DNA from: a virus
Reading direction: 5' to 3' (one strand)
DNA: 64,000 nucleotides
IMG/VR virus record: IMGVR_UViG_3300005288_000003
Location: 1-64,000 of that record
Of this stretch, positions 1-64,000 are shown one piece after another; positions within the stretch are counted from its first letter, which is position 1; the number at the start of each line of letters is the position of its first letter. The translations under genes and the position numbers were made by a program. Below the pieces are notes generated by a model that was not told the origin of the DNA, ran no database searches, and was given only the letters and a program-made list of their open reading frames with translations.

Positions 1-15
1 CCATTCTTTCGTCCA

Positions 16-45
16 GTGGCTCATACTAGCGTGGCTCATACTAGC
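16..45. repeat. Perfect 15-bp tandem duplication GTGGCTCATACTAGC x2
   Basis: Positions 16-30 and 31-45 are identical. Confidence 0.95.
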
Positions 46-167
46 TTGCCAACGAGGCAGATAGTGAGGACACATGCAGCGAAGGTGTTTGCAACCCACG
101 CCTTGTTGCTTTCAGAGCAGGCCAGAGCCATGTTCGCTACCCACAACATACACATTACTGCTACCAT
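36..167 (-). CDS. Small hydrophobic (membrane) protein, 43 aa
   Basis: GGAGG RBS before ATG at 167; two hydrophobic stretches; downstream of the promoter at 202-230. Confidence 0.55.
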   Translation of the reverse strand: MVAVMCMLWVANMALACSESNKAWVANTFAACVLTICLVGKLV

Positions 168-201
168 GAAAAATCCTCCCGCACCGTTGATGATGGGGAG
201 G

Positions 202-230
202 ATTCTATAGGAGGGCAATCTCTCTGTCAA
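202..230 (-). promoter_or_regulatory. sigma70-type promoter TTGACA-N17-TAGAAT
   Basis: Near-consensus hexamers in the intergenic gap. Confidence 0.8.
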
Positions 231-251
231 TAGCTTATCGGAATAAATTCC

Positions 252-1982
252 TCATTGGCAAAGCTCGCACATTTCTACACGAGAAATACGGCCACTGTTC
301 CGCATCGAATAGATGTAATAAAGGGAAAGGATTCCCTCATCTTCGAAGCACATGCGGTGAATCTTGCCGATATACCACTCAGGGTCATTCGACGTGAAGT
401 ACAGGTTAATGCTCTGTGCTTGGTCGATGTAGCGTTGACGTTGCGAGCAGAGACGGATGTAGTCTTCCATTGGAATCTCGAAGCCTGTCCGTAGGGCAGC
501 CTTCTCTTCTTCGTCCAACCAGTCTACAAACTGTACCGATCCTTTGTCTTTGTTGATTTCCTTGATGCAAGCGTCGAGGTCAAGACCTTTCTCCTTGATC
601 CACTTCAACAACACCTTGTTGACACGGAAGAACTCACCACCAGCAGATTGCTTGGTGAAGACCATCGCAGTGTCCAAGCCAATGCCCTCAGAAGCTCCTG
701 CCATCAACTCAGCGGTCGATTTGGTAGGTGGCATCATCAGACGTGTAGCGTTGCGGATACCGAGCCCCACACAGCCTTCTGGCTCGCCTAATTCGATTGC
801 CAGCCACTCAGTTGCAGCACGGCTATCGGTGTCCAGACCTTTGAAAATCTGTGTGTTCAGGAACATACATTCCATCGACGAAACAGAAATCTTTTCCTGT
901 TGCATCAGAGTGTGCCAGCCCAGTACACCAGAACCCAAAGCACGGAAGTCTTTGGTGAACTTGCGGATACGTGCCATCGCGATCTTGTCCACGCTAGACA
1001 TAGAGTCCATCGCTTCAATGTATTCGCTGATGTTGCAATCGCTCATGACCTGTCCAATGAAGACCAGATGTTCAGGCCAGCTACGGTACAGCTCAAGGTT
1101 GTAGTTCAAGATCACACACGAGAATGTGTAGTCTGTCGAGCTTGGCAAGCAAGTCTCTTGACACAGGTTGGACGCATTCACTCGCAAGCCAAGACGTTTG
1201 AAAGCCAAGGCCAAGTGACGGTTCATCTTGTCAATGAATGTGAAGTAGCCCTTACCACGTGGGAGCTTTACCCCGAGGATACGACCAAACTTCGTAGCCA
1301 TGTCATCGTCTGTTGCCATGCGAGCAATGAAGTCGTCATCGATCAGCCAACCCACGTTGTTACTCTCTGTACGCTCGTACAAGTGTGTTAGAACGCTGTC
1401 AAAGTCACCGTGTTGTGGACGGATCGAGTAGGCCAGAGAACCGCGTCTTGCACCCTGTGTAACCTCTTCCATGACGTTGATGAAGTCACGGATGATTGGC
1501 ATAACTCCAAGCGAACGACCACCACGAGCGAGCAAGTCACCTTCGGCTGGCCAATCGTCAATCGAGTAGCTTGTCCCGTGCGAGTGTTTCGTCAGGATAG
1601 CAGCTTCTGTAATCGCGTTGTAGCGGTCGAACAGGTTGTTGCCTACGTTACCACCAGCACAGCTTACAGTAGTACCTCGGCTACGCAAACCACCATTAGC
1701 CAAAAGAGGCGTTGACGGCGAGATAAAACCGTCCCACATTGCGAAGAAGAACACGTCTTCCCAGTCACGTCCTTTGGTGTACGGGTTGTCATTCCACCAC
1801 GACGGGTAATTCTTTGGAGCATGTTGTGCCATCGCCCTTGCAACACTTTGGAATCGGTTGCGTACTGTTTCCCCTTTCCATGAATACCGCTCCATAAAGA
1901 GCTGGTATCCGCCTGTTGTGTACCATTCAGGGCAGGAACCGGCAGCCTGAGCTGCCTTCCGTTGTGCCGAGTAATCAATCAT
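252..1982 (-). CDS. nrdA: Class I ribonucleotide reductase alpha subunit (compact, no ATP cone)
   Basis: SPSTP, VSC, SNLCQE active-site finger, PPTKST, QRYIDQAQSINL, SLYY and C-terminal CxxC. Confidence 0.95.
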   Translation of the reverse strand: MIDYSAQRKAAQAAGSCPEWYTTGGYQLFMERYSWKGETVRNRFQSVARAMAQHAPKNYPSWWNDNPYTKGRDWEDVFFFAMWDGFISPSTPLLANGGLRSRGTTVSCAGGNVGNNLFDRYNAITEAAILTKHSHGTSYSIDDWPAEGDLLARGGRSLGVMPIIRDFINVMEEVTQGARRGSLAYSIRPQHGDFDSVLTHLYERTESNNVGWLIDDDFIARMATDDDMATKFGRILGVKLPRGKGYFTFIDKMNRHLALAFKRLGLRVNASNLCQETCLPSSTDYTFSCVILNYNLELYRSWPEHLVFIGQVMSDCNISEYIEAMDSMSSVDKIAMARIRKFTKDFRALGSGVLGWHTLMQQEKISVSSMECMFLNTQIFKGLDTDSRAATEWLAIELGEPEGCVGLGIRNATRLMMPPTKSTAELMAGASEGIGLDTAMVFTKQSAGGEFFRVNKVLLKWIKEKGLDLDACIKEINKDKGSVQFVDWLDEEEKAALRTGFEIPMEDYIRLCSQRQRYIDQAQSINLYFTSNDPEWYIGKIHRMCFEDEGILSLYYIYSMRNSGRISRVEMCELCQ

Positions 1983-2635
1983 TTATATTCCTCCATATTG
2001 TTTGCCATGCCTAGAAGTTTGGAATGCAACTGAGCTAACCTCCCTTGCAGATAAACAAATTGGGCACCTCTTTTACAGGTTGCCACATACTGTATCGCGT
2101 CGTAAATCACATTGGCTTTGTGTGTCAGCCACTCACTGTGTGCGAGAAGTGAATCTTCGAAACATCCAAGGTGTTCTTTAGTGCCATCGAATCTCCGTCC
2201 CTGTGCCCTGAACCGACCGTACTTATAGTGGGTAACACCTATCGGAAGTTCCGTATTACTAGGTCCAAACTTTAAAGATTGGTTGACTTTGTTTGGCATA
2301 AATAAACAGTGCTTCCCGTATCTTGCAGTCTCGCCTGTAGTTAGGGAGTGTAAATCCTTGTCCAAGTGCCATTGATTCCCAGCTTCATCTGTCATCTTAT
2401 AACCAGCCTGTCGTTGACACCATTCTGCAAAGTCTTGGAAATCTTCAAACTCATTTACACACCCTGCATAAGTAGGATATCTTGCCTGTTCAGCTCCGTC
2501 TGGATTACAACGAGCTTCAATGTTCAACCAAAGAAGTCCTGCTCTTGTCAGGCATTTTGTACCATCTTGCTGGAAAGAACGGAGCCACAGCCCGTTCTCC
2601 CCTTTACGATCTTCATGACCAGAACTATACCGCAT
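1979..2635 (-). CDS. Free-standing HNH-type homing endonuclease between nrdB and nrdA
   Basis: FxDFQDFAEW...WHLDKD...C.FMP..VN core plus AP2-like C-terminus (LPIGV...FRAQ...HLGCF); start overlaps the nrdB 3' end (start uncertain, 2635 or 2671). Confidence 0.75.
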   Translation of the reverse strand: MRYSSGHEDRKGENGLWLRSFQQDGTKCLTRAGLLWLNIEARCNPDGAEQARYPTYAGCVNEFEDFQDFAEWCQRQAGYKMTDEAGNQWHLDKDLHSLTTGETARYGKHCLFMPNKVNQSLKFGPSNTELPIGVTHYKYGRFRAQGRRFDGTKEHLGCFEDSLLAHSEWLTHKANVIYDAIQYVATCKRGAQFVYLQGRLAQLHSKLLGMANNMEEYK

Positions 2636-3683
2636 CACCCATCCTCCATCCTTGAATGAAACCAGTCTCATCCCAAGCAGACTCGTACTCTTGTCCCATA
2701 CCCGGAGTGAAGAAGTCCACCATCTTGTATGAATCAGTGCCCAAATCGAACCACGCAGTGATTGGAGAAGTTACACCGGGGAACGGCAAGTCTAGACCAA
2801 GGCGTTCAGCGAACTTGTTCAGTCGCACTTTCACGTAATCTTTGAAGTTGTCTTTTGTCATCCCATTCAACGTGTCTTCAATGAAGGCCATGTCGATAAT
2901 CAGACACTCGTGTGCATAAGCGTATTGAATCGCTTCGTTGATCACCTTCACACGCTTCAAGTCTTCCCGTAGAGGGCGTCCCAGTTCACGGTAGTGTTGG
3001 TTGATCGCTTCGGCAGCAGCAAGGCCGTGCAGGTCTTCATCGATAGCACTTTGGTTGGTGCCACGAACTACTACAGGAATCTTGTTGTAACCGTTACTCT
3101 GGAACGATTTCAGAATAGCGAAGCTGGCGAACAGCAATGCAGTTTCTGTCATCGAGAAGACAATACACGATAGCAGCTTGTCTTCGCCCGACAACACTTT
3201 CTCCAGCCATTCTACACGAGCGGCAAGTTCAGGGTTAGCGGCATAAGCACGGTAGTCTTCGTCTTTGTCCAGACCAAGTTGTACGTTCAGTTGGTTGTAG
3301 AAACGAGCGTGTACTTGCAACTCGAAAGCAGCAAATGCAGCAGCCATCGCTTTAACTTCTGGACGCGGGAATACTTTGATGAACAAGTGATTCCAGAATT
3401 CTTCGCCTACGATCAGTTCGTACTTGAGGAACAGTTGCAGAACAAACTTTACAGCATGAAGTTGAGCAGGTGTTAGCTCATACAGCAATTGCATACGATC
3501 AAGTTCAACTTTCATTTCTGTGTTTGTCCAGAACTGTTTGTCGAATTGTACGTCAGCGAATGCGAAGAACTGCGGATAGACAGTAGCGTAACTGTCTGTG
3601 GTTGTCATGATTCGAGTTTTGGCGTCGAAATCAAAAGGAAGGCCGAAGCCTTCCTCCGCCATTGAAGGGAATGCCATTGTCAT
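2625..3683 (-). CDS. nrdB: Class I ribonucleotide reductase beta subunit
   Basis: Ferritin-like motifs FW..TE, E..VHARFY, TE..LFASF, DEDLH, DFF; adjacent to nrdA. Confidence 0.92.
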   Translation of the reverse strand: MTMAFPSMAEEGFGLPFDFDAKTRIMTTTDSYATVYPQFFAFADVQFDKQFWTNTEMKVELDRMQLLYELTPAQLHAVKFVLQLFLKYELIVGEEFWNHLFIKVFPRPEVKAMAAAFAAFELQVHARFYNQLNVQLGLDKDEDYRAYAANPELAARVEWLEKVLSGEDKLLSCIVFSMTETALLFASFAILKSFQSNGYNKIPVVVRGTNQSAIDEDLHGLAAAEAINQHYRELGRPLREDLKRVKVINEAIQYAYAHECLIIDMAFIEDTLNGMTKDNFKDYVKVRLNKFAERLGLDLPFPGVTSPITAWFDLGTDSYKMVDFFTPGMGQEYESAWDETGFIQGWRMGDAV

Positions 3684-4024
3684 GCGTGTGATGCCTCGAT
3701 ACTTGCACAGCCAGATGATCGCATCTTGCGAAGATCGTGGCGTAGGTGGATGTCTTTCACAGCTTCGATTTGAGCTTCAATGCTTGCTGCACCAGTTGCC
3801 AGCCATGCCTTGTCGATCCGTTCAAAGCCTTCTACACGAATACCAGTGTACTCGATACGGTTGATTGTTCTGTGTGTGCAATGCACCAGCTCATAGCCGA
3901 GTGCAATATCCATCCCGTTAGTGAACAGGATAGCTTCGAACAGTTTGGTGTTTTGTGACGCATGTGCGTCCTTGAATCCGTCAACCAGATTCAGGTCATG
4001 AAACGAAAGATTGTAGTCAGCCAT
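3680..4024 (-). CDS. Hypothetical protein
   Basis: ATGA-coupled ORF in the operon. Confidence 0.7.
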   Translation of the reverse strand: MADYNLSFHDLNLVDGFKDAHASQNTKLFEAILFTNGMDIALGYELVHCTHRTINRIEYTGIRVEGFERIDKAWLATGAASIEAQIEAVKDIHLRHDLRKMRSSGCASIEASHA

Positions 4025-4027
4025 GAT

Positions 4028-4903
4028 TTACCCCTTGTATTCCCAGCAGGTGTGATCGTCCAGTAACTGACGATGTTGAATGAAGCCAATGAAATTACCA
4101 CTCCAATAGTTTCCTTTTCTGTCCTTGTGTGTGATTCCTTTGTTTCGGAAGTCAGCATTGCGTTTCATCGGTGTCGCTTGGTGTTCGAACGGTGAAGCGT
4201 GTACAGGCTTGCTGTCTACAAGCCGCTGGAAGATGTCCTTGGCCTTTTCAAGCGTATCGTCAAGGCGACGGTAGCTCACTTGGGCACAGCAGCTTGCAGA
4301 GATAGCCAGAGCGTCTTCCAGAGGGATGCCACAGTTCTTCAACCAGTATCCAGCTCCAAAGTATGGCACGTGCCAATCGCCCGGTTCCAACAGAACAGCG
4401 TTCTCACCTTGCAAAGCTTCCCACATCAAACGTGCCAGCTCCCGAATTTCAGGCTGTGCGTCTTCGTGGTTACGCAGCCAGAAGAAGTTGTCGAGACATG
4501 TTGCAGTCATGACAGTCTTCATTGTCTGGAACGGTTCAAGAATCCGATTAGCAATCTGTTTGTGAGCGCCCATCAAATCCATAGCACGTGCTGACATTGC
4601 AGCTTCGTATGCAGCTTCTTCCCACATCAGCATAACGTGAGCCATTTCAAACGGCTCCAGCTCCTGCTTGGCTTGCATACCGGGCTGATTCATGCCCCAG
4701 TGAATTGGCTTAGCTGGGTTGTCCAGAACAGCTTGAATCATTGCAGCTACGGGAATTGCCCGAGAGCTTGCAGCGTTACGGGAGAACAGGCGGTGCGTCA
4801 TGAACTCGCCGTGGATAAAACGAGGATACTCCAGTTCCCACGAGACGATATATCTGCCTCTGTAGTCTCTGGAGTAGGCCAGAATTTTTGCAGAGATTGT
4901 CAT
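4028..4903 (-). CDS. thyX: Flavin-dependent thymidylate synthase
   Basis: THRLFSRNAASSRAIP motif, HKQIANRILEP, LRNHEDAQPEI, HASPFEH. Confidence 0.9.
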   Translation of the reverse strand: MTISAKILAYSRDYRGRYIVSWELEYPRFIHGEFMTHRLFSRNAASSRAIPVAAMIQAVLDNPAKPIHWGMNQPGMQAKQELEPFEMAHVMLMWEEAAYEAAMSARAMDLMGAHKQIANRILEPFQTMKTVMTATCLDNFFWLRNHEDAQPEIRELARLMWEALQGENAVLLEPGDWHVPYFGAGYWLKNCGIPLEDALAISASCCAQVSYRRLDDTLEKAKDIFQRLVDSKPVHASPFEHQATPMKRNADFRNKGITHKDRKGNYWSGNFIGFIQHRQLLDDHTCWEYKG

Positions 4904-4995
4904 AGTACCGGCATCCAGATGAAGCAATTGATCCAGATCAGTTTCTCGATCATCAGACCATCGAGGGTAAATTCACGTTTGAGATAATTCAGCAT
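4900..4995 (-). CDS. 31-aa peptide MLNYLKREFTLDGLMIEKLIWINCFIWMPVL (not in ORF track)
   Basis: AAGGAG RBS; its TGA overlaps the thyX ATG (ATGA). Confidence 0.6.
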   Translation of the reverse strand: MLNYLKREFTLDGLMIEKLIWINCFIWMPVL

Positions 4996-5026
4996 TGCTA
5001 TTCTCCTTGTAGTTAGTTGGGTGGTT

Positions 5027-5055
5027 ATTATACCACCCTATCTTGTTGATGTCTA
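5027..5055 (-). promoter_or_regulatory. sigma70-type promoter TAGACA-N17-TATAAT
   Basis: Hexamers in the intergenic gap upstream of the thyX-nrd operon. Confidence 0.7.
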
Positions 5056-5058
5056 ACG

Positions 5059-5652
5059 TTATTCTGCTCTTTCTCGCAGCATCAGTTCCAACTGAGCCAG
5101 CACACCAAACGCTTCATGAGCCTTGTGCATCAGCTTCGATTCTGGATCAACACGCTCGCCTACAGGCAATCCTTCGAGACGTTGCATGATTGCGTCAGTA
5201 CGGTGACGACTTGCAGCAGCAGCCAGTTGAATCTCAGCATCCGGTAGGTTCTGCCAGTCGTGATCCTTGTAGCCTTTCGCTGTCTGTGCCCAAGTCATCA
5301 CCTTAGCGATTTCACGTAGAGCGAGAGGGAAACCATCATCCACCAGTTCAACACGCACCTTACCCACCTTGCGAGTTTCCAGCACAGGACGGAATGTACC
5401 GAGAGTGTCAGTGCAACCCGTCTCGACAGTGCTACCAGTCGGAACCAGATCAGCGAACAGTGGTGTAGGTTTCGGTTGCTCAAGAAGAATCCAAACGCCC
5501 CGTGCTACATAGTCGTGTACCTGATTGGCAGTGTAGAACGTTTTTCCAGAACCATTTCCAGTGTCTTCCCACGACACAATGCATATTTCTCCCTCTTCTG
5601 TGATGACGTATTCTTTACCTGAACGAGAATGGATCACCTTGTAAGTTGTCAT
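5059..5652 (-). CDS. dATP/dGTP diphosphohydrolase-like (DUF5664-like) protein
   Basis: K.R.EL....P.AL.EIAKVMTW...K.Y...DW...AA..RH...DPES.L.H.AH pattern. Confidence 0.7.
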   Translation of the reverse strand: MTTYKVIHSRSGKEYVITEEGEICIVSWEDTGNGSGKTFYTANQVHDYVARGVWILLEQPKPTPLFADLVPTGSTVETGCTDTLGTFRPVLETRKVGKVRVELVDDGFPLALREIAKVMTWAQTAKGYKDHDWQNLPDAEIQLAAAASRHRTDAIMQRLEGLPVGERVDPESKLMHKAHEAFGVLAQLELMLRERAE

Positions 5653-5837
5653 TCTGCACTCACCTCCATACGTTCGATGTTTAGTTCTTTTTCGAGGATG
5701 GCACAAATACCACGTAAGGCAATGTAGGCTTTAATCAGCTCGCCATCATTCTCAGTGTAGTTATCCATGATGTGTGCCCACAGATCACCAAACACTTGAG
5801 CGTCCATTACGTCAGCTCCAGATTGAATATCAGTCAT
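5649..5837 (-). CDS. Hypothetical protein
   Basis: AAGGAG RBS; ATGA coupling. Confidence 0.65.
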   Translation of the reverse strand: MTDIQSGADVMDAQVFGDLWAHIMDNYTENDGELIKAYIALRGICAILEKELNIERMEVSAE

Positions 5838-5919
5838 TTCTTTCTCCTTTAACAGATTACGGTGCCCGGAGGCCATTGAATATTTGGTGTCATCCAGCTT
5901 GGTTGTTTAAACGGCTGAC

Positions 5920-6111
5920 TTAACACGCGATCAAGAAAGGTTCGGCTGGTCGAGGGGAAACGGGTAAGGGTATCCTCCGTTCAGGCGTTTCTTTCTTAAA
6001 CACCAAAGCCAGATGATCTTTCACGATCTGCCATTGTGTCAGTGTCAGCATTGCGTTGGGGTTCAATTCAACGAACCCTTGTAACCAGTAAACAAACTGA
6101 TTCTCATTCAT
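5920..6111 (-). CDS. Hypothetical protein
   Basis: Coupled ORF with RBS. Confidence 0.65.
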   Translation of the reverse strand: MNENQFVYWLQGFVELNPNAMLTLTQWQIVKDHLALVFKKETPERRIPLPVSPRPAEPFLIAC

Positions 6112-6890
6112 GCGTATTTCTCCTTCAAGTAACGTAGGGATACAGGCATCGGAATACCAAAGCCATCTTCAACTTCGTGCAGGATAGTCAGACCACGGAA
6201 ATGTGAATTCCCCTGATAGCCTTTGTAAGCTTCATCATGCTCGTAGCAAGCGCCGTTGATTATACCGATTTTGAACTTACCGTCAAGCTGATTATCGCCA
6301 ATAGCGATATCCAACACTTGCTTGTGACCAACCACGAACGAACTACCGACAGCCTTCAACTGAGCAGCAGCAGTGCCTGCACGTGGACGACCATTCATTG
6401 GGTTCATCAGGTAGTGGACGTAGTAGATGCCATCGACTTCTTTTGGCTTGAGAAATGGTTGTACTTCCCAACCATATTGTTCGAGGTTGAGTGTATCAGT
6501 TCCTACGAATCCGTCAAGCTCTGGATTGTCGTTTGCCATGCGGTCGAAGCGGGCTTCATGGTTGCCTGTGCAGAAGATCATACGCGGAGCGTAAACTTTC
6601 TTGCGGAAGCGACGTTGTTGCTCCTGTAGACGCAGCAGAGGGGCCATCAGGAGGCGCATACCTTCTTGTCCAGCCTCAATATCGGCTACAAGCCGTCTCC
6701 CTTCCATAACGCGTTTGCCCTTGTCGTAACTGGACAACGATTCGAAGTCGAAGTGATCGCCAATGTGAACCAGCACGTCAGGACGTTTCTCGACGATGTA
6801 CTTGCCAACGTGTGTCATGTAGTCCAAACTCACACCCGGTTTGCATTGGGTGTCAGCGATGATCATGTGTGTTTTGCCAAGGCTACTCAT
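6108..6890 (-). CDS. Calcineurin-like metallophosphoesterase
   Basis: DxQ, GDHFD, GNHE and GHxQ metal-binding motifs. Confidence 0.85.
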   Translation of the reverse strand: MSSLGKTHMIIADTQCKPGVSLDYMTHVGKYIVEKRPDVLVHIGDHFDFESLSSYDKGKRVMEGRRLVADIEAGQEGMRLLMAPLLRLQEQQRRFRKKVYAPRMIFCTGNHEARFDRMANDNPELDGFVGTDTLNLEQYGWEVQPFLKPKEVDGIYYVHYLMNPMNGRPRAGTAAAQLKAVGSSFVVGHKQVLDIAIGDNQLDGKFKIGIINGACYEHDEAYKGYQGNSHFRGLTILHEVEDGFGIPMPVSLRYLKEKYA

Positions 6891-6902
6891 TCTGTTCTCC
6901 TT

Positions 6903-7097
6903 CTAGACTAGTGTAATTTTGATGTCGTTGAATGCGTCAACAGAGATACAGACAACTAAGTCGCCCAATTCTTCTCGGAATGCGTTCTGGATTCGATCTT
7001 CAAACTGGTGAATGCCAGCTTTAGTTGTTTGGATTTTTGCACCGAGTGCGATAACGTCGAACGCATATCTTTCTACTGTACGTTGTAAATCACTCAT
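6903..7097 (-). CDS. Hypothetical protein
   Basis: Coupled ORF with RBS. Confidence 0.6.
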   Translation of the reverse strand: MSDLQRTVERYAFDVIALGAKIQTTKAGIHQFEDRIQNAFREELGDLVVCISVDAFNDIKITLV

Positions 7098-7654
7098 TTC
7101 GTTCTCTCCTTCAATATGTTGACGATCTGTTCTCTCCGTCCTTTGGCAGTTTTTGCAGGGAAATCACATCCCCGTCCATTCTCTGTGATCCACAGTCTTA
7201 CCTTCGCGACAGGTAGCTTGCAGATTGCAATAGCTTCCTTCTCGATCAGGGCGTCTTGTACGGACATTCCAGAGCGTTCAGCGTATGTTTTCGCTTTGTG
7301 GCAGGCTTTGCAAATCAGGCCGAGGTCTTTATTAGACACGCAGACAATACCCTCTACAAACGACTGGAGGTCTTCCAGCTTTCGTAGTGAGTGTTCTCCA
7401 GTTAGGTGATCCACTTCCATATCTTTCAATGCGAAGTCTTTACCACACTGGTAGCAGTTACCGCCCCAAACCAGAGGGAATCTTGTGCGATTCTTCTCCA
7501 CAGGGTTGACAACACGCTTTCTGTTTGCTTTCAGAAACTCTAGCTTGATTGGGCTCTTGTTCCATAAAGAGCGACGTATGCCGCCCCGTACATAGGACAA
7601 GAACGCAGACTCTGTTTTCCAGATATGGCTGTGTTCTTCCCAAGGCTTATCCAT
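7094..7654 (-). CDS. Zn-binding HNH endonuclease (possible resolvase/DNase)
   Basis: CYQC...EVDH...ICKACH. Confidence 0.75.
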   Translation of the reverse strand: MDKPWEEHSHIWKTESAFLSYVRGGIRRSLWNKSPIKLEFLKANRKRVVNPVEKNRTRFPLVWGGNCYQCGKDFALKDMEVDHLTGEHSLRKLEDLQSFVEGIVCVSNKDLGLICKACHKAKTYAERSGMSVQDALIEKEAIAICKLPVAKVRLWITENGRGCDFPAKTAKGRREQIVNILKERTK

Positions 7655-8129
7655 GATTTGCGAACTCCCCATGGTGCCGGGAGCGAAATTCTACCACTAC
7701 CTTAGCAGCTTCGTCAACCGATTCGAATAATCCTAAATAGTGTATCTTGCCGAAATGGGAACATTGAGCTACCCACTTCCCGTTGGCTGCTTTCCAGCTA
7801 ACGCCTTTAACCCCTGACTTATTGTCTTTCCGTTTCGAGGCGTTATCTGCATTACCCTTCCTTGTTGCTAATCTGAGATTTCCAATACGGTTGTTTGTAG
7901 TGTCACAGTCTATGTGATCCACCAACGAAACAGGATACTCTCCTTTGCAAATAAACCATGCGAGATTATGACACTGATAACGCTTACCGTCAATAGTTAC
8001 TTTAACGTATCCTTCTGCGTTAGGTTTGATGACCTTTCCAGCGATGCCATGCCCCCTATTCACTTTCCATTTGAAAATGCCCGTTTCCGGGCAATAGTCA
8101 AGGAGGTCCAATACTCTAGACAATTCCAT
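7647..8129 (-). CDS. HNH-AP2 homing endonuclease
   Basis: LDYCPETG.FKW, VDHID....NNRIGNLRLAT, SGVKGVSW...YLGLF. Confidence 0.88.
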   Translation of the reverse strand: MELSRVLDLLDYCPETGIFKWKVNRGHGIAGKVIKPNAEGYVKVTIDGKRYQCHNLAWFICKGEYPVSLVDHIDCDTTNNRIGNLRLATRKGNADNASKRKDNKSGVKGVSWKAANGKWVAQCSHFGKIHYLGLFESVDEAAKVVVEFRSRHHGEFANHG

Positions 8130-9156
8130 ACTTTGTCAACACCTCTCTGCAATTAATCCGATCATCTTCCCAGCGTCGCATAAACGCACAGTCCACGTAG
8201 AGTTGCATAATCTCAACATGATCTTTCTGTTGAACTACGCCCGTATGGTCTGTGTAAGTTTGAACTTCGGGATACCACATCTTATACGTGTCGTGTAGGA
8301 CTTGCCAAGCTTCCCTGTCACTCTTGCAATCTTTCAGAAGGTTATAAGCAGCAACTTCACCAAACTGGCGAGCTATGCCAGCCTTATCTCCTTGTATTTT
8401 CCAAAGGTCTGCTCCGTGGTAACAGTCTACTTTATCACCATAGAGGCTCTGGAAGTACAGCCAGTGTCGTCCTGTTCCTTTGATTCCACTCCCTTCACGA
8501 TGAATCTCGCCATACCCTTGGATCAACCGTGGAGTTGTGTCTTTATCGGGGTTGAATAGATAGCCAGAACACTGCAAGGCGTCTTTGTCACAAGTCACTT
8601 GAATCACTCTCCCTTTCTTGGCCTTCCAGCCTTCGTATGCACGGATACTTCCCTTGTCATCAACTTCCATTCCATTGACAACGATTGCACCAAGTTCATC
8701 AATCATCCACTGGCGAAGCTCTTTGAGTTGCACAGGGCGAATTGTATCGTCACGTTTCCCTTTGTAGCGACCGCCCAACAGAGCGGAGCCAGCGTACTTG
8801 CCTACAGTTACAAGGTGTTCCATCGGCAACGGGATCAAGTCACGGAAGTTATCCTTCCCGCCAATGTAAATCTCACCTTTCAAAACTCCAGTGCGGTTGT
8901 GGTAGCCTTTGATCATTTCACGGATCAAGGATTTACCATAGGAACTGTGTCGAGGGTCTTGCACGTCTGTGATGGTATACATTTCAAGTGAATCATACCG
9001 TCCAGCTTCCAATGCCTTCTTGAACTCTGTGCGATTTGACCAGTGTTCGATTGTGCCTTTGGTGATGTGCTGGGTTGTGATGCTCTTTGTCTCGTTTGCT
9101 GCTGCTGCTTTGTACGCGATACTGTCAGCGTCAAAGATTAGAATATCTTCGCTCAT
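8116..9156 (-). CDS. 5'-3' exonuclease (PIN/T7 gp6-like)
   Basis: DADSIAY, YKGKR, EVDD, DKDALQ, GD.VD motifs. Confidence 0.85.
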   Translation of the reverse strand: MSEDILIFDADSIAYKAAAANETKSITTQHITKGTIEHWSNRTEFKKALEAGRYDSLEMYTITDVQDPRHSSYGKSLIREMIKGYHNRTGVLKGEIYIGGKDNFRDLIPLPMEHLVTVGKYAGSALLGGRYKGKRDDTIRPVQLKELRQWMIDELGAIVVNGMEVDDKGSIRAYEGWKAKKGRVIQVTCDKDALQCSGYLFNPDKDTTPRLIQGYGEIHREGSGIKGTGRHWLYFQSLYGDKVDCYHGADLWKIQGDKAGIARQFGEVAAYNLLKDCKSDREAWQVLHDTYKMWYPEVQTYTDHTGVVQQKDHVEIMQLYVDCAFMRRWEDDRINCREVLTKYGIV

Positions 9157-9171
9157 TGTTTTCTCCTAACG

Positions 9172-9206
9172 AAAAAGGGGAAACGCCGTTAAGCGCCTCC
9201 CCCTTT
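9172..9206. terminator. Rho-independent terminator-like hairpin
   Basis: AAAGGGG...CCCCTTT inverted repeat flanked by A/T tracts. Confidence 0.7.
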
Positions 9207-9226
9207 GGGTGTGTTTCATTGAGCTA

Positions 9227-9520
9227 TCAAAACTCAGGGTTGTCCTTTAAGAACTGCTCTGTTTGAGCCACGTTCTGTGGGCTCGGAGAGTCGTAGCCGG
9301 TCAGTTCCTTATATTTCTCGAACAGTTCCAGTGTAGCCTCTTCCTTCTCTTCGAAGGTGTTCTCTACGTGAAGCTTGGCGCTCTTCTGTACAAGGGAAAT
9401 ACCTTTGGTATCATGATCAGCTTCTTTGGCTTCGGCCTTGAGAGATTTTACATCTTCTTTGTGGGCCATTGCTGCAAGTTCCAGTGTTACAAACCTTTCA
9501 AACAATTCAGATTCTGTCAC
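9227..9520 (-). CDS. Putative GapR/T4 DsbA-like dsDNA-binding protein
   Basis: EDVKSLKAEAKE...DTK...EEKEEATLELFEKY resembles the GapR (DUF2312)/DsbA pattern. Confidence 0.5.
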   Translation of the reverse strand: MTESELFERFVTLELAAMAHKEDVKSLKAEAKEADHDTKGISLVQKSAKLHVENTFEEKEEATLELFEKYKELTGYDSPSPQNVAQTEQFLKDNPEF

Positions 9521-9753
9521 TCTTCTTCCTCTCCTTCGTCAAATTCAAAACCTTCTGCACAGTCAGAGACGCCGAGGCTATCCAGTGTGCATTCGTCTGG
9601 TACATTCAGTGTATCGTAATGGAAGCCATCACCGTCACTGAAATCGTCTGTATCCATTTCTTCCAACTTGCGAATGAACTCCGCGTTGAAAGTGTACTGC
9701 GGGTAGTAGCTACCATCGCCACCATTACCTACCAGAATGTATAGGGTCTTCAT
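9517..9753 (-). CDS. Acidic hypothetical protein
   Basis: RBS AAGGAG; coupled ORF. Confidence 0.65.
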   Translation of the reverse strand: MKTLYILVGNGGDGSYYPQYTFNAEFIRKLEEMDTDDFSDGDGFHYDTLNVPDECTLDSLGVSDCAEGFEFDEGEEEE

Positions 9754-9814
9754 TGTTGCTCCTTGTCAGGTTATCGAAGGGGGCACACTGTATAAGCTGT
9801 GCCCATGACTCGAA

Positions 9815-10822
9815 TCAGAATGGAACTTGATCTTCGAAGTCATCATCCGCTGGAGCGACCGGAGTAATGCCCTGAGCCTTCTCTTTTGGTGCTTCGCTAG
9901 CCTGTGGAGCTTTGCCGTCTTCCAACATGGCCGACAGCGGGCTGCCTGCGTAGTTGTTAGCACGCTTGATGGTGTTACGGACAGCAACACGGAGTTGCTT
10001 GACAGTATCAGCATCGTTATCGCTGTACAGGTTTACACCGTGCAGAATGCCTTCTGGAACTTCTGGCACTGGAACGCCTTCTGGAACCATACCGACCAGC
10101 TTGATGGATTCAGTGAAGAACTCGCCACCGCTCTTGCCCGGCTTCATGTACACTTGGAACTGGAACTGTGCTACCTTGCCCAGCAATTCACCGATACGAC
10201 CTTTGGTGAACAGACCGTTTGCATCGAGAATGCCTACAGCGTCAGCCAGCTTGTGGATGCCGTTGTTTTTGGCGAAAGCCCACACCGATTTGCCACCGCC
10301 GATGTCGTGCTTCATTTCCTTGATGTTGTACGGCTTGCCAACAACTTTGACCTTCTCACCCGGCAGAGTGAACTCACCGTTGAGTGGCAGACGCAGTGGC
10401 AGCGGGTTCGAGTTACCGAAGAACTGACCTTTGTCTACAGGGCATTGTGGGAAGTCAACCATGACCGCCAGTTGTTGCACAGGGTTTTGCACGTAACGCA
10501 GGCACTCAACACCATCGACCATTTCGAATCGAACGTTTTCACGCTTGGCGTAGTCGGCAATTACAACTGCCTTTTGTGCATCGCTACCGTCATACGCAGG
10601 GAACTTCTTGCGGAATTGCACGTCGGTTGTTTGGATCGCTGCATCTTCCAGATTCTGTTCACCGAGGTCGATCAGGCCCGAGATAACACCCGGAATCGAA
10701 CGAACCTTGCCACCACCAGCCGCTGCCACAACGTGTGCGTTCAGCTCATCCCACTTGACCGCTGGACGATTTCCGCCTTCGGTAGTGGTGTTGGTAGTAG
10801 TCACGAAAGTAAAACCAGTCAT
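9815..10822 (-). CDS. Putative single-stranded DNA-binding protein
   Basis: Acidic C-terminal tail DDDFEDQVPF; located in the replication module. Confidence 0.55.
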   Translation of the reverse strand: MTGFTFVTTTNTTTEGGNRPAVKWDELNAHVVAAAGGGKVRSIPGVISGLIDLGEQNLEDAAIQTTDVQFRKKFPAYDGSDAQKAVVIADYAKRENVRFEMVDGVECLRYVQNPVQQLAVMVDFPQCPVDKGQFFGNSNPLPLRLPLNGEFTLPGEKVKVVGKPYNIKEMKHDIGGGKSVWAFAKNNGIHKLADAVGILDANGLFTKGRIGELLGKVAQFQFQVYMKPGKSGGEFFTESIKLVGMVPEGVPVPEVPEGILHGVNLYSDNDADTVKQLRVAVRNTIKRANNYAGSPLSAMLEDGKAPQASEAPKEKAQGITPVAPADDDFEDQVPF

Positions 10823-10861
10823 TGTATTTCTCCTATCTAAATGCTCTCTATGAGCTTAAAT

Positions 10862-10877
10862 GGGGCCACGTGGCCCC
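10862..10877. repeat. Perfect 16-bp palindrome GGGGCCACGTGGCCCC (hairpin or operator)
   Basis: Self-complementary intergenic sequence. Confidence 0.7.
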
Positions 10878-10892
10878 GTGGGTTGGAAACTC

Positions 10893-11282
10893 TTACCGAA
10901 TTTCCTTTACAGGAGCGTATGCCATAATGATAACGCCCTCTTTCTTGCCGCCCATGAAGCTCTTGACTTCACGAGCGTATTCGCGATCCCGTGTGTTGAC
11001 CAATGACATGCCGTCAGCGTCTTGTACGGAATACAGATATTTGATACGAGCAGCTACATCTTTCTGCTCTTCGGTTTGTTCTGGAGTCGAAGCGTTCAGC
11101 TCTTCGTAATCGCGAGCAGTCAGCACTTGACCGATGCGGTGCATGCCGATCATGCCGGAGGCGTTCACAGCGCCTGCTTGGGCATCGTATGGCCCTTCGG
11201 CGGTAACGATCAGGCCGACAGGGAAGCCGTGGCCCCAATCATTAGCAGATGCGATGATGCGGATTTCACGTGGAAAATTCAT
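10893..11282 (-). CDS. Hypothetical protein
   Basis: AAGGAG RBS; GC-richer N-terminal half. Confidence 0.7.
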   Translation of the reverse strand: MNFPREIRIIASANDWGHGFPVGLIVTAEGPYDAQAGAVNASGMIGMHRIGQVLTARDYEELNASTPEQTEEQKDVAARIKYLYSVQDADGMSLVNTRDREYAREVKSFMGGKKEGVIIMAYAPVKEIR

Positions 11283-11292
11283 TCTTACTCCT

Positions 11293-11565
11293 TTATGCGA
11301 TTAGGTCAGAAATTCGGCTACGGACACGTGCGAGACGCGACAGCGATTCATTGGCTTCACCAATTTTGGTTGCCAGAACAGCGATAGCTTCTTGGTCAGC
11401 TACGATTTGCTCGTTTATGATGGTGTGAGCTGCGTCCAGTTTGGTGGTCGCTTCACTGAAAGCTTGAAGGGCGTCAGCCAGAACAACTTCATGGCTCTTG
11501 ACAGATTGCTTGGTGGTGAACATTCCATTGAACAGGCCAACAGATGGCTCGGTACGTGCAGTCAT
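11293..11565 (-). CDS. Coiled-coil hypothetical protein
   Basis: AAGGAG RBS; heptad pattern. Confidence 0.7.
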   Translation of the reverse strand: MTARTEPSVGLFNGMFTTKQSVKSHEVVLADALQAFSEATTKLDAAHTIINEQIVADQEAIAVLATKIGEANESLSRLARVRSRISDLIA

Positions 11566-11616
11566 TTCATTCTCCTTTGTAAGATGGGGCGGCATTTCTG
11601 CCGCCGGATGGGTAGT

Positions 11617-12048
11617 TTAAGCGGAAGGATGGTTCTTGTCAAGCCACGCTTTCAACTGTTTGCGAAGTTTTTTCACATCTTCAACGGTCAGTTCAATGGT
11701 CTGCGAACTGTCGAAATCGCCGTCGGAATCCAGCTCACCAGCGCCGATGTAGACGTGACCACGCATCGAGGTATCAACTTCGAGTACATCGTCGCAAGCA
11801 TCGGTGTAGAGGATTTCGGCCAACAGGTTTTCTTTCGGTGACTTTGGAGTAGCCAGTTTCAGATCGTTGGAGTTGTAGACGTTGGCGTTGCCGTTCGACC
11901 ATTTGACGCGGATAGGATGATCACTGGAACCATCGTGGCTCTGTACTTCACCAACCAGACCAGCTGGGTTGTACGAGTCACTCGAACCGTAATACTGGCT
12001 CGACTTCTTGATCTTTACAGAATCACCAACTTTCAATTGCTTAGCCAT
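11617..12048 (-). CDS. Hypothetical protein with SH3/KOW-like N-terminus
   Basis: LKVGDSVKI...G.V...IRVKW.NG; GGAGG RBS. Confidence 0.7.
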   Translation of the reverse strand: MAKQLKVGDSVKIKKSSQYYGSSDSYNPAGLVGEVQSHDGSSDHPIRVKWSNGNANVYNSNDLKLATPKSPKENLLAEILYTDACDDVLEVDTSMRGHVYIGAGELDSDGDFDSSQTIELTVEDVKKLRKQLKAWLDKNHPSA

Positions 12049-12093
12049 TTTATATCCTCCTAATGATTTATGTTTGTGTTGCTGAGAGGGGCC

Positions 12094-12121
12094 ATTCTAC
12101 ACGATCCTGACCCCTTGTCAA
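12094..12121 (-). promoter_or_regulatory. Promoter TTGACA-N16-TAGAAT(GGCC)
   Basis: Same motif at 18733-18760 and 22346-22373. Confidence 0.8.
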
Positions 12122-12130
12122 CAATTTATT

Positions 12131-14743
12131 TTAGTGACACGATGCCCATGAATTTCCAAGTATGTAGCCAGCAGTCAAGTCGATAGGCACCAACTCTGTG
12201 CTGTAGAACTGCCCTGCAAGCGATACAGCCTTCACAGCCAGCACACCCGCCTGACAGAACGCTACAAAATAGCCTCCACCTTTCGTAGCGTGGCTGATAT
12301 CAGACCATACACGGCCAGTGAGTTCGAAGTCTTTGTCCTTGAACGCCTGAGCCTCTTCCTTGGTTGCAAACCGTTTGAACGTCACTTCACTTGCAGACAC
12401 CTCAAGCTGTGCTTCGTCGTGGTACGCAATCATTTGCTGGCAGAACTTCTTATTTTTCCAGTCTTCCAAGAAGAAATCGACGGCTAGGCCGTTCTCTTTC
12501 AACAGAACGTCGTGAATGACCATTGCACGTTTGGCACAGATTACACCGCCCGATTGGAACAGGCTGTTTAGGATGGCGTGTGCAGAACGTGTTGGAACAC
12601 GACGCCCGTCAATCCCGATGATGTACTTCTTGCCATTCGCTTCCCACTCTTTCTGGAGCTGGTCTTTCAGGTGCTTGAGTGGGAATGCAGCATCCCAAAA
12701 CGCTTCAAACACTTGGTTGCCCGTTTGCAGGTCAGAACCAATGGTCTTGGCTACCTTAGCAGCTTGAGCGCCATATGTGCAACCGTACTTCACGTTCTTC
12801 GCTGGCGAACGACCAAACTCCCGACCGATGATAGCACTGATGGATTTCGCCATCATGGTGTGAACGTCAAACGGTTTGTCCAGCATCAACGACTTGCAGT
12901 ATGCCCGATCAGCAGCATCATAACGGTCGCAGTAGGCAGACTCGATACGCGCTTCCAGACTATCGAAGTCATACCCGATTTGGAAGTAGCCGTCAGAGAC
13001 GCCAAACAACGCTCTCAGCTCTTTCCCATACAGGCTGGTAACACGAGGCACGTTCGCCACCGAACGGTGCTTGAATCGGCTTGTAGCGGCTCCACAGGTG
13101 TCTGCCGGAGTTGGAATCCGACCATCTTCCCGCACGTTGCTAATGTAACCCTTTTCTGGCTCTTCGTCTGGATCATCCCAGTCAACACCACCACCGAGAA
13201 TCGAGTTACGTCGGTGTTTGAACGTTAGGTATTCAACCACGTCCTTAGCGAACGGGAAGCTTTCCGAGATACGTTCCAAGTCGGGACACATGTCCTTGTC
13301 TTGGCCCTTAGTAAAACTTGGATTACTAATAACTTTCAACCCACGACCACCACGTTCCAGCATGGCTTCAACCAGATTGCGATCAATTGGACGACGGTTA
13401 GGCCACAGATGTGCCAGACGATCATCACGGAACGCACTGTTCAGAGTCTGTTCAACATACCGCTCTACAGCTTCACGGAACTTGGTCGGGTCAAGCTTGT
13501 TCTTCTTGCTGTCAACCGTCAAGTCTTTTTCTTTGTACTCGCTCGGGTTCCAACCCAAAGACACCAGCCAGTTTTTGATGTGCGTGGTATCGTCAATGGT
13601 TGCATCCATTTCAGTGACCAACGGAACACCAGCTTGCAGCGGTAGAGAGTACACCTTGCCCAGCATTTCTACCGTGCGTGTTTCAGGATCGTATACGCCT
13701 TCGTGCTTGGCAATGAACTTCTCCATGTGAGCGGAGATTTCACCGTTCTTTTTGAACTGGGTTACAGGCGGTGTGTACGCCTTCATGAACACTTGAGTCG
13801 CTGGACGCTTCGGAAGCAACGGCTCTACTTTCACACGGCGCTCTTCCATCATCTTGTCCAATTCATCCAAGGCAATGTGAGCCTTTTCACGGTTGAAGTG
13901 GAAGCCCCGGTGTTCCTGTCGTGTGATGATTTCTGCGATGTTGTGTTCGAGCTTGATTGCACTCACCCACTTCATCAGTTCGTCACGGTTGTTCAGGTTC
14001 GGGCCAGCAGTCTTATGGTCGAGCTTGTTCTTGGTGCCATCCATCAAACCAAAGAACACTTCGGTGTTGGACTTAACGTCGAAAATACAGTAGTACAGCA
14101 TGTCAGCAGCGAAGTCACGGAAACGCAGATCGATGTGCATGTGCTTACGGAATGCGATCTTCTCGCTCGTACCACCAGAAGCCAGCTTCTCCAACGAGTG
14201 ACCGCCGTAGCGGTCAGGGTTCAAGCACTTAGACAACGGGAGTGTATCCCAAATTGCCAGCTTGTTACCGCCCCATGTATCACTGACAAAGGTCGTTAGA
14301 CCGCCGTCTCTAACTTCGTGACCAATGGTGAAATTGATCCCGTACATCAGCTTGATTGCCATCAAGTCGTAGCTGATTTGGTTGTGTGCTACCAGACGAC
14401 GGAACTTTGTCTTGAGGATGAACGCTTTCAGCTCAGACATCGGCTTGTGCGTGTACTCGACTGGAACGTAATTCGACAGCCAGTATTTCTCACCGTTGAT
14501 TTCTTCGTAGTGGTCCTGACCATCGAATTCGTACTTCGGTCCGTTGTGGAATGCTACGATTTCGCCAGTGAAATGGTTCTCGAATACAACACAGTGCATC
14601 GCGAAGTTGCCCTTCAACTTGTACGGGCTTGCCGTGTAGTCGATGGTGCGTTCGTTCAACAGGTCGTTTGCCTCGATGTCCCATGTCCAGTCGTCAGGGT
14701 GTGCGAATTTGTTAGGTTGAAATGGTGGTTTGATCAGGTTCAA
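12131..14743 (-). CDS. polA: Family A DNA polymerase with 3'-5' exonuclease
   Basis: WDIEAN, AHNQISYD, YCIFDV exo motifs; DFDSLEAR (A), RSPAKNVKYGCTYG (B), YHDE (C); probable TTG start at 14743 after AAAGGAG. Confidence 0.95.
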   Translation of the reverse strand: MNLIKPPFQPNKFAHPDDWTWDIEANDLLNERTIDYTASPYKLKGNFAMHCVVFENHFTGEIVAFHNGPKYEFDGQDHYEEINGEKYWLSNYVPVEYTHKPMSELKAFILKTKFRRLVAHNQISYDLMAIKLMYGINFTIGHEVRDGGLTTFVSDTWGGNKLAIWDTLPLSKCLNPDRYGGHSLEKLASGGTSEKIAFRKHMHIDLRFRDFAADMLYYCIFDVKSNTEVFFGLMDGTKNKLDHKTAGPNLNNRDELMKWVSAIKLEHNIAEIITRQEHRGFHFNREKAHIALDELDKMMEERRVKVEPLLPKRPATQVFMKAYTPPVTQFKKNGEISAHMEKFIAKHEGVYDPETRTVEMLGKVYSLPLQAGVPLVTEMDATIDDTTHIKNWLVSLGWNPSEYKEKDLTVDSKKNKLDPTKFREAVERYVEQTLNSAFRDDRLAHLWPNRRPIDRNLVEAMLERGGRGLKVISNPSFTKGQDKDMCPDLERISESFPFAKDVVEYLTFKHRRNSILGGGVDWDDPDEEPEKGYISNVREDGRIPTPADTCGAATSRFKHRSVANVPRVTSLYGKELRALFGVSDGYFQIGYDFDSLEARIESAYCDRYDAADRAYCKSLMLDKPFDVHTMMAKSISAIIGREFGRSPAKNVKYGCTYGAQAAKVAKTIGSDLQTGNQVFEAFWDAAFPLKHLKDQLQKEWEANGKKYIIGIDGRRVPTRSAHAILNSLFQSGGVICAKRAMVIHDVLLKENGLAVDFFLEDWKNKKFCQQMIAYHDEAQLEVSASEVTFKRFATKEEAQAFKDKDFELTGRVWSDISHATKGGGYFVAFCQAGVLAVKAVSLAGQFYSTELVPIDLTAGYILGNSWASCH

Positions 14744-14809
14744 TTCTCTCTCCTTTGTTGTGTCTAAAACGACGAAAGGGAGAGTACCGTAGTACCCTCC
14801 CATTGTCAA

Positions 14810-16777
14810 TCAGTATTGCGATTCACCGCCCCATTGCTGGTATTCAACAAAGCCTCGCTCTGCAAGGCCACGTCGAGAGCTACCACGAGAGCTTTCACGC
14901 TCTTCTTCTTTGGCAGCTTGACCAGCTTCGTACTCTGCTCGTGCTGCTGGGTTCTTAGTGAGGTAGTCTTCCAGATCGTACAAAGTGTGTTCCTTGTTCG
15001 CGTAGAAGTACTCCCCAGCCTTCGGCCCTGTGTTGCCAGTCCAACGACACTTAGTCATCTTCATGTACGTGATGTTACGTTCAATCTCGCACTCAGCTTC
15101 TTTGTTTCGTGTGAACAACAGGTTGCACGCACCAGACTTGAAGATCGAGCTAGAGCCTTGGAAGTCCTCTTCGAACAGGTCTGCACCCGCCGAGTTCTGC
15201 TTCCCGCCCTGACCACTCTTACGGACGTGGTTGATGTTGATGAACGTCACCTTGTGGCTCTTCACAAGCCCTTTCTGCCAACGCATGAATACCGCCTGCT
15301 CTTCGTTGCTCATACCGTCCAGAATGTCTTGTAGAGGGTCGAGGATGATCACCTTGCAATCGCAGGAAATGATCAGCTCCATCACTTTCTCTTTCAGGTC
15401 ATCCAAGCCACCATCACGTTCGTCCAGCAAATGCCAACGGTGCGAGCCGTCAGGATTGTAGGTAAGCTCTTGAACAGCAGCCTCGAACTCTGGTGTGTTC
15501 ATCAGGTCGATTTTGTACTGCATATCTTCGATCAGTTCGAGCTTCTGACCAATGTGGCGCGAAGCCATCTTGATACCGTACTCTGCACAATCCGATTCCA
15601 GCGATACAACACCCACCTTGTGAGGCGAGTGGAAAATCCAGAAGTAAACCATTTCATCGACGATGGTCGATTTGCCCGTACCCGATGCAGAACCAAGGTT
15701 GACAATCCGGCCAAGTGGAATACCACCAGCCATCATCTTCTGTACCTTGTGCATGAACGCTGGCAATGGAATCTTCGGAACTACAGCCGCTGCTTTCATC
15801 AGAGAGAGCAACGATCCAGAACCAACAATACCGTTTGGCGTGTATGGCTGGCAAGCGAAGAACTCGGTGATGAACAGCCCTTGCTTGGCTACTGCCTGAT
15901 TCTTGTCTTTGTCCCACATGTAGCTGTTTGGGTCTTTCAGGGACATTTCCATGATGTACGCTTTGCCCTTCGGCAATGCCTTGGCGATCTTCTCTGCCGC
16001 TTCACGTCCAGCCGCATCGTTGTCCATGCAGATGATAACACGATCAAATCGGTTGAAGAACTCGTACTGTCCAACTACTTGCTTGTAGGCGCCAGATTCA
16101 CCGATGGTTGGCGACACAACGAACGTTGATTCGAAGTCTTGCCCTTTCTTGGCGTTCTCTCTTGCTCGGAAGTCAGCCAACATCTGATACGCCGAAAGCT
16201 GGTCAACTTCGCCGCCTACGATCAGGATATCTCGACTACGCTTTTGCAGGAAACGCCACTGGCCGAACATATGACAGTCCTTACCAGTTTCACCAATCCC
16301 CGCGAAGTCCTTGGGAATCATTCGTTTCTTGTAGCCTGTCAGCTCAAACCCCATATCGTTTTCAGCTTCTTGCGTGCACGGATAAAGCTGAGCAGACACA
16401 TTACCAGTGGCACCGTCAATCTCGTGACGTACTCCAAAGAAGGTGGTCGTATCTTTTCGAATACCGCGATAGCCAAAGCTGTCGTTTGTGGTTTGGGCTT
16501 TCAGTTGCTCGTGAATATCTGCGTTGAACAAACTGCCCACTAGATCATACTCCTTTTCAACTACTACACCGTTTTCTTCAAGCCACTCTTCGGAAGGGAT
16601 GGTAAAACCACCGCACCCACCGAAGCAGTGCGCTCCCTTGTGACGACCGTCTCTGTCGGTGCCATACACCATCAGGTTGTCGCCGCTGTTGTCCATGCCT
16701 TTCGCCACGCACTTTGGACAAGCAACCTTGCCCTCGGTATACAGGTCAATACCGTACTTATCTGCTACATCTGACAC
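14810..16777 (-). CDS. T7 gp4-like primase-helicase
   Basis: N-terminal CPKC...HCFGGC Zn finger, Toprim GGEVD/MDNDAAG, Walker A ASGTGKST, ILDP, INHVRK. Confidence 0.93.
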   Translation of the reverse strand: MSDVADKYGIDLYTEGKVACPKCVAKGMDNSGDNLMVYGTDRDGRHKGAHCFGGCGGFTIPSEEWLEENGVVVEKEYDLVGSLFNADIHEQLKAQTTNDSFGYRGIRKDTTTFFGVRHEIDGATGNVSAQLYPCTQEAENDMGFELTGYKKRMIPKDFAGIGETGKDCHMFGQWRFLQKRSRDILIVGGEVDQLSAYQMLADFRARENAKKGQDFESTFVVSPTIGESGAYKQVVGQYEFFNRFDRVIICMDNDAAGREAAEKIAKALPKGKAYIMEMSLKDPNSYMWDKDKNQAVAKQGLFITEFFACQPYTPNGIVGSGSLLSLMKAAAVVPKIPLPAFMHKVQKMMAGGIPLGRIVNLGSASGTGKSTIVDEMVYFWIFHSPHKVGVVSLESDCAEYGIKMASRHIGQKLELIEDMQYKIDLMNTPEFEAAVQELTYNPDGSHRWHLLDERDGGLDDLKEKVMELIISCDCKVIILDPLQDILDGMSNEEQAVFMRWQKGLVKSHKVTFININHVRKSGQGGKQNSAGADLFEEDFQGSSSIFKSGACNLLFTRNKEAECEIERNITYMKMTKCRWTGNTGPKAGEYFYANKEHTLYDLEDYLTKNPAARAEYEAGQAAKEEERESSRGSSRRGLAERGFVEYQQWGGESQY

Positions 16778-16786
16778 GTTCCCTCC

Positions 16787-17044
16787 TTATGCAACCATTG
16801 GCCCCGGCCCATCGTCCTCTGGTTCAGGGTCTGGTGTTTTCAGCTTGTTTTCTGCCGCTTTCCGTGCGTACAGCCATTTGTATTGAACGCGCTCTTCTAC
16901 CGACAACGGGTGTGACAGTTGGTAGGTGTCGCCTTCATCCGATACGCTGAAAGGAATCAGATGCTCGCCCATTGCAGCGGTCATCAAGTCAGACAGGTTT
17001 GGATGTTTGAGGATCAGGACGTGGCCTTGCAGATCGCGAATCAT
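16787..17044 (-). CDS. Hypothetical protein
   Basis: Coupled ORF. Confidence 0.6.
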   Translation of the reverse strand: MIRDLQGHVLILKHPNLSDLMTAAMGEHLIPFSVSDEGDTYQLSHPLSVEERVQYKWLYARKAAENKLKTPDPEPEDDGPGPMVA

Positions 17045-17250
17045 GCGTCCACCTTTGGTGCCCATTCCATCATCAAAGCTGGAATCGTCAGCAGCAAGAT
17101 GCTATCAATGATTACCAGAATCACACCATTGACGGACAGGCCGAGGAATGCCATTGCAGCCAGCACACCGACCAACTCTTTGAAGACAACGATCATGACC
17201 ATCATCAGCAGCAAACCGAGGATGAAACTATTACGACCAAGCATTTCCAT
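17041..17250 (-). CDS. Membrane protein
   Basis: Two hydrophobic helices; AAGGAG RBS. Confidence 0.65.
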   Translation of the reverse strand: MEMLGRNSFILGLLLMMVMIVVFKELVGVLAAMAFLGLSVNGVILVIIDSILLLTIPALMMEWAPKVDA

Positions 17251-17251
17251 T

Positions 17252-17401
17252 TTACTCTCCTTTATGGCGATGTTTCTTTTTGCGACGGTACTTGGTACGG
17301 TCACGTTCTACCTTCGGGACGTTCACACGTCGGTTCGGTCCAGCTACAGGATTACGAGCCAAGAACCCGCATCCAGTGCCACCCATCTTTGTATTCGACA
17401 T
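17252..17401 (-). CDS. Small basic protein, ArfA-like
   Basis: RNPVA...PKVERDRTKYRRKKKH basic C-terminus. Confidence 0.45.
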   Translation of the reverse strand: MSNTKMGGTGCGFLARNPVAGPNRRVNVPKVERDRTKYRRKKKHRHKGE

Positions 17402-17561
17402 CGTATACGTCCTTTTCGTGTAGGTTTTCGATAAACACTCGCCACATTGCAGGGCCAGTCGGTACAGCAGACACATCGTAGCCGAGAGGATCGGTCCTGT
17501 CAAACAGTTTCTGCACGAACTCTTGCATCTGTGTTTGTAGGAAGGCTTCCGTCACACGCAT
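17352..17561 (-). CDS. Hypothetical protein
   Basis: ORF in a dense array. Confidence 0.55.
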   Translation of the reverse strand: MRVTEAFLQTQMQEFVQKLFDRTDPLGYDVSAVPTGPAMWRVFIENLHEKDVYDVEYKDGWHWMRVLGS

Positions 17562-17731
17562 CGCATTTCTCCAATAGCTTCGGTGAGGTAGGATTGTAGT
17601 TGTGCGGCTTGTTCCATGTCAAGCATTATCGTTTCCTGACTCCCATGTGTGCCGTCTACTGCAATGAACAGGCGGTTGTCGAGTGTGTGAACCACTTCAA
17701 TGCGGCGGTCGTCTGATGTGTCGATAATCAT
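17552..17731 (-). CDS. Hypothetical protein
   Basis: AAAGGAG RBS before ATG at 17731. Confidence 0.6.
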   Translation of the reverse strand: MIIDTSDDRRIEVVHTLDNRLFIAVDGTHGSQETIMLDMEQAAQLQSYLTEAIGEMRCV

Positions 17732-17753
17732 GTGTCTCTCCTTTCTTGAGGCG

Positions 17754-17783
17754 AAGAAAAGCCCCGCTGCATAAGCACGGGGC
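17754..17783 (-). terminator. Rho-independent terminator
   Basis: GCCCCG-TGCTTATGCAG-CGGGGC followed by TTTTCTT. Confidence 0.85.
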
Positions 17784-17795
17784 CATTCAATTGTT

Positions 17796-18075
17796 TGTCC
17801 TGTCACCGGCAGCTCGGGGCACTGTCAGGGTCGATAGAATAACACCACTCAACCTGAATCCGAGATTCGATAATCTTTTCGCTTTCGACGTTACGTGGCT
17901 AATAGATTAGTCGTTGACGTTTGAAGCTTTGCCCTTTCATCGTTGATCTTTGACCGTAGTCACCGCGACATTTATCAGAATGTTTGGTTTAAAAGACCAG
18001 TTCTTAATAGGCTCCGAGCTTCACAGCCGCTCGGAATAGCTGATTCTAGTGAAGACAGTTCACCGGAACAAGACA
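17796..18075 (-). ncRNA. Putative ~280-nt structured RNA with heptamer repeats
   Basis: ORF-free; 5' TGTCTTGT.CCGG pairs with 3' CCGG..ACAGGACA; internal hairpins; NNNAA(A/C)G array at 17868-17954. Confidence 0.7.
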
Positions 18076-18081
18076 TAAACT

Positions 18082-18696
18082 TTACACTTCTACTTTCGTA
18101 GTCGCGTTAACTTCCGACAGAGCGAAGTCCACTTCCAGAAGGAAGGCATCGATTTCGGCAGCCAGAGCATCAATGACCTTGGTCACGTCGCTTGGGTCAA
18201 GCACTTCTGCTTTGTTCTGAGCTTCGAACGGGCCAGTGATGGCTTTCAGTTCAGCTTCGTCAACCTTGCGGTCTTTACCCACAGCAGTGCGAATCAGGTC
18301 ATCCAGACGCTGTTGAACAGAAACGTTGGTACGTTCAACGAGGGCGATTTGCTGTGCCTGTTGTTGACGTAGTGTACCCAGCAGGGTCTGTTCCAGAGCG
18401 ATGGAGCTTTTACGCTCGATGGCTTCTGCTACAGTCTGAACCACACCAGCAATGGTCACGGTGGTCACAGCGTTCGAACGAACGATAGCTGCTTTCAGTG
18501 CCTTGCGTTGCTTGATCAGGTCTTGAACCGATTGGAGGTTTGCCTTCAAGATTTCAGAAATCTCTTGAGCTGGTTTGCCAGATGGGTGCTTACCGCCAAC
18601 TACGTTGGAAATGAATGCCTGAGCTGTGGTCCGTGCAATACGGTCGTTCAGGGATTTGACTTGTGCCAAAGCACGAGTTACGGAAATCTGTGTCAT
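18082..18696 (-). CDS. 204-aa coiled-coil protein (DIP1984/septicolysin-like)
   Basis: MT.ISVTRALAQVKSLNDRI...LKAAIVRSNA.T...TVAEAIE...EVDFALSEVNATT; strong RBS. Confidence 0.75.
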   Translation of the reverse strand: MTQISVTRALAQVKSLNDRIARTTAQAFISNVVGGKHPSGKPAQEISEILKANLQSVQDLIKQRKALKAAIVRSNAVTTVTIAGVVQTVAEAIERKSSIALEQTLLGTLRQQQAQQIALVERTNVSVQQRLDDLIRTAVGKDRKVDEAELKAITGPFEAQNKAEVLDPSDVTKVIDALAAEIDAFLLEVDFALSEVNATTKVEV

Positions 18697-18732
18697 TGTC
18701 TTTCTCTCCTTTGTTTGTCTTTGTATTGGGCC

Positions 18733-18760
18733 ATTCTACACTAGAACAGCCCGTTGTCAA
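18733..18760 (-). promoter_or_regulatory. Promoter TTGACA-N16-TAGAAT(GGCC)
   Basis: Directly upstream of the 204-aa gene. Confidence 0.8.
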
Positions 18761-18769
18761 CGACTATTT

Positions 18770-19000
18770 TCAATCGAGGACGATTTTGATGTCATGACGG
18801 TACACCAGATCACCATCACGGTACAGCTCGACTTGCGAACGTGCGTAGTTCAGGTACAGGGTGTCAGCACCGTGGAACATGTAGGCCAGACGGAAATCAC
18901 AGTTATAGAACTGTACGCCTTCCTCAGTTTCATCCCAACCCTCGTAGCTGTCGATGAAAGCCTTTTCGATGCCCAGTGCCGAACGATAAATGCGAGACAT
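18770..19000 (-). CDS. Hypothetical protein
   Basis: Coupled ORF with RBS. Confidence 0.65.
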   Translation of the reverse strand: MSRIYRSALGIEKAFIDSYEGWDETEEGVQFYNCDFRLAYMFHGADTLYLNYARSQVELYRDGDLVYRHDIKIVLD

Positions 19001-19290
19001 TATTGTTGCTCCTTTTCAATTAATCGGTAGATGGTGTTGCGAGTTTCGATGAAATGCTCATCGCCCACAGTAAACATTTGCTTCACTGTCGAAGTACGAA
19101 CAGGATCGCCATCACGGAAGATGCCACGACTGTCGTTGAAGATGAAGCCATGAGCAACAGTGTGCCCCGGAAACATCGTGGTGTCAAGCGACTTGAACAC
19201 CATGTCAGCAACGAACTTGTCTTCTGGCAGAGCATCCAGTGGAAGAATCCGCCAGCTCATACCTTCAAACACTTCACGTGCGGGGCTCAT
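19000..19290 (-). CDS. Hypothetical protein
   Basis: G.IFNDSRG.FRDG..VRTS.V...IETRNTIYRL, a motif common in small phage proteins. Confidence 0.7.
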   Translation of the reverse strand: MSPAREVFEGMSWRILPLDALPEDKFVADMVFKSLDTTMFPGHTVAHGFIFNDSRGIFRDGDPVRTSTVKQMFTVGDEHFIETRNTIYRLIEKEQQ

Positions 19291-19643
19291 ACAGCAGCCA
19301 CCGGCAGGTCAGCTAGACGTGCTTCCAGTTCGTCAGTGAAGTAGGTCTTGCCGAACAGAACAGTCTTTGGACGCTCCTTGAGCTTGTGACCAACAACAGT
19401 CAACGTGTTCACGAAAGTGAAGGACATTTCCTTGTAACTCGTGCTACGCTCGAAGAACGAGTCAGAGTTGTCCCAACCGATTGCACCGCTCGGTTCAACG
19501 AACAAATACTTGGCATCGAGTTGCTTGGCCTTTTTACCGTCGTATTTCCAACGGCAGCCCTGAGTGAACAGGAACTCTTGAACCGCTTGAGACTGTGCAG
19601 CGTTTTGCAGTTTGATTTTGATGCTACGGAATTCATTGGACAT
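19287..19643 (-). CDS. Hypothetical protein
   Basis: AAGGAG RBS before ATG at 19643. Confidence 0.7.
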   Translation of the reverse strand: MSNEFRSIKIKLQNAAQSQAVQEFLFTQGCRWKYDGKKAKQLDAKYLFVEPSGAIGWDNSDSFFERSTSYKEMSFTFVNTLTVVGHKLKERPKTVLFGKTYFTDELEARLADLPVAAV

Positions 19644-20019
19644 GTTGTTCTCCTTTAGGTCGATTTGGTGCATCTTGTACGATAGCCAGAGGATTGTCGT
19701 CAATCCAGATGTCCACCCTGATGCCTTTAGCTGCCATGTAATCTTGTTTGGCTTGCAGAGAAGTGTAGTACACTGCGAAACCCCTGTCAACAAGAAATTG
19801 TAAATCTTCTGGATACGTTTTCGGTGTACGCCATGTGACAATCACCACATGATAACCCAGTCGTTCCAATAGAGTCAACACTTGAAGCCAGCCAGACTCA
19901 TTATCGCTGATGGTTTCGTCGAAGTCAACACCAATGATCTTCGGTTCTGCCATCATGAATTCCTGACGGCTCCACGGATTGAATCCACCGAGCATGGGAG
20001 CAACTTGCATATCCATCAT
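19633..20019 (-). CDS. HAD-superfamily phosphatase
   Basis: DFDET motif I, VTWR motif II, K, WIDD motif IV. Confidence 0.8.
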   Translation of the reverse strand: MMDMQVAPMLGGFNPWSRQEFMMAEPKIIGVDFDETISDNESGWLQVLTLLERLGYHVVIVTWRTPKTYPEDLQFLVDRGFAVYYTSLQAKQDYMAAKGIRVDIWIDDNPLAIVQDAPNRPKGEQHVQ

Positions 20020-20210
20020 TGGAACCTCCGCATGGAACTTTCCAGTTCACGAATCAAACCTTCACTGCTCACCTTCTGCAAGATACGCCCAGCGTAGTCT
20101 TGGTTCGTCTCGTGTGAAGCCTGTGGCATGTGTAGGTTGAGGTCTTGCAGAACAGTCATACGTTCGCTCACTCGAAGTTGGAAAAATGCTAGCGCTAATG
20201 CCCTGTTCAT
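20016..20210 (-). CDS. Hypothetical protein
   Basis: GGAG RBS; coupled. Confidence 0.55.
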   Translation of the reverse strand: MNRALALAFFQLRVSERMTVLQDLNLHMPQASHETNQDYAGRILQKVSSEGLIRELESSMRRFQ

Positions 20211-20321
20211 TGAAATCTCCCGTTTTTGTATTTGAGAACCTTGTGCATTCGCATGCACTCGAATTGTGTGCCGACAAGGCTACCACTTCCGGCAGCTTTC
20301 TTGCAAGCTATTTCTTTGTCT

Positions 20322-20762
20322 TCATGCAGGCTTGTCGTAGGCATCAGGGTAAAGTGCAGCAGGATACACACGATAAGCTTTCTGCACCATCCTGCGAGGC
20401 TTGTGGCTATGGTCATGAATCACTCCATCAATAACGGCCAACGCATGACCACGAACAAATACCCAGTAGCGACCCACTGGATGTGCGAGACAAAACTTCT
20501 CCAGAGAGATTTTATTGTCTTCTGTGTACGGGCCAGCCCGCATCTTCGTCTTTGGGCAGCGCTGCATAGCCTGTTCACGGCCTATGTCATACGGCACACC
20601 ACGACGTGGTTTCCGCTTGAACTGTGTCTTCATATGATGATGGGCAGCTTCGTAGGGAGCGTCCCACACAGTAGCGAAGCTCACAACCATGCAGTCACGA
20701 GTCTCACGATACTTCTTGCGTATCTCCTTGAATTGCTCCCAGTTGTCGATCCAATCTGCCAA
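20322..20762 (-). CDS. Hypothetical protein (possible Cys/His peptidase-like fold)
   Basis: RDCMVVSF...GHALAVIDG..HD; GGAGG RBS with TTG start. Confidence 0.6.
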   Translation of the reverse strand: MADWIDNWEQFKEIRKKYRETRDCMVVSFATVWDAPYEAAHHHMKTQFKRKPRRGVPYDIGREQAMQRCPKTKMRAGPYTEDNKISLEKFCLAHPVGRYWVFVRGHALAVIDGVIHDHSHKPRRMVQKAYRVYPAALYPDAYDKPA

Positions 20763-20895
20763 TCTCGGCCTCCAGTTCGCGTATGCGATAGCGTTTGATG
20801 ATGTTCTGCTTCACGGACTCTGCGTGTATCAAAGAGTCGTAGAACGACACATGCACGGTGATCCAGTCAAGCTCTGCTTGAAGACTGCTGTTCAT
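20704..20895 (-). CDS. Hypothetical protein
   Basis: ATGA-coupled ORF. Confidence 0.5.
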   Translation of the reverse strand: MNSSLQAELDWITVHVSFYDSLIHAESVKQNIIKRYRIRELEAEIGRLDRQLGAIQGDTQEVS

Positions 20896-21044
20896 TCCAC
20901 TCTCATTCTTTCAATGAATTTGAGCCACCGAGCATACGCTGCTTCTGGACCCTTGTCAAACGAATGTAGGCCAAGACCAACACATTCGTACAACCCATGC
21001 TTCCAATATCTGATACGAGGCTTCGCCCCTTGTTCTCGGTTCAT
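20892..21044 (-). CDS. 50-aa hypothetical protein (not in ORF track)
   Basis: MNREQGAKPRIRYW...; ATGA overlaps at both ends. Confidence 0.55.
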   Translation of the reverse strand: MNREQGAKPRIRYWKHGLYECVGLGLHSFDKGPEAAYARWLKFIERMRVE

Positions 21045-21202
21045 CGCGGCCATGCCTTATGTGAAGTGTAGTTGTGGAAGCGGAGGGAAGGCTTGCTGTA
21101 GCCTGTCAACGCCATGAGCGGGTGAGCAATCGCGTCATGCACAAATGCCCAACCCTTGTTCTCTTTCTGGTTATCACAAATCTTGTTTGGATCGGTCTTC
21201 AT
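21041..21202 (-). CDS. Hypothetical protein
   Basis: Coupled ORF; WAFVHDAIAHPLM. Confidence 0.55.
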   Translation of the reverse strand: MKTDPNKICDNQKENKGWAFVHDAIAHPLMALTGYSKPSLRFHNYTSHKAWPR

Positions 21203-21521
21203 CAAACCACCCCAGTGCATAAGTGACACAGCCTTTGCAGAGTTTTGCAGTGGCTGATTCGTAGTCTTGTGGTTGTCCAACTTCGATAACCTCTTCGAAC
21301 TGGCCGTCGCATTCATCACAGCGACATGCAGTCCATGTTGGGTTGCCGATAGCCATATCAACGAAATCAGCAGAAGGGTTTGAACCGAGAGCTTTCAGGT
21401 CTTCGTAGATGGTCCGTTTCCCGTCATCATACCGCCATTGGTTATTGCGTTTGTCGAAGTAGGTTTCGTACCAACGATCAGCTACGCCCTTTGCCAGATC
21501 ATCCCGTCGTATCATGTGCAT
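21174..21521 (-). CDS. Zn-finger hypothetical protein
   Basis: CDEC...CKGC. Confidence 0.6.
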   Translation of the reverse strand: MHMIRRDDLAKGVADRWYETYFDKRNNQWRYDDGKRTIYEDLKALGSNPSADFVDMAIGNPTWTACRCDECDGQFEEVIEVGQPQDYESATAKLCKGCVTYALGWFDEDRSKQDL

Positions 21522-21685
21522 TTCAACACTCCCACGATGTTGACCTGTTCGCCGGCGGCTTCGGATTTCACTCGGTCGATGAACGACAGGAAATGATACC
21601 CGTTCTTCCGGCTCCACGCAAGCACTGGCTCGTTTCCGAGGTGCTTCCGTAGCGTGTATTCTTCGAAATCATTGAGGTTGTACAT
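21512..21685 (-). CDS. Hypothetical protein
   Basis: AAGGAG RBS. Confidence 0.55.
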   Translation of the reverse strand: MYNLNDFEEYTLRKHLGNEPVLAWSRKNGYHFLSFIDRVKSEAAGEQVNIVGVLKCT

Positions 21686-21998
21686 GCTGTTCTCCTTTGG
21701 CCCATTCAATTGCTTTCACGAGGACATCCCCGTGGCATGCTTGAGGCGCACAATAGCAAGCCAACCGTTTCCCGTCAAGCTCTATTAGCATTTCTTTTGT
21801 AACCACATGACACTGAATCAGCTTCCACAGGTTCTGTTTATAGGCAGCTACAGCTTCTTCACGTGTTGCCACCTTCACATCTGCCTTCGTTCCTTCTTTG
21901 TGGCTGTATGGATTGCCCCAGCGGCTACCACGTCCGATGTATACAATGTCGGGATCATCCATGCACACCTTGTATTTGTTCACAACTGTTGCTGTCAT
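21669..21998 (-). CDS. DUF4326-like protein
   Basis: VYIGRGSRWGNPY...LDGKRLACYCAPQACHGDVL; AGGAG RBS before ATG at 21998. Confidence 0.8.
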   Translation of the reverse strand: MTATVVNKYKVCMDDPDIVYIGRGSRWGNPYSHKEGTKADVKVATREEAVAAYKQNLWKLIQCHVVTKEMLIELDGKRLACYCAPQACHGDVLVKAIEWAKGEQHVQPQ

Positions 21999-22030
21999 GA
22001 TGCTTCTCCTGTGTAGATGAGTTTCGTAGT

Positions 22031-22305
22031 GGAGGCAAACCTGTCCCATAGCTCGCCATACAGATGTTCTCTGCCTCGACGTGCTATGAGGTTCACCTTC
22101 CGACGTTCTCGTGTAGATTGAGATCGTGAGCGGGCAGCATGTGCTGCAAGCGGCTGAGAGCCTTCCTCTATATAGAGTGTTCCATACGGAGTCGTCGCCA
22201 GACTGTTCTCTCATTCAACCTCAGCTGCCCCTCTGGCTATCCTCTTCGTAGGGCGTGTACCGTTCAGCCGGTGAGCGAGCCGTAGCTGACATGTCTCTCT
22301 GAACG
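22031..22305 (-). ncRNA. Structured ~275-nt RNA, copy A
   Basis: Homologous to 57791-58064 with compensatory changes; starts ~7 nt after the -10 box. Confidence 0.8.
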
Positions 22306-22312
22306 TGGGGAC

Positions 22313-22373
22313 ATTCTATATGGGAAATTTATTTTGTCAAGGGTGTTGACAGCTTCCAGATAATCGGTAGAAT
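22313..22373. promoter_or_regulatory. Back-to-back divergent sigma70 promoters
   Basis: Minus strand TTGACA-N16-TAGAAT (22340-22313); plus strand TTGACA-N16-TAGAAT (22346-22373). Confidence 0.85.
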
Positions 22374-22404
22374 GGCCGACATCACAAACAACGGAGGAAA
22401 CACA

Positions 22405-22773
22405 ATGAACCCTGTAACTGTCAAATCGATCTACGGCAAAACCATCAAGTTCGAAGATGATGCAATGCAAACTGGTCGTATCTCTGTCACTGTCCGAGAC
22501 AGTAGCGGTGAACAAGTCCGCAACATGATCTTCACTGCCACTGAACTGGCAAGGCTTACTGCTGAACTGGCTCCAGTGAAATCGGATAAGGGCGTGTTCT
22601 TCCTGCTGCGTCAACGCGTTGGCAATCCCCTGAAAGTGAAGACGTGCTTTGCTGGCGTGACAACCACTAAGGAATACACCAGCCGTTGCGAAGCAGAACG
22701 GTCTGCAAAATCACTGAACGAGCAGTATGGTTTGAAGTGGAACTACTTCGTCGTCGAAAAGGGGGCTGTATAA
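22405..22773 (+). CDS. Hypothetical protein
   Basis: GGAGG RBS; first gene after the plus-strand promoter. Confidence 0.7.
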   Translation: MNPVTVKSIYGKTIKFEDDAMQTGRISVTVRDSSGEQVRNMIFTATELARLTAELAPVKSDKGVFFLLRQRVGNPLKVKTCFAGVTTTKEYTSRCEAERSAKSLNEQYGLKWNYFVVEKGAV

Positions 22774-23919
22774 TGTCTGAACGTAAACTGGCTCGTGTTG
22801 TAATCATCGATTCGCTTCACCCGATCAAAGGCAAGGATCGTATCGAACTGGCTATGGTTGGTGGCTGGCAAGTCATCGTGCAGAAAGGTTTGTACGAAGT
22901 AGGTTCGAAGGCGATGTTCTTCGAAGTTGACTCGCTGATCCCAATTGAGTCGCCTGCTGGTGCGTCTCTGGCTGGCATTTCGTCTAAACTGAAACACGTG
23001 ATCGATGGCCAGCACAGACGCTCGGATCAAGACCATGAAGATGGCTGGTACGCTGTCGCAGGGCTTCTGTGTCCCACTGGCGGAAGTTGGTGCAAGTGAA
23101 GGTTGCAGCGTTGACTCTGACTTCACCAAAACGCTTGGTATCATTAAGTATGAAGCTCAGGCAGAGAAAGACAGCATCGCTGGTGGTACTGGCGTGAAGA
23201 GCGGCACTAGCGCTTTGGGCTTCCCGAAAATGATCCCGAAGACTGATCAGACTCGTGTACAGAACATTCCTGTGCAGTTTGACGCTGCTCGTGATGCGGG
23301 TGAACTGTTCGAGAAGAGCTTCAAGCTCGATGGTAGTTCGCTCACTGCATTTCTGTACAAAGGTGTGCCGGGTGTTGCCTCGCGTAACGTTGGCTTCCGT
23401 TTGCAGTCTGTGAACAAAGGCTTCGTGCAAACCGTCAAAGACTGGTGGAAGCAAGTGAAGCAACGCGGTATTCGTCGTGCGAATTGGGAACCTCAGTTCA
23501 AGGCAGACGACAACCAATTCACACAAGCTGCACAAGAATCTGGTGTTCTGACTGCGTTGGTTCGTGAGAACCGTAACCTCGCTTTCCAAGGTGAGTTGGT
23601 TGGCCCATCGATTCAGAAGAACTTCGAGGGCGTGGAGCAGAACGAGCTGTACATTTACGACGTGTACGATATCGATGCACAGAAATACCTTCTGCCTGCT
23701 GAGCGTCAAGCTCTGTGTGCGAAGTATGGCCTGAAACATGTGCCACTGGCATCGACTCACGCTGTTACCTTGCCTGTTGACGTAGCAACTGCTATCGTTG
23801 ATGCTGATGGTCCATCGGGTCTTAATGGCAAGTACCGTGAAGGCTTCGTGTACAAATCGATGACCCGAGACTTCTCGTTCAAGGTGATCAGCAACGCTTA
23901 CTTGCTCAAGGAGGAATGA
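22773..23919 (+). pseudogene. RNA ligase (DRB0094/Rnl-like) split by a 1-nt frameshift near 23005-23020
   Basis: N-part ERKLARV..I..HPI.G.DRIELA.VGGWQ...FFEVDS continues in the +1 frame with RIKTMK..G.LSQG, PKTDQTRVQN, KLDGSS, QGELVG, REGFV, FKVISN; total 1147 nt = 3n+1. Confidence 0.8.
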
Positions 23920-23920
23920 A

Positions 23921-24088
23921 ATGGGCTCTGTGATTCTGTGGATGTTCCTGTACGGCAGTCCTCGTGACTATGTGCAACCTGAGCGTTTCTCTTCTGTAGA
24001 AGCATGTGAAGCTTTTGTTGTACAAGTCAAGCGTGTCCCAAATACAGACTTTAAGGTGCAGGGTCACGTCTGCTTCCAAGACTTCTAA
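23921..24088 (+). CDS. 55-aa hypothetical protein (not in ORF track)
   Basis: AGGAGG RBS; MGSVILWMFL...FSSVEAC...VCFQDF. Confidence 0.6.
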   Translation: MGSVILWMFLYGSPRDYVQPERFSSVEACEAFVVQVKRVPNTDFKVQGHVCFQDF

Positions 24089-24100
24089 TATAGCAGAAAC

Positions 24101-24142
24101 AAAGAAGCCCGCCACGGTTAATACGTTGAGCGGGCTTCTCTT
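24101..24142. terminator. Bidirectional terminator at a convergent junction
   Basis: AGAAGCCCGC...GCGGGCTTCT inverted repeat. Confidence 0.75.
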
Positions 24143-24525
24143 GCTTCTTCTTCGGTGTAGTAGTAGCCGATGTGGATCTTCTTACCCTTTTGGTGAAGAT
24201 ATGCCCTCCACGGTTTTGGCCTTCCCTTGCAGAACATCACACCAGTACCTCCACGCTTGGCTGACCGGAGTCTTCTAGCGGGATGTACCGTATCATTCCA
24301 ACGGGGATTATGCTCTGCAATCAGGGCAGTTTCTCGGTCGAGTGCATCTTGCTCCAGTTCAAATGTTTCAGCTATTTGAACATCCATTGCAACACCTTCA
24401 AAGTGTGCTTTGTTTAAGTAGTAGTTGTGGCTAGTTCCAGAGTTTACATGCTCGAACCGTCTACCACTTCCTTTACCGATGTAAACAATCTCTTCGCCGA
24501 TTCTGGCGATATATACGTAGTACAT
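24118..24525 (-). CDS. GIY-YIG endonuclease with AP2-like C-terminus
   Basis: YYVY...VYIGKG...R...E.ALI....P.WN; TGV...WRAY...IHIGYY.TEEEA. Confidence 0.8.
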   Translation of the reverse strand: MYYVYIARIGEEIVYIGKGSGRRFEHVNSGTSHNYYLNKAHFEGVAMDVQIAETFELEQDALDRETALIAEHNPRWNDTVHPARRLRSAKRGGTGVMFCKGRPKPWRAYLHQKGKKIHIGYYYTEEEAREARSTY

Positions 24526-24556
24526 TTCAACTCCTTTAAAATAAATACCCGCAACA

Positions 24557-24880
24557 CTACCGTGTGCGGGCTCTCAGTCTTTCTCGAAGGTCATCTTGTT
24601 CTCTCTTCATCCTTTTCATTTCATCATCCATCATGTCATAGCGTTTGTTTGCAATGAATTGCTGGGTGTTGATCTGCTCCTGCAAGTTGTTGACCTTCTG
24701 CTCATACTTTCTTTCAACAGCTTCAACTTTTCTGTTGAAATCCTGCTTGGCTACTTCAAGTTCTACTTGGCTCGTTTTATTATTGTATGCGGGGAAAGCC
24801 AAGAGGCAAATGCAGACAAGGAGGGCAATAAGAAGAGCGCCAATGGCGGCGACCACGGGCCAATCTTGTTTCCTTGTCAT
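24557..24880 (-). CDS. Membrane-anchored coiled-coil protein (lysis region)
   Basis: N-terminal TM helix plus heptads. Confidence 0.65.
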   Translation of the reverse strand: MTRKQDWPVVAAIGALLIALLVCICLLAFPAYNNKTSQVELEVAKQDFNRKVEAVERKYEQKVNNLQEQINTQQFIANKRYDMMDDEMKRMKREQDDLRERLRARTR

Positions 24881-24890
24881 AGTGTTCCCC

Positions 24891-25181
24891 TTATTTTTTG
24901 TCGAGTTTATCCACGATACGCATCAAGTAGGTGTTCGTTGCTTCTTGAACGTTCTTGATCGCAGTGATCTTGGTATCCATTTCGGCTGACAACCTGTTGA
25001 TCGCAGTGTTTAGTTTATCTTCGGTAACAGTAGTTGCTTGCAGTGTGTACAGTCTGTCATCGAGCTTGGCAATTTGCGACTGTTGGTATCCAACTACACC
25101 TACACAAATCATCAATAGCGCTCCTGCTACATACCCGAGAACCGACTTCACCATATTGGTTGTTTCGTTTGCATCGCTCAT
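24891..25181 (-). CDS. Membrane-anchored coiled-coil protein (lysis region)
   Basis: Single TM helix plus heptads. Confidence 0.65.
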   Translation of the reverse strand: MSDANETTNMVKSVLGYVAGALLMICVGVVGYQQSQIAKLDDRLYTLQATTVTEDKLNTAINRLSAEMDTKITAIKNVQEATNTYLMRIVDKLDKK

Positions 25182-25459
25182 TTATAAAGTTCCTGTTGCT
25201 GTTCAAACCATTTCTTATGGTTCTGGATTCGATTGTTACACTTCCATACTTCATATGTGTTGGTCACGTAACCGTGAGCCAAAGCACGAACAGTGTCTTC
25301 CTTTACACGTTCAGGGGTACAAGGGAGAAAGAACTCACTTGGTGGGACTAGCACAATGGTCTTTGTCACCGTCACAGTATGCGTTGTCGAGCAAGCGCAT
25401 AAGATCAGGGCTAAGACGATCGTCATCAGCAAAGCCTTGAGGCTTCGTAGGAGCTGCAT
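25178..25459 (-). CDS. o-spanin (Rz1-like lipoprotein)
   Basis: Signal peptide with lipobox LCAC; overlaps the i-spanin 3' end. Confidence 0.75.
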   Translation of the reverse strand: MQLLRSLKALLMTIVLALILCACSTTHTVTVTKTIVLVPPSEFFLPCTPERVKEDTVRALAHGYVTNTYEVWKCNNRIQNHKKWFEQQQELYK

Positions 25460-25757
25460 TAGCTTTCTCCTTGATAGTCAGGGTGGGTAGTGCGAGTACA
25501 GCGTCTCCTGTGGCCTTCTGTGAGGCTTCCAGCTTGCTCTGTTCCCTGTAATGTGAAGCCAACGCATCCACTGTGATCAAACAGCTTGCATCCGAGGCTT
25601 CTTTCGCTGCGAGATTGTCCTCAGAGGCTTTACGATATGTTGCAACGTCTAGACTCAGTTGGACATTCTCTTTGTGTGTGTAATATGCATACCCGCATAC
25701 AGTTAGCAACAGAGTCGCCAGAATGACTGCAAGGTATGCTTTAATTTGCGACAGCAT
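25335..25757 (-). CDS. i-spanin (Rz-like)
   Basis: N-terminal TM, periplasmic helices; overlapping lipoprotein gene. Confidence 0.72.
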   Translation of the reverse strand: MLSQIKAYLAVILATLLLTVCGYAYYTHKENVQLSLDVATYRKASEDNLAAKEASDASCLITVDALASHYREQSKLEASQKATGDAVLALPTLTIKEKANAAPTKPQGFADDDRLSPDLMRLLDNAYCDGDKDHCASPTK

Positions 25758-25968
25758 TATCCTCTCCCTTTTCTGGTGCATCTTCCGTGACATCCGTTGT
25801 CATGTAGTACGCAAGACCAGCTCTTATGCACGCACATAATGTTGCGATAGCTGCATAGGAGCCGGGCGGAAGAAGAGGCTGCCACAGCATCATAAGTGGT
25901 TCAGCAGCAAGAAATATTGCTGCCAATGTTCCAAGGACAAATCTTGTCCGAGATATTTTCTTTGACAT
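25741..25968 (-). CDS. Holin candidate
   Basis: 75 aa, two TM helices, charged C-terminus; upstream of spanins; GGAGG RBS. Confidence 0.65.
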   Translation of the reverse strand: MSKKISRTRFVLGTLAAIFLAAEPLMMLWQPLLPPGSYAAIATLCACIRAGLAYYMTTDVTEDAPEKGEDNAVAN

Positions 25969-26021
25969 GTGGAACCTCCAGTTGAAGTTAAAAGGAACTA
26001 TATAGCAGTTCCTTTGTTTGA

Positions 26022-28712
26022 TTATAGGCTTCGTGCGACTTCTGTCCAAACCCCAGTCTTCGCTTGGACTAATCTTAGGATAGAAGAGCTGCTAGATGGT
26101 GTAAAGTTAGAACCATTAAGTCGTATCGTAGTACCATTATTTTGGATAGTGGTATTTACTGTCGAGAATGTGATCAGCAGTTCTTGATATAATGTCCCAC
26201 CAAGTATTGATGTAATCGTCTGAGCACTTGCGTGGTTGAAGTTAAGAATTCTTGCTGATTGTGTGTTTGTTACACCGCCAAGCGAGATTACTGGTGTTGG
26301 TGTTAGTGTAGCTACTGACACTCGCCCACCAACATCTCCTAACTGAATAACAGTATTGGTGTCCACAACGTTGGTGGAAAAGTTAGCATCGAATTCAGGA
26401 GTGTCTACCTTTATTCTGTTAGAGGCTACGTAACTTCCGTACATCTCGATACCTCTCCCACTAGCAACACCGTATGGGAGGATTGTCTTAAATAACGGTC
26501 TACGGAGTAGGAAACCTACTGAAGATGTGGTGTTACAAGCAACCCCACTACTGACGTTTTGGAATATCGGGCTATCAATCTCCACATTAACACCATCTAC
26601 ACAGTGTATTGAAAACTCATTATAACTCCCATCTTGTATCTTCCCACATTGGGTAAAATACGTACCAATGAATTTTATTTGGCGAGGTAAGTCGTTGGCA
26701 CCACCAGAATCAATTCTAAGACCGTTGAGCCTTGCCTGTTCATGTTGCTGACCAATAGATGTGAGTCCCAAAATCCCACCACCACACACCATACCATGTT
26801 GGTCCGATAGAGACGTCTGACCGCCTTGGAATATCAATGGGCCAAAAGTTCCTTGAGTTTGTGTCCCACGTCCTACTTGGATACCGTAACCCATCCTGTA
26901 AACATCTACGTTTAGGTAAGTTTTCATATTTATCTGACCACCGGACCCATCAGAGCAGATGTTCAATCCCGTCCCTGTCCACGAGCCAGTTCCTGAAGCT
27001 CCACCACGAATTAATCCATTCATGTGTAGAGTTTCCCAAGTTGTAGCCTCAGTAATACCGTTACCTGCTGGGTTTTGCACTTTAACTGTATAGTTCTTGA
27101 GGAAAATACTTCCCTGACTCCCTTGTAGGTTAAGTACGTGTGTGGTTTGATTACCACCGACTAAGTTGAAGTCCTCCATACTGAAGTAACCCCCCATTCC
27201 GGTTGGAAGTTCTACACTAAACACACCTTTAAGTTCGATAAGTGGTTTAGCTGAGCCGTTCACATGCACGAATGCACAACCTGTAGCTTCTAGGGCACCT
27301 GTCGCGTATCCGTTAGCCTGCCCGACGATCTTTGTGCGACCGGCATTGCCAGTCCACCCCGGATTAAGTGTGGCATCATAGTAGAGGTAGAGTGTATCAG
27401 TGAGGTACTTCTGGCCCGGAAGTGGTCTAATCTCAGAACCATTTTTGCTTGCCCAATTAAACATCCTCTGTAGTGCGGTTGTGTTCACCGTACCAGTGTT
27501 AGCGCCAAAGTTGTAATCGCCAACTGCCCCGAAGAATTCTGGTCTCAGGTATCCCGGATAACTCCGCTTCCACCGACCTGCTGCTGGGTTTCCAGTAGGT
27601 AGTACCACCATATCACTGGCTACTTCATTACTTGGTGCTGACCAATACCAATCACCCTCGCCACCATCACCGGGGGATGTATAACCAGCGAGTGATACTA
27701 CAAGAGTTCTTCCAGCTTTTAATGCAGGTACAGGTAGAGCCTGCAATGCAGCTAGATTCGAAAGTACAATTTTAGCGGTTGATAGGTCTGTTCCTATACC
27801 ACTACCTATGCTACCGGCACCACTACTAGGGTCGGACATGTTAGCCAGATTCGAAATATCAGCCTTCAGCGTTAAGGCAATTGCCTGAGCATTTGAGATG
27901 GGTTTGTCAGTATCAGAGGTATTGTCTACGTTTGGAAGACCGACAGCACTTTTATCAAGAGCCTGAAAAGTCTTATCACCACGCCAGTATTGACCAGTTG
28001 TACCAGCAGCGATTGCTGGCTCTTTAGTTCCAACAGTAGTGGCAAGGTTGTCAATATTAAACTGGAGTGTATTCGACGTAGCAGTTAGTGCAGCGGTGTC
28101 TGCTTTGGTGCTAACAATTGTGGAAAGTGAGTCAACATTAGTCTGAACAGTATTCACAGATGTGATGGACGCCTTCGTGTTAACTGTAGTTGTAAGGGCG
28201 CTCACATCAGCTTGTACGCCATCTACATCAGATTGAACAGCAGCCACACTTGCAGAAGAAGCCTTTGTGTCCACCAATGTAGATAGTCCGGCATTAGCAG
28301 TTTGTAGTCCAGTGATTAGTGTAGCCACGGCTGCAAATGAAGACGATACAGCCGCACCTTTGGCGTATTGTGTGTGAGGGTCGGCATTAAGCAAGTGTTG
28401 ACTCATTGCACTAGCTACACTGCCGACTGGCTCAGCCCCAACATCAGATGCACTGGGTAGTTTGTGTGCGTGATCGCCCCTAGCTGCCTGATCAGAGGCT
28501 CCAGCGGTTGGAGTCGATGAGAGCAACGCTGGAACTTGGTCTGAAAGAGGTACTGCGGGAGCTTTCAAACTGTCCAAGAAGTCCTGTACAGTGCCCGTGT
28601 TTCCGAGACTCAGCCAACTCTTGTAAGCGCTATCTCCAGTGTCCCCTTTCGGACCTCTAATGCGTACTGCGATATCAAGATCGCTCGATGTATCTACAAT
28701 GATATCTGCCAT
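26022..28712 (-). CDS. Tailspike / polysaccharide depolymerase (beta-helix)
   Basis: GPKGDTGDSAY..WL..GN.GT..DFL.SL N-terminus; GY..PGDGGEG, PEFFGAVGD...ALQ pectate-lyase-3-like entry; Gly/Asn-rich beta repeats. Confidence 0.8.
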   Translation of the reverse strand: MADIIVDTSSDLDIAVRIRGPKGDTGDSAYKSWLSLGNTGTVQDFLDSLKAPAVPLSDQVPALLSSTPTAGASDQAARGDHAHKLPSASDVGAEPVGSVASAMSQHLLNADPHTQYAKGAAVSSSFAAVATLITGLQTANAGLSTLVDTKASSASVAAVQSDVDGVQADVSALTTTVNTKASITSVNTVQTNVDSLSTIVSTKADTAALTATSNTLQFNIDNLATTVGTKEPAIAAGTTGQYWRGDKTFQALDKSAVGLPNVDNTSDTDKPISNAQAIALTLKADISNLANMSDPSSGAGSIGSGIGTDLSTAKIVLSNLAALQALPVPALKAGRTLVVSLAGYTSPGDGGEGDWYWSAPSNEVASDMVVLPTGNPAAGRWKRSYPGYLRPEFFGAVGDYNFGANTGTVNTTALQRMFNWASKNGSEIRPLPGQKYLTDTLYLYYDATLNPGWTGNAGRTKIVGQANGYATGALEATGCAFVHVNGSAKPLIELKGVFSVELPTGMGGYFSMEDFNLVGGNQTTHVLNLQGSQGSIFLKNYTVKVQNPAGNGITEATTWETLHMNGLIRGGASGTGSWTGTGLNICSDGSGGQINMKTYLNVDVYRMGYGIQVGRGTQTQGTFGPLIFQGGQTSLSDQHGMVCGGGILGLTSIGQQHEQARLNGLRIDSGGANDLPRQIKFIGTYFTQCGKIQDGSYNEFSIHCVDGVNVEIDSPIFQNVSSGVACNTTSSVGFLLRRPLFKTILPYGVASGRGIEMYGSYVASNRIKVDTPEFDANFSTNVVDTNTVIQLGDVGGRVSVATLTPTPVISLGGVTNTQSARILNFNHASAQTITSILGGTLYQELLITFSTVNTTIQNNGTTIRLNGSNFTPSSSSSILRLVQAKTGVWTEVARSL

Positions 28713-29039
28713 TTAAACCTCAGTGACACTTGGCAGTGTCTTGAAAGTTCCATAGATAATCTTGTGAGATTCGCCACTGGCCTCAGTCACGAACAAGTCG
28801 TACACCGAGAAGGTGATTATATCTTCCAAAGATTCATCTGGAATATTTAGTACAATAACATCCTCGCCTTCAAAAGAAAGACCAGATGTCAAATCTAGAG
28901 TCAAGAGTGCATCGGTATCACCATAGCGCTTCCTGACCTGCATCTTTGCAGTTGCACCTACAAGATTCAAACCAATGGCTTGTATACTTCTTTCGTAGGT
29001 GTCTCGTTGTTGTGTGACGATATCGTATTTAACAGCCAT
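28713..29039 (-). CDS. Putative tailspike adaptor (BppU-like)
   Basis: L.GATAKMQVR...VYDL.V.......KI.YG pattern; directly upstream of the tailspike. Confidence 0.55.
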   Translation of the reverse strand: MAVKYDIVTQQRDTYERSIQAIGLNLVGATAKMQVRKRYGDTDALLTLDLTSGLSFEGEDVIVLNIPDESLEDIITFSVYDLFVTEASGESHKIIYGTFKTLPSVTEV

Positions 29040-29049
29040 TGGTTTGTCC

Positions 29050-29607
29050 TTATGTAAAGCTGGCGTATGCAAGTGCCAACTTTGTATGATAGTTATTCTT
29101 AATATACTCAGGCCCGTTATACAACTTGGCAAACTTGGCCCAGTCTTTAGCTCGTAGTGCAGCCAGCATTCCCGGATTGATTTGAACAAACTTCACGAAG
29201 GTTCCAAGTTGCTTTCCTTCACTGGCGTATTGATCGTTGATGAAAGCTTGTACACTTGCATATCCAAGTGCCTTCCAATGGAATCCCATGATCTGGAACA
29301 AACCCCATGAAGCACTTTGCAAAGCACACTCACGATCTATAGCGACAGCTTTAGCAAGTCTTACATGTTCAGCAGCGCCTCCGAGATACCCTCCAGCTTT
29401 TGGATCGCAGACTTCGCTAAGTGTTGGCTCCTTGCCAGTCTTAGCTTTCAGAAGTTTGTACATCCAGTGGCGCTCGAAGAGAATCTTAGGTTCTCCCGAA
29501 GGAAGAAAGCCGCTTCCACAGCTCTCCACTTTGGTAACTGCCTTCACACATGCAACTTCAACGCCGAGAGTTGCAGCGGCGTTTCTGTAGTCGATTTCTG
29601 TTAGCAT
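29050..29607 (-). CDS. Endolysin, N-acetylmuramidase (DUF3380-like)
   Basis: AV..VES.G.GF, ILFERH, SASWGLFQIMGFH, FAKLYNGP.Y..N.Y. Confidence 0.9.
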   Translation of the reverse strand: MLTEIDYRNAAATLGVEVACVKAVTKVESCGSGFLPSGEPKILFERHWMYKLLKAKTGKEPTLSEVCDPKAGGYLGGAAEHVRLAKAVAIDRECALQSASWGLFQIMGFHWKALGYASVQAFINDQYASEGKQLGTFVKFVQINPGMLAALRAKDWAKFAKLYNGPEYIKNNYHTKLALAYASFT

Positions 29608-29608
29608 A

Positions 29609-31057
29609 TTAGTACCCGATAGCCATCCACTGGTATCCGCCTGTCCCGTAAGCCAGAGAGAATCCACTGTTGTTCTTATAACCAAGTCCAGAGCCTACAG
29701 CACCCAATGCGTTTGGTCCGTGAGTGACCGTGACCGAGCAAGACACTTTGTAAGGGATTCGGAAGTTCACCGATTGCCCTACCGAGATAGAGCCCCAGTT
29801 CATGATGGTCCCGTCTGGTAGTTGAGTAGCACCACCACTGTCATCAATGTTATGGCTAAAGATAATGTCCCCTGCTGGGTTCAAAAGCCCAACAACGTTC
29901 TTAGTCGCTGCACTTCCGAGATACAGGTTGTTACGAGCAGCTTGAACGTTTGTAAGGTCCGCAAGGTTGTTACCACGCCACAAGAAAGCTTCTGCTGGAG
30001 ACAGAGCAGCAGATTGAAGTCCAAGGTTAGTACGAGCAGCAGCTTGGTCAGAAACTCCTGCAAGGTTATCAGATTTGAACATAACCGCAGAAGGTGCAGT
30101 AGTTGCCAGCGATGTCAGTCCAAGGTTAGTACGGGCTGTCGCTGGGATAATATCCGACAGGTTGTTCGCTGTACGCAGGAAGTACGACTCTGGACGAATA
30201 GCAGTGCTTGTCAGTCCAAGGTTGTTACGAGCGTTGGTTGCGTCCGTGATATCGCTCAGATTGTTAGCGCTCAGTAGGACATCTGCTTGATCCAGAGTTG
30301 CTGTAGTTCCAAGTCCGAGGTTGGTACGGGCGGTTGCAATGTTTGCCAGTCCTGCCAAGTTTCCAGACTTCTTCAAGAGAACAACACCAGCCTTCAATGG
30401 TGTAATGGCTTTAGTGTCATCTGTTCCAGCTTCGGTATCGCCATTGGTTGCAATGCGAACTACACCAAGGATTGTTTCGGTCGCCTGTAGAAGCAGACTG
30501 CTCAATTGTCCTAGCGGTACTGCGTGAGCTGGAAGTGTTGCGGTTGCTACGCTGAAAGGCTGTGAAGCCAATCCCGCCAAAGCGGCATAACGTGCATCAC
30601 TCTCTGCACGACTCCACACTGACAAGTTAGAACGAGCCAACACAGGGTTGCCAATTCCAGCAAGTGTAGAGTAGTTTGTCAGGTGTTGTGTAAGTTGGTT
30701 TTGAACAACAGCAACACTACCGTAAGCTTCGAAGGCTCGTACCCAATAGAGACTGTTCAATGGGTTAGATGGGTTGAAGTTCTTGTGAGTTGTAAGGCAC
30801 TTGTAGATGTATCCATCGGAGCCTTGTGTGTAGCTCAAGTTACCCTGATATTCCGTTTCAGAGTCCCATTCTGGAACACCATGTTGGTTGAGGTGGGCGA
30901 TGAATGTGTCTTGTCTGTTGTCAAGCCAGTTTTGGTACTGGTATGGTGGAAGTTCAACCACCCATCCAATGTTAGATTTAACCAGACCCGGATCAACCTT
31001 AGTCCCACCCGCAGCCCATAGTTGGTTAATTCCTGATGGTTTTACGATATTAGCCAT
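29609..31057 (-). CDS. Tail fibre protein 2
   Basis: N-terminal anchor (WA..G...GW...P...NW...GVPEWD); repeated NNLSD...ARTNLGL units; LPDGTIMNWG C-terminal domain. Confidence 0.85.
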   Translation of the reverse strand: MANIVKPSGINQLWAAGGTKVDPGLVKSNIGWVVELPPYQYQNWLDNRQDTFIAHLNQHGVPEWDSETEYQGNLSYTQGSDGYIYKCLTTHKNFNPSNPLNSLYWVRAFEAYGSVAVVQNQLTQHLTNYSTLAGIGNPVLARSNLSVWSRAESDARYAALAGLASQPFSVATATLPAHAVPLGQLSSLLLQATETILGVVRIATNGDTEAGTDDTKAITPLKAGVVLLKKSGNLAGLANIATARTNLGLGTTATLDQADVLLSANNLSDITDATNARNNLGLTSTAIRPESYFLRTANNLSDIIPATARTNLGLTSLATTAPSAVMFKSDNLAGVSDQAAARTNLGLQSAALSPAEAFLWRGNNLADLTNVQAARNNLYLGSAATKNVVGLLNPAGDIIFSHNIDDSGGATQLPDGTIMNWGSISVGQSVNFRIPYKVSCSVTVTHGPNALGAVGSGLGYKNNSGFSLAYGTGGYQWMAIGY

Positions 31058-31096
31058 TCGATTTCTCCAATAGAAGAAGGGGCCAGAGCCCCGTTA

Positions 31097-31519
31097 TTAT
31101 TTAGCGTCTGGTGCGAGTGGCATAACTTCAGGGAAGCTGTCCGTATCAGGCCATACGCGAAGGGCTACGCGATATGCTCGCCATGCCTTTTGAGTTCCAA
31201 TCCCTGTCTCACCATCTTGTACTCTGTTGAGCATAATGTCAGCACGGGTTAGTTCGCCGTCTCGGAGAGTTCTGGCTTCTTTGCATGCTGCTTCTACCAA
31301 GTCTTCTTCGGTAGGTTGATCTGGAGTTTCCAGCATTAAACTAACTACCCACTTACCACCAATGAATCTACAATCTTGTGTCTTATAGTGGAACTCTGGT
31401 GGAGCTTCTTGAGTAGAGCATGCCGGGATGTGATACACCCCCGGCTCTAGTGGAGACTCAAAGGCATCTGTGATGCCAGTGAACTTCAGTGTGTTTTGGT
31501 CATAACCATAGACGATCAT
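31097..31519 (-). CDS. Tail fibre assembly chaperone
   Basis: ESPLEPGVYHIPA.ST..APP; LRD..L..AD...W.AYR.ALR.WP. Confidence 0.8.
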   Translation of the reverse strand: MIVYGYDQNTLKFTGITDAFESPLEPGVYHIPACSTQEAPPEFHYKTQDCRFIGGKWVVSLMLETPDQPTEEDLVEAACKEARTLRDGELTRADIMLNRVQDGETGIGTQKAWRAYRVALRVWPDTDSFPEVMPLAPDAK

Positions 31520-31530
31520 ATTAAGTCCTC

Positions 31531-33765
31531 TTAGTATTTAATGCAGGCAAGCAACGCAATGTTCTTCATTACAGTTTCTACACCACCAGTGTTGTTGATT
31601 GTAATACCAGTTTGCTTCGAACCCGTGTTACCCCCGCCCGCCAATGCACCAAATACCCCACCAGCAGTATATGCTGTGCCTTGTGTGGCGTTTGTCTGAG
31701 CGTGGAAGTGACTTGGGTCATTGATGGTGTGTCCGTGAGAACCTAGGCCATCAGCTTCGTAACTACCGAATACACGGTTTGCGTTCAACCCTCTACCATT
31801 ATCCCAACCTCTGGCAGCAACACCACGACCATCAGGCACGTTGAATGTTGTACTACCATCACCAACACCGAAGGGGCAAATTACAACAGAGGTAACAGTT
31901 GCGTTAGTGTTTGCAGAGATTGTAATACTGGTTCCGTTTGGAACTGTAACAACAGTGGCACCGGCTGGAATACCTGTACCAGAGAGAGGCATGCCCACCC
32001 ACATAGAGCTTGTAGATGCGAACCCTCCGATAGTTGTAGTACCAGAAGAAGCAGAACATGTAGCAGTTACTGTAATTGCAGAAAACAAAGCTGCGTAAGT
32101 TGTACGAGATACAGCAGCGCCGTTCGCCCCTAGATAGCCAGTTGGTGGAGTCATTGTGGCAAACCAATCCATCAGGCCCGGTTGTAGAGCAGTACCAGCA
32201 GAGATAGCAGCAGCCACGAAGGCTGTAGAAGCAGCTTGTGTATTGTTTGTGCCGGGAGCCGCTGTTGGAACAAGCGGAGTTCCAGTAAACGTCGGAGACG
32301 CTTCAAGAGCAACGTTGCCGAGGTCTGTTGTATCGATTGTGAGCTTGAGCTTAGAACCTGCACTCCAGCCTAGTTTAACCACGTTAGATGTCTGACCGAC
32401 GCCAGTACCTTGTTGAACTGGTGTGAAGCCCAAGAGGTTTTGCTTGGTATCTAATGCAGCCTGCTGAGCTGTAGACACTGGTTTGTTTACGTCGCTGGTG
32501 TTATCGACGTTACCCAGTCCAATGGCTTTACCGTTGAAGCGGTTGTAACCCAAACAAACCCAACTGCCACTGCCGTTGGACAGCATTTCTGCCGAGTCAC
32601 CCGATTGAGTCAGGATGTTGGCTGCTGTTGGCAGGTTAATTACAGATGCGTTGTGGGTTAGAGTCAGTCCACCACCGAAGTAAACAGTACGACGTGTTCC
32701 CGCCACCACTGTATCGAATGCAGTGATAGTTGTTGAACCAGTGATCAGGATAATGTTACCAGCAGCCGCACCGATGTTTACAGTGGCAGCAGAAGCGAGG
32801 GTTACAACAGCTTCATTGAGAGCCCCAGCCAAAGCAGTAACGCCGTTAAGCGTAACACCGGATAGCGATGTGATGTCCGTGTTGGCACCAGACTTTGCAG
32901 CCGAAAGTGTAGCGCGTGCGGTTGCAGCGTCTACGTCGTCCAAGATTGTACGGGCAAATGGAGTTAGAGCTGTTTGTGCAAAGGTGTCAGTACCTGTAGA
33001 GTATACAAGTTGGTTAACACCAGTAGCAATCCCAGCAAGGGCTGTCAGTGTAGCGTCCAGTGGTTGTTTGGTTGCATCACCAGCGGCGATTGCACTGTCA
33101 ACTTCTGCTGCGCTGTACACTGACAGAGTTGTACGGGCGGATGCAGCATCAACAGGAGCCAACAAACTGCGACCGAAGGCAGTCAAGGTAGTACCTGTCA
33201 TCGATGTGCTGCTATCGAAGTAAGGGAGTACGTTGACTGCTGGTGTCACGTTGGACAGGGATGTCAAGTTAGTTGCGGCAAGCTGTGCTCCGAGAGTTGT
33301 ACGGGCTGCTGCTGCATCAACATCGTCAACCAATGTACGAGCAAATGCGGTGAAGGTTGTTACTGCGGAAGTTGATGCTCCAGTGTAGTACGGGAGTTTA
33401 TCAGCAGCAGGGGTTAGAACTTTCAGTGCCTCAAGGGCTACAGCACTCTCTACGAACGCTTTAGTCCAATAGGTGGTAGCGGTAGCTGGGTCTTGGTTTG
33501 TGCATGTCAGAATGCACTTGTAGATGATGTTGTTACGTTGCACATAAGATTTGTTGGTCAGGTATTCGGTGAATTGATCCCACTCTGGAATACCCTTTTG
33601 AAGCATGTACGCGATGTTGGTGTCTTGACGGTTTTCAAACCAGTTCCACCATTGACGGGGAACAGCTTCAACTGCCCAGCCCGCTCTTACTTTCGCAGAT
33701 TCTGGAGCAACAACGTCACCAGCGACGGCCCAAATGTCCGTCATGTCCTGCTTGATAATATCCAT
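31531..33765 (-). CDS. Tail fibre protein 1
   Basis: Same N-terminal anchor; FARTL.DD.DAAAARTTL repeats; tail-collar domain PTGYL.ANGAAVSRTTYAALF...FNVPD.RG...RGWD. Confidence 0.9.
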   Translation of the reverse strand: MDIIKQDMTDIWAVAGDVVAPESAKVRAGWAVEAVPRQWWNWFENRQDTNIAYMLQKGIPEWDQFTEYLTNKSYVQRNNIIYKCILTCTNQDPATATTYWTKAFVESAVALEALKVLTPAADKLPYYTGASTSAVTTFTAFARTLVDDVDAAAARTTLGAQLAATNLTSLSNVTPAVNVLPYFDSSTSMTGTTLTAFGRSLLAPVDAASARTTLSVYSAAEVDSAIAAGDATKQPLDATLTALAGIATGVNQLVYSTGTDTFAQTALTPFARTILDDVDAATARATLSAAKSGANTDITSLSGVTLNGVTALAGALNEAVVTLASAATVNIGAAAGNIILITGSTTITAFDTVVAGTRRTVYFGGGLTLTHNASVINLPTAANILTQSGDSAEMLSNGSGSWVCLGYNRFNGKAIGLGNVDNTSDVNKPVSTAQQAALDTKQNLLGFTPVQQGTGVGQTSNVVKLGWSAGSKLKLTIDTTDLGNVALEASPTFTGTPLVPTAAPGTNNTQAASTAFVAAAISAGTALQPGLMDWFATMTPPTGYLGANGAAVSRTTYAALFSAITVTATCSASSGTTTIGGFASTSSMWVGMPLSGTGIPAGATVVTVPNGTSITISANTNATVTSVVICPFGVGDGSTTFNVPDGRGVAARGWDNGRGLNANRVFGSYEADGLGSHGHTINDPSHFHAQTNATQGTAYTAGGVFGALAGGGNTGSKQTGITINNTGGVETVMKNIALLACIKY

Positions 33766-33782
33766 TGAAATTGTCCTCTGTG

Positions 33783-34514
33783 TTATGTGATAAGGTTAGA
33801 AAGAATACCGCCAGAACTCGGGTCGTTTAGATCGCCAGTACCGATACCACCGGGAAAACCCTCAGTAGCAAATACACGATCAGATTGGAACTCAGAGTAG
33901 GAGTATTCAACACCAACAGTTTTAGGAAGAAGGTTCCCAACGCCACCAAGCCCGAACAGAAGTCCTCGCTCGACAGCGGATAGAATTTTACCGATACCAA
34001 TACGGGCACGAGCGCCCGTAAGTTCGGTGATTGTTACTTGCGAAGCTCCGAAGAGGAACTTGTAAGCTTCAATGACATCCTCTGGAGTTGCCATTGTTCT
34101 GTTCTTGATGATCTTGGCCTTGAGCAGCAATCTATATTCATCATCAGATGGTTCACGGCTCAATCCAGTTGGAGCGCCAATAGAGTACCAAGGGGCACCA
34201 ATGGAAGGGTCTGTAAGAGAACCGAAGCTCCCACCTTGTGTTGCACCTTGGAACCCGAAGTATTCAAATAGCTCAGAGTAGACAAGACCGCGTGGGCGCC
34301 CAATGATGATGCCAATGACATCCAACTGAACTCCTACCGCTGTATCCAGAGAGCGAAGAGTCATTACATCTTCCATTACTTCCTGTAGTTCGCTCTTGCC
34401 TTCGATAAGCAGTTTCAGGTACTTGTCCATAACGGGCTTACCACGGAACTCATCGGTGATCCGCGCTCTTGCAACGTCTAGAAATTGTTCAGTTTGAAAT
34501 TCATTAATAGCCAT
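33783..34514 (-). CDS. Baseplate wedge protein (DUF2612-like)
   Basis: LDTAVGVQLD.IG.IIG..R, DDEYR.LLKAKI.KN. Confidence 0.8.
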   Translation of the reverse strand: MAINEFQTEQFLDVARARITDEFRGKPVMDKYLKLLIEGKSELQEVMEDVMTLRSLDTAVGVQLDVIGIIIGRPRGLVYSELFEYFGFQGATQGGSFGSLTDPSIGAPWYSIGAPTGLSREPSDDEYRLLLKAKIIKNRTMATPEDVIEAYKFLFGASQVTITELTGARARIGIGKILSAVERGLLFGLGGVGNLLPKTVGVEYSYSEFQSDRVFATEGFPGGIGTGDLNDPSSGGILSNLIT

Positions 34515-34527
34515 CTTGCCTCCTGCG

Positions 34528-35982
34528 TTATGAAATTGTTACGGTGATGTTAGCTGGAAGGAAGGTAGCAACTTCGTCGAAGTCGATAGCGATGTTACTT
34601 GTTCCAGTTGGACTTGGACTTGTGCCGATGTACAGCGAGTTGACCATGTGTCCCGGTACAGCGTTGATCGGAGTGTAAAGACGTGAATAAACTACATCGT
34701 CACTGATGAAGTTACCTGCCTCGCCGAAGTCAATCAAGTTCTGTCTGATCTGTGCAGTAGCATCACCCGCCAAAGTCCCCAAGCTTGTGATGTCTACGGA
34801 GATATAGATTGGAACCTCTGTAGGACGCTTGTACGAAACGTTATGTACAAATCCAATGCTGTCTACAATCTGCACCGTAGTTTCGCCGTAAGAAAGAATA
34901 CCCGTTGGCTTGTTTGTCCAGATGGCTTTACCGATATCAGTTGGAAGTCCACCAAGAACAATCGGCATGAACGCTTTAGGCGGAACACCTTCTGCGCTTG
35001 TGAACTCTGTGTCGTTCTCGTAAACGATAACGTCTGTGACACCTGCAACGTTACGAAGGGCGTCGATCAGGGCTTCAAGGATATTGGTCGATTGAACGAA
35101 CTTGCTGTTACGGAAGCGCTCGCGAAGCTCAGGGTCAGTTTCTTGGAGACGACCTGTAGTCGCAGCTACTGGGTTGACGATACTATCCCAGCCAGAGATA
35201 GGCACGGAGATTGTGTCGATGGACATTGTAGGTTGCGGGAACGGGCCAACCTGATCATCCTGTGCAATCCCAAGCTTAATCACTTTCTCAATGCGAAGGT
35301 TCAGGCTAACAGAGAACGTGGCGATCTGGAATGGATCTGTACGTGATACGAATAGTCTACCATCCTGATAGTAAGTTGTAAAGAGGGAAGAGAACAAAGT
35401 ATCGATTTCTGCCTTCAAAAGTGCCAAAATAGATGATTGTGTCGCTCCAACTCCAGAGTTTACCGTTGCATCGATATAGTTCACACCGTCTGTTGAGTAG
35501 CTGAATGTGTAGTCTGTGTTGTCCAATGTTGAAAGAACTACCAGACCGACGCCAGAAGCATTCTGCGGAGACAGCACTACTGGGTTGAGGATGCTGAACA
35601 CACGCTGTGTAGTGCTGCTGTAAGCCTTCCCAAGCGGGCTTGAGATTATAGCGTTGATATCCCCTTCCAACAGCACTTGGGCACGAGTAGGCTGAGCAAC
35701 AAGGCGGTTGATGCCTGACAAAGCAACGATGTTATCCAGCGATACACCGATGGCTGTGTTTGGGTTGAAGCTGTTGTAGATTTGTTGAAGAGCTTCCCAT
35801 AGAGAAGCTTCCGATGGTGCCATAACGCCGATCATACGACCGAGAGCAGAGTTGTCACTTACGTCAACAACATCCCCAGCAGGTACAAGGTCAGCGAAGA
35901 TATCTGCTGCACGTGTACGGCTGTCGTTAAGTACATCATCAATTGTTTTGATTTCCAAGCCAGTTGCGGACAAACCTGCCAT
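34528..35982 (-). CDS. Baseplate J-like wedge protein
   Basis: A.G.SLD.I..L.GI.R, G...ETD.ELR.R, V.GV. Confidence 0.85.
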   Translation of the reverse strand: MAGLSATGLEIKTIDDVLNDSRTRAADIFADLVPAGDVVDVSDNSALGRMIGVMAPSEASLWEALQQIYNSFNPNTAIGVSLDNIVALSGINRLVAQPTRAQVLLEGDINAIISSPLGKAYSSTTQRVFSILNPVVLSPQNASGVGLVVLSTLDNTDYTFSYSTDGVNYIDATVNSGVGATQSSILALLKAEIDTLFSSLFTTYYQDGRLFVSRTDPFQIATFSVSLNLRIEKVIKLGIAQDDQVGPFPQPTMSIDTISVPISGWDSIVNPVAATTGRLQETDPELRERFRNSKFVQSTNILEALIDALRNVAGVTDVIVYENDTEFTSAEGVPPKAFMPIVLGGLPTDIGKAIWTNKPTGILSYGETTVQIVDSIGFVHNVSYKRPTEVPIYISVDITSLGTLAGDATAQIRQNLIDFGEAGNFISDDVVYSRLYTPINAVPGHMVNSLYIGTSPSPTGTSNIAIDFDEVATFLPANITVTIS

Positions 35983-35983
35983 G

Positions 35984-36352
35984 TTAGACTCCTACGTCGA
36001 TGGTAATTGGAAGCGATGCCGTGTTATCTGACACTCGCACTTGGAATGTCATGGAATAGCCACGGTCGCTTGGTGATAGTGAGGATTCAAACGATAGGAT
36101 TTCAATTACGTCGGTATCCGTAGAAATGATCCGTTGGAAGATCAAATCGATTGTTACCTTGCTTCGAATCTTACCGAAGATTTGTTGGAAGTATGGAACC
36201 CCGACTGTTGTGTCAAGGAACCATTCCCCGAGGAACGTGTACATTGTGATCTTTAGGCGCTGTGCCACAACATCAACAAGAAGCTGTGTAACTGGGCACT
36301 TACCGTTCACGAACACAATGTCGTGTGTATCTTTGTTGAGTAGCAAATCCAT
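35984..36352 (-). CDS. Baseplate gp25-like protein
   Basis: QRLKI....FLGEWFLD...GVPY. Confidence 0.75.
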   Translation of the reverse strand: MDLLLNKDTHDIVFVNGKCPVTQLLVDVVAQRLKITMYTFLGEWFLDTTVGVPYFQQIFGKIRSKVTIDLIFQRIISTDTDVIEILSFESSLSPSDRGYSMTFQVRVSDNTASLPITIDVGV

Positions 36353-36362
36353 CTTGTATTCC

Positions 36363-37124
36363 TTATGCGGTTGGGATGCCAGAAGTACCAGACCCCGGAG
36401 TGACGCCAATGTGTTTGTGCGTTGCGAACACAATACCGTTGAAGGTCGATGTACCAGTCTGTGTATAGTTGCCAGAGTGAGTGATGTTACCCGCCCATGT
36501 CGTTGTGTCTGCGTTGATGTTCAACTGTGGTGTGTTGATTGTGTATGACTCTGTTGCGTTGATAACACCAGTCTTACAGTTGACAGTAACAGCCTGTTCG
36601 GTGTTGATGATCAGTTGTCCATCTTGTTTCAACTGGATCATCACTTCTGTTCCAGAAGCAAGGTTGTGAGCAATTACCAAGTCTGTCTTTGGGTTGTGTG
36701 GATACTTGCGGATCGATGGTCTGTTTGGACTACGGGAGAACGAGAACAGGCCGGGAATAGCTACAGCATCTTGGTCAGAGAACTTTCGGTAATCGTTTGG
36801 TGTTGTTGGTTGTCCGTTGCCAATCTTGAAGTTATCCATTGAGCGTTGGGAGAAGACACACATTACTGTATCACCAACATTAACTGGAAAGCTTACAAGG
36901 CTTGTGGACGAACCGGGAAGAAGAACAGGTACACCAAGAATCTGTGTGTGTTCATCAGATGTACCGTCTTTGTATAGGGTGTTGATGCTTGGTTGGACAT
37001 CAACCCGTTGGTTTTCAAATGTACCGCTTACATTCGTGACCACGCATGGCAGAGCTGTGTAAATCTCTGCCATGTTAATCTGGAACTGAGTCTGAATGAA
37101 GTCGGTCAATAGAGCTTCCATCAT
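36363..37124 (-). CDS. Baseplate spike (gp138/gpV-like)
   Basis: VDVQP, PV.VGD.V...FSQRS.D, C-terminal THKH iron-binding motif. Confidence 0.85.
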   Translation of the reverse strand: MMEALLTDFIQTQFQINMAEIYTALPCVVTNVSGTFENQRVDVQPSINTLYKDGTSDEHTQILGVPVLLPGSSTSLVSFPVNVGDTVMCVFSQRSMDNFKIGNGQPTTPNDYRKFSDQDAVAIPGLFSFSRSPNRPSIRKYPHNPKTDLVIAHNLASGTEVMIQLKQDGQLIINTEQAVTVNCKTGVINATESYTINTPQLNINADTTTWAGNITHSGNYTQTGTSTFNGIVFATHKHIGVTPGSGTSGIPTA

Positions 37125-37140
37125 AGTAGGAATTCCTTCT

Positions 37141-38061
37141 TCATAGGAGGTCTTGTGCCTCTACTTCGGATGTGAAACATTCAACATACCAATCGTTCCC
37201 ACGGAAGTCTCCAGAGAAACGAGTAGAGTTGATACGGTAGACGCCAGTGATAAAGTCAGATTCGATCTTCACGATTCGTCCGGGGATGCACTCTGTGTTC
37301 AACAGAGCTTTGAATTGCACACCTTTACGGCGCTTCTTATCCTTCTTCATCTTTCTACCTTGTTCAGTTGTATGGAACGGAGCATCGATCAAGCCAGTCT
37401 GTTCGCTGATGACAGGAGCAAGGACAGTATCTTTTGTGTAGAGTCCGTTTTCATCTGAGACGCTGAGTACGCCACCAGAGACAGTGAACTCCATATTCTG
37501 TGCTTCACAGAGCTTCCGCAGCATCTGTGCAGGCGTTCCGTTGAGAGTCCAGCCAAACACGATAGGGTTGTTCAAGTTCGTGCCTGTGTAAGCTCCACGA
37601 GCGACGTTAGGCATCTGCTTACGAATCTCTTCGATCACTTGTTCAACTGTCTCACCGGGAGATACCAGACCCTTCAACTTCTCATGGTTGAGGTCGCTGT
37701 AACCTTCACCCATCCGCACCTGAGTTACAAACTCAGTGCCATGCTTTACTGTCTTCACTTCTACTACATTTCCTTGTGCAACTACCCTTGCACCTTCATC
37801 CTCATACCCGACAGAGAAAGTGCATTCGAGGTAATCGCCTTGCAGAAGCTGGATATGATCACGAGACAGATTGTAGATTTCGATTGTGGCTGAATTACCG
37901 TTGGTGCGTTTTGAGTCGGATGTTTTGGAAATGTCGAAGGTGATTTGAAGTCCTGTGTTAACGGCACCATCCGCATCAGGGATTCCACCAGTGATTCGAA
38001 TACCATTACCAGTTTTATAGTCACCAACAATCAGGTCATACACTCTGTTTCGTTGTGTCAT
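37141..38061 (-). CDS. Baseplate hub protein
   Basis: I.F.I.K..., IEIYNLS, GY.D; synteny. Confidence 0.7.
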   Translation of the reverse strand: MTQRNRVYDLIVGDYKTGNGIRITGGIPDADGAVNTGLQITFDISKTSDSKRTNGNSATIEIYNLSRDHIQLLQGDYLECTFSVGYEDEGARVVAQGNVVEVKTVKHGTEFVTQVRMGEGYSDLNHEKLKGLVSPGETVEQVIEEIRKQMPNVARGAYTGTNLNNPIVFGWTLNGTPAQMLRKLCEAQNMEFTVSGGVLSVSDENGLYTKDTVLAPVISEQTGLIDAPFHTTEQGRKMKKDKKRRKGVQFKALLNTECIPGRIVKIESDFITGVYRINSTRFSGDFRGNDWYVECFTSEVEAQDLL

Positions 38062-38062
38062 T

Positions 38063-38407
38063 TTATACCTCCGTTAGATAGACGTAGTAGAGTTTGAAGA
38101 ACTCCGGTACGACACTGGAGTCCTGTGTGATTTGTACATCGATAGCTGCGTTAACTGGCATCAACAGGAAGTAACCAGTAAGGCCACTCTCTTCGAGGCT
38201 ATAATCGACCAGCATAGGATACTGAGCAACTAGAGCAACACCAAGAACAAGCGGAGTCTGATCCTCTCTTCGGATATCCATGTGCCACTGTCCAGCTCTT
38301 CCATTCCAATAGAATGTGAACTGCCATGAAACACCTTCAAGAGAGATACCGTAGCGGTACTTATCTTCATCGTACAACGGCATTTCAACGTATACGGTAC
38401 TTGTCAT
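38063..38407 (-). CDS. Baseplate protein
   Basis: WN.R...W.MDI; synteny. Confidence 0.65.
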   Translation of the reverse strand: MTSTVYVEMPLYDEDKYRYGISLEGVSWQFTFYWNGRAGQWHMDIRREDQTPLVLGVALVAQYPMLVDYSLEESGLTGYFLLMPVNAAIDVQITQDSSVVPEFFKLYYVYLTEV

Positions 38408-39150
38408 GGTGTTCTCCCGTCGTCAAAAATCTTAGCAGCACTAGATTTCTTGGCGTTTTTAGTTGGACCGTTCGCAGCGTCGTCACCAGACTTAGTTGAA
38501 GTCTTTGTTGTCGCTCCAGTCTTACGTCCCTTGTTTGGTGTTGTCTTGATCTTGATGACTACGTTCTCGACATTCGTGTAGACAGCTTGCTCCATTGTCA
38601 TGTTGGGGAACAAACCTTCACCTGTGTCAGTGTCCTCTGCAAAAGAGAGCGATGTAAACGAGACATTAGCCCAAGAGCGAGATACAAGGTTGGTATTGTA
38701 CTCTACCAAAGTGAACGACTCTTTCTTCTCGAACATGTCGATGAGGTCGAATCGAACAGCATGTGCCGTCTTCACTTTTGTCTGCGGAGTTACTGTGACA
38801 GTTGGGATTGTGTTTGCTGTAAACTGCGATACAATCTCAGGAAGAAAACTTCGCCACTTAGCGCCTTCGTTGGTAATCTTAACTGGAATCGTTGTTTGTG
38901 TGTTGTTTGTAAACTGCTTATCTGTAACACTTACCCAACCTTCATCGGATGGTCTGTTCAAATTGAAGTCAGCATCAGACAATACAGCTTTCAGTGTAAA
39001 CTTCTTGTTATCCGTAATCGTGTGGTCAGAAATAAATGCACCCCTTGCCAATGGATGCTTTGTGATTGTGGCGTTGTACTGTTCCTCGACGTTTGTAATA
39101 GCGTCGAAGTAGAGCACATCGCCGTTGTCACGGCGAATAGCGTAAGTCAT
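38404..39150 (-). CDS. Tail tube initiator / baseplate protein
   Basis: FDA....E....IT.HP...G..ISDH; follows the tape measure gene. Confidence 0.7.
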   Translation of the reverse strand: MTYAIRRDNGDVLYFDAITNVEEQYNATITKHPLARGAFISDHTITDNKKFTLKAVLSDADFNLNRPSDEGWVSVTDKQFTNNTQTTIPVKITNEGAKWRSFLPEIVSQFTANTIPTVTVTPQTKVKTAHAVRFDLIDMFEKKESFTLVEYNTNLVSRSWANVSFTSLSFAEDTDTGEGLFPNMTMEQAVYTNVENVVIKIKTTPNKGRKTGATTKTSTKSGDDAANGPTKNAKKSSAAKIFDDGRTP

Positions 39151-41504
39151 TATTTGGTTTCCTTGGTGTTGATCATCGCGTCACGAAGAACGTTAGCCAT
39201 AGCCTCTTTAACCATTCCGGGCATCAGTGCCATGTTACTGGTCAGCTCTTGTGCGTTAGCACCCCCGATGGTTACAGGCATTGTCACTTCGATTGGAGGA
39301 ATACGCATAGCATCTTGCACAATGAATGCTTGTTTCAGTTCTTCCAGTTTCGCCACCAGCTCTTCCGGGTTGAACGAGTTAGTTGGAACATCTGTCTGCC
39401 CCGGCAATGAAGCTGCTGATTCTGCTGTGTACTTCTCTTGCAGTTGAGCGTCTACCCACTCTGGCCCCATTACAGTAGCTAGCATGTTACGGGCGTTGGC
39501 CTCGACTGTTGTACCAGAAGAGTTTGTTTGCTGAGCGTATTGTCCGGCCTTCACAAATCGAGTAACAGCAGCGTTGAAAGTTTCCATCAAGGCCGTCAAT
39601 TCACGCATTGTGTTGACCAGCATTTCAGGGAAGCTCAATCCCTGCAAGCCGCCAGCAAGTTCTATCGCCATGTCCAGTGCAGCTTTCAGGTTGTCTCCGA
39701 AAGTCTTAGCAGCAGTTGCCATATTGTCCATAGCAGTCTGTGCTTCTGGCGACTGAGAAAGCCAACGGCCAAACAGGGAATCACCTCCCTCTGAATAAGT
39801 GATCAAGTCGTCCAGTGCAAGAGCGATCAATCCGATAGCAGCAGCGACACCACCAAATGGCATCATTACAACTCCGGCTGTTACGCCTAGAGCTGCAAGT
39901 TGCCCACCAGTCATTCCAAACAAGGCAGCGATACGTGGAAGTTGTCCAAGCAAAGTACCACCAACGTTGATAACTGCGTTGATAGGTTCGATCAGCAAGT
40001 TGAATGCTTCCCCTAGTGCTTTCACACCCGGCTCTGCGTCCCGCATACCATCTGCCATTGCTCTAAAGAACTTACCCATACCCTTGTCGAAGCCAGCGTC
40101 GGAGAAGACCGCTACAGTGTCAGAGAAGGCGTTGTTCATACGGGCTTGTTCAGCAGCCGTAGATTTCATAGCCTTTTCAAGAGCACCACCCTGACGGGCA
40201 CGAGCAGCAAGAATAGCAGCAAACTTCTCTAGAACGGCGCCAGACTTAACGTCACCATTCTTCATTGCATCCATCAACTTACCAACAGCCTTATCATCTG
40301 TACCGAATCCAGCAGCCTCGGCCATCGCTGACTCTGCCCCCGGCATACGTTCCGAAAGTTGTCCTTTCAGTTCTTCGGACATTACTTGGCCTTTGTTCAT
40401 CATCTGTTCAATGGCTTTCATCGAACCTTTCATGGACTCTGTATCAAGACCCATTACACGTCCGTATTCAGAAACACCTTGGAATACAGATTGAACACCT
40501 TCCGTTGACATGCCAGATGTTTTACCAGAAGCAAGCATCTTGTTATACGATGGAGCGGTTTGACGGTAGTCCATACCAATCTTATTGGACAGGTCTTTCA
40601 CCCACTTGCTTTGTTCCTGACCAGCTTCCTCGCTGCCCATTACGGCAGTCATGGCGTTCTTCTGGCCTTGCATTTGTTGGTTGATCTGGTTGAGCTGACT
40701 GAATGCGAATGCAGCACCAAGGCCGGGAATCGCTCCACGCATGAAGCCCATACCTGCACCAGCGATACCACCGCCTAGAGCGCCTTCACGTGCGACTCTA
40801 CGGGCAGCTCCAGCCTTACCACCGCCACTGCCCCCACCATTAACTACTTTCGTGCGAACAGTGAACTCGTGGTTGCTGATAGCTGCTCTGATTTGGGCAC
40901 GTAGTGCTTGTTGGTCAACAGCCAGTTTCAGTTTCGGGTCTTTCAAGTCGATTGTCATTGCACCGACCTTGCCCTTCGCTGCCATCAAACTTCTACGGAC
41001 GTTGGCAATGAAACGAGCTTGGCTAATGTCAGCATCGATCTTGAGTTTGTATTTAGATTCAGTACCTTTCTTCCAGCTACGAAGTGTAGCGTCTGCCACC
41101 TTTGTATCGATCTGTAGAGGAATCTTAACTTGCATCTGGCTAAGTAGGGTACGGATGAAACGCTTCTGTCCTACAAGGTCTGCCACATCAACTTTGATGT
41201 TGGACAAACGGATCGGAGTCTTGTCGAGGCGATCACAGATTTTCTTGCTGGCCGCCATCAGAGCTTCTTCGCTTACAGCGAAGTTTCTGAAAGTGATCTT
41301 AGCATTGGTAGCCTTTTCCAGTTGGGCACGTAGCGTTCTTGAGTCGAGGCTGACCTTGATGTTGAATTTCTTATTTGCTGCAACTCCGAATTGTTGGAGC
41401 ATGGTTGTTACACCAGCCAATCTCTTTTCGAATGCAGCAAGAGGACGGGCGTCTACGTTAAACTTCAACGTACCCGTTAGTCTTGCGATTTCTTCTTGGA
41501 TCAT
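39150..41504 (-). CDS. Tape measure protein
   Basis: Ala/Gly-rich helical; QMMNKGQVMSEELKGQLSERMPGA tape-measure domain. Confidence 0.9.
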   Translation of the reverse strand: MIQEEIARLTGTLKFNVDARPLAAFEKRLAGVTTMLQQFGVAANKKFNIKVSLDSRTLRAQLEKATNAKITFRNFAVSEEALMAASKKICDRLDKTPIRLSNIKVDVADLVGQKRFIRTLLSQMQVKIPLQIDTKVADATLRSWKKGTESKYKLKIDADISQARFIANVRRSLMAAKGKVGAMTIDLKDPKLKLAVDQQALRAQIRAAISNHEFTVRTKVVNGGGSGGGKAGAARRVAREGALGGGIAGAGMGFMRGAIPGLGAAFAFSQLNQINQQMQGQKNAMTAVMGSEEAGQEQSKWVKDLSNKIGMDYRQTAPSYNKMLASGKTSGMSTEGVQSVFQGVSEYGRVMGLDTESMKGSMKAIEQMMNKGQVMSEELKGQLSERMPGAESAMAEAAGFGTDDKAVGKLMDAMKNGDVKSGAVLEKFAAILAARARQGGALEKAMKSTAAEQARMNNAFSDTVAVFSDAGFDKGMGKFFRAMADGMRDAEPGVKALGEAFNLLIEPINAVINVGGTLLGQLPRIAALFGMTGGQLAALGVTAGVVMMPFGGVAAAIGLIALALDDLITYSEGGDSLFGRWLSQSPEAQTAMDNMATAAKTFGDNLKAALDMAIELAGGLQGLSFPEMLVNTMRELTALMETFNAAVTRFVKAGQYAQQTNSSGTTVEANARNMLATVMGPEWVDAQLQEKYTAESAASLPGQTDVPTNSFNPEELVAKLEELKQAFIVQDAMRIPPIEVTMPVTIGGANAQELTSNMALMPGMVKEAMANVLRDAMINTKETK

Positions 41505-41519
41505 AACAGCCTCGCTGAA

Positions 41520-41789
41520 TTATCTCTGTGCCGCTTGAGCCTGTTCTGCTTTGATGCGAGCTAGTTCATCAAACTCCATCTTCACTTCAAGGATTTCAAG
41601 CATGTTGTGTAGGTCTTCCACGTTGCAAACTGTGTCAAGCTCCACGTAAGTTGCCATCGGTCTTTCGGCAGTCAGGACAAGATAGATTTCCCAGTCTTGT
41701 CCGAACTTCTCTTGTAGCCGAGCTACACGGGGATGAACAGTCTGTGGCTCCCCGCTATTTACACGGCGGAACCGAGTAGAGTAAAAACC
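41520..41789 (-). CDS. Tail assembly chaperone C-terminal extension (-1 frameshift product)
   Basis: Open -1 frame from G-GTT-TTT (41789-41783) to TAA at 41520; fills the gap before the tape measure gene. Confidence 0.7.
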   Translation of the reverse strand, partial: GFYSTRFRRVNSGEPQTVHPRVARLQEKFGQDWEIYLVLTAERPMATYVELDTVCNVEDLHNMLEILEVKMEFDELARIKAEQAQAAQR

Positions 41790-42115
41790 GAGCCGAAGTT
41801 GAATTCGACTACCTCCTTCACCAACAGGAATAGTTTGTCGTACTCACCAGCAAACTCCATGTCGAAGTTGATGCCAACACTGCCCTTCGAGCATGTGCTA
41901 ACCAGTTCAACGATCAGTTGTTCAACGTTCTGGTCGAGATTATCGAACAGGATATTCAGAGCTGCACCAAGATCACCACCACCTTGCAATGTTGCAAAGG
42001 AAGGGCCGATCAGTTTGGTAAGTTGTTTCAGTACGCGAGTACCACGCATTGCAGGGAAGTGTGTGAGTAGGTATTCTGTGCCAAGGATGGTCACGTGTTT
42101 TTGGCCGATTGCCAT
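41759..42115 (-). CDS. Tail assembly chaperone
   Basis: Position between tube genes and tape measure; ends ...VEFNFGSVF. Confidence 0.75.
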   Translation of the reverse strand: MAIGQKHVTILGTEYLLTHFPAMRGTRVLKQLTKLIGPSFATLQGGGDLGAALNILFDNLDQNVEQLIVELVSTCSKGSVGINFDMEFAGEYDKLFLLVKEVVEFNFGSVFTLLGSAV

Positions 42116-42129
42116 ATTATGTTCTCCTG

Positions 42130-42660
42130 TTATAAATTAAGGAAGTCAGTAGCTGAATCGACAAGCTCAGCGCCTTTGCCAGAGATATAGTCGATAGCAC
42201 CAGATGCAGTGTCGAGTAAGTCGAATCCTTGTCGTGCGTTACCGCCAATACCACCTGCGAGGAAGTCTAGGCATTCGATTTCCCACTTGTATGTCGCCAT
42301 GTCACCACACAATCCGATGTCTGGATAGGCGCCAAGGAAGCATTCCGTGGATTGGTAATACGTTGATCCACTTTTGTCGCTCACAGCGAACTCAAGGCGT
42401 GCAGATTGTGTGCGACGGTCTTGGACAAGGATCGAGGTAAAGATGTCGTTCGTGATGGAGGTTTGCAATGTTTCGACAGTAACAGTTGCATACAGGTCGC
42501 GGTTATACACACGGGTGTGTTTCCCACGGATTCCACGGACCACTCTGAAAGGGCGGGCGCCCTTCCATTGAAGATTTACAGACACAATGCCTGTGAGAAT
42601 GTAACCGCAAAGGATGAGTTTAACATCCGCTGGGCTATATGTCAAGATATCAGAAGCCAT
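42130..42660 (-). CDS. Tail tube-like protein (paralog 3)
   Basis: TYSPADV...LQTS..ND.......D.SG motif shared with the tube protein. Confidence 0.65.
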   Translation of the reverse strand: MASDILTYSPADVKLILCGYILTGIVSVNLQWKGARPFRVVRGIRGKHTRVYNRDLYATVTVETLQTSITNDIFTSILVQDRRTQSARLEFAVSDKSGSTYYQSTECFLGAYPDIGLCGDMATYKWEIECLDFLAGGIGGNARQGFDLLDTASGAIDYISGKGAELVDSATDFLNL

Positions 42661-43164
42661 TTAAAATACCCCGAACTGTTTAAGGATTGGAAGGGTGCTG
42701 CTGGCAACCAACAGGGAATCTTCGATAGCGCTGGTGTCTTCGTTACCGCCGATGGTGAACACCACATCTGAGCAGCCGAATACCCATTTACGTTCTGACA
42801 TTTCAGTTCCAAAGTCTACGTCTGGAATCGATTCTACCCACGCCGAAGCTGCTAGGAAGTTTGTCTGTCCACGTCCATCTTTGATGAACAATGGGAATTT
42901 ACCCATGTGGGTAGTTGAGTCAATGTTGTAAAGCATGGACAGGATGTTGTTGCTGGATGATGATTGCATCAGCGTCAGTTCAACTCTGTATCCTGTGTCG
43001 TCGAAGTACATGCGGGCAATCTCACCGTCCATAGCTCTTACCTTATAGAACGGTTTGCAGTCTTTTATAATTCGAATGAATGTGCCGTCAATGTATCCTG
43101 TAACGGAGTGCATCCCCGCGAGGGTAACTGTTACGTCGGAAGGCGAGTATGTCGATAGTGCCAT
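42661..43164 (-). CDS. Tail tube-like protein (paralog 2)
   Basis: TYSPSDV...LMQSS.SN.ILS...D..G. Confidence 0.65.
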   Translation of the reverse strand: MALSTYSPSDVTVTLAGMHSVTGYIDGTFIRIIKDCKPFYKVRAMDGEIARMYFDDTGYRVELTLMQSSSSNNILSMLYNIDSTTHMGKFPLFIKDGRGQTNFLAASAWVESIPDVDFGTEMSERKWVFGCSDVVFTIGGNEDTSAIEDSLLVASSTLPILKQFGVF

Positions 43165-43179
43165 TTTATTTTCTCCAAT

Positions 43180-43212
43180 AAAAAGGGGCCGCCATCGTTA
43201 GATGGAAGCCCC
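43180..43212 (-). terminator. Rho-independent terminator after the tail tube gene
   Basis: GGGGC..CCATC/GATGG..GCCCC followed by TTTTT. Confidence 0.7.
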
Positions 43213-43219
43213 AGCGATG

Positions 43220-43747
43220 TTAACCAATCCACTTAGCGTCGATTGAACCACCCAGTGTCGTAATAACGTCTTGGTCTTCTGGTGAGAGAACCGCGTTACC
43301 ACCGATGTAGGTGTCAAGGTTGTGAGCGTGCAATACCCAGTCACGTGTCTGCATCGAGTTAGCGAATGCAGAGTTTGGAACTACACCAACATAAGCGTCG
43401 TCGCTAAAGAAGCGGCTACGGCCAGAGGCGTCTGAGATTTGCAGAGAGAACAAACCAGAGCTGTTACGGGTAGCCGCGTCGTTTGCGTAAAGCAAAGACA
43501 GGATATCGTTAGAAGCAGAAGTTTGTTGCAGGCTCAAAGTGACTTTAGCACTTTTGTTTGCGTTGTAAATACGTGTCGATGTGTTGTCAGCACCAGTGTA
43601 CATGGTGAATGTTTCAGCAACACGTTCGATTTGTACAATGCTGTCTTCACTGTACCCGCTCACAATGTGAGCAATACCCGAAGAGCGTTGTGTGATAACG
43701 ACGTTCACATCATTTGGAGCGAACGTTGCTAGACGTTGAGTAGCCAT
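43220..43747 (-). CDS. Tail tube protein
   Basis: TFAPNDV...LQQTS.SND.LS; follows the sheath gene. Confidence 0.8.
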   Translation of the reverse strand: MATQRLATFAPNDVNVVITQRSSGIAHIVSGYSEDSIVQIERVAETFTMYTGADNTSTRIYNANKSAKVTLSLQQTSASNDILSLLYANDAATRNSSGLFSLQISDASGRSRFFSDDAYVGVVPNSAFANSMQTRDWVLHAHNLDTYIGGNAVLSPEDQDVITTLGGSIDAKWIG

Positions 43748-43778
43748 TGATTATCTCCTGTTAGGGATGTAACCGTAA

Positions 43779-45065
43779 TTAAACGGTTACAGTTCCACGG
43801 ATTTTGACGAAGTGGATAGCACCAGCCAGACGTGCTTCGAATGTGATGCCGTCGAAGATACGCTGCGCTCGCAGGTTAGCCGAAACAGACAGTACATCTG
43901 GAACAGTAACGATTGGAGCTGGGCTTTCGGCCAGACCACCTGCACGAATACCATCATTCAACTGGGCACGGATTTCGGCCTCGATGATTGCAGCACCGGC
44001 TGATGTGTAAGGGATTTTCTTGCTGTTTGCCATACGGAACCACAGGCGTTCTTTCATGCGTTGTTCCAGCCAGTCAACGAAGACCATAACGTCGATCCAC
44101 TCACCACCGAACATCTTACCGCCGATAGTTGTGTTCAGACCACCAACAGTTTCGTAGGTGTTCCCGTTTTTGCCTTGGATGTGCTGTGCTTCGGTATCCG
44201 ACAACTTGCTGACCGAGAAGCCGCTCAGTGTCTTATACGCCCATGTGTTCGAGCCCGGTTGTTCTTGCAGTTGGTATCCGACCCACGAGCATTCAGGGAA
44301 CATTGTATCAGCGTCAGCCGACCATAGTCCGAATGTACGTTGGTATGTCAGAGCTTTCAACTTGCTGAATACATCGTCTGTAGCAGTTCCTTTGACATCT
44401 AGATCAGCAGATGAAGTACCGAATACTTTCTTCTGTGCTTCGATAACACCAGCTACGGCCAGTACATCAGCTTCGAGGTGAGATTCGATTGTCAGAGCAT
44501 ACCAAGTGTTGTTAGCACTTTGAACTGCTGAGATGGTGTCTGGCCAGCTTTCAGTAGATGGCTGCGAAGACTTGCTCAGGTTAGGTGAGACTTTCAACGA
44601 CCAATCCACAGTCGAAGTGATTGTCAGAGTACCGTCGAGGTTGTCTACAACACTAACGCCAGTAACTGGAGTAACAGTGTAGGCTGCTTTCAAACCTGTA
44701 GCGATCTGAATAGCTGTGTCAAGTGCTGCTGCTGTGTACGAGATAGTTACGCCACTGATTGTCAGAGTGTAGCTAGTCGAAGCGATAACGCTTACCACGT
44801 TAACAGTTGCACCCGGAATCTGACGACGACCGATTACAATGTTGGCAGGCTTGAGGGTTTGTCCGAACAGTTTGCTAGCCGCGATGTAAGCTGTGTCCGT
44901 CGAGGCGAAGTCATCAGCTACAGCAAGCAAGCTGCTGTATACACGGGCACGTTCAACAAAGTTGGTGTGTGCAGAAATGAATAGAGGGACGTTGAAATTG
45001 GTCTGAGCAACCGCAGCAGTTTCGCGGCTGATCTGGATGTCAATGATGTCCGTAAGTTGAGTCAT
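43779..45065 (-). CDS. Tail sheath protein (DUF3383-like)
   Basis: PGSNTWAYKTL.G, GEWIDV....DWL, KIPYT..G, LAGAIH.V. Confidence 0.9.
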   Translation of the reverse strand: MTQLTDIIDIQISRETAAVAQTNFNVPLFISAHTNFVERARVYSSLLAVADDFASTDTAYIAASKLFGQTLKPANIVIGRRQIPGATVNVVSVIASTSYTLTISGVTISYTAAALDTAIQIATGLKAAYTVTPVTGVSVVDNLDGTLTITSTVDWSLKVSPNLSKSSQPSTESWPDTISAVQSANNTWYALTIESHLEADVLAVAGVIEAQKKVFGTSSADLDVKGTATDDVFSKLKALTYQRTFGLWSADADTMFPECSWVGYQLQEQPGSNTWAYKTLSGFSVSKLSDTEAQHIQGKNGNTYETVGGLNTTIGGKMFGGEWIDVMVFVDWLEQRMKERLWFRMANSKKIPYTSAGAAIIEAEIRAQLNDGIRAGGLAESPAPIVTVPDVLSVSANLRAQRIFDGITFEARLAGAIHFVKIRGTVTV

Positions 45066-45079
45066 GTTGATGCTCCTGA

Positions 45080-45658
45080 TTATGGATTAGGGTTTGTTGT
45101 AACGTCAATGTCATTGATGATGATATGATCCGGTTCTCGCCCAGCATCATGGTAGATGCCTGTAAGTCCAGTGAACTCAATCCAGTCAATGTCATCTACT
45201 GTCATCGAGCAGTATGCGAATGTCACGTCCAGTTGATAGACCATGTACATATCTGTTTCGCGTCTGACGGGCAGCCGTCTTGCTGACATCTTCTTGTGCA
45301 AAGACAAGTTGTTCAGCTTCATCAGCTCAAACCCTTTCGGGGTTCTCATTGCTAACTCAAGTTGCTGTGCCATTTCCGCAGTTGTAGTGTTTGCATCATA
45401 CTTCCCATGGAACTCGAACCTGACTTGCGTCAAACTGTCCTGAATGGTTGTAGTGATGGCATCGCCTGTGAGCGGGTTGATCTTCCCAAGGTGGGATGTG
45501 TATTGCTGTCCAATGACATCAAGCTTTCGCACGTTAATTACGCAATAAGGCGTCGTGGGTTCAGGGCCGTTGGTGTATGCAAAGATCGTTGTCCACGTAG
45601 GGAACAATCCATTCACAAGTTTGTATAGAGCGTCTTCGAGGTCTTGATAGATGTTCAT
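45080..45658 (-). CDS. Tail terminator / neck protein
   Basis: Synteny immediately upstream of the sheath gene. Confidence 0.6.
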   Translation of the reverse strand: MNIYQDLEDALYKLVNGLFPTWTTIFAYTNGPEPTTPYCVINVRKLDVIGQQYTSHLGKINPLTGDAITTTIQDSLTQVRFEFHGKYDANTTTAEMAQQLELAMRTPKGFELMKLNNLSLHKKMSARRLPVRRETDMYMVYQLDVTFAYCSMTVDDIDWIEFTGLTGIYHDAGREPDHIIINDIDVTTNPNP

Positions 45659-46023
45659 GTCAGTTCCACCCGCATGCAAATTGCTTTGTAGTGGTTAAGG
45701 ACACCCATCGCGTAGTTGATGACTTTCATCACCTCGTATTTATCGCCTTGCCAAATGAACTGGTCAGCAGCGTGACCGTTTGGCCCCTCTTTCAGTTCGA
45801 ACAGTTCAGTCCCTTTAGTGTAAATCTTCAAGCAGGCTTTCGATCTGTCCGACTCTGGAAGTAGGATGGTGTCGGATGATTTCAACACCGGCTGTACGTT
45901 GCATACAACCTGAACAAGCGAATCAGTACCGGGGACAGGACGACCGTTGACATACGTCGTAGATGTTCTGCGGGTAATGTCGAGTGTTACTCGCCCGGTA
46001 GAGAGCAATGGTGGGTAAAGCAT
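45655..46023 (-). CDS. Head closure protein
   Basis: VQP......LPE..R, AD...WQG..YEV. Confidence 0.65.
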   Translation of the reverse strand: MLYPPLLSTGRVTLDITRRTSTTYVNGRPVPGTDSLVQVVCNVQPVLKSSDTILLPESDRSKACLKIYTKGTELFELKEGPNGHAADQFIWQGDKYEVMKVINYAMGVLNHYKAICMRVELT

Positions 46024-46033
46024 GGTATCACTC

Positions 46034-46498
46034 CTATCGGTGGATTTGGAACTTGACCGAATTCATCATGAACTCTGTGTCTCGTAGTGGCGTGTTACGT
46101 CCACCTTTCTTCTCGATAGTCTTCGGAGAGTTGCTACCGGGATAGTTGAGGATCGTTGTTTTCATTTGCTCGGCAACACCGTCACCAAGTTGTTGAAGCA
46201 ATCTTTGAATTGCACGACCGTTAGTCAATGCACTCTCGAAGATGGCCTTCATCATGCTAGTCATGTGCTTCTGTGTTGAGGCAGCCATGAAAGTCTCTTC
46301 CATAAATGGTCGAGTTGGGTTATGTACAGTACCGAATTCGTTGTAGTAGGCAACTTGAGCGACAGGCAGGTTATCATTCTCAGGACCGTATCTGTCTTCC
46401 TCAAAGAAACCGATATCGACTTCCGTACCATTTAATTGGGCCAGCCGCTTTTGCAGGGCTGGAAGCTTTCGAGTTTCTACTTTAAAAGTAAAGCCCAT
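46034..46498 (-). CDS. Tail completion / neck protein
   Basis: VA..NEFGT...P.RPF, NSP.TI..KG...PL.DT. Confidence 0.75.
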   Translation of the reverse strand: MGFTFKVETRKLPALQKRLAQLNGTEVDIGFFEEDRYGPENDNLPVAQVAYYNEFGTVHNPTRPFMEETFMAASTQKHMTSMMKAIFESALTNGRAIQRLLQQLGDGVAEQMKTTILNYPGSNSPKTIEKKGGRNTPLRDTEFMMNSVKFQIHR

Positions 46499-46937
46499 TG
46501 CAGGCTCCTTCGCAGTTTCCCGAAAGCAGGATGTTTCGTTGTTCGATCTTGTAGACACCAATTCCAATACGGAAGTTGTCAGGATCGTTTCTGTTAGCTA
46601 GCATGTCTGAACGAGAGATACCACCAGCATATGGAACAGCTAGGCTGATCGCAATGTTCGGGTCTTTCAGAATCAGTTGCAATGCTTTCATGTAGTTGCT
46701 GAACCAGTCACCACCATAGACTTCAATGTCTCCAGTGCGTTCACGGGTCATGCGAGTTAGTTTGAACAGGATGGCCCGTACAGCATCCATCGTTGCTCTG
46801 TTCTCATTCCCGTTGGCTGCGTCCAAGAAGTATTGGTAATCAGCATCCGTCAGGTATTCGATGTCATCCCAAATATCTCCGACATTCAAACGAATGCGGT
46901 CAACTGGGTTGTTCTGTGGATCGCCTGTATATGGCAT
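46482..46937 (-). CDS. Head-tail adaptor
   Basis: D.IRL.VGD.....L.D; follows the major capsid gene. Confidence 0.7.
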   Translation of the reverse strand: MPYTGDPQNNPVDRIRLNVGDIWDDIEYLTDADYQYFLDAANGNENRATMDAVRAILFKLTRMTRERTGDIEVYGGDWFSNYMKALQLILKDPNIAISLAVPYAGGISRSDMLANRNDPDNFRIGIGVYKIEQRNILLSGNCEGACNGLYF

Positions 46938-46957
46938 GGTGTTCTCCTAAAACAATG

Positions 46958-46981
46958 AAGGGGCGCTACAAGAGCGCCCCG
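46958..46981 (-). terminator. Terminator-like hairpin after the major capsid gene
   Basis: GGGGCGCT-CTTGT-AGCGCCCC-TTCATT. Confidence 0.7.
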
Positions 46982-46986
46982 TTCAA

Positions 46987-48045
46987 TTAGGCACCAACGA
47001 TACCCTTAACGATCAACTGTGGGCGACGTAGGACGCTCAGGAAGTTGGACTCGGTTTGGATTTCGATCATTTGACCACGACCGTCACCGTATTCAAAGGC
47101 GTACATTTCTTGCCCTTGGGTGTTGATGAAGTCGAAGTGATCCGCTGGAGCGTGGTAAGTAACGAAGTTGTCGCTCGAACCTTGGTTGCTTGGCAGGAAG
47201 TAGCACTCGCCAACTGGGATGTAACGCACGCCATCTGGACCAACACCACGGTATTCCACGTAGGTGATGTTCGCGATAGTGAACTCACGGTAGCGGTCGT
47301 CGTAGCCATTGGCTTTCAGACGATCTTTCAGGATTTGTGGCGATTGCTGGTGAGCAAGGTACAAAGCCTTCATGGTTGGGTGGCCGATCAACTTCGAGAA
47401 GAACTCTGGCGAAGCGATAGCGTAGATGTCACCACGGATTGAACCGTCGTGTGCGTTGTCCTGAATCGCAGCGAAGACTTGTTCGGTCTTGGCGATGATG
47501 TCAGTTGTTGCTGTGTTCAGTTCGAAGTCAACAGTTGTACGTGTTGCACCGAATTGAGTGTACCAGTCGTAAGTGACTGTGCCGTTTGGAGCGTAGGCAG
47601 TACCAGTTGTGATGGTGTGCCAGATAGCTTTTTCTTTTGTAGCCGACCAGCTTTGACGGATGGTTTCCAGTTTACGGGCACGAACTGCTGCCAGTGTTTC
47701 CAGAACGTCTTGACCGAACGCACGCTTACCTTGGATGTCACGCGGGGTGATAGCATCGTCAAGTGTGAAGTGTGGAACAGCAAAGCTCATCATACGACGG
47801 CTGTGGTCTGCCGACACTTGGTGACGTTGGCCACGGTGTACGTCAGTTACCAGACCGAAGCCCTTGGTGATTTCTTCCAGAGTGATCGACTCTTGGTTAG
47901 TCGTATCCATGTTGAAGATACCGAGTTGTTGGCCCAGTCCCCAAACGTTCGGGATGATCATCAGTGGAGCTGTCAGGTCGGTGTATTCGTAGTTGTCGCC
48001 ATTGAAGCTACGAACTGCGGCCTTAGCGATTTGAACTTGAGACAT
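46987..48045 (-). CDS. Major capsid protein (lambda gpE-like)
   Basis: PHF..DD.I.P.DIQG.RAFG, ESN.L....RP; strong codon bias; synteny. Confidence 0.9.
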   Translation of the reverse strand: MSQVQIAKAAVRSFNGDNYEYTDLTAPLMIIPNVWGLGQQLGIFNMDTTNQESITLEEITKGFGLVTDVHRGQRHQVSADHSRRMMSFAVPHFTLDDAITPRDIQGKRAFGQDVLETLAAVRARKLETIRQSWSATKEKAIWHTITTGTAYAPNGTVTYDWYTQFGATRTTVDFELNTATTDIIAKTEQVFAAIQDNAHDGSIRGDIYAIASPEFFSKLIGHPTMKALYLAHQQSPQILKDRLKANGYDDRYREFTIANITYVEYRGVGPDGVRYIPVGECYFLPSNQGSSDNFVTYHAPADHFDFINTQGQEMYAFEYGDGRGQMIEIQTESNFLSVLRRPQLIVKGIVGA

Positions 48046-48061
48046 TTATATGCTCCTTGAA

Positions 48062-48445
48062 TTAGTGGATTGCAACGTCGATTTGATCGACAGCGAAGAT
48101 TTGCAGGGTAGCCAGCTTGGTGAAAGCCGTTGCCTTGTTGGCGTCCGATACACCAGCTCCGAATACCAAAGCACGCTTACCAACTTTCGCTTTACCGCGA
48201 GCCAGTAGCAAGGCTTTGCTGAATTCAGCAGCAGATGGACGAGTCAGGTCGTCGATCAGAATGTAAGTTGCGTCACCTACAGTTGCAGGAACAACCAGTT
48301 GGAAGGCGCTGTCCAATACCGAACCAGTGAGGGTGGCGTTGGTTTGTGACTTGTTGATCACTTCGCGAGTAGTACCGCTGTCAGGGAATTCTTCCCATTT
48401 CAGCCAGTTGCTCAGACGCTGAGTGTCAGATGCGTAAATAGCCAT
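48062..48445 (-). CDS. Head decoration protein
   Basis: LSNWLKWEE...TRE...GSVL...ARG.A.V; upstream of the major capsid gene. Confidence 0.7.
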   Translation of the reverse strand: MAIYASDTQRLSNWLKWEEFPDSGTTREVINKSQTNATLTGSVLDSAFQLVVPATVGDATYILIDDLTRPSAAEFSKALLLARGKAKVGKRALVFGAGVSDANKATAFTKLATLQIFAVDQIDVAIH

Positions 48446-48464
48446 TGTTTATTCTCCGTAGAAA

Positions 48465-49349
48465 TTATTTGCCGTATTTGGCTTTGAGGATGCGAGTTGT
48501 TGCGTCAACTTCATCGGCAGTTTTTGCACCGTCACCAGCAACGCCAGCTTCGTTAAACATTTCCGACTCGGATTCAGCAGCTTTTTGTACAGCGAAAGTT
48601 TCAACAACAGCAGCGAATGCTTCTGCGTCCAATGGAGCCAGAGACTTCATCAGTGCTTCAACTTTGTCAGCAGCGACTACAGCAGCTAGTGCTTCTTGAC
48701 GTGATTTTTGAACAGCGGCAACAGCAGCAGTTTCGAATTCAGCAAGTTTGGCTTCGGCAGCTTTCAGCACTTCTGCTTGAGCGTCCAGCGACTTCTGTAC
48801 TTCGGCAACAGCATCAGCCACAGCTTTGGTCACGAATTCTTCGTGAGCCGATTTCAGGATGGTTTCCAAGGGAGTGTCCTCTTGTTCGATTTGGGTTTGT
48901 TCTGGAAGAGCAGCGAACGCTTTCTCCAGCATTTCTTGATCAGCCATAAGGGCCAGATGTTGTTCTGGAGTCAGAGCTGCAAGAGCCTTCTCCACGTCTT
49001 GAGCTTTGTATACCGATTTCATAATGCTGATGGATTCAACACGAGAGTCGATGTAATCTTTCTCGTTGGTATCAGGATACTCGGTGCGGCCATAGCCCAT
49101 AACAGCAGAAAGAACTTCTGCATCATCCCAGTAGAGTCCGAAGAACTTACGAAGGAATTCAGGGAATTGCATTTCGACAGTAACCGATGTGGCCTTGTCT
49201 ACTTGCTCTTGTGTAATGTCGAATGTCGCTTTGGTGATAAGAGTTGTGATCCCATTGGCTGGGCCACCTTGGTGCTTACCGACCAGAGCTACGTGAGCGC
49301 CTTCGTGTTCGAACTTGATGTCCGTTAGGCGACGTGTGGCTTTTGTCAT
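48465..49349 (-). CDS. Scaffolding protein
   Basis: HVALV....G.ANG N-terminus, Ala/Glu coiled coil. Confidence 0.7.
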   Translation of the reverse strand: MTKATRRLTDIKFEHEGAHVALVGKHQGGPANGITTLITKATFDITQEQVDKATSVTVEMQFPEFLRKFFGLYWDDAEVLSAVMGYGRTEYPDTNEKDYIDSRVESISIMKSVYKAQDVEKALAALTPEQHLALMADQEMLEKAFAALPEQTQIEQEDTPLETILKSAHEEFVTKAVADAVAEVQKSLDAQAEVLKAAEAKLAEFETAAVAAVQKSRQEALAAVVAADKVEALMKSLAPLDAEAFAAVVETFAVQKAAESESEMFNEAGVAGDGAKTADEVDATTRILKAKYGK

Positions 49350-49807
49350 TCTGTAAGTTCCTCTACGGTTGCCATAGCGCCAATAGAGACGCCATTGATA
49401 TCACCTGTCTTCACACCTTCCCACATAGCATCAGAGGCTTCTGTACCTTCGGGGAAGTGCCACCATTGCAGCCATGTACCCTTCTGTACAGTCACTCCGT
49501 TATCCAGATTGAAAGTTGCAGGGGCGATGAACGATTGAACAATGTCAGCAGATTGTGTTTCGATCTGGTGGAAAAGGTTAGCTACTTGACAGTGTGTGTT
49601 GAAGTTGTTGCAAGCCTTCTCTACTTCGACTGCGGTATATGTATCACCGTGCAAGTCTACAGTGTCAGGCTCCAACACAACAAAGAGCGCCATGCGCTTT
49701 TCATCATCAAGTGCTTTTGTAACTTCTACTTGAGGCTCTTCTTTGGCTGAACCGCCGAAGTGCTTCTCAATGAGGGCTGCGATGCCCTCAATAAGTGCGT
49801 TGCTCAT
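49346..49807 (-). CDS. Prohead protease (XkdF-like)
   Basis: VLEPD.VD.HGD, NLFH, KGTW, G.SIG. Confidence 0.75.
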   Translation of the reverse strand: MSNALIEGIAALIEKHFGGSAKEEPQVEVTKALDDEKRMALFVVLEPDTVDLHGDTYTAVEVEKACNNFNTHCQVANLFHQIETQSADIVQSFIAPATFNLDNGVTVQKGTWLQWWHFPEGTEASDAMWEGVKTGDINGVSIGAMATVEELTE

Positions 49808-49815
49808 GATAACTC

Positions 49816-51258
49816 CTATGCGTTATTCGCGGCAGAGTTATCTCGGCCACTAGCTGTTTTGGATGCACCATTACCAATTCCGGCTTGTCCAGCTTGGCTT
49901 TGTCCGCCCATGATTTCATCTTCCTTTACAGGAGCGTCATCAGGACGACGAACGATCTTGAGACTATCGCGAATCTTGTTCATAACAGGACGGTCGCGTT
50001 CAAGACCACCAACACTGCCAATACGTTGAATGGCTTTGGAGAACTCATCAAGGTCAACTTCGTCAAGATCACCGTAGACTAGCTTTGGAAGCTTAACGTC
50101 TGGAGATACACCGTTCATTGCGAACAGTTGTTTAACGAGGTCGTTGTTCAGCACATCTTGGATTTCTTGTAGGCGGGCTTCGATAGCCATCGCCATGATG
50201 TTTGTTTTTGCACCAGCCAGAGAGTAAGAACCAACTTGGTCTTGACCCATCTTCAACATGTCAGCAAACAAGACCATTAGGATTTTGTTGTCCCAACGCT
50301 TGATGATTGCGTCCGTGTCGTACATCTTCCCGCCCATAGTCGAAGTTAGTTCGAACTTGAACAGAGGTTGACGTGAATCAGGATCGAATGCTTGGGGAAG
50401 GATCAAACCACTTTGTTCGTTCATCTGGATATTCCGAATGACGTTCTTGTAGTATTCGTAGATCGCTTTCTCAGCGTCAGTTGCGTCTGCACTCATGTAA
50501 CGTGGCGGAAGATACAGGGTTGGCATACCGTTCATGTCACGGGTCACACCAACTGCTTCCTGTTCTTCGATCAGGGTACGATATTTCCAAGCGTGGTATG
50601 CAGCACGGAGAGGACTATTTCCTTCCGGGTTGTCACGCTTTACATCGACTCTGAAATGCAGGAATTTCTTGCGAGGGATGTCAATTGTTCCCGTTGCGTT
50701 CAGTAGCTTGGCATAACGGTCTGTACCGTCTGTGATGCACGCTAAGCTCTGCTGGACACCGATAAGGTCACGCCCGTCATCCGAGTATAGCCATTTGTTT
50801 ACCGTTGCCTGTGAGCGAACTGGGAGCTTCTTGAAGCCTACCTTGTTGTCGTTGTATTGGGAGCCATTGTCCCATGTGCGACGGCGGTAGACTTTCTCGT
50901 TAATGCAATACCCGTAGGTAAATGCACTGGTAACTTCTTGGATGAAAGATCGCCAACTGTGATCCATGTCGTGCATGGCTTCTTCGAGGAATTTGGCATT
51001 GGCTTTCATTTCAGCGGATGGGTCGATTCCAGTATCAACGATCCATTCAACGCGGCTCACCATCATTTCGAACAACGAAAGAGCGGCTGCGATTGTGGCA
51101 TCTTGTGCCATAAGTTGGAAAGTTCTGTTGGCTTCGGGGAAGCGAAGTTCTTTACGAGCTTCTTCCTGAATTCGACCACCGTGTTGTTTGAGTCCTACGA
51201 CACCCAACTCACCCAGTCGAAGACGGGGGATAGATGCCTTTTCGATAACTTCGGTCAT
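49816..51258 (-). CDS. Portal protein
   Basis: NPEG.S.LR.AY..WKY, GSYSLA; follows the terminase gene. Confidence 0.88.
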   Translation of the reverse strand: MTEVIEKASIPRLRLGELGVVGLKQHGGRIQEEARKELRFPEANRTFQLMAQDATIAAALSLFEMMVSRVEWIVDTGIDPSAEMKANAKFLEEAMHDMDHSWRSFIQEVTSAFTYGYCINEKVYRRRTWDNGSQYNDNKVGFKKLPVRSQATVNKWLYSDDGRDLIGVQQSLACITDGTDRYAKLLNATGTIDIPRKKFLHFRVDVKRDNPEGNSPLRAAYHAWKYRTLIEEQEAVGVTRDMNGMPTLYLPPRYMSADATDAEKAIYEYYKNVIRNIQMNEQSGLILPQAFDPDSRQPLFKFELTSTMGGKMYDTDAIIKRWDNKILMVLFADMLKMGQDQVGSYSLAGAKTNIMAMAIEARLQEIQDVLNNDLVKQLFAMNGVSPDVKLPKLVYGDLDEVDLDEFSKAIQRIGSVGGLERDRPVMNKIRDSLKIVRRPDDAPVKEDEIMGGQSQAGQAGIGNGASKTASGRDNSAANNA

Positions 51259-51267
51259 GGCCTCGCC

Positions 51268-52743
51268 TTAATAAAGTCTGAATGGGTTCGTCTGTGTCAT
51301 CACTGGAACAGTGAAGTCAGGCAAGTGAATGTCTGTAGACAAGTTGTTGAATGCGTCCGATGTGGCGTCCACCATGTCGTCTTTGATGTTGCGAGAACCG
51401 TCAAAGCGAACTAGCTCAGAAATGTAATCTCCGTTCCATTCTCCAACTACCATCTGCACGCCACCAGCTTCTGCAACAGCAGCGAAGGGAGCGAATCGGG
51501 TAACTTTGGATTTGTTGGTGGCTTTCATTCGAGCGTAATAGCCATAGTCGGCCAAGTCTCGAATCAACTGGGCAGCATAAGCTTTACCAGCAGCACCGGG
51601 GTCTTGCGGAATGATGATAGTTACATCGTCGCCATCTTGTTTGGCAGTTTCAAGGATGAGGTCGAATACGCCGCCATGCCTGCGTCTGTCACGCACCACA
51701 TGTTCGATGGTATACATACCGGATCGATCTTTCGACATCAATACACCAGCAGTCCAGTCGGGCTCAGGGTTCGTGTCGGAAGGCATTGTACCGCTAATGT
51801 CCCAAGCTCTTACACGCTTACCTGCGTTCAGGGGCGGCATTGGAATCTTGTGAACCCACTCTTCTTTGAAGTATCCGCTACCTTCTTCTCGGGCAAGCCA
51901 ACTACCGTGAAGTAGACGTGCTTTCTCTACACGACCCAAACCTTTGAGCATCGCAACATAGCCGGGATCGGCTTTGCACAATACAGGGTTGTCGTATACG
52001 TTACCTGAAATGAAGCAGAAACTAAGAGGTTGACATTGATCGTGGTGATCGACTGGAAGGCCGGGAGTGTGATACTTCTCATACACTTCTTCCCATGAAG
52101 CACCCCAGTGCATCTTGTCGTTCAAACGGACAAACCATCTTGTAACGCCGTCACGTTCGGGGATTGGAATTCCAGTATCTGGATCAAGCCACCATTCGAG
52201 CCAATGACGCAAGAAGCTGTCATAGTCCGGGTTACATGTGATTTTCATGTGTGGTTTTACGGAACAAGCCGGGTTACGCATACGAGATAGCAAGTATACG
52301 ACCATAGCTTCTTCGAATTGTTGTCCTTCGTCAACGAGGAACTTACTTACCTCCCAACCTTGGAAGTTGTCCTTGGCTTTGAGGTCTTGGAAGTGACGGA
52401 GGAATACCTTAGCTCCGCTAGAGAAAGCGAAGTGGTCTTGTTTTGCTCTCCACTTAACCTTCGGATCAATCAACGAGAAAAGAGCCATTGCTTTTTCTAG
52501 AAGACCACCGGGGCCAGTGAGTTGTGGGGTTGTTCTACGAACGAGAACGCCACGGAAATTTGGATCGTGGACATGTTTCAGAAAGTCCATTACGCCTAAG
52601 TAGGATTTACCTGCCCCAGCCGCTCCACCAAATACAGTGATGTTTGCGTCTGCGTGCATGAAGTCATATTGCTTTGGTGACTTTGGCCCGATGATGTTTG
52701 GGTTCAAATCGAATACTGGATATTCTTTTGGCTTGAGAACCAT
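51268..52743 (-). CDS. terL: Terminase large subunit
   Basis: GGAAGAGKS Walker A, VDE Walker B, TCNP, RAWD, DDMVDA nuclease motifs. Confidence 0.95.
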   Translation of the reverse strand: MVLKPKEYPVFDLNPNIIGPKSPKQYDFMHADANITVFGGAAGAGKSYLGVMDFLKHVHDPNFRGVLVRRTTPQLTGPGGLLEKAMALFSLIDPKVKWRAKQDHFAFSSGAKVFLRHFQDLKAKDNFQGWEVSKFLVDEGQQFEEAMVVYLLSRMRNPACSVKPHMKITCNPDYDSFLRHWLEWWLDPDTGIPIPERDGVTRWFVRLNDKMHWGASWEEVYEKYHTPGLPVDHHDQCQPLSFCFISGNVYDNPVLCKADPGYVAMLKGLGRVEKARLLHGSWLAREEGSGYFKEEWVHKIPMPPLNAGKRVRAWDISGTMPSDTNPEPDWTAGVLMSKDRSGMYTIEHVVRDRRRHGGVFDLILETAKQDGDDVTIIIPQDPGAAGKAYAAQLIRDLADYGYYARMKATNKSKVTRFAPFAAVAEAGGVQMVVGEWNGDYISELVRFDGSRNIKDDMVDATSDAFNNLSTDIHLPDFTVPVMTQTNPFRLY

Positions 52744-52792
52744 CGTGCCTCCTTGCTGTAAGGTTAATGGGAATGTCCCGCTTTATGTGAGT

Positions 52793-52820
52793 AGTATAAC
52801 CCGGAAGTTGAGTTTGTCAA
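52793..52820 (-). promoter_or_regulatory. Promoter TTGACA-N16-TATACT upstream of terL
   Basis: Hexamers in the intergenic gap. Confidence 0.7.
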
Positions 52821-52852
52821 CCCCCGAGTGTAACATTTATCCAATCAGACTG

Positions 52853-53065
52853 TCAAGCCTTCAATGCAGCAATAATTGCGTTAATAGCAACCTTGTTTGC
52901 ATTCGCCAAAGCTTGTGCCGTTGGTAGGTCAGTAGCGTTCGCAGTTGTAACTGGAGTTAGGGCAGCAACAGCAGCAGCCACTCCAGAGTCGATGAACGCT
53001 CCAGCTTTGATACCTTCAAGCAGTCCAAGTTGTGCAACCAGTGCGTATTGTTCCGATGTAGTCAT
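52853..53065 (-). CDS. Small Ala-rich protein (head fibre-like)
   Basis: ATDL.TAQALANA.K..INAIIAALKA. Confidence 0.6.
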   Translation of the reverse strand: MTTSEQYALVAQLGLLEGIKAGAFIDSGVAAAVAALTPVTTANATDLPTAQALANANKVAINAIIAALKA

Positions 53066-53112
53066 TTTGATTTCCTTGAGTTGAGTGTGCCGTGATGGCA
53101 AATTGTAGAAAC

Positions 53113-53136
53113 GAGAAAACCCACGCGAGGTGGGTT
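53113..53136 (-). terminator. Terminator ending the tRNA cluster
   Basis: AACCCAC-CTCGC-GTGGGTT-TTCTC. Confidence 0.65.
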
Positions 53137-53202
53137 ATCTTGACAAGACGTATCGGCTAAGGTAGCTCTTGGCTACATGCGAGTGCTCCGATTGTCTATG
53201 TT

Positions 53203-53274
53203 TGGAGCAGAATGTCAGAATCGAACTGACCTCATCAGCTTGGAAGGCTGGGCGCTCACCTTGAGCAATCCTGC
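53203..53274 (-). tRNA. tRNA-Gly(TCC), short D-arm
   Basis: Cloverleaf, CT-TCC-AA loop, TTCGA T-loop, encoded CCA. Confidence 0.8.
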
Positions 53275-53628
53275 ATGAATTTCTCTATGACAGTTGGCAC
53301 AGACCAGAATACACTTATCAACTTCTGCTAGCATCCTTTCGACGGTAGAGTAGTTGTTGATCAGACTCGATGGTTTGTTCTCTTTAACAGACGGGTCTAC
53401 ATGATGGAACTCCAGAGCCGCACTGCACTTATCGTATCCACAGATAGAACAACTATCTCCGAACAGCTCGTACAGAATGCGACGCTTTTCTTCCACAAAA
53501 GAACGTCTGTTGTTTTCCTCGCAAGGTATGCACAAAGGTTTGTACTTTTGCTTACCGGAGGTTTGTTTGCCATTTGTATAGAACTCTGTCAAAGGTTTCA
53601 CATCGAGGCAGGTTTTACACTGCTTCAT
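53215..53628 (-). CDS. HNH endonuclease whose C-terminus reads into tRNA-Gly
   Basis: KQCKTC...KPL.EFY, CSICGYDKC..ALEFHH, C.LVCANCHREIH; GAGG RBS before ATG at 53628. Confidence 0.8.
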   Translation of the reverse strand: MKQCKTCLDVKPLTEFYTNGKQTSGKQKYKPLCIPCEENNRRSFVEEKRRILYELFGDSCSICGYDKCSAALEFHHVDPSVKENKPSSLINNYSTVERMLAEVDKCILVCANCHREIHAGLLKVSAQPSKLMRSVRF

Positions 53629-53652
53629 GTTTACCTCATTCAGTTTGTAATT

Positions 53653-53729
53653 TGGTGGGGCCGGAACGAATCGAACGTTCGACCTGTGGGGTTTCAAGCC
53701 ACCGCTCTAACCTACTGAGCTACAACCCC
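53653..53729 (-). tRNA. tRNA-Phe(GAA)
   Basis: Cloverleaf, CCA. Confidence 0.85.
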
Positions 53730-53734
53730 TTGTG

Positions 53735-53809
53735 TGGAGCCATCTATGGGAGTTGAACCCATCTATTACTGGTTTGCAATCAGCACCCTAGCCGCTCAGG
53801 CAAGATGGA
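53735..53809 (-). tRNA. tRNA-Cys(GCA)
   Basis: Cloverleaf, U73, CCA. Confidence 0.8.
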
Positions 53810-53816
53810 CATAATT

Positions 53817-53893
53817 TGGTGGATACAGGTGGGGATCGAACCCACGACATCCGCATTGCAAGTGCGGCGCTCTCCCATCTGAGCTACTGACCC
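53817..53893 (-). tRNA. tRNA-Ala(TGC)
   Basis: Cloverleaf, G3-U70, CCA. Confidence 0.88.
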
Positions 53894-53900
53894 ATGTGTT

Positions 53901-53974
53901 TGGGGTGACGCAGAGATTCGAACTCTTTCAACCGGGTCACAACCGGAAGTCTCAGCCAGAGAGAACGACGCCAC
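53901..53974 (-). tRNA. tRNA-His(GTG)
   Basis: GTG anticodon, C73, CCA. Confidence 0.75.
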
Positions 53975-54168
53975 AGTCAAGCGTGTTGCTTATCGCGTTT
54001 GCTGCCGCTTTCTCCCAGCGATACCCGAAGGCTTGATAGGACGGTACGATGTCTGCCCTCACTGCACGAATGCTTTCGGGTATAACACCTTTTCAACAAA
54101 ATTGGGTGCAGGACCGGGAGTGCATGCCCGAATTTCCCAACCGTCTCCTTGACAGTTGCCTACATAAT

Positions 54169-54242
54169 TGGTCAGGGTGGAAGGTAACGCTCCTTCTTCT
54201 CAGGATTCCAAATCCAGCACATCACTTTAATGCTTCACCGAG
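54169..54242 (-). tRNA. tRNA-Pro(TGG), atypical
   Basis: TT-TGG-AA loop, CCA; non-canonical T-loop and acceptor mismatches. Confidence 0.6.
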
Positions 54243-54247
54243 ATAAA

Positions 54248-54373
54248 TCATTTCGTGATTCGAATACCGAACCACCAGAAGTCGATCCTTACGGACCAAC
54301 GAGAATCGTTTTGTCCAAAGCCAACTCGCACCATACGGTTGTTGGGTTCCATTTGCACTTTATTGAATCTCAT
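54248..54373 (-). CDS. 41-aa protein within the tRNA cluster
   Basis: AGGAG RBS; MRFNKVQMEP...RIDFWWFGIRITK. Confidence 0.6.
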   Translation of the reverse strand: MRFNKVQMEPNNRMVRVGFGQNDSRWSVRIDFWWFGIRITK

Positions 54374-54392
54374 TTCATACTCCTGTTTAAAT

Positions 54393-54477
54393 TGGTGGTT
54401 GTTCAAGGACTCGAACCTTGGATGTATCATTGTGCCGGGTTACAGCCGGTTCTCTTCGCCGCTAGAGTAAAACAACC
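54393..54477 (-). tRNA. tRNA-Tyr(GTA)
   Basis: Cloverleaf, long variable region, CCA. Confidence 0.85.
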
Positions 54478-54485
54478 ATTTAAAT

Positions 54486-54562
54486 TGGCAGGCAATAGAG
54501 GACTCGAACCTCCCATCTGCTGGTTAACAGCCAGCGACCCACGCCCGGTGAGATCATTGCCT
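54486..54562 (-). tRNA. tRNA-Asn(GTT)
   Basis: Cloverleaf, G73, CCA. Confidence 0.85.
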
Positions 54563-54663
54563 AGAAATCTTCCACGTATGTTTTGGCTCGCCGTGGAACG
54601 AGGGGCCGAGATTTTTATTCCGCTTCGGACGCAGAGCGGTACAGTGGGGAGCAACCCAGTGTT

Positions 54664-54744
54664 TGGTTGCGAAGGGTGGAATCGAACCACTTGCGTCCGG
54701 TTATGAGCCGGTTGACACTTGCCTTGCGTCTTAGCGCCCTCGCA
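54664..54744 (-). tRNA. tRNA-Met(CAT), extended D region
   Basis: CT-CAT-AA loop, TTCGA, CCA. Confidence 0.75.
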
Positions 54745-54750
54745 TTTGTT

Positions 54751-54826
54751 TGGTTGCCGGAGCAGGGCTTGAACCTGCGACCTACCGCTTATCAAGCAGT
54801 TGCTCTACCAACTGAGCTATCCGGCA
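54751..54826 (-). tRNA. tRNA-Ile(GAT)
   Basis: Canonical cloverleaf, CCA. Confidence 0.9.
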
Positions 54827-54832
54827 TTAAAT

Positions 54833-54906
54833 TGGTGCCCCATCACGGAATCGAACCGCATTCTCAACGTTACAAAGGTCATGTAATACCAATATACTAA
54901 AAGGGC
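54833..54906 (-). tRNA. tRNA-Thr(TGT)
   Basis: Cloverleaf with weak anticodon stem, CCA. Confidence 0.75.
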
Positions 54907-55051
54907 ATGTAGCCCCTTACGAGGGCCATGCGGGCGTAGTTGCATCATGCTTGAGCCTTACCACAGGCCCACTTTACCGCGTTGATGTTTGCGGGATAAG
55001 CCTACCGAGATGGCTTTCTCATTGCGACATTTCTGTCCTCGGGCAACAAAT

Positions 55052-55126
55052 TGGCGGTTTATAAGGGAGTTGAACCCTTCCCTCTGGCGTGACAGGCCAG
55101 TGTACTAACCGATATACTAATAGACC
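55052..55126 (-). tRNA. tRNA-Asp(GTC)
   Basis: Cloverleaf, G73, CCA. Confidence 0.88.
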
Positions 55127-55130
55127 AAAT

Positions 55131-55207
55131 TGGTACTCTGCCGGGGACTCGAACCCCGTTCATGAGGGTGAAAACCTCATATCCTAAACCGCGTAGACGA
55201 GCAGAGC
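55131..55207 (-). tRNA. tRNA-Glu(TTC)
   Basis: Cloverleaf, CCA. Confidence 0.88.
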
Positions 55208-55217
55208 ATTTGTTTCT

Positions 55218-55343
55218 TTACTTGGCAGAAGGTGGTTTACCCGGCTTGCCTTTGTTCGGATGACGACCTTTAGGGTCTTTGCGAGAAGCCTTGTCAACCG
55301 GAGCGTGTTCTTTTGTAGCATCGTAATACTTCGACATCTTCAT
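55218..55343 (-). CDS. 41-aa basic peptide (not in ORF track)
   Basis: AAGGAG RBS; MKMSKYYD...KGRHPNKGKPGKPPSAK. Confidence 0.6.
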   Translation of the reverse strand: MKMSKYYDATKEHAPVDKASRKDPKGRHPNKGKPGKPPSAK

Positions 55344-55362
55344 TTCTCCTTTGTTTTGAATT

Positions 55363-55438
55363 TGGTACAGATGATAGGATTCGAACCTATCTGGTACGCC
55401 TTCGTAGGGCGCTGCCTATCCAATCGAGCCACACCTGT
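55363..55438 (-). tRNA. tRNA-Arg(ACG)
   Basis: Cloverleaf, CCA. Confidence 0.88.
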
Positions 55439-55460
55439 ATATCTTGTTGCTATAAGGAGG

Positions 55461-55488
55461 ATTCTACACGACATTTGCACAATGTCAA
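55461..55488 (-). promoter_or_regulatory. Internal tRNA-cluster promoter TTGACA-N16-TAGAAT
   Basis: Consensus hexamers. Confidence 0.8.
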
Positions 55489-55502
55489 GCGTTTATTTAA
55501 AA

Positions 55503-55953
55503 TTATTTTAGATTGTGATCAAATTCCCAATGGCAGTTCGGACAAAGAAGCATCAGGTTACTGCGGGCATTGATCACACTCAGCATCGTATCGTCAGGGA
55601 AGTCAGCCACTGCTCTGATATGTGCAACCTCTACGTGCTTATCATATCCACACTTTTGACATAAAAACAGGCTCAGCAGCTACAGAGGCTCTTGCTCGAC
55701 TGCGAACTAAAGCATAGGCGGAAGACCTATGATGTTTCTCGTAGATAGCTTCTGCAAGCGTCATATCCTTCACGATGTGAGCACTATGTTCATCACAGAC
55801 AGTTCTTCGACCGCTTACAGGGATTGAACATACTTTACACGCTCTTTGTACTCTGGCTCTCTTCGGCGTCTTGTTCGTCACTGTTGTGGCACAAGTCCTA
55901 CTGCAATATTTTCTATTCTTTGTGGGCGTTCCACAATTTCCGCAATCGATCAT
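55503..55953 (-). pseudogene. HNH endonuclease split by a 1-nt frameshift in a T5 run
   Basis: N-terminal Zn-finger ORF stops at 55642; the +1 frame continues CQKCGYDKHVEVAHI...NLMLLCPNCHWEFD; 451 nt = 3n+1. Confidence 0.8.
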
Positions 55954-55966
55954 GATGCTCCTTATT

Positions 55967-56041
55967 TGGTAGACCTGCTTGGGATCAAACCAAGACTAAC
56001 TCTTTAGAAGAGAGTTGTGCGATTCACTACACTACAAGTCC
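55967..56041 (-). tRNA. tRNA-Arg(TCT)
   Basis: Cloverleaf, CCA. Confidence 0.8.
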
Positions 56042-56189
56042 AGAAGGCTCCTGCACATCCACTGTACCAATCCAGCATGCTGCTATCACAATCAAGACCC
56101 TTAATTCGAGGACGACATTTATAGCACGCAGTCGTCTGTGCGTCAACACCCTGAGTTGGTTTCAGAGTCATACCAAGGCGCGGTACGTT

Positions 56190-56265
56190 TGGAAGAGGAT
56201 ACTGGAATCGAACCAGTCTAAACGGAGTCAAAGTCCGGTGCCTAACGCCAATCGGCCAACCCTCA
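56190..56265 (-). tRNA. tRNA-Gln(TTG)
   Basis: Cloverleaf, CCA. Confidence 0.85.
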
Positions 56266-56407
56266 ATTAAATAGTACCGGCCATCAGGAAAGACATGGCC
56301 ATGCCCTCCATCCGACCTAGTTGACTTCCTCTGTATTCTTTGTAGGCTCCAATACCCAGTATCACCTGCCGGGGCTCGAACCCGGTATACAGTTACTCAT
56401 CAATGTT

Positions 56408-56494
56408 TGGTGCCCCCAGTCGGACTCGAACCGACACGCATATTTCAGCCACAGGGTCTAAGCCTGCTACGTCTACCAATTCCATCACAGGGAC
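56408..56494 (-). tRNA. tRNA-Leu(TAG)
   Basis: Cloverleaf with variable arm, CCA. Confidence 0.88.
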
Positions 56495-56508
56495 GTGATA
56501 TTTCAATT

Positions 56509-56582
56509 TGGTGCTTCTTGATGGAATCGAACCACCGTAGCCACCGTGTAAGGATGGCGTTCTACCATTAAACTAAAGAAGC
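56509..56582 (-). tRNA. tRNA-Val(TAC)
   Basis: Cloverleaf, CCA. Confidence 0.88.
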
Positions 56583-56583
56583 T

Positions 56584-56668
56584 TGGTCGGGATAGTGAGA
56601 CTCGAACTCACATGGCCGAAGCCCACAGGGTTTGAACCTGCTGCGAATACCAGTTCCGCCACATCCCG
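56584..56668 (-). tRNA. tRNA-Leu(CAA)
   Basis: Cloverleaf with variable arm, CCA. Confidence 0.88.
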
Positions 56669-56674
56669 TTTATT

Positions 56675-56763
56675 TGGAGGCTAGTGTGAGATTCGAACTC
56701 ACGAGCCGTTTCCGACTGTCGGTTTTCAAGACCGGTGCTTTTTATCCACTCAGCCAACTAGCC
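56675..56763 (-). tRNA. tRNA-Ser(TGA)
   Basis: Long variable arm, CCA. Confidence 0.85.
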
Positions 56764-56769
56764 ATGTTT

Positions 56770-56859
56770 TGGTAGCGGATGTAGGATTCGAACCTACGGG
56801 GCCATTTCTGACCCGACGCTTTAGCAAAGCGTTAGATTAAGCCACTCTCTCAATCCGCT
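56770..56859 (-). tRNA. tRNA-Ser(GCT)
   Basis: Long variable arm, CCA. Confidence 0.85.
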
Positions 56860-56866
56860 ATAAATT

Positions 56867-56943
56867 TGGTCGGACGCCTCGGACTTGAACCGAGTAAGGC
56901 CGGATTAAAAGTCCGGTGCCGGGACCACTTTAGCTTGCGTCCA
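56867..56943 (-). tRNA. tRNA-Lys(TTT)
   Basis: Cloverleaf, CCA. Confidence 0.85.
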
Positions 56944-56977
56944 ATGTGGAGCATTAAATCACATGGGATATATCGTG

Positions 56978-57295
56978 TCAACCATGTAGTTGGAAAATTG
57001 TTGCTGATGGTGCTTCACCGTTGCCGACATCTTCACCCTCGCCACGAGCGATAGCCTTCAAAGCCTTGTCAGCCTTCAATAGAGCTACATACATGTTGGC
57101 GATGTCCTGTGCCATTTTGAATTGCTTCTCTGGCGTCAGGTTGTCTGCGGTTGCTGCTTCGACCATACGATTCAGAGCAGGGCCAAAGGCGCGCTTGAGG
57201 ATTCGTAGGCCACCATCTAGTTCTGAGCGTTCTGCTGACTTCGCTAGAGCTTCCTCTCGCGTCGGTCTGCCACCCTTGTTTGGTGTTGTTGACAT
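56978..57295 (-). CDS. Hypothetical protein, candidate terminase small subunit
   Basis: N-terminal KGGRP, helical; co-oriented upstream of the tRNAs and terL. Confidence 0.45.
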   Translation of the reverse strand: MSTTPNKGGRPTREEALAKSAERSELDGGLRILKRAFGPALNRMVEAATADNLTPEKQFKMAQDIANMYVALLKADKALKAIARGEGEDVGNGEAPSATIFQLHG

Positions 57296-57408
57296 ATGTC
57301 ATCGTTCCTTCAAATAGGTGTGATCCGTGGAATTACTCGGTGAAAGGAGGAGAACACCAAAACCCGGATCACATAAACTGTAGAGACATTATCTGTCTGT
57401 ATGTGATG

Positions 57409-57437
57409 ATTGTAACATCAGTTCTTGCACCTGTCAA
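57409..57437 (-). promoter_or_regulatory. Promoter TTGACA-N17-TACAAT
   Basis: Consensus hexamers upstream of a leader hairpin (TGTGATCCG/CGGATCACA). Confidence 0.75.
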
Positions 57438-57458
57438 TAGCACAGAAGAAATATAATG

Positions 57459-57659
57459 TCAATAATCTGTTGTTGATGATTTCATGGCTGTCACACCATC
57501 GATGGGATACCGCCCGCCTACATACTCTCTTTCAGGTGCGGAATGCTTGCTCATAAATTGGCATGCAAAACACAAATCTTCTTCTTGTTTTGTATCTGGA
57601 TTATATCGAGGGATTTCATGTTTTGTTAGCGCGTTATTACATGCTCTGCATCGGGACAT
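57459..57659 (-). CDS. Small Zn-finger protein
   Basis: CRACN...EDLCFAC; AAGGA RBS. Confidence 0.65.
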   Translation of the reverse strand: MSRCRACNNALTKHEIPRYNPDTKQEEDLCFACQFMSKHSAPEREYVGGRYPIDGVTAMKSSTTDY

Positions 57660-57790
57660 GGATTGGTTCCTTCTATTGGTTTGTTATTTCACATAGTCTC
57701 CTTCTATATTTCATATGATGATGGATTGTATGTGGATGGGTTAAGTGGTTGATTTATAAGATGTTGATCTTATGGGGATAGATTCTTAAC

Positions 57791-58064
57791 GGAAGGTAGA
57801 CTCAGCCCAAGGGATCGCCATACACAAAAGTGCCTAAGACGAAACCTTGGTCTACCTTCCACAAGTTCTCATGAGGATGAGTTCTTGAACGGCCTGTATG
57901 GACAGGAGACAGCGTTTGCTGTCAGGTTCTGGTCATTCCCTCCGAAGAGGTCAGCTCCACGCTATAACCAGATGAGACTCAGCTTGCCCGTGTGGAATCC
58001 TCTTCATGGGCTACATCGTTGGCCGGTGAGTGATGCTTTCGCAGACATATCTCTCCAACGACAT
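57791..58064 (-). ncRNA. Structured ~275-nt RNA, copy B
   Basis: Homologous to 22031-22305; perfect 11-bp GGAAGGTAGAC/GTCTACCTTCC stem; GAAA and TTCG tetraloops. Confidence 0.8.
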
Positions 58065-58069
58065 TCACG

Positions 58070-58150
58070 ACTATAACCGACAAGCGGCTTAATGTCAAGC
58101 AATATATCTCATTCCAGTGTATTGACAACTCAGATAGGCAGTGTTACTAT
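58070..58150. promoter_or_regulatory. Divergent sigma70 promoters
   Basis: Minus strand TTGACA-N17-TATAGT (58098-58070); plus strand TTGACA-N17-TACTAT (58122-58150). Confidence 0.8.
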
Positions 58151-58181
58151 CGAGCTTCAATTCACAGAAAGGAGAACTACA

Positions 58182-58616
58182 ATGACAGAATTCGTTGATG
58201 TAGTAGAAGTCAATCCGATAGTGTTTGTCAACAAAATTGTTGAACAGATTGCGAAAGGCTTCTACGTGCAGAACACAATCGCTGGATACCCGCTGGTTGG
58301 CCTGCCTTACCAAATCCGGCTCTTCGAGACTGACGAACCAGAAGTCCGCAACAAACTGGACAGCGAGGTTCACACAGTCGTCGTTGAAGGCTACGACATC
58401 ATGCGTTGGTTGCTCGACGTGCAAGACGTGGCCCTGCAAGGATTCGTTATGTCGCTCACAGGAGCCTCTGTAGACAACTACAAGAGCGTTACGATGTCCA
58501 AGCCTGCACCCGTCAAGTTCGACCTCGGAATCGTCGCAGAGAAGCCTGTAGAAGCTCCAGCAGCTAAACCGAAACGTACAACCAAATCTAAACCAACTCA
58601 AGGAGAAACAGAATGA
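58182..58616 (+). CDS. Hypothetical protein
   Basis: AAAGGAG RBS; internally duplicated-looking domain; Lys/Pro tail. Confidence 0.7.
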   Translation: MTEFVDVVEVNPIVFVNKIVEQIAKGFYVQNTIAGYPLVGLPYQIRLFETDEPEVRNKLDSEVHTVVVEGYDIMRWLLDVQDVALQGFVMSLTGASVDNYKSVTMSKPAPVKFDLGIVAEKPVEAPAAKPKRTTKSKPTQGETE

Positions 58617-59005
58617 CCGAACAAACCAAGCCAGTAAAACTGACCAAAGCTCAGAAAGAGTTCTTCGGAACTTTCGCATCTAATGCTGTCGAGAACATCC
58701 TCGGCCCAGTGCTGGAATTCAAAGGTGTTGAAATTACCGCTGAACAAGTGCGTGAAGTTGTTAAGACTTTGGATCTGACCGACCTGACCAACGCAATTGG
58801 CCGTGCATTCATCGAACGTGTGGACTTCAAAACCATCCTGAAAGTTGACAAGTTCATGAAGAGCGAAGAGTTTGCCAGTGTTGTTGCAGCTTCTACCGAA
58901 GTGAACGGATTGGTGCAAGGTGAGCTGGTACAAGTTGTTGCTCCGCTCATCCCAAGTGATGAACCCGAGCCAAGTGCAGAAGAACTGGCCGATCTGGCCG
59001 CGTAA
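58613..59005 (+). CDS. Hypothetical protein
   Basis: AAGGAG RBS; ATGA coupled. Confidence 0.7.
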   Translation: MTEQTKPVKLTKAQKEFFGTFASNAVENILGPVLEFKGVEITAEQVREVVKTLDLTDLTNAIGRAFIERVDFKTILKVDKFMKSEEFASVVAASTEVNGLVQGELVQVVAPLIPSDEPEPSAEELADLAA

Positions 59006-59044
59006 TCCATAAGGGCGCTTCGGCGCCCTCTGTTCGGAGGTGAC

Positions 59045-59803
59045 ATGAAACGCAATCAACAACAAGTCAAAAGTCGTCGTGAAGCAACCAAAGAAGAACG
59101 TGGCCGCACCGTCAAAGAGAAGTTTGTAGAAGCTCGTGAAGATGGACGCACCAAAGCCAACACCAAGCCTCTGGTTCCACGCAACGAGAAACAAGCACAC
59201 TACATCCGCTCCATCAACGAAAACCCGCTCACCATCGCCACCGGCTACGCTGGTACTTCCAAGACCTATATCCCTACTGTCATGGCCTGTGACGCCTACC
59301 TGAAAGGCGAAATCGACAAGATTGTGTTTGTTCGTCCGAACGTATCCAACTCCAAGTCGCTCGGTATGTTTAAAGGGTCGGCTGTAGAGAAGATGGAAAT
59401 GTGGCTGATGCCTGTTATCAACATCCTCCGTGATCGTTTGACCGCTGGTGGACTTGAAACAGCAATCGAGAATGGCAACATCCAGTATGTTCCTCTGGAA
59501 GTTATCAAAGGTTTCAGTGCTGAGAATTGCTTCTTTATCGTAGACGAAGGTGAAGACATCACCATCGAAGAAGCGATCAAGATCGTAACTCGCCAAGGCC
59601 GTAACTGCAAAATGGTTATCTCGGGTGACGTTGGACAATCTGAACTGAAAGAACGCAGTGGTTTGAAATTCATCACGCACATGGTGCAAAAGTACAGCAA
59701 CTTGAAGGCTGGCTTTGTTGACTTCAACCACGTAAACGATATCGAACGTGATGATTCCTGCAAACAATGGATCATCGCTCTGGCGAAGGAGGGTGTACAA
59801 TGA
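59045..59803 (+). CDS. phoH: PhoH-family ATPase
   Basis: PRNEKQ..Y, GYAGTSKT, RP.V, VDEGED, TRQG....VISGD..QS. Confidence 0.9.
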   Translation: MKRNQQQVKSRREATKEERGRTVKEKFVEAREDGRTKANTKPLVPRNEKQAHYIRSINENPLTIATGYAGTSKTYIPTVMACDAYLKGEIDKIVFVRPNVSNSKSLGMFKGSAVEKMEMWLMPVINILRDRLTAGGLETAIENGNIQYVPLEVIKGFSAENCFFIVDEGEDITIEEAIKIVTRQGRNCKMVISGDVGQSELKERSGLKFITHMVQKYSNLKAGFVDFNHVNDIERDDSCKQWIIALAKEGVQ

Positions 59804-60381
59804 GTGAGAAACCAAGTCGTATTCTTGTAAAAGAACACATCAGCAACGAATACAATTGCCGTATCGCACGGTACATCACAGACGCAGACGACTTCGATGA
59901 TGAATTCGCCCTGATGTTCGGTGCTGGCCCTAACGATAGCATCAAGTTCATGATCACTTCTGGTGGTGGTAGCCTTGACACGTGCAACCTACTGACCAAA
60001 GCAATCCGTGAAACTCAAGCTCACACCATCGCGTATATCGGCTCTACCTGTGCTTCTGCTGCTACCGCTATCGCCCTCGCGTGCGAAGAGTGGGAAGTGG
60101 ACAGCCAATCGAGCTTCATGATCCACACCGCTTCGCTGGGTGTGTTTGGTAAGGCTCCAGAGATTGAAGTGGAACTGGCTCACAAGCTCAAACTGGTCCG
60201 TCGTTTCATCGAGGACACCTACACAGGCTTCTTGACACCAGATGAAATCGAGGAAGTGCTGCGTGGACAGGACAAATACTTCGAAGGCGATGAGCTGGTA
60301 GCTCGCCTGACAGGGTACGCCGAATACCGTGATGCTCTTCGTGAAGCACAACGGCTTGACAGCCAAGCAGAAGCAGCATAA
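59800..60381 (+). CDS. ClpP-like protease
   Basis: ITSGGGS, CASAAT.I, FMIH. Confidence 0.8.
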   Translation: MSEKPSRILVKEHISNEYNCRIARYITDADDFDDEFALMFGAGPNDSIKFMITSGGGSLDTCNLLTKAIRETQAHTIAYIGSTCASAATAIALACEEWEVDSQSSFMIHTASLGVFGKAPEIEVELAHKLKLVRRFIEDTYTGFLTPDEIEEVLRGQDKYFEGDELVARLTGYAEYRDALREAQRLDSQAEAA

Positions 60382-60394
60382 GATGCGCCCCATA

Positions 60395-60427
60395 GCTCGT
60401 TACCTACAAGGTAGCGGGCTTTCTTTA
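60395..60427 (+). terminator. Rho-independent terminator
   Basis: GCTCGTTACC-TACAA-GGTAGCGGGC-TTTCTTT. Confidence 0.75.
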
Positions 60428-60447
60428 CGCCTTTAGAAGAGGTACAG

Positions 60448-60921
60448 ATGCAGTATTGTGAAAACAGTCCGAGTGGATTGGTAGATAACTCCGGTAACGT
60501 TATTGGTTGGCAGAAAAGCCGAGGAAATTGGCACGTAAAAGTGGATGGCGTAGATACAGAAGCACATAGAGTTATATGGGAAATGTTCCATGGGCCTATT
60601 CCTGACGGGATGGTGGTAGATCATGAAAACAGGGATGCTTCTGATAACTTAATCTCGAACTTGAGAATTGTGACTCAAGCAGTTAATACTCGAAACCGTA
60701 GAATGAGTAAACGGAATGTATCCGGTCACACGGGAGTATTTCACAATGAAAAGAGAAATCGATGGGAAGCCTCGTGGCGAGAGGATGAAAAGACTCGCAC
60801 AAAGACGTTCTCATGTTCCACGTATCATGATGCAAAGGAGAGAGCGATTGCTTACAGAATTATGCAGATTGACAGATTAAATACATTAGGGTATGGTTAC
60901 ACCGCCACACATGGCGTATAA
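60448..60921 (+). CDS. HNH-AP2 homing endonuclease
   Basis: AHRVIWEMFHGPIP.GMVVDH.N....DN.ISNLR; SG.TGV...W.ASW. Confidence 0.88.
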   Translation: MQYCENSPSGLVDNSGNVIGWQKSRGNWHVKVDGVDTEAHRVIWEMFHGPIPDGMVVDHENRDASDNLISNLRIVTQAVNTRNRRMSKRNVSGHTGVFHNEKRNRWEASWREDEKTRTKTFSCSTYHDAKERAIAYRIMQIDRLNTLGYGYTATHGV

Positions 60922-60947
60922 TTCTCACCTGTAATATAGGAGTAGGC

Positions 60948-61217
60948 ATGAGCAAGCAGAAAATCACCACCGTAACATTCGCTGAGTTCGCACATTATGA
61001 GTTCATTCCACCAGCCACGTTCTTCATTCAGAACGCACTGGGCGAGTACATCTTCATCCATACAGCAAATCGTGCAACAGCACAAGCATGGGTCGACGAA
61101 AACTACGGCAAGGGTCGCTACACTGTGAAAGCTTCGAAGCTCCAGAAAGGCAAAGAACTTGGGGAAGGCAGCAAACCTGCTTTCGGAACCGCAACCCGCA
61201 GAGGGCAAAAGAAATGA
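60948..61217 (+). CDS. Hypothetical protein
   Basis: AGGAG RBS. Confidence 0.7.
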   Translation: MSKQKITTVTFAEFAHYEFIPPATFFIQNALGEYIFIHTANRATAQAWVDENYGKGRYTVKASKLQKGKELGEGSKPAFGTATRRGQKK

Positions 61218-61423
61218 TCCTGATCGACGACGCAATTCAACAACTGCTTGACGTTCGTAAAGAACATGGTAACATCCCGCTGATCTTCGGTGACTGCAAT
61301 GCGATGCACAAGGTCAACTGGATCGAACCCGTCGCTATCGAAGACCTGAACGAGTTTTACCTCGAAACAGCACCAGATGATGGCGAAGACGAAATAGAAA
61401 AGAACGCGGTACTGATCGGATGA
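61214..61423 (+). CDS. Hypothetical protein
   Basis: ATGA coupled. Confidence 0.6.
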   Translation: MILIDDAIQQLLDVRKEHGNIPLIFGDCNAMHKVNWIEPVAIEDLNEFYLETAPDDGEDEIEKNAVLIG

Positions 61424-61623
61424 ACCGTGCCAAGGCAAAGCTCATGCGAGCCAGACGGAAGCGAGGACGCTGCCATTGCAGCGGCCCTGAACACTCGAAT
61501 TGCGAAGTGACTCAGGAAATCCGACAGCCGGGAACCCGTGACATGGATCGCCGCGACTACGAGAAAGACCTCGCAGAAGCAGAGCGTGAAATGGAGGATA
61601 CATTCAATGATGAACAAGTATGA
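61420..61623 (+). CDS. Hypothetical protein
   Basis: ATGA coupled. Confidence 0.55.
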   Translation: MNRAKAKLMRARRKRGRCHCSGPEHSNCEVTQEIRQPGTRDMDRRDYEKDLAEAEREMEDTFNDEQV

Positions 61624-62020
61624 CAAGCTCTACATGTCGTTTGCCGAGGCGGCAGCCTCTGAGTCTCACTGCCCTCGCACGCAGGTTGGCTGTGCTGTGG
61701 TATTGGACTCGGGAGTCGTCAGTCCCGGTTTCAACGGTCACGCCTCGGGTGGCCCTAACGTATGGGAATATTCAGAAACTGGGAATCCAGAGGTCGTCCA
61801 TGCTGAGCTTAATGCTTTGGGAAAATGCTTGGAGCAGGGACTCTCCGCGAAAGGTGCAAGTGTCTATGTCACACTCAGTCCTTGCCTCCCTTGCGCGATG
61901 CTGCTAGTCCGTGCAAAAGTTAAGCGAGTGGTGTATCGTGACGATTACCGTCTGACCGAAGGGTTGGACTACCTGAAAAAATACAACGTGGAGGTGGATA
62001 AATATGTTGACCCTGAATGA
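61607..62020 (+). CDS. dCMP deaminase
   Basis: S.C.R.QVG, G.NG, HAE.NA, TLSPCLPC. Confidence 0.9.
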   Translation: MMNKYDKLYMSFAEAAASESHCPRTQVGCAVVLDSGVVSPGFNGHASGGPNVWEYSETGNPEVVHAELNALGKCLEQGLSAKGASVYVTLSPCLPCAMLLVRAKVKRVVYRDDYRLTEGLDYLKKYNVEVDKYVDPE

Positions 62021-62528
62021 CCGCTGGGAAGCAATGACCAGCCAAGAGCAAGACGCTGTTCGTGCATTGCACGCTGTGTTGGCTCAAACGAAAGCACATC
62101 CAGAGCTGCATGCTGATCCTGTGCAAGTGATCGAAGATATCGAGTTCACCCTGCAAGGGTTGTGGAAATTCGACCGTAGTGTTAACCACCACACTCACTG
62201 GCTCGACATAAAGGGCTGCAAATGTCCTAAAATGGACAACCGTGATCACTGGGGCACTGGACGTATCACTGTCAGCAACTGCAAATGGCACTGGGAAGAA
62301 CCAGAACCGAAGACCTATGTTGTTGCATTGATTTCCAGTTCGTGCGATCATTACCTCGACACCTTCAAAGTGAAGCACCCGAACGATCTGGTTGAAGCGA
62401 TGAAGGAACACTACGGTGATGAGTTCTATCACATGGATCAAGTGGACATCACATCCCCTGACGGCGGTAACGCTGCTCGTGCAGAACGTGCTGTATTGAA
62501 TGCAATTGAAGAAGGAGAAGACGAATGA
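62004..62528 (+). CDS. Hypothetical protein
   Basis: LQ.LWKF.....H.HW....GC.CPKMDN.D motif. Confidence 0.7.
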   Translation: MLTLNDRWEAMTSQEQDAVRALHAVLAQTKAHPELHADPVQVIEDIEFTLQGLWKFDRSVNHHTHWLDIKGCKCPKMDNRDHWGTGRITVSNCKWHWEEPEPKTYVVALISSSCDHYLDTFKVKHPNDLVEAMKEHYGDEFYHMDQVDITSPDGGNAARAERAVLNAIEEGEDE

Positions 62529-62761
62529 TCGTTGTAGACGTTTCCGGCCAAGCACTGGCCGTTGGTGACAAGGTGGCATACTGCCTCGGCGGCAAGGGCA
62601 CGCAAATGCGTGTTGGTGAAGTGTTGCGAATGACGACCAAATCGGTTATCATCAGTGGTTCTGAAATGCGCTATCAGTGGGCAGACGGCAAGTACAATCA
62701 CGTCCTCACGCCAGTTGAAACAGTGCGTGCGTTTGACGCCGTATCGAGGATCATCCAATGA
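62525..62761 (+). CDS. Hypothetical protein
   Basis: D..G..L.VGD.V; coupled. Confidence 0.65.
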   Translation: MIVVDVSGQALAVGDKVAYCLGGKGTQMRVGEVLRMTTKSVIISGSEMRYQWADGKYNHVLTPVETVRAFDAVSRIIQ

Positions 62762-63960
62762 TGCTCGTTGAACTGTTCGGCAAAGACAAAGGTGGCAAGT
62801 ACAAGGTTTGGGCTATCGGGACAACCGAAAGCGGCGACCTGACCATTGCCCACGGCCAAGAAGGCGGTAAGATGACCGTCAAGATGGAAAAGATCAAGCC
62901 GAAGAATGTGGGCAGAGCAAACGAAACCACGCCTGAGCAACAGGCAGACCTCGAAGCTCAAGGTCGTATCAAGAAGCAGATCGACAAGGGCTATCGCCAC
63001 ACCAAAGAAGAACTGGAAAACCTCCCTGTTCTGGCTATGCTGTCGAAAGACCATACCAAAGACGGCAAGGAAGAAAACATCGACAAAGGTGTGTTCATTT
63101 CCGATAAGCTGGACGGTGTACGCTGCCTTGCGAAGTGCAAGCTGGCAGAAGGCATCAAGGTCGTCACTCTGGAAAGCCGTACCGGCCAACCCTACGATGT
63201 GCCTCATGTCGTCGAAGAGCTGATGAACATTATGGAGCCGGGGGACATTCTAGATGGCGAGCTGTACGTTCATGGCCCAAGCCTGCAAGAAATCACATCT
63301 GCTGTGAAGCGTACAGACCCTGAAAAGAAGATTGCTGCTGCCTACAAGAAGATGCAGAAGGCTTGCGGTGGAGACGGTTATGCTGATGCAGAGGCTGAAT
63401 ATGCCGAAGCGATTATGATCGAATCCTTGAGGAAGGACTTGGAATTCCACGTGTTCGATTTGGTTGTGATGGACACTCCGTTCGAAGAGCGGCTGGAAAT
63501 GCTTACCGAGTATGCGAATAGCCGATTCCTCAATGATGTGTATTCCTATGTAACAATGGTCACATATCGGTACGTTGACAACCTTGCAGACCTGACAACA
63601 CAGCTTCACTGGTGTATCGAACGTGGCTACGAAGGTATCATGTATCGCACCAAAGACGGCCTGTACGAAAGCGGCAAGCGTTCTGCTGGTCTGTGGAAGT
63701 TCAAGCTGTTCATGGACTCCGAGTTCCTGATTCTGGACGTTGAACCGAAGAAAGATGACGGCTCTGCGTTTGTTGTGCGAAATGACTTGAATGAAAGAAC
63801 GTTCTCGGTTACACTGGGCTCCATGCTTGAACGAGCTGAGTTCCTTGCGAACAAAGAGCTTTACACCGGTAAGCTGATTACTGTACAGTATCAGGCTCGC
63901 TACAAAGATACGCTCCTGCCACAGTTCCCGACTGGCAAAGCAATCCGTGACTACGAATAA
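62758..63960 (+). CDS. ATP-dependent DNA ligase with N-terminal WGR-like domain
   Basis: KLDGVR, SRTG, LDGELY, FHVFD, EGIM.R, KFK, P.FP motifs. Confidence 0.93.
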   Translation: MMLVELFGKDKGGKYKVWAIGTTESGDLTIAHGQEGGKMTVKMEKIKPKNVGRANETTPEQQADLEAQGRIKKQIDKGYRHTKEELENLPVLAMLSKDHTKDGKEENIDKGVFISDKLDGVRCLAKCKLAEGIKVVTLESRTGQPYDVPHVVEELMNIMEPGDILDGELYVHGPSLQEITSAVKRTDPEKKIAAAYKKMQKACGGDGYADAEAEYAEAIMIESLRKDLEFHVFDLVVMDTPFEERLEMLTEYANSRFLNDVYSYVTMVTYRYVDNLADLTTQLHWCIERGYEGIMYRTKDGLYESGKRSAGLWKFKLFMDSEFLILDVEPKKDDGSAFVVRNDLNERTFSVTLGSMLERAEFLANKELYTGKLITVQYQARYKDTLLPQFPTGKAIRDYE

Positions 63961-64000
63961 GGAGAAACAAATGACTGATGCAAATGCTGTAATTGATACT

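What the first reader, a model, noticed from the sequence alone, without database searches (positions are those of the whole stretch)
17754..18760. Self-contained protein + repeat-RNA unit: 204-aa coiled-coil gene followed by a 280-nt end-paired RNA with 7-nt repeats
Seen: promoter (18760-18733), strong RBS, 204-aa helical ORF, 280 nt with no ORF in an otherwise gap-free region, then an intrinsic terminator. The RNA ends pair (TGTCTTGT.CCGG with CCGG..ACAGGACA) and it has internal hairpins (TCCGAGC/GCTCGGA). Its core is a 7-nt-period array: GTCAAAG ATCAACG ATGAAAG GGCAAAG CTTCAAAC GTCAACG, a short CTAAT/ATTAG palindrome, then CGTAACG TCGAAAG CGAAAAG ATTATCG (consensus NNNAA(A/C)G). The protein pattern recalls the uncharacterised DIP1984/septicolysin-like oligomeric coiled-coil family (from memory, unverified). 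Inference: a ribonucleoprotein in which each protomer binds one heptamer (ring or filament, as TRAP does with periodic repeats). Alternatives are a type III toxin-antitoxin-like pair or a decoy for A-rich-site RNases such as ToxN.
Basis: partly seen in the sequence, partly recalled or inferred. Interest (0 to 1): 0.88.

Follow-up and report, generated by a model that had tools for sequence, protein, structure and literature searches.

The report
Phage helical protein with heptad-repeat RNA
Behind a small helical-protein gene, this Pseudomonas phage encodes a real, knotted non-coding RNA of about 280 bases with a row of 7-base repeats; the same gene-plus-RNA pair occurs in model phage T5, many other large phages and many bacterial chromosomes, and I found no paper or catalogue entry for it.

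Summary
The unit consists of a sigma-70 promoter, an RBS, a 204-aa helical ORF, an ORF-free stretch of about 280 nt and a terminator hairpin.

The ORF-free stretch is a genuine structured RNA. On 28 relatives, 96.8% of cells pair, against 35-48% when the partners are slid; 27 of 42 pairs show compensatory changes. It has a three-part closing stem, one hairpin and two pseudoknots.

Its core is a 7-nt-period array (n-U-Y-A-A-A/C-G) in which U and the first A are invariant from Bacillus phages to Pseudomonas phages.

The RNA travels with the gene. Its 3' half was found directly downstream in 86 of 87 viral loci, with no hit in 321 kb of control sequence. It was also found in 78 of 80 bacterial-genome loci that were not used for training.

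The protein (phrog_1491, T5 gene T5.085, 3,589 clusters) is a remote structural relative of the uncharacterised C. diphtheriae protein 3KDQ (Z 11.7).

Neither Rfam, Pfam nor any paper I could search describes the pair. The most likely reading is a ribonucleoprotein in which protomers line up on the heptads, but binding was not tested and the function is unknown. In T5 the gene was dispensable in a published knock-down screen.

This scan has already found the same family on other DNA several times.

The parts
18733..18760 (-). sigma-70-type promoter, TTGACA-16 nt-TAGAAT
   Evidence: 11 of 12 matches; no other promoter-like site lies between the gene and the RNA
18704..18710 (-). ribosome-binding site AGGAGAG, 7 nt before the ATG
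   Evidence: read from the sequence
18082..18696 (-). 204-aa helical protein, phrog_1491; homologue of T5 gene T5.085; remote structural relative of PDB 3KDQ
17798..18073 (-). structured non-coding RNA of about 276-282 nt (whole element)
   Evidence: nhmmer envelope; covariation
18061..18072 (-). P1a 5' strand of the closing stem; pairs with 17799-17811
   Evidence: 12 pairs, 7 with compensatory change, 99.7% of cells paired
17799..17811 (-). P1a 3' strand
18054..18059 (-). P1b 5' strand; pairs with 17821-17826
   Evidence: 6 pairs, 4 compensatory, 98.8% paired
17821..17826 (-). P1b 3' strand
18043..18048 (-). P1c 5' strand; pairs with 17835-17840
   Evidence: 6 pairs, 5 compensatory, 89.8% paired
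17835..17840 (-). P1c 3' strand
18012..18036 (-).
   Evidence: 9 pairs, 8 compensatory
17957..18011 (-). variable region with small lineage-specific hairpins; relatives carry a T-arm mimic or a whole tRNA here
17868..17954 (-). heptad array of about 12 units, n-U-Y-A-A-A/C-G, interrupted by the CTAAT/ATTAG mini-hairpin at 17899-17910
17860..17864 (-). pseudoknot PK1 5' strand (CUCGG); pairs with 17813-17817 (CCGAG) and crosses P1b
   Evidence: 100% paired; 41 distant sequences: 90.8% paired against 35-47% when slid; found de novo in 67 bacterial sequences
17813..17817 (-). PK1 3' strand, followed by the conserved GCUG
17851..17854 (-). pseudoknot PK2 5' strand; pairs with 17829-17832 and crosses P1c
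   Evidence: 99.1% paired, one strongly covarying pair; inconclusive in distant clades
17829..17832 (-). PK2 3' strand
17754..17784 (-). intrinsic-terminator hairpin plus U tract
   Evidence: the position is conserved with a different sequence in phage Bitten

Best explanation
This is one self-contained transcription unit. It produces a 204-aa helical protein and, from the same transcript, a knotted non-coding RNA of about 280 nt. The two most likely act together as a ribonucleoprotein.

The RNA is clamped shut by a tripartite closing stem of about 24 bp and by two pseudoknots. This holds out a stretch of about 85 nt made of roughly twelve 7-nt units (n-U-Y-A-A-A/C-G).

My inference is that several protomers bind side by side, one per heptad, through the conserved basic N-terminal half of the protein. 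That would give a particle or short filament whose size is set by the RNA. Co-transcription, with the RNA starting 8-30 nt after the stop codon, would favour assembly in cis.

The job of the particle is not known. The module is dispensable for T5 in the laboratory, is often embedded in phage tRNA operons, sometimes carries tRNA-like inserts, and also sits alone in bacterial chromosomes. I therefore think an accessory role is most likely, either in conflict between phages, hosts and other mobile elements or in tRNA/translation biology.

Shown here: the RNA is real, its structure is conserved, and it is co-inherited with the gene. Inferred: binding, stoichiometry and role.
For: 1. RNA structure. 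On 28 relatives aligned by MAFFT, the structure I named pairs in 96.8% of cells, against 35-48% when partners are slid by 1-3 columns. 27 of 42 pairs show changes on both sides, and 0 of 500 shuffles reach the observed values (RNAalifold found the nested part independently).

2. Conservation. The 3' domain is 87-93% identical to the two nearest phages, while the coding sequence is 76-78% identical.

3. Linkage. Iterated nhmmer found the 3' half directly after the gene, on the same strand, in 86 of 87 viral loci, with no hit in 321 kb of flanks and reverse complements. The frozen profile then found it in 78 of 80 loci from bacterial and archaeal assemblies that played no part in training. PK1 was recovered de novo there, with up to 5 pair types per position.

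4. Closing stem. One was found sequence by sequence in 73 distinct loci, with median energy -19 kcal/mol and a median span of 330 nt.

5. Heptads. 7-nt spacing accounts for 26% of intervals against 1.9% in shuffles. U and A are invariant at 7-column intervals across Gram-positive and Gram-negative phages.

6. Protein. The family is uniform in length (about 205-215 aa) and comprises 3,589 clusters at 50% identity. Net charge is +5 (median) in residues 1-100 and -7 in residues 101-204. All seven conserved basic positions (K14, R19, R22, R64, K68, R95, K96) lie in the N-terminal half, next to the invariant S74-N75.

7. Self-containment. The window has its own promoter and terminator. In bacterial chromosomes the flanking genes differ in every genome examined and are mostly ordinary cell genes: permease, MFS transporter, TetR regulator, chemotaxis receptor, two-component system and UvdE. 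An integrase or a transposase flanked the unit in two of them.

8. Accessory role. T5.085 was scored 'Not fit' in the CRISPRi-ART knock-down screen of T5 (PMC11879866, supplementary file 16).

9. tRNA link. 34 of 60 loci have same-strand tRNA genes within 1.5 kb, and a complete tRNA is nested inside the RNA in two loci.
Against: No experiment or prediction here shows that the protein touches the RNA.

The protein as a whole is near neutral or slightly acidic (median pI 5.9). It carries no known RNA-binding domain.

No expression data for the RNA were available for this phage.

Co-inheritance would also follow if the RNA only served the mRNA in cis.

The heptad sequence is conserved rather than variable, so nothing points to a target. 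The CRISPRi-ART call has limited sensitivity; its authors report that some essential T4 genes were also scored 'Not fit'.
Confidence: 0.6

Rival explanations
1. The RNA acts on its own, as a decoy, sponge or ribozyme aimed at a conserved host factor. Examples would be an RNase, a tRNA-targeting defence nuclease or a tRNA-handling enzyme. Each heptad (U-N-A followed by stacked purines) would imitate the U-turn of a 7-nt anticodon loop. The protein would be only a helper, or unrelated cargo on the same transcript.
For: The invariant U and A two positions apart fit the U-N-R U-turn rule, and the unit length equals that of an anticodon loop (the rule itself is from my own knowledge). The module sits in tRNA operons in 34 of 60 loci, and T-arm mimics or whole tRNAs are nested in the RNA. 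The knotted core with invariant motifs (AAAUCC, GACYC, GCUG) resembles a compact functional fold.
Against: The strict 1:1 linkage with one protein family over about 3,600 clusters, in very different genomic settings, is hard to explain if the protein were irrelevant. In the window itself the tRNA cluster lies 35 kb away.
Confidence: 0.17
2. The pair is an addiction or abortive-infection type module working like a type III toxin-antitoxin system. The protein would be harmful when free, and the multi-site RNA would hold many copies of it in check.
For: It is a stand-alone two-part unit found in phages and scattered at unrelated chromosomal sites, sometimes next to an integrase or a transposase. 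One RNA offers about 12 sites. The gene is dispensable in T5.
Against: There is no similarity to ToxN, AbiQ or other defence-system proteins (PADLOC best E 0.0085, to an unrelated Cas8b model). The fold is a helical bundle. The RNA lies downstream with no terminator between it and the gene, and its repeats are 7 nt rather than 34-36-nt processed units. The pair is kept in essentially all T5-like virulent phages (441 records), where an addiction function makes little sense.
Confidence: 0.1
3. The stretch is only a cis-acting 3' untranslated element. It would stabilise the mRNA, provide an RNase III processing site, or control read-through into the downstream genes.
For: It begins 8-30 nt after the stop codon and ends at a terminator. 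A coaxial closing stem of about 24 bp would be a plausible RNase III substrate (from my own knowledge).
Against: About 280-400 nt with two pseudoknots, invariant motifs and a phased heptad array, conserved from Bacillus to Pseudomonas phages, is far more than a stabiliser needs. The downstream genes differ completely between genomes.
Confidence: 0.06
4. The stretch works as DNA rather than RNA, for example as iterons of a replication origin or as an unrecognised small gene.
For: Short phased repeats near replication genes (primase/helicase at 14810-16777). Stop-free runs of 38-74 codons exist in some frame.
Against: Compensatory changes preserve strand-specific pairing, including G-U pairs and pseudoknots. 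The element always lies on the gene's strand. It also occurs at ordinary chromosomal sites in bacteria. No frame is kept open across relatives.
Confidence: 0.02

Closest known systems
VIPR systems (Vipr protein plus vrRNA; bioRxiv 10.64898/2026.04.26.720920 and 10.64898/2026.04.26.720927)
   Same: A mostly phage-encoded minimal unit: a small protein with an adjacent non-coding RNA made of short tandem units and a structured, pseudoknotted part. In VIPR the protomers oligomerise along the repeats.
   Different: Vipr is a RAMP/RRM-fold protein, whereas this one is a helical bundle. VIPR units are 5 nt (GGY/NN) with hypervariable NN that encode DNA targets. Here the units are 7 nt and conserved across phyla, so nothing indicates programmable targeting. 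The array here is enclosed by a closing stem.
TRAP with the trp leader RNA, and HutP (Bacillus); from my own knowledge
   Same: A protein oligomer reads evenly spaced short RNA motifs, one per subunit.
   Different: TRAP is an all-beta 11-mer ring that binds (G/U)AG triplets in a regulated mRNA leader. Here the fold is different, no Pfam TrpBP match was found, the RNA is a dedicated knotted molecule, and no regulated gene is in sight.
PDB 3KDQ, an uncharacterised conserved protein of Corynebacterium diphtheriae; NCBIfam NF038048 (DIP1984 family); Pfam PF20935 (DUF6847)
   Same: It is the only solved chain with Z of 8 or more: Z 11.7, 149 of 152 residues aligned, next best 7.6. Foldseek gives probability 1.0. 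Weak sequence signals all fall on the same central helix-hairpin-helix region.
   Different: The sequence scores are far below the family cut-offs (11.9 against 70 bits; 12.5 against 27 bits). This protein is about 50 residues longer. The function of the DIP1984 family is itself unknown.
Type III toxin-antitoxin systems (ToxIN, AbiQ/antiQ); from my own knowledge
   Same: A protein gene with an adjacent repeat-containing RNA, forming a self-contained unit found on mobile elements.
   Different: The protein fold, the repeat length (7 nt against 34-36 nt), the gene order and the lack of an intervening terminator all differ.
Orphan Rfam motifs RAGATH-27 (RF03100) and RAGATH-19 (RF03096), which earlier notes of this scan name as covering fragments of relatives in gut phages
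   Same: If those notes are right, parts of distant members of this RNA family are already catalogued as candidate sRNAs of unknown function.
   Different: Neither family matched the window (E up to 10) or the 31 related loci I scanned. Neither entry describes the whole RNA, the heptad array or the partner protein.

Membership tests
phrog_1491 (labelled 'tail fiber protein') | full-length match to the family profile | tested here: met
   E 3.9e-68, residues 1-204 on profile positions 2-209 of 211. The label is not backed by anything seen here: the gene lies among early/replication genes and also occurs alone in bacterial chromosomes.
DIP1984 family (NF038048) / DUF6847 (PF20935) | sequence score above the curated cut-off | tested here: not met
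   11.9 bits against a cut-off of 70; 12.5 bits against 27.
DIP1984 family (NF038048) / DUF6847 (PF20935) | shared fold with the solved representative (3KDQ) | tested here: met
   VIA-align Z 11.7, 149 of 152 residues aligned, rmsd 6.8, next best chain Z 7.6; Foldseek E 3.7e-3, probability 1.0. That 3KDQ is the DIP1984 protein itself is my inference from organism, length and matched region.
Type III toxin-antitoxin (ToxIN-like) | toxin of the ToxN/AbiQ endoribonuclease fold | tested here: not met
   No such match in PADLOC, Pfam or NCBIfam; the model is a helical bundle.
Type III toxin-antitoxin (ToxIN-like) | antitoxin consisting of tandem 34-36-nt repeats upstream of the toxin gene, separated from it by a terminator | tested here: not met
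   No tandem repeat by TRF; the units are 7 nt; the RNA lies downstream with no terminator in between.
VIPR | RAMP/RRM-fold Vipr protein with G-loop and thumb | tested here: not met
   The model has helices plus one small beta-hairpin. No RAMP appears among the structural matches.
VIPR | vrRNA of 5-nt GGY/NN units with hypervariable NN | tested here: not met
   The units are 7 nt, A-rich, and conserved between phages of different phyla.
TRAP (MtrB) | TrpBP beta-sandwich subunit forming an 11-mer ring | tested here: not met
   No Pfam match; helical model.
Any Rfam 15 family | covariance-model match over the RNA | tested here: not met
   The only hit, at E 4.7, is to the terminator hairpin. Nothing was found over the RNA in 31 related loci.

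The most novel reading that the evidence does not exclude
The heptad array is a read-out surface rather than merely a binding platform. In this reading each protomer grips the A-A-A/C-G part of a unit and presents the U-turn triplet, so the particle displays about twelve anticodon-loop-like elements in a fixed register. It would use them to recognise, or to stand in for, a universally conserved cellular RNA partner such as tRNA, ribosome or mRNA. The effect would be to protect phage translation from tRNA-targeting defences or to redirect translation. This would be a widespread RNA-protein machine unrelated to CRISPR, VIPR or any known RNP, and it is open to genetics in T5.
Probability: 0.1. 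Interest if true: 0.93.

Novelty: categorically new. Interest (0 to 1): 0.82.

Why it matters
If the pair is an RNP, it is one of the most widespread uncharacterised protein-RNA modules in phages. The protein family has about 3,600 clusters at 50% identity. It is present in the classical model phage T5 (gene T5.085 plus the unannotated stretch 43142-43504 of NC_005859), in Bacillus, Vibrio, Lactococcus, Clostridioides and Pseudomonas phages, and as a solitary unit in many Bacillales chromosomes.

It would add a new protein fold and a new RNA architecture to the short list of assemblies that read phased RNA repeats. It would give a first functional handle on the DIP1984/DUF6847 superfamily. It would also explain a conspicuous "empty" 300-450 nt that genome annotations of hundreds of phages leave blank or mislabel as a tail fibre gene.

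The question can be tested directly with T5 and E. coli.

Tried and rejected
- Tandem Repeats Finder reported no array; the units are too short and too degenerate for it.
- The exact 18-mer from the RNA core found nothing in viral contigs.
- RNAduplex on long flanks was uninformative and slow. I replaced it with a short-arm search anchored on the GCUG motif.
- Public RNA runs: none was listed for this stretch, so expression could not be examined.
- I did not attempt a covariance model of the whole RNA, because the tool's stated size limit (about 190 positions) is below the 300 needed. I used iterated nhmmer plus explicit pair counts instead.
- PK2 could not be confirmed outside the Pseudomonas clade (72% paired against 66% when slid by one).
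- An early guess of a local hairpin (CGA-AUC-UCG) was dropped once the same bases proved to form PK1.
- RAGATH-27 and RAGATH-19, named by earlier notes of this scan, matched neither the window nor the 31 related loci scanned.
- Literature searches for the T5 gene name, DIP1984/septicolysin/DUF6847, heptanucleotide repeats, phage RNPs and T5 non-coding RNAs found no description of the pair.
- The 'tail fiber protein' label was considered and set aside as unsupported.
Full report
**What the window is.** The window is the first 64 kb of a 97.8-kb virus record. Its nearest public relatives are Pseudomonas phages Bitten and ventosus, at about 78-80% identity over the unit. It carries 18 tRNA genes at 53.2-56.9 kb. 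The finding lies among small early genes, just upstream of the primase/helicase gene (14810-16777).

**Observation.**
- Promoter: TTGACA-16-TAGAAT at 18760-18733.
- RBS and ORF: AGGAGAG seven bases before the ATG at 18696, then a 204-codon ORF ending at 18082.
- An ORF-free stretch, then a G+C-rich hairpin with a U tract at 17784-17754.
- The next gene starts at 17731.
- No promoter-like site lies between the ORF and the ORF-free stretch.

**The stretch is a structured RNA.** In a three-way alignment with Bitten and ventosus the stretch is better conserved than the coding sequence, and its first hairpin differs by fully compensated changes (identities).

I collected 80 viral loci that encode relatives of the protein and aligned the 28 distinct full-length RNAs of the Pseudomonas-phage clade with MAFFT. 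RNAalifold predicted a long nested closing stem and one hairpin, with 25 of 38 pairs showing compensatory change. A column-pair scan of my own added two short helices that cross the closing stem.

I then counted the complete structure on the MAFFT alignment, which was not fitted to it:
- 96.8% of 1,174 cells form a standard pair, against 35-48% when the 3' partners are slid by 1-3 columns.
- 27 of 42 pairs have changes on both sides.
- No shuffle out of 500 reaches the observed pairing, covariation score or count of compensated pairs.

In window coordinates the helices are:

| Helix | 5' strand | 3' strand |
|---|---|---|
| P1a | 18072-18061 | 17811-17799 |
| P1b | 18059-18054 | 17826-17821 |
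| P1c | 18048-18043 | 17840-17835 |
| P2 (hairpin) | 18036-18028 | 18020-18012 |
| PK1 | 17864-17860 | 17817-17813 |
| PK2 | 17854-17851 | 17832-17829 |

PK1 crosses P1b and PK2 crosses P1c, so the molecule is doubly knotted. PK2 is supported only within this clade.

**The heptads.** Across 69 distinct sequences aligned to a profile, columns with a fully invariant A recur every seven positions, each preceded two columns earlier by a nearly invariant U. The unit is n-U-Y-A-A-A/C-G.

In 67 raw tracts, intervals between AA[ACG]G motifs are exactly 7 nt in 26% of cases (1.9% in shuffles), 14 nt in 13% (2.2%) and 21 nt in 4.4% (1.5%).

The units are not hypervariable. The same heptads (for example UCAAAG AUCAACG) occur in this Pseudomonas phage and in T5-like phages, whose proteins are only 35% identical. 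A lineage-specific hairpin often interrupts the array in the middle; in the window it is the CTAAT/ATTAG mini-palindrome.

**Linkage with the gene.** The protein matches phrog_1491 over its full length and no Pfam or NCBIfam family above cut-off. tblastn finds it in 744 phage records, including T5-like, Bacillus (Herelleviridae), Vibrio, Lactococcus 949-like, Clostridioides and Erwinia phages. In every record I opened, 400-490 unannotated bases follow the gene.

A profile built from five RNAs and iterated with nhmmer reached 86 of 87 loci, always directly downstream and on the gene's strand. The same profile found nothing in 321 kb of flanks and reverse complements, and found one site in the whole 97.8-kb genome.

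As a prospective test I fetched 80 loci from bacterial and archaeal genome assemblies. These played no part in training, and the profile found the RNA after the gene in 78 of them. In a plain MAFFT alignment of 67 of these, PK1 came out de novo as the top covarying helix, with up to five pair types per position.

A closing stem was found sequence by sequence in 73 distinct viral loci. It runs from just after the conserved GCUG back to a segment near the stop codon. The median span of the RNA is 330 nt, with a range of 278-415.

In T5 the gene is T5.085, and the RNA falls in the unannotated stretch 43142-43504.

**The protein.** AlphaFold2 with a 46-sequence alignment gives a confident model (pLDDT 90.5). 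It shows five helices, including a long hairpin, plus a small beta-hairpin at residues 79-88.
- The only solved chain that stands out is 3KDQ, an uncharacterised protein of C. diphtheriae. VIA-align gives Z 11.7 with 149 of 152 residues aligned, and the next chain scores 7.6. Foldseek gives probability 1.0.
- Three weak sequence signals fall on the same central region: the NF038048 DIP1984 family at E 0.19, PF20935 at E 0.15, and a profile search against 3KDQ at E 0.077. An ESM Atlas neighbour cluster carries PF20935 in 16% of its members.
- The family is large (3,589 clusters at 50% identity) and uniform in length.
- It is electrostatically polarised. The N-terminal half carries +5 (median) and all seven conserved basic positions. 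The C-terminal half carries -7.

**Context and clues to function.**
- The unit has no constant neighbour. In phages it sits among early genes (this window, T5) or inside the tRNA operon. 34 of 60 loci have same-strand tRNA genes within 1.5 kb, several of them starting a few bases after the RNA.
- In Bacillus, Lysinibacillus, Brevibacillus and other chromosomes it lies between ordinary, unrelated cell genes.
- The variable region of the RNA holds a T-arm mimic in some lineages and a complete tRNA in two loci.
- In the published CRISPRi-ART screen, knock-down of T5.085 had no measurable effect on T5 infection of laboratory E. coli ('Not fit'; PMC11879866, supplementary file 16). That assay misses some essential genes.

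Together these clues point to an accessory, self-sufficient module rather than a core replication or virion function.

**Mechanism.** I commit to a ribonucleoprotein, at about 0.6.
- The knotted frame holds out about twelve phased units.
- The partner protein, translated from the same transcript a few bases upstream, binds them side by side through its basic half.
- The RNA therefore sets the size of the particle.

The invariant U-N-A fits the U-turn rule, and the unit has the length of an anticodon loop. This, together with the tRNA context, is the basis of the more speculative tRNA-mimic reading. None of the binding steps has been shown.

The rivals are an RNA that acts alone, a type III-like addiction pair, a mere 3' UTR element, and a DNA-level element. 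They are weighed in their own sections.

**Comparison with what is known.** The nearest concept is VIPR, described in 2026 preprints: a phage-encoded protein plus a tandem-repeat RNA on which protomers polymerise. The protein fold, repeat length, repeat variability and overall RNA architecture all differ, so this is not a VIPR. TRAP and HutP are functional analogies only. Type III toxin-antitoxin features were tested and not met.

Rfam 15 has no family over this RNA, either in the window or in 31 related loci. I found no paper on it.

**Earlier notes of this scan.** The same gene-plus-RNA family was reported on other genomes several times, with the same general reading. Those notes gave me the VIPR reference, which I read myself. 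They also claimed that fragments are catalogued as RAGATH-27/19, which I could not reproduce on my loci.

**Verdict.** This is a real, strongly conserved and, as far as I can tell, undescribed protein-plus-RNA module. Its anatomy is well supported; its binding mode and function are inferred.

Noticed in passing
L057:2238-2314 and L058:2213-2287: A complete tRNA-shaped sequence (tRNA-Thr UGU in L057; one with an odd anticodon loop in L058) is nested inside the variable region of the heptad RNA, between P2 and the repeat array. If it is processed, the RNA would be cut into two pieces held together by P1 and the knots.
   Followed up: partly
L012:1395-1699, L015:2119-2422 (also L007, L010): The variable region carries a hairpin with a canonical T-arm sequence (5-bp stem, loop UUCGAAU or UUCAAAU), which looks like a tRNA T-arm mimic.
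   Followed up: no
L110:2230-2409 and 2573-2768: In a Parabacteroides MAG contig, two tandem copies of the RNA 3' domain follow a single copy of the gene.
   Followed up: no
L170:1948-2230: A bona fide DIP1984-family gene of Brevibacillus fortis (191.7 bits) is followed by about 270 ORF-free bases that end in a terminator. This stretch contains a piece resembling the 3' half of a class II tRNA (variable arm plus T-arm). It has no heptad array and no match to the RNA profile. The wider superfamily may also pair with RNAs.
   Followed up: partly
L002:4683-4770 and L030 (first 90 nt after the stop codon): Phage ventosus and one metagenomic phage share a similar insert of about 85 nt between the stop codon and the 5' end of the RNA. 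It is absent from the window and from Bitten, and its nature is unknown.
   Followed up: no
L089:2849-3567 (T5 40848-41566): The T5 record annotates a 719-nt 'RNAX, stable RNA with unknown functions' next to tRNA-Arg, 2 kb from T5.085. It is a different element from the one studied here.
   Followed up: no
L001:3577-4665: The Bitten record annotates a 362-aa ORF on the opposite strand across the homologue of this gene and does not annotate the gene itself. This is probably a mis-call.
   Followed up: no
H76 (Salmonella phage bastian, NC_048870 75848-77471): An HNH endonuclease gene is inserted within the gene-plus-RNA region of one T5-like phage; the match is split into two pieces.
   Followed up: no
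L069:1151-1238 and L072:1151-1238; L077:427-654: A skipping-rope RNA (RF02924, above its gathering score) lies about 260 nt upstream of the gene in two gut-phage loci. A group I intron-like match (36 bits, below the cut-off) lies upstream in another.
   Followed up: no
P0249: One family member is 474 aa long with three matched stretches, so it may be a tandem fusion or duplication of the protein.
   Followed up: no
window 53203-56859 (-): A cluster of 18 tRNA genes lies on the same strand as the unit but 35 kb away. In many relatives the unit sits inside such a cluster.
   Followed up: partly
window 17552-17731 (-): The 59-aa ORF just downstream gives a weak, sub-threshold hit to the T4 y05I-like putative transcription factor C-terminal domain (PF24448, E 0.0027).
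   Followed up: no

Follow-up and report, generated by a model that had tools for sequence, protein, structure and literature searches.

An undescribed pseudoknotted RNA family at the start of two transcripts in Pseudomonas myophages

The window analysed here, a 64,000-nucleotide stretch that forms the first part of the 97,840-bp genome of a Pseudomonas myophage, contains two minus-strand loci that resemble each other. An initial annotation, made from the letters alone, proposed that they are diverged copies of a structured RNA. We asked whether the two loci are indeed copies of one RNA, whether that RNA belongs to a known class, how it folds and what it might do for the phage. The two loci are true copies of an undescribed, pseudoknotted phage RNA family of ~300 nt.

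Two copies directly behind their promoters

The 97,840-bp genome holds exactly two copies of the element, both on the minus strand, according to an nhmmer profile of 17 homologues and likewise to a covariance model. Copies A and B align with each other along their entire length of ~300 nt each (Table 1). Each was predicted to lie behind a sigma70 promoter of its own, and both promoters are present, with 11 of 12 box positions matching. The first helix, P1 (helix names run 5' to 3'), starts 7-8 nt past the -10 box in copies A and B. The distance from the -35 and -10 boxes to P1 is constant in all 19 aligned Pseudomonas-phage homologues, and in every one of these 19 the element is the transcript start, directly after a near-consensus promoter. 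The ordered motifs and stems listed as shared in the initial annotation were found at both loci, including the 5' stem, the small hairpin with its UNCG/GNRA swap, the middle stem and two helices of the 3' domain. The lengths first given, 275 and 274 nt, describe real loci, but the 3' ends had been placed ~25-30 nt short; the true ends lie at ~22002 and ~57763, and the conserved element extends this far because a second repeat copy comes after the last hairpin. The motifs CGTC..AGGCA and TGTATGGCGA are likewise present, but they are the two sides of one internal loop. The GCCC...GGGC hairpin also stands, with an addition: its loop pairs downstream as a pseudoknot that the first reading had missed. 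That reading had also overlooked a GNRA-receptor-like loop in P9 and a ~21-nt direct repeat around P9.

The element does not belong to a family that we could recognize. The search against Rfam that had been suggested as a check gave no relevant match: neither locus scored above a gathering threshold of Rfam 15, and with the cutoff relaxed to E ≤ 10 copy A still had no match and copy B had three chance snoRNA-type matches (E 1.9-7). At 11 distant loci, Rfam found nothing but tRNAs. The families without a match comprise tRNA, tmRNA, RNase P, 6S, group I and group II introns, HEARO, ROOL, GOLLD, riboswitches and small ribozymes. In the literature, we found no paper describing the element. Fragments of it could be among the 8495 short unnamed candidates (29-151 nt) of a viral RNA catalogue published in 2023 (PMC10690425). 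The related Pseudomonas myophage PAK_P3 encodes two non-coding RNAs, sRNA1 and sRNA2, in its tRNA-gene region; they are about 90-130 nt long and are expressed late (PMC4933390). We rejected the identity of the element with either of them, as the sequences differ and the examined region of PAK_P3 (Nankokuvirus) gave no match to the family.

The closest public relatives are the Pseudomonas phages ventosus, Bitten and UAVern, with 81-89% identity over the two loci. By BLASTN, 182 phage records contain the copy-B type and 23 contain the copy-A type, which places the family in at least 182 phage records. The carriers are Pakpunavirus (PAK_P4, PaP1, JG004, K5, C11), Otagovirus (phiPsa300/347/397, PPSC2, M5.1), Flaumdravirus (KIL1-5) and unclassified phages of P. 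putida, P. fluorescens and P. protegens. Model searches of whole records found two copies each in PAK_P4, phiPsa300, XD2 and KIL1 (four out of the four checked). The two copies of a genome share one strand and occupy conserved positions, separated by 33-36 kb of the circular map, and three of these four phages are assigned to different genera. Using an IMG/VR pattern scan and a model of the 5' domain, we recovered distant members from about a dozen unrelated metagenomic phage contigs, with E-values of 1e-16 to 7e-7 over all 143 model positions. Among the 120 pattern matches listed for representative bacterial and archaeal genomes, there was no convincing profile match.

Table 1. Positions in the window of the two copies, their structural parts and neighbouring genes
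Feature	Positions	Strand	Evidence or remark
Copy A, whole element (inferred start to end of DR2)	22002..22306	-	R1 115.7 bits, R2 138.4 bits
Copy A promoter, TTGACA-16-TAGAAT	22313..22340	-	sigma70, 11/12 matches
Copy A P1 domain	22261..22305	-	encloses two invariant strands and P2
Copy A P1	22299-22305 with 22261-22267	-	7/7 pairs changed on both sides, 99.6% paired
Copy A invariant strand GAGAYAUGUC	22288-22300	-	invariant alignment columns
Copy A P2, variable hairpin, UACG loop	22278-22287	-	
Copy A invariant strand CUCACCG	22268-22277	-	invariant alignment columns
Copy A P3 and pseudoknot region	22197..22254	-	
Copy A P3	22251-22254 with 22227-22230	-	4/5 pairs changed on both sides
Copy A pseudoknot	22233-22237 with 22197-22201 (inside P4)	-	4/5 pairs changed on both sides
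Copy A P4	22208-22213 with 22155-22160 (region 22155..22213)	-	covariation analysis
Copy A P5, hairpin within P4	22166-22177	-	covariation analysis
Copy A P7, hairpin	22134..22147	-	5/5 pairs changed on both sides, 98.9% paired
Copy A DR1, local hairpin P8	22103..22127	-	loop is the variable core AUCUACAC
Copy A P9, long 3' hairpin	22031..22101	-	internal loop with UAUGG on one side; covariation analysis
Copy A DR2	22002..22027	-	same core AUCUACAC; runs into Shine-Dalgarno AGGAG of the next gene
Copy B, whole element	57763..58064	-	R1 125.7 bits, R2 114.4 bits
Copy B promoter, TTGACA-17-TATAGT	58070..58098	-	sigma70, 11/12 matches
Copy B 5' domain	57928..58062	-	covariation alignment and position counting on the sequence
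Copy B P1	58055-58062/58015-58022	-	
Copy B P2, GAAA loop	58034-58043	-	
Copy B P3	58008-58011/57986-57989	-	
Copy B pseudoknot	57992-57996/57956-57960	-	
Copy B P4	57965-57972/57928-57935	-	
Copy B P5, UUCG loop	57939-57950	-	
Copy B P6	57908-57923	-	extra hairpin, only in B-type copies
Copy B P7	57893-57906	-	with P6 spans 57893..57923
Copy B DR1, hairpin P8	57862..57887	-	core AUCCUCAU
Copy B P9	57791..57860	-	internal loop CUUAGG / UAUGG
Copy B DR2	57763..57788	-	core AUCCCCAU; G-poor tract after it
DUF4326 protein gene, first behind copy A	21669..21998	-	PF14216, E 2.6e-21
RNA ligase gene, operon diverging from copy A	23005-23919	+	PF09414, phrog_968

A covarying fold with a pseudoknotted 5' domain

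The 5' domain consists of P1 to P5 and the pseudoknot. The loop of P3 holds the conserved GAAGAGGA together with the 5-nt pseudoknot strand, and P4 encloses, in addition to P5, a conserved GGAAGG in copy A (GGAAKG across the family). We assessed this fold in an alignment of 34 homologues. Of its 29 pairs, 23 have changed on both sides, and 89.7% of the cells are paired. The covariation score is 0.62, compared with 0.19 ± 0.01 for shuffled partners, and no shuffle out of 500 reached 0.62. Sliding the 3' partners lowered the score to 0.04-0.14. All the helices of the 5' domain are retained in the distant members, where their sequences are different. About half of 35 members have a GNRA loop (GAAA, GCAA or GUAA) on P2.

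The 3' domain holds P7 (with P6 added in B-type copies), the small hairpin P8 and P9, a ~70-nt hairpin of four stacked helices. Across 36 sequences, 19 of the 28 pairs of this domain have changed on both sides, 92.5% are paired and the covariation score is 0.478 compared with 0.181 for shuffled partners; these statistics are biased towards the structure, as the alignment was fitted to a second covariance model. Covariation among homologues, on which the initial annotation had made its proposal depend, is thus strong in both domains; the parts that it supports are P1, P3, the pseudoknot, P4, P5, P7 and P9. G-U pairs are frequent, with UG in 34 of the 36 sequences at one P9 pair, and the structure therefore belongs to the minus strand as RNA. 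The internal loop of P9 has an invariant UAUGG, which faces CUUAGG in 18 of 35 sequences and close variants of it in the others; we take this loop to resemble the 11-nt GNRA-tetraloop receptor. The likeness suggests, as a lead, that P9 may dock onto the 5' core through a GNRA-loop/receptor contact. In the distant members, P9 ends as a G+C-rich hairpin followed by a U-run and is terminator-like.

We considered whether the similarity could have an origin other than RNA, in a small protein gene or in a DNA repeat of the kind of a hairpin mobile element with a target-site duplication. Small ORFs are annotated inside the element in some records, and P9, an imperfect inverted repeat between direct repeats, is superficially MITE-like. 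However, every sense frame contains stops in 34 out of 34 homologues, which removes the conserved protein frame that had been named as an alternative, and both the compensatory changes and the G-U pairs specific to one strand are consistent with a folded RNA. P9 is confined to the element, that is, to the two RNA copies in the genome, and it has invariant loop nucleotides. It covaries, and distant relatives share its internal layout. A MITE would have many near-identical copies and a duplication of fixed length, and neither is found. A protein gene or a mobile DNA hairpin is effectively excluded, and the probability that we attach to this explanation is negligible. The proposal of a paralogous, unrecognised structured RNA family under selection at the RNA level is supported by the covariation, the strand-specific G-U pairs, the absence of a frame and the absence of an Rfam match.

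The pseudoknot, the invariant purine-rich junctions, the frequent GNRA loops of P2 and the UAUGG/CUUAGG loop of P9, recalling an 11-nt tetraloop receptor, would also suit a stable RNA that acts in trans. Such an RNA would be cut or terminated from the 5' end of the transcript and would be a ribozyme, or would bind a host or phage factor or serve as a decoy for one, much like the large ornate phage RNAs that lie next to tRNA arrays. The initial annotation had put forward a ribozyme, a protein sponge, an anti-defence decoy and a primer RNA, all of which are candidate roles here. We regard this as rather unlikely: no Rfam model of a ribozyme or an ornate RNA matches the element, and the genomic context, to which we return below, bears on it in both directions.

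A direct repeat whose variable core is identical on both sides of P9

The ~21 nt ahead of P9 recur behind it, as DR1 (ACGA-UCUCA-X-UGAGA) and DR2 (ACGA-AACUC-X), at a distance of ~100 nt (repeat spacing 96-115 nt). The core X is 8-14 nt long and varies among phages, with 22 distinct 8-mers in 35 sequences. Within one element, X of DR1 is the same as X of DR2 in 21 out of 22 types. Over 10 positions, two repeats from one element agree on average at 9.43, compared with 5.0 for repeats from different elements, and in a permutation test none of 20,000 permutations reached the observed total. The sole mismatching core among the 22 types is copy B of this phage, by one base (U versus C), and its close relative ventosus has C in both repeats at that position. 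Phage Y1-MI has a 23rd core type, in which DR1 and DR2 are also equal. No collapsed variant without P9 was seen; the single partial BLAST match examined, from phage Y1-MI, proved to be a full-length element with a matching core of its own.

Among close relatives, the copy A core is AUCUACAC in this phage, AUUUACAC in ventosus, AUCUGCAC in Bitten and AUUUGCAC in UAVern: single transitions, each present in both repeats simultaneously. In PAK_P4, all four repeats share the core AUCUGCAU (L131 1889-2037; L001 2631-2789), unlike this phage, in which copies A and B have different cores. The distant contigs have the same repeat layout with unrelated sequences. Searching for a complement of X within the RNA (RNAduplex against the upstream RNA and P9) gave only weak matches at inconsistent positions, and genome-wide there were only chance 8-mers. 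The bases just 5' of X differ in a conserved manner, UCUCA in DR1 versus AACUC in DR2. This conserved difference right beside an identical core makes blanket gene conversion unlikely, and the simpler reading of the sequences would be that selection keeps X identical. The varying core length is also unlike a transposase footprint, which speaks against a target-site duplication. We rejected a rolling-circle or coding-concatemer arrangement, as in the DRT2 reverse-transcriptase system, since the repeat spacing is not divisible by three.

DR1 forms a hairpin of its own, with X in the loop between a 5' and a 3' arm, and this gives the four repeat arms two alternative pairings, either two local hairpins or an extended rod. 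In the rod, the 5' arm of DR1 pairs behind DR2 and the 3' arm of DR1 pairs with the 5' arm of DR2 under P9, with both X copies opposed in a two-fold symmetric internal loop. Folding places the two states ~4-5 kcal/mol apart, and covariation cannot distinguish them because the repeats are alike. The minimum-energy fold of copy A is the extended state, with DR1 paired with the Shine-Dalgarno region. A CUGAG junction-repeat helix given by RNAalifold was rejected, as the KIL-type copies have a C-to-G change in both repeats without a compensating change.

A switch between the two pairings would account for the matching stem parts of the repeat, but not for the exact match of the unpaired 8-12-nt core, and we know of no expression platform that requires an identical unpaired repeat core. 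Primer RNA is, with homology-dependent copy-choice, among the few models that need identity rather than complementarity, with no third covarying partner, and the near-complete identity of the cores and the lack of a complement in the RNA or the genome agree with it. In this model, the DR1 loop would pair with the template strand at an opened DR2, and the persistent RNA-DNA hybrid would prime two origins; the core length is near that of a transcription hybrid. ColE1 RNA II is reported to prime in this way, with a G-rich upstream loop and a C-run downstream in the template DNA (Masukata and Tomizawa, 1990). It, too, is a structured RNA made from a promoter, and one of its upstream loops has the sequence of a downstream segment and can pair there with template DNA. 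The ColE1 repeat is a short G-run, whereas that of the element is a 21-nt unit with a variable core and lies on either side of a hairpin; an upstream segment identical to a downstream transcribed segment, as in ColE1, is present in all but one of the 22 core types. Both loci are at divergent-promoter junctions, the DNA after DR2 is A+T-rich in copy B and in the distant members, and distant phages carry the element inside a replication module (primase, NinG, RNA, helicase). On the other hand, DR2 of copy A is part of a ribosome-binding site with a gene directly after it, and a conserved pseudoknotted core is, to our knowledge, not a need of primer RNAs. GC skew was uninformative as an origin marker. 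The repeat lends the primer model specific though weak support, and we consider the model improbable.

Identical cores might also mark a homology-dependent step, in one of two variants that we weighed as a joint reading. In the first, the loop of DR1 would seize the template strand of the DNA at DR2, and the transcript would become a self-anchored R-loop; at two such sites in each genome, it would serve as a replication primer or as a transcription-replication switch. In the second, a polymerase or ligase would join DR1 to DR2, with P9 removed at the RNA level. We know of no leader RNA that uses a homology-dependent step of this kind, and the joint reading is a long shot.

Genomic context and a candidate role as a leader

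The genes that come after the RNA share its orientation in nine distinct contexts, yet they are functionally unrelated: they encode the DUF4326 protein, a small Zn-finger-like protein (CxxC motifs) followed by a tRNA array, an SF2 helicase, HNH and YopX. Co-oriented but unrelated downstream genes are more readily explained by a general operon leader than by a metabolite riboswitch. Copy A runs straight into a ribosome-binding site, and most aligned A-type copies have, behind the DR2 core, a GGAG-type Shine-Dalgarno sequence with an ATG after it. The tract after copy B (57640-57765, minus strand) is 37% G+C, with 13% G and 24% C in the RNA strand, and has no gene start; judged by composition, which is that expected of a Rho-loading site, it could be one. 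Synteny is conserved, with one copy diverging from an RNA-ligase operon (this window, PAK_P4, KIL1, 16Q) and the other upstream of small genes and a tRNA array. In the window, 16 tRNA genes are downstream of copy B on the same strand (53206-56859, minus strand), and this array has several internal sigma70-like promoters (e.g., 55488-55461 and 52820-52793). The operon diverging from copy B carries genes for a DUF7375 protein (58613-59005, plus strand) and a PhoH-like ATPase (59045-59803, plus strand).

On the minus strand, the regions 14000-23000 and 50000-59000 contain many near-consensus sigma70 promoters with 10-11 of 12 matches (e.g., at 18760, 17622, 20959 and 57437). In both of these leftward early regions, such promoters are about twice as frequent as in shuffled sequence, and in each it is the first promoter alone that has the RNA behind it. 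The early regions show no enrichment of terminator-like sites (13 found versus 8.4 ± 3.3 expected). Distant homologues are found in siphophage-like replication modules (L065 7771-12441; L111 984-3864; L041 7063-10023). In one distant contig, the order is primase, NinG, RNA, SF2 helicase, SNF2 helicase and methyltransferase, and HNH genes also occur in such modules. Two other distant members, L026 and L078, are upstream of tRNA arrays. In L041 and L111 at least, a terminator-like sequence rather than a sigma70 promoter is present ~20 nt upstream of the element.

The context bears on the trans-acting RNA as follows. Copy B, L026 and L078 are upstream of tRNA arrays, and the terminator-like end of the distant members would free an RNA of ~230 nt, both of which would suit an independent RNA. 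However, the Pseudomonas-phage copies have no terminator between the element and the next gene, copy A continues into a translated gene, and the element is always co-oriented with the next gene and adjoins it. The always-first, co-oriented position and the ribosome-binding site after copy A favour a cis-acting leader over a free-standing non-coding RNA. Taken together, the transcript-start position, the co-orientation, the unrelated downstream genes and the ribosome-binding-site, G-poor and terminator outputs favour a general cis-acting leader. Our tentative preference is therefore for a leader that acts in cis and would regulate its own transcript by means of a switch in the repeats, a reading that we place a little short of an even chance; the cis action, the switch and what the leader senses are what we infer.

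According to this leader model, the host RNA polymerase would make a long early transcript from each locus, with the element as its first ~300 nt. The leader would be a compact RNA in which the P1-P5 core is locked by the pseudoknot, with invariant junction sequences, and on which the P9 rod may dock. It would act in cis upon its own transcript by adopting either two local hairpins (state 1) or an extended helix stacked beneath P9 (state 2), and the switch would expose or hide the sequence after DR2. In copy A, this output would be the ribosome-binding site of the first gene, and translation initiation would be affected; in copy B, it would be the G-poor tract that could load Rho, and the effect would be on Rho access; in the distant relatives, it would be P9 itself as an intrinsic-terminator-like hairpin, and the effect would be on termination. 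The state of the core, either alone or bound by polymerase, a protein or a ligand, would set the winning pairing, and the winning pairing would set the amount of transcription or translation entering the operon.

We compared the element to known systems. The put RNAs of HK022, which make polymerase read through terminators in cis, are ~70 nt long and have two stem-loops. Both putL and putR resemble the element in having two diverged copies per phage, an early promoter and a location at the operon head; here too, one copy per early operon lies between the early promoter and the genes served. The element, too, would act in cis on the polymerase that transcribes it. It differs in being ~300 nt long and in its fold, which comprises P1-P9 and a pseudoknot and ends in a long hairpin on the 3' side, and it has no recognizable likeness to put in sequence or structure. 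T-box, riboswitch and attenuator leaders share with the element a 5'-leader position, a conserved pseudoknotted sensor-like domain, a hairpin that comes next (terminator-like in the distant members) and repeats that could form mutually exclusive helices. A conserved structured domain in the 5' leader, as in riboswitches, is indeed indicated by the covariation and by conservation out to distant phage contigs. However, the downstream genes are unrelated and do not form a coherent set for one ligand, there is no evident ligand or tRNA-matching element, and the hairpin at the 3' end shows high conservation too and may dock onto the core. ROOL (~580 nt) and GOLLD (~800 nt) form homo-oligomers and are reported beside tRNA genes; copy B too lies upstream of a tRNA array. 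Like the element, they are phage-associated, elaborately folded RNAs (PMC12286853), but the element is smaller, is located at the transcript start and has no match to their covariance models.

Besides the unexplained match of the repeat core, two considerations count against a leader. Many strong promoters in the early regions have no such RNA and terminator-like sites are not enriched there, which makes the need for antitermination uncertain. In addition, tertiary features as elaborate and as highly conserved as these are seen more often in ribozymes or in RNAs with a defined binding partner.

Large, intricate RNAs with strong covariation are rare, and earlier examples turned out to be ribozymes, riboswitches or RNA machines. 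A variable sequence that is kept identical on both flanks of a conserved hairpin has no ready explanation. The family is common to a whole lineage of Pseudomonas myophages, as a rule with two copies in a genome, and this lineage includes phages used or proposed for therapy and biocontrol (PAK_P4, PaP1, JG004, K5, phiPsa, KIL). Being made at the very start of early transcription, the RNA probably acts in the first minutes of infection.

Follow-up and report, generated by a model that had tools for sequence, protein, structure and literature searches.

An uncatalogued two-domain RNA family with a covarying direct repeat at two divergent early junctions of Pseudomonas phages

The window analyzed here (64,000 nt, the first 64 kb of a 97.8 kb phage record in IMG/VR) encodes two copies of a structured RNA that belong to an uncatalogued, two-domain family. 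Copy B, the subject of this analysis, is about 300 nt long and lies on the minus strand at 57766–58065, where it was matched by both of our covariance models. Its paralogue, copy A, is on the same strand at 22005–22309. Both copies consist of a 5′ domain followed by a 3′ hairpin that is bracketed by a direct repeat. The source phage is of the Pseudomonas type, with 84% identity to Pseudomonas phage ventosus and 81% to UAVern over the tested stretch. A cmscan of the window against Rfam 15 at the gathering thresholds returned tRNAs only. At E-values up to 10, copy B had five chance-level matches and copy A had none. We did not find a paper describing the element in the literature. A 2023 catalogue of phage structured-RNA candidates contains only unnamed motifs of 29–151 nt.

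The family was modeled with two covariance models in place of a full-length one, R1 for the 5′ domain and R2 for the 3′ domain. Copy B matches R1 at 57926–58065 (132.6 bits) and R2 at 57768–57910 (123 bits), and copy A scores 128.5 and 135.1 bits against R1 and R2. Across 43 distinct sequences of the 5′ domain, 97.9% of the cells are paired and 19 of 23 pairs have compensatory changes. The covariation score of this domain is 0.77, versus 0.17 with shuffling and no more than 0.13 when partners are slid, and none of 500 shuffles reaches the real value. The 3′ domain is similar (31 sequences, 97.3% paired, compensatory changes in 17/25 pairs), which brings the count for both domains to 36/48. The earlier claim that copy B is a real RNA thus stands, as covariation in both domains far exceeds that of the shuffled and slid controls. 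The 3′ domain has two invariant G-U pairs that are possible only in the minus-strand sense, which fixes its strand as minus. The whole element has at least seven helices. A 3 bp pseudoknot in the 5′ domain is a tentative candidate, with two of its pairs invariant and one covarying with 11 exceptions. Copies A and B share invariant blocks in the same order, with compensatory changes between them, and are homologous. A BLASTN of copy B against its own genome did not recover copy A.

The 5′ domain of copy B (57926–58065, minus strand, as are all parts of the element) is made up of the closing helix P1 (58061–58055 with 58022–58016), an internal loop with invariant purine-rich and C-rich strands (58055–58044 and 58032–58023), the hairpin P2 (58011–57986) and the helix P3 (57972–57967 with 57933–57928), which holds a hairpin capped by UUCG. 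The 3′ domain is a long hairpin (57791–57862) with conserved internal loops that covaries across the 31 sequences. Just 5′ of the hairpin is the first copy of a phage-specific direct repeat, X1 (57866–57890), and just 3′ of it is the second, X2 (57766–57790). The preliminary description had ended the element at 57791. The RNA is real, but the conserved end is at ~57766, 25 nt further on, because the 25 nt stretch before the hairpin recurs after it. In copy A, X1 is at 22131–22107, the hairpin at 22103–22031 and X2 at 22030–22005. This X2 overlaps the Shine-Dalgarno sequence of the gene that follows (21998–21669), which encodes a DUF4326 protein (Pfam E-value 2.5e−21). A-type copies have no spacer between the element and the gene.

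Copy B starts almost at its promoter. The leftward promoter (TTGACA-17-TATAGT, 58070–58098, minus strand, 11/12 consensus matches) has a −10 box whose last base is 58070, and helix P1 of the RNA runs from 58061. Thus, the transcript would begin 1–4 nt before the fold, and the leftward early transcript is predicted to open with the ~300 nt of copy B. Back to back with this promoter is a rightward one (TTGACA-17-TACTAT, 58122–58150, plus strand, 10/12) that precedes a hypothetical gene, a DUF7375 gene and a PhoH-like gene. Junction A (22313–22373) has the same layout, with TTGACA-16-TAGAAT promoters at 22340–22313 on the minus strand and 22346–22373 on the plus strand, each with 11/12 matches. 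The unit divergent from copy A includes an RNA ligase gene (Pfam RNA_ligase, phrog_968; 23005–23919, plus strand). The preliminary description had recognized two divergence points with back-to-back TTGACA promoters, a leftward promoter that feeds straight into the RNA, and unrelated genes behind the two copies. All three observations were confirmed: the promoters are sigma70-like pairs at both junctions, and copy A is followed by the DUF4326 protein, copy B by a 66-aa CxxC...CxxC protein. Homologous back-to-back promoters have been annotated independently in the records of phages KIL1 and PAK_P4. We did not find an RNA annotated at the copy A and copy B sites in either record, and both sites are also blank in the RNA-seq-based re-annotation of PAK_P4.

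BLASTN found relatives of copy B in 183 phage records and relatives of copy A in 153, and all but one of the records are Pseudomonas phages. With R1 and R2, exactly two copies were found in each of ten complete genomes (the source phage, JG004, PAK_P4, KIL1, phiPsa374, Amme-3, ventosus, XD2, phiK7A1 and PPSC2), which represent Pakpunavirus, Otagovirus, Flaumdravirus, P. putida phages and the source phage. A maximum-likelihood tree separates an A clade (support 0.99) from a B clade (0.78), and each includes Pakpunavirus, Flaumdravirus, Otagovirus, P. putida phage and source-phage members. Since both clades span several genera, the duplication predates the genera and both copies have been kept. 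Copies A and B are ancient paralogues. Their surroundings are also conserved. B copies are always located between an operon read away from the RNA, consisting of two small genes plus PhoH or a Clp protease, and a set of small genes followed by the tRNA array. A copies are back to back with a short divergent unit, which holds the RNA ligase gene in the source phage, ventosus, KIL1 and PAK_P4. The RNA always reads in the same direction as the genes behind it, and both this orientation and the short distance to the next gene are strictly conserved. The view that the element is not specific to one gene was well founded. It occupies two syntenic places, both divergent early junctions, in 10/10 genomes of this Pseudomonas-phage clade.

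A search of the whole record of PAK_P3 (Nankokuvirus) with R2 did not find a copy. PAK_P3, a P. aeruginosa myophage, encodes two non-coding RNAs upstream of tRNA genes, sRNA1 and sRNA2, which have been described as processed 3′-UTR fragments (Chevallereau 2016, PMC4933390; Putzeys 2024, PMC10914365). They are like copy B in being non-coding and upstream of tRNA genes, but they are 3′-UTR fragments and not a 5′ leader. As candidate homologues they were rejected; their best scores against R1 and R2 with filters off, 8.6 and 7.5 bits, are noise.

Distant members of the family were sought by motif scans of IMG/VR and of species-representative genomes. A pattern scan of IMG/VR with two 9-mers was too unspecific and gave unrelated prophage contigs. 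The scan of species-representative genomes gave 78 loci, 76 of which are chance matches and two true members, both on contigs of metagenome-assembled genomes (MAGs). These two contigs, L242 (3007–3290) and L204 (1758–2040), are labelled as Marinobacter sp. and an Armatimonadetes bin. Both members adjoin phage-type genes (a small terminase and an intein-bearing large protein), and the contigs are probably phage contigs binned into MAGs. Distant members retain the 5′ domain at 32–98 bits and range from 42 to 61% in GC content, and most fail the R2 model. They have a shorter hairpin at the same place, which in most of them ends in a U-run like an intrinsic terminator. Distant members precede genes for a DEAD/ResIII helicase, a small terminase subunit or an HD-domain protein or, in two cases, tRNA arrays. 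The low-GC members L156/L172 (RNA at 9032–9184 and 6506–6658) and L147 are upstream of tRNA arrays on the same strand, with 19 and 3 tRNAs. Thus, the link to tRNA arrays recurs outside the Pseudomonas phages.

Several distant members are located directly behind a co-directional terminator, away from divergent junctions, and the family-wide rule is therefore an operon leader and not a divergent junction. Divergent-junction placement is a trait of the Pseudomonas-phage clade. The element had been proposed to be tied to genome architecture, with the positions of homologues as a check. That proposal describes the Pseudomonas phages, where the same two junctions are used in all ten genomes, but it does not extend to the distant members, which are found elsewhere, behind co-directional genes and terminators.

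The tract downstream of copy B (57660–57790) had been described as AT-rich and free of ORFs. It is 67% A+T, but its chief oddity is a C/A-rich run of 56 nt (57713–57768, minus strand) with 12 YC dimers and no G on the RNA strand, followed by a start-stop mini-ORF. The G-free run has the look of a rut (Rho-loading) site or of a spacer without structure. The mini-ORF (57689–57703, minus strand) consists of a strong Shine-Dalgarno sequence and AUG-UGA, ~30 nt before the gene for the 66-aa CxxC...CxxC protein (57459–57659, minus strand, phrog_10364). This gene is the first of the unit and has its own ribosome-binding site; a Pfam search with its product gave no match. Most B-type relatives have G-poor spacers (9–16% G). 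The depletion is strong in the source phage and its Otagovirus-like relatives and weaker in others. An ORF of 62–66 aa begins ~90–100 nt after X2 in most B-type relatives, and homologous mini-ORFs of 1–4 codons are found in ventosus and the Otagovirus-like relatives. We did not find a general enrichment of (ARN)n Hfq-type motifs in the spacer. The layout of the copy B spacer is that of Rho-dependent leader control as in enterobacterial leaders. Further down the leftward unit is an array of 18 tRNA genes (53203–56859, minus strand). A terminator-like hairpin at 53136–53118 (minus strand), directly 3′ of the last tRNA gene (tRNA-Gly, 53203–53274), is probably the end of the copy B transcription unit.

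An origin element had also been suggested, in which the transcript would prime replication or open the DNA as an R-loop at the two divergence points. ColE1 RNA II and the T4 oriF/oriG transcripts are likewise structured, promoter-driven RNAs that adjoin an A+T-rich stretch, both divergence points have the element, and its inverted repeat is flanked by direct repeats. In the window, however, such a stretch is present only at copy B, and the RNA over it is G-free, the least favorable composition for a persistent RNA:DNA hybrid. Compensatory changes that include G-U pairs point to RNA folding and not to sites in double-stranded DNA, the repeats of the two copies in one genome are unlike, and the fold is conserved in distant members far from divergence points. 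GC skew, proposed as a check, was non-diagnostic: its sign changes at 22.5 and 58.5 kb are two among 14 and coincide with gene-strand switches, and the global minimum is elsewhere, at 29.5 kb. We consider an origin function very unlikely, and this part of the preliminary description was not upheld.

A cis-acting sensor or attenuator leader is the reading of copy B that we prefer, tentatively and with less than even confidence. On this reading, the RNA would most likely gate the expression of the downstream genes. Its conserved 5′ domain, which has many invariant unpaired bases, would bind a conserved factor or small molecule, and the 3′ hairpin and its flanks would set the traffic of RNA polymerase and ribosomes entering the operon. 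At copy B, the read-out may be Rho-dependent, through the G-free run that resembles a loading site and the start-stop before the first gene, with an untranslated tRNA array behind. At copy A, the read-out may act on the ribosome-binding site next to the RNA. A leader fits the strict 5′ position, the promoter directly upstream, the co-orientation with downstream genes and the contexts of the two copies, and it fits the modular pattern of a conserved sensor plus a variable expression platform in the distant members. Riboswitch and attenuator leaders such as the T-box, cobalamin and M-box classes similarly have a conserved, covarying, sensor-like domain with invariant loops and, as in the distant members here, a more variable 3′ module that is terminator-like. 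Unlike those classes, the window RNA has no Rfam match, no U-run terminator and no coherent downstream pathway. A competing antiterminator helix was not demonstrable in the window hairpins. The downstream gene set (DUF4326, a Cys-rich protein with tRNAs, a helicase, a terminase and an HD-domain protein) is functionally incoherent, and a ligand, if there is one, would need to be a global signal. The leader reading also leaves the covarying direct repeat unaccounted for; we know of no bracketing direct repeat in leader classes of the T-box, cobalamin and M-box type.

The same heterogeneity of downstream genes would suit a stable, trans-acting RNA. Here cleavage would release the 5′ ~300 nt from the early transcript, and the freed RNA would build up and serve as a scaffold or decoy. 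Its partner would be a conserved protein of the host or the phage, such as Hfq, RNase E, RNA polymerase or a component of the ribosome. Many unpaired bases are invariant across phages of hosts with 42–61% GC, two non-redundant paralogues are retained in every genome, and the promoters that drive the RNA belong to the strongest early class. GOLLD and ROOL are large, ornate, phage-borne RNAs that also have a recurrent link to tRNA arrays, but their Rfam models do not match the window RNA, which is much smaller and always at the 5′ end of a transcript. The window copies are not followed by a terminator or a defined 3′ end, the orientation and the close spacing to the next gene are strict, and the repeat of copy A overlaps a ribosome-binding site. 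A search of the whole phage genome for a trans target of the repeat or of the RNA returned only chance-level 8–10-mers. We regard a trans-acting RNA as possible but unlikely.

A third reading, raised in the preliminary description, is a processive antiterminator like the put RNAs of phage HK022, in which the nascent RNA would bind its own RNA polymerase and make it resistant to terminators along the leftward arrays. As with putL and putR, there are two paralogous, promoter-proximal structured RNAs per phage, each heading an early operon and tied to no single gene, and the copy B unit has a long tRNA array that is not translated and would otherwise be a target of Rho. The put RNA is about 70 nt with two stem-loops. 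The window RNA is four times larger and multi-domain, has no sequence or fold in common with put, and both of its copies serve leftward promoters. A need for terminator read-through is not evident. Terminator-like sites barely exceed shuffles in the arrays (24 vs. 16.2, SD 3.6, and 23 vs. 18.2, SD 4.9), the arrays are rich in further promoters with 10–11/12 matches that have no RNA, and distant members come after terminators, not before them. Put-like antitermination is thus not favored, and we consider it improbable. Near-consensus host-type promoters (TTGACA, 16–17 nt, TAGAAT-like) crowd the leftward arrays at 4000–22400 and 40000–58100 (minus strand), e.g., at 57437, 55488, 52820, 18760, 17622 and 12121. 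The RNA is present only at the two outermost promoters of these arrays.

The direct repeat is the most unusual feature of the family. In every member, including both paralogues and the distant members, the 10–25 nt before the 3′ hairpin are repeated directly after it. The repeat differs between phages but is alike within each element. Mutual information in the alignment peaks, at up to 1.78 bits, in the columns for identity between X1 and X2, and in one of these all four letters are used with 100% identity between the two repeat copies. An element's own X1/X2 pair scores 10.0 on average, versus 5.6 for pairs across elements, and the repeats of copies A and B of one genome differ. In a candidate local hairpin that would present X1 as its loop, only 47% of the cells pair column-wise.

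We did not find a partner for the repeat in cis: the stretches complementary to it are short, vary in position and show no Watson-Crick covariation. Pairings of the repeat with the sister paralogue are no better within a genome than with foreign genomes. A strand-swap model involving the junction strand, the hairpin strands and the repeats was tried and rejected, as specific complementarity was found only in the hairpin itself. A further comparison is with the c4 antisense RNA of phages P1 and P7. c4, in the immI region, is a leader hairpin RNA whose flanking short sequences are alike within a phage and different between phages. The window RNA shares this layout of an operon-leader hairpin flanked by phage-specific short sequences, but its hairpin loops are not complementary to the repeats and a covarying Watson-Crick partner in cis is lacking.

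A perfect 12 bp inverted repeat bracketed by a 10–25 nt direct repeat could also be a feature of the DNA, such as a small mobile insertion with its target-site duplication or a pair of operators, placed in an older leader. Every member of the A and B clades, however, has it at the same site. Between close relatives, X1 and X2 change in concert and do not decay independently, and the interior of the hairpin is conserved and covaries as RNA. DNA assemblies from four sequencing runs of related phages contained no form without the hairpin and no joint across it. A DNA-level origin of the hairpin and repeat is something that we hardly expect. Two sites in related phages are of separate interest. 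In an Otagovirus-like B copy (L152, 8282–8441), X1 is followed by a 16 nt insertion that is in part a repeat of the motif before it, suggestive of slippage at the repeat. In a Pakpunavirus divergent promoter region (L159, 2927–2955), the assembly of one run splits into two contigs that overlap by 29 nt, and the other three runs bridge this break point.

A repeat that is identical within each element while drifting between phages, and for which no complementary partner was found in cis, in the phage genome or in the sister paralogue, might mark a mechanism unprecedented in bacterial leaders, in which the two repeat copies are interchangeable. We consider this doubtful, but it could take two forms. 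In the first, the downstream repeat, once transcribed, may displace the upstream one from a tertiary or protein contact, and so serve as a co-transcriptional timer. In the second, a joining event may skip or circularize the hairpin. The family also offers a clear natural example of covarying direct repeats, a type of conservation for which standard RNA-structure tools do not search.

Four results are added here: the rule of two paralogues per genome, the distant members, the covariation of the direct repeat, and the make-up of the spacer behind copy B. The RNA family is not annotated in any phage record examined. Pakpunaviruses, Otagoviruses and their kin are widely used in therapy and biocontrol, and they depend on the host RNA polymerase throughout infection. 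For these phages, a large RNA in two copies that heads the early leftward operons is probably a main control point of early infection.
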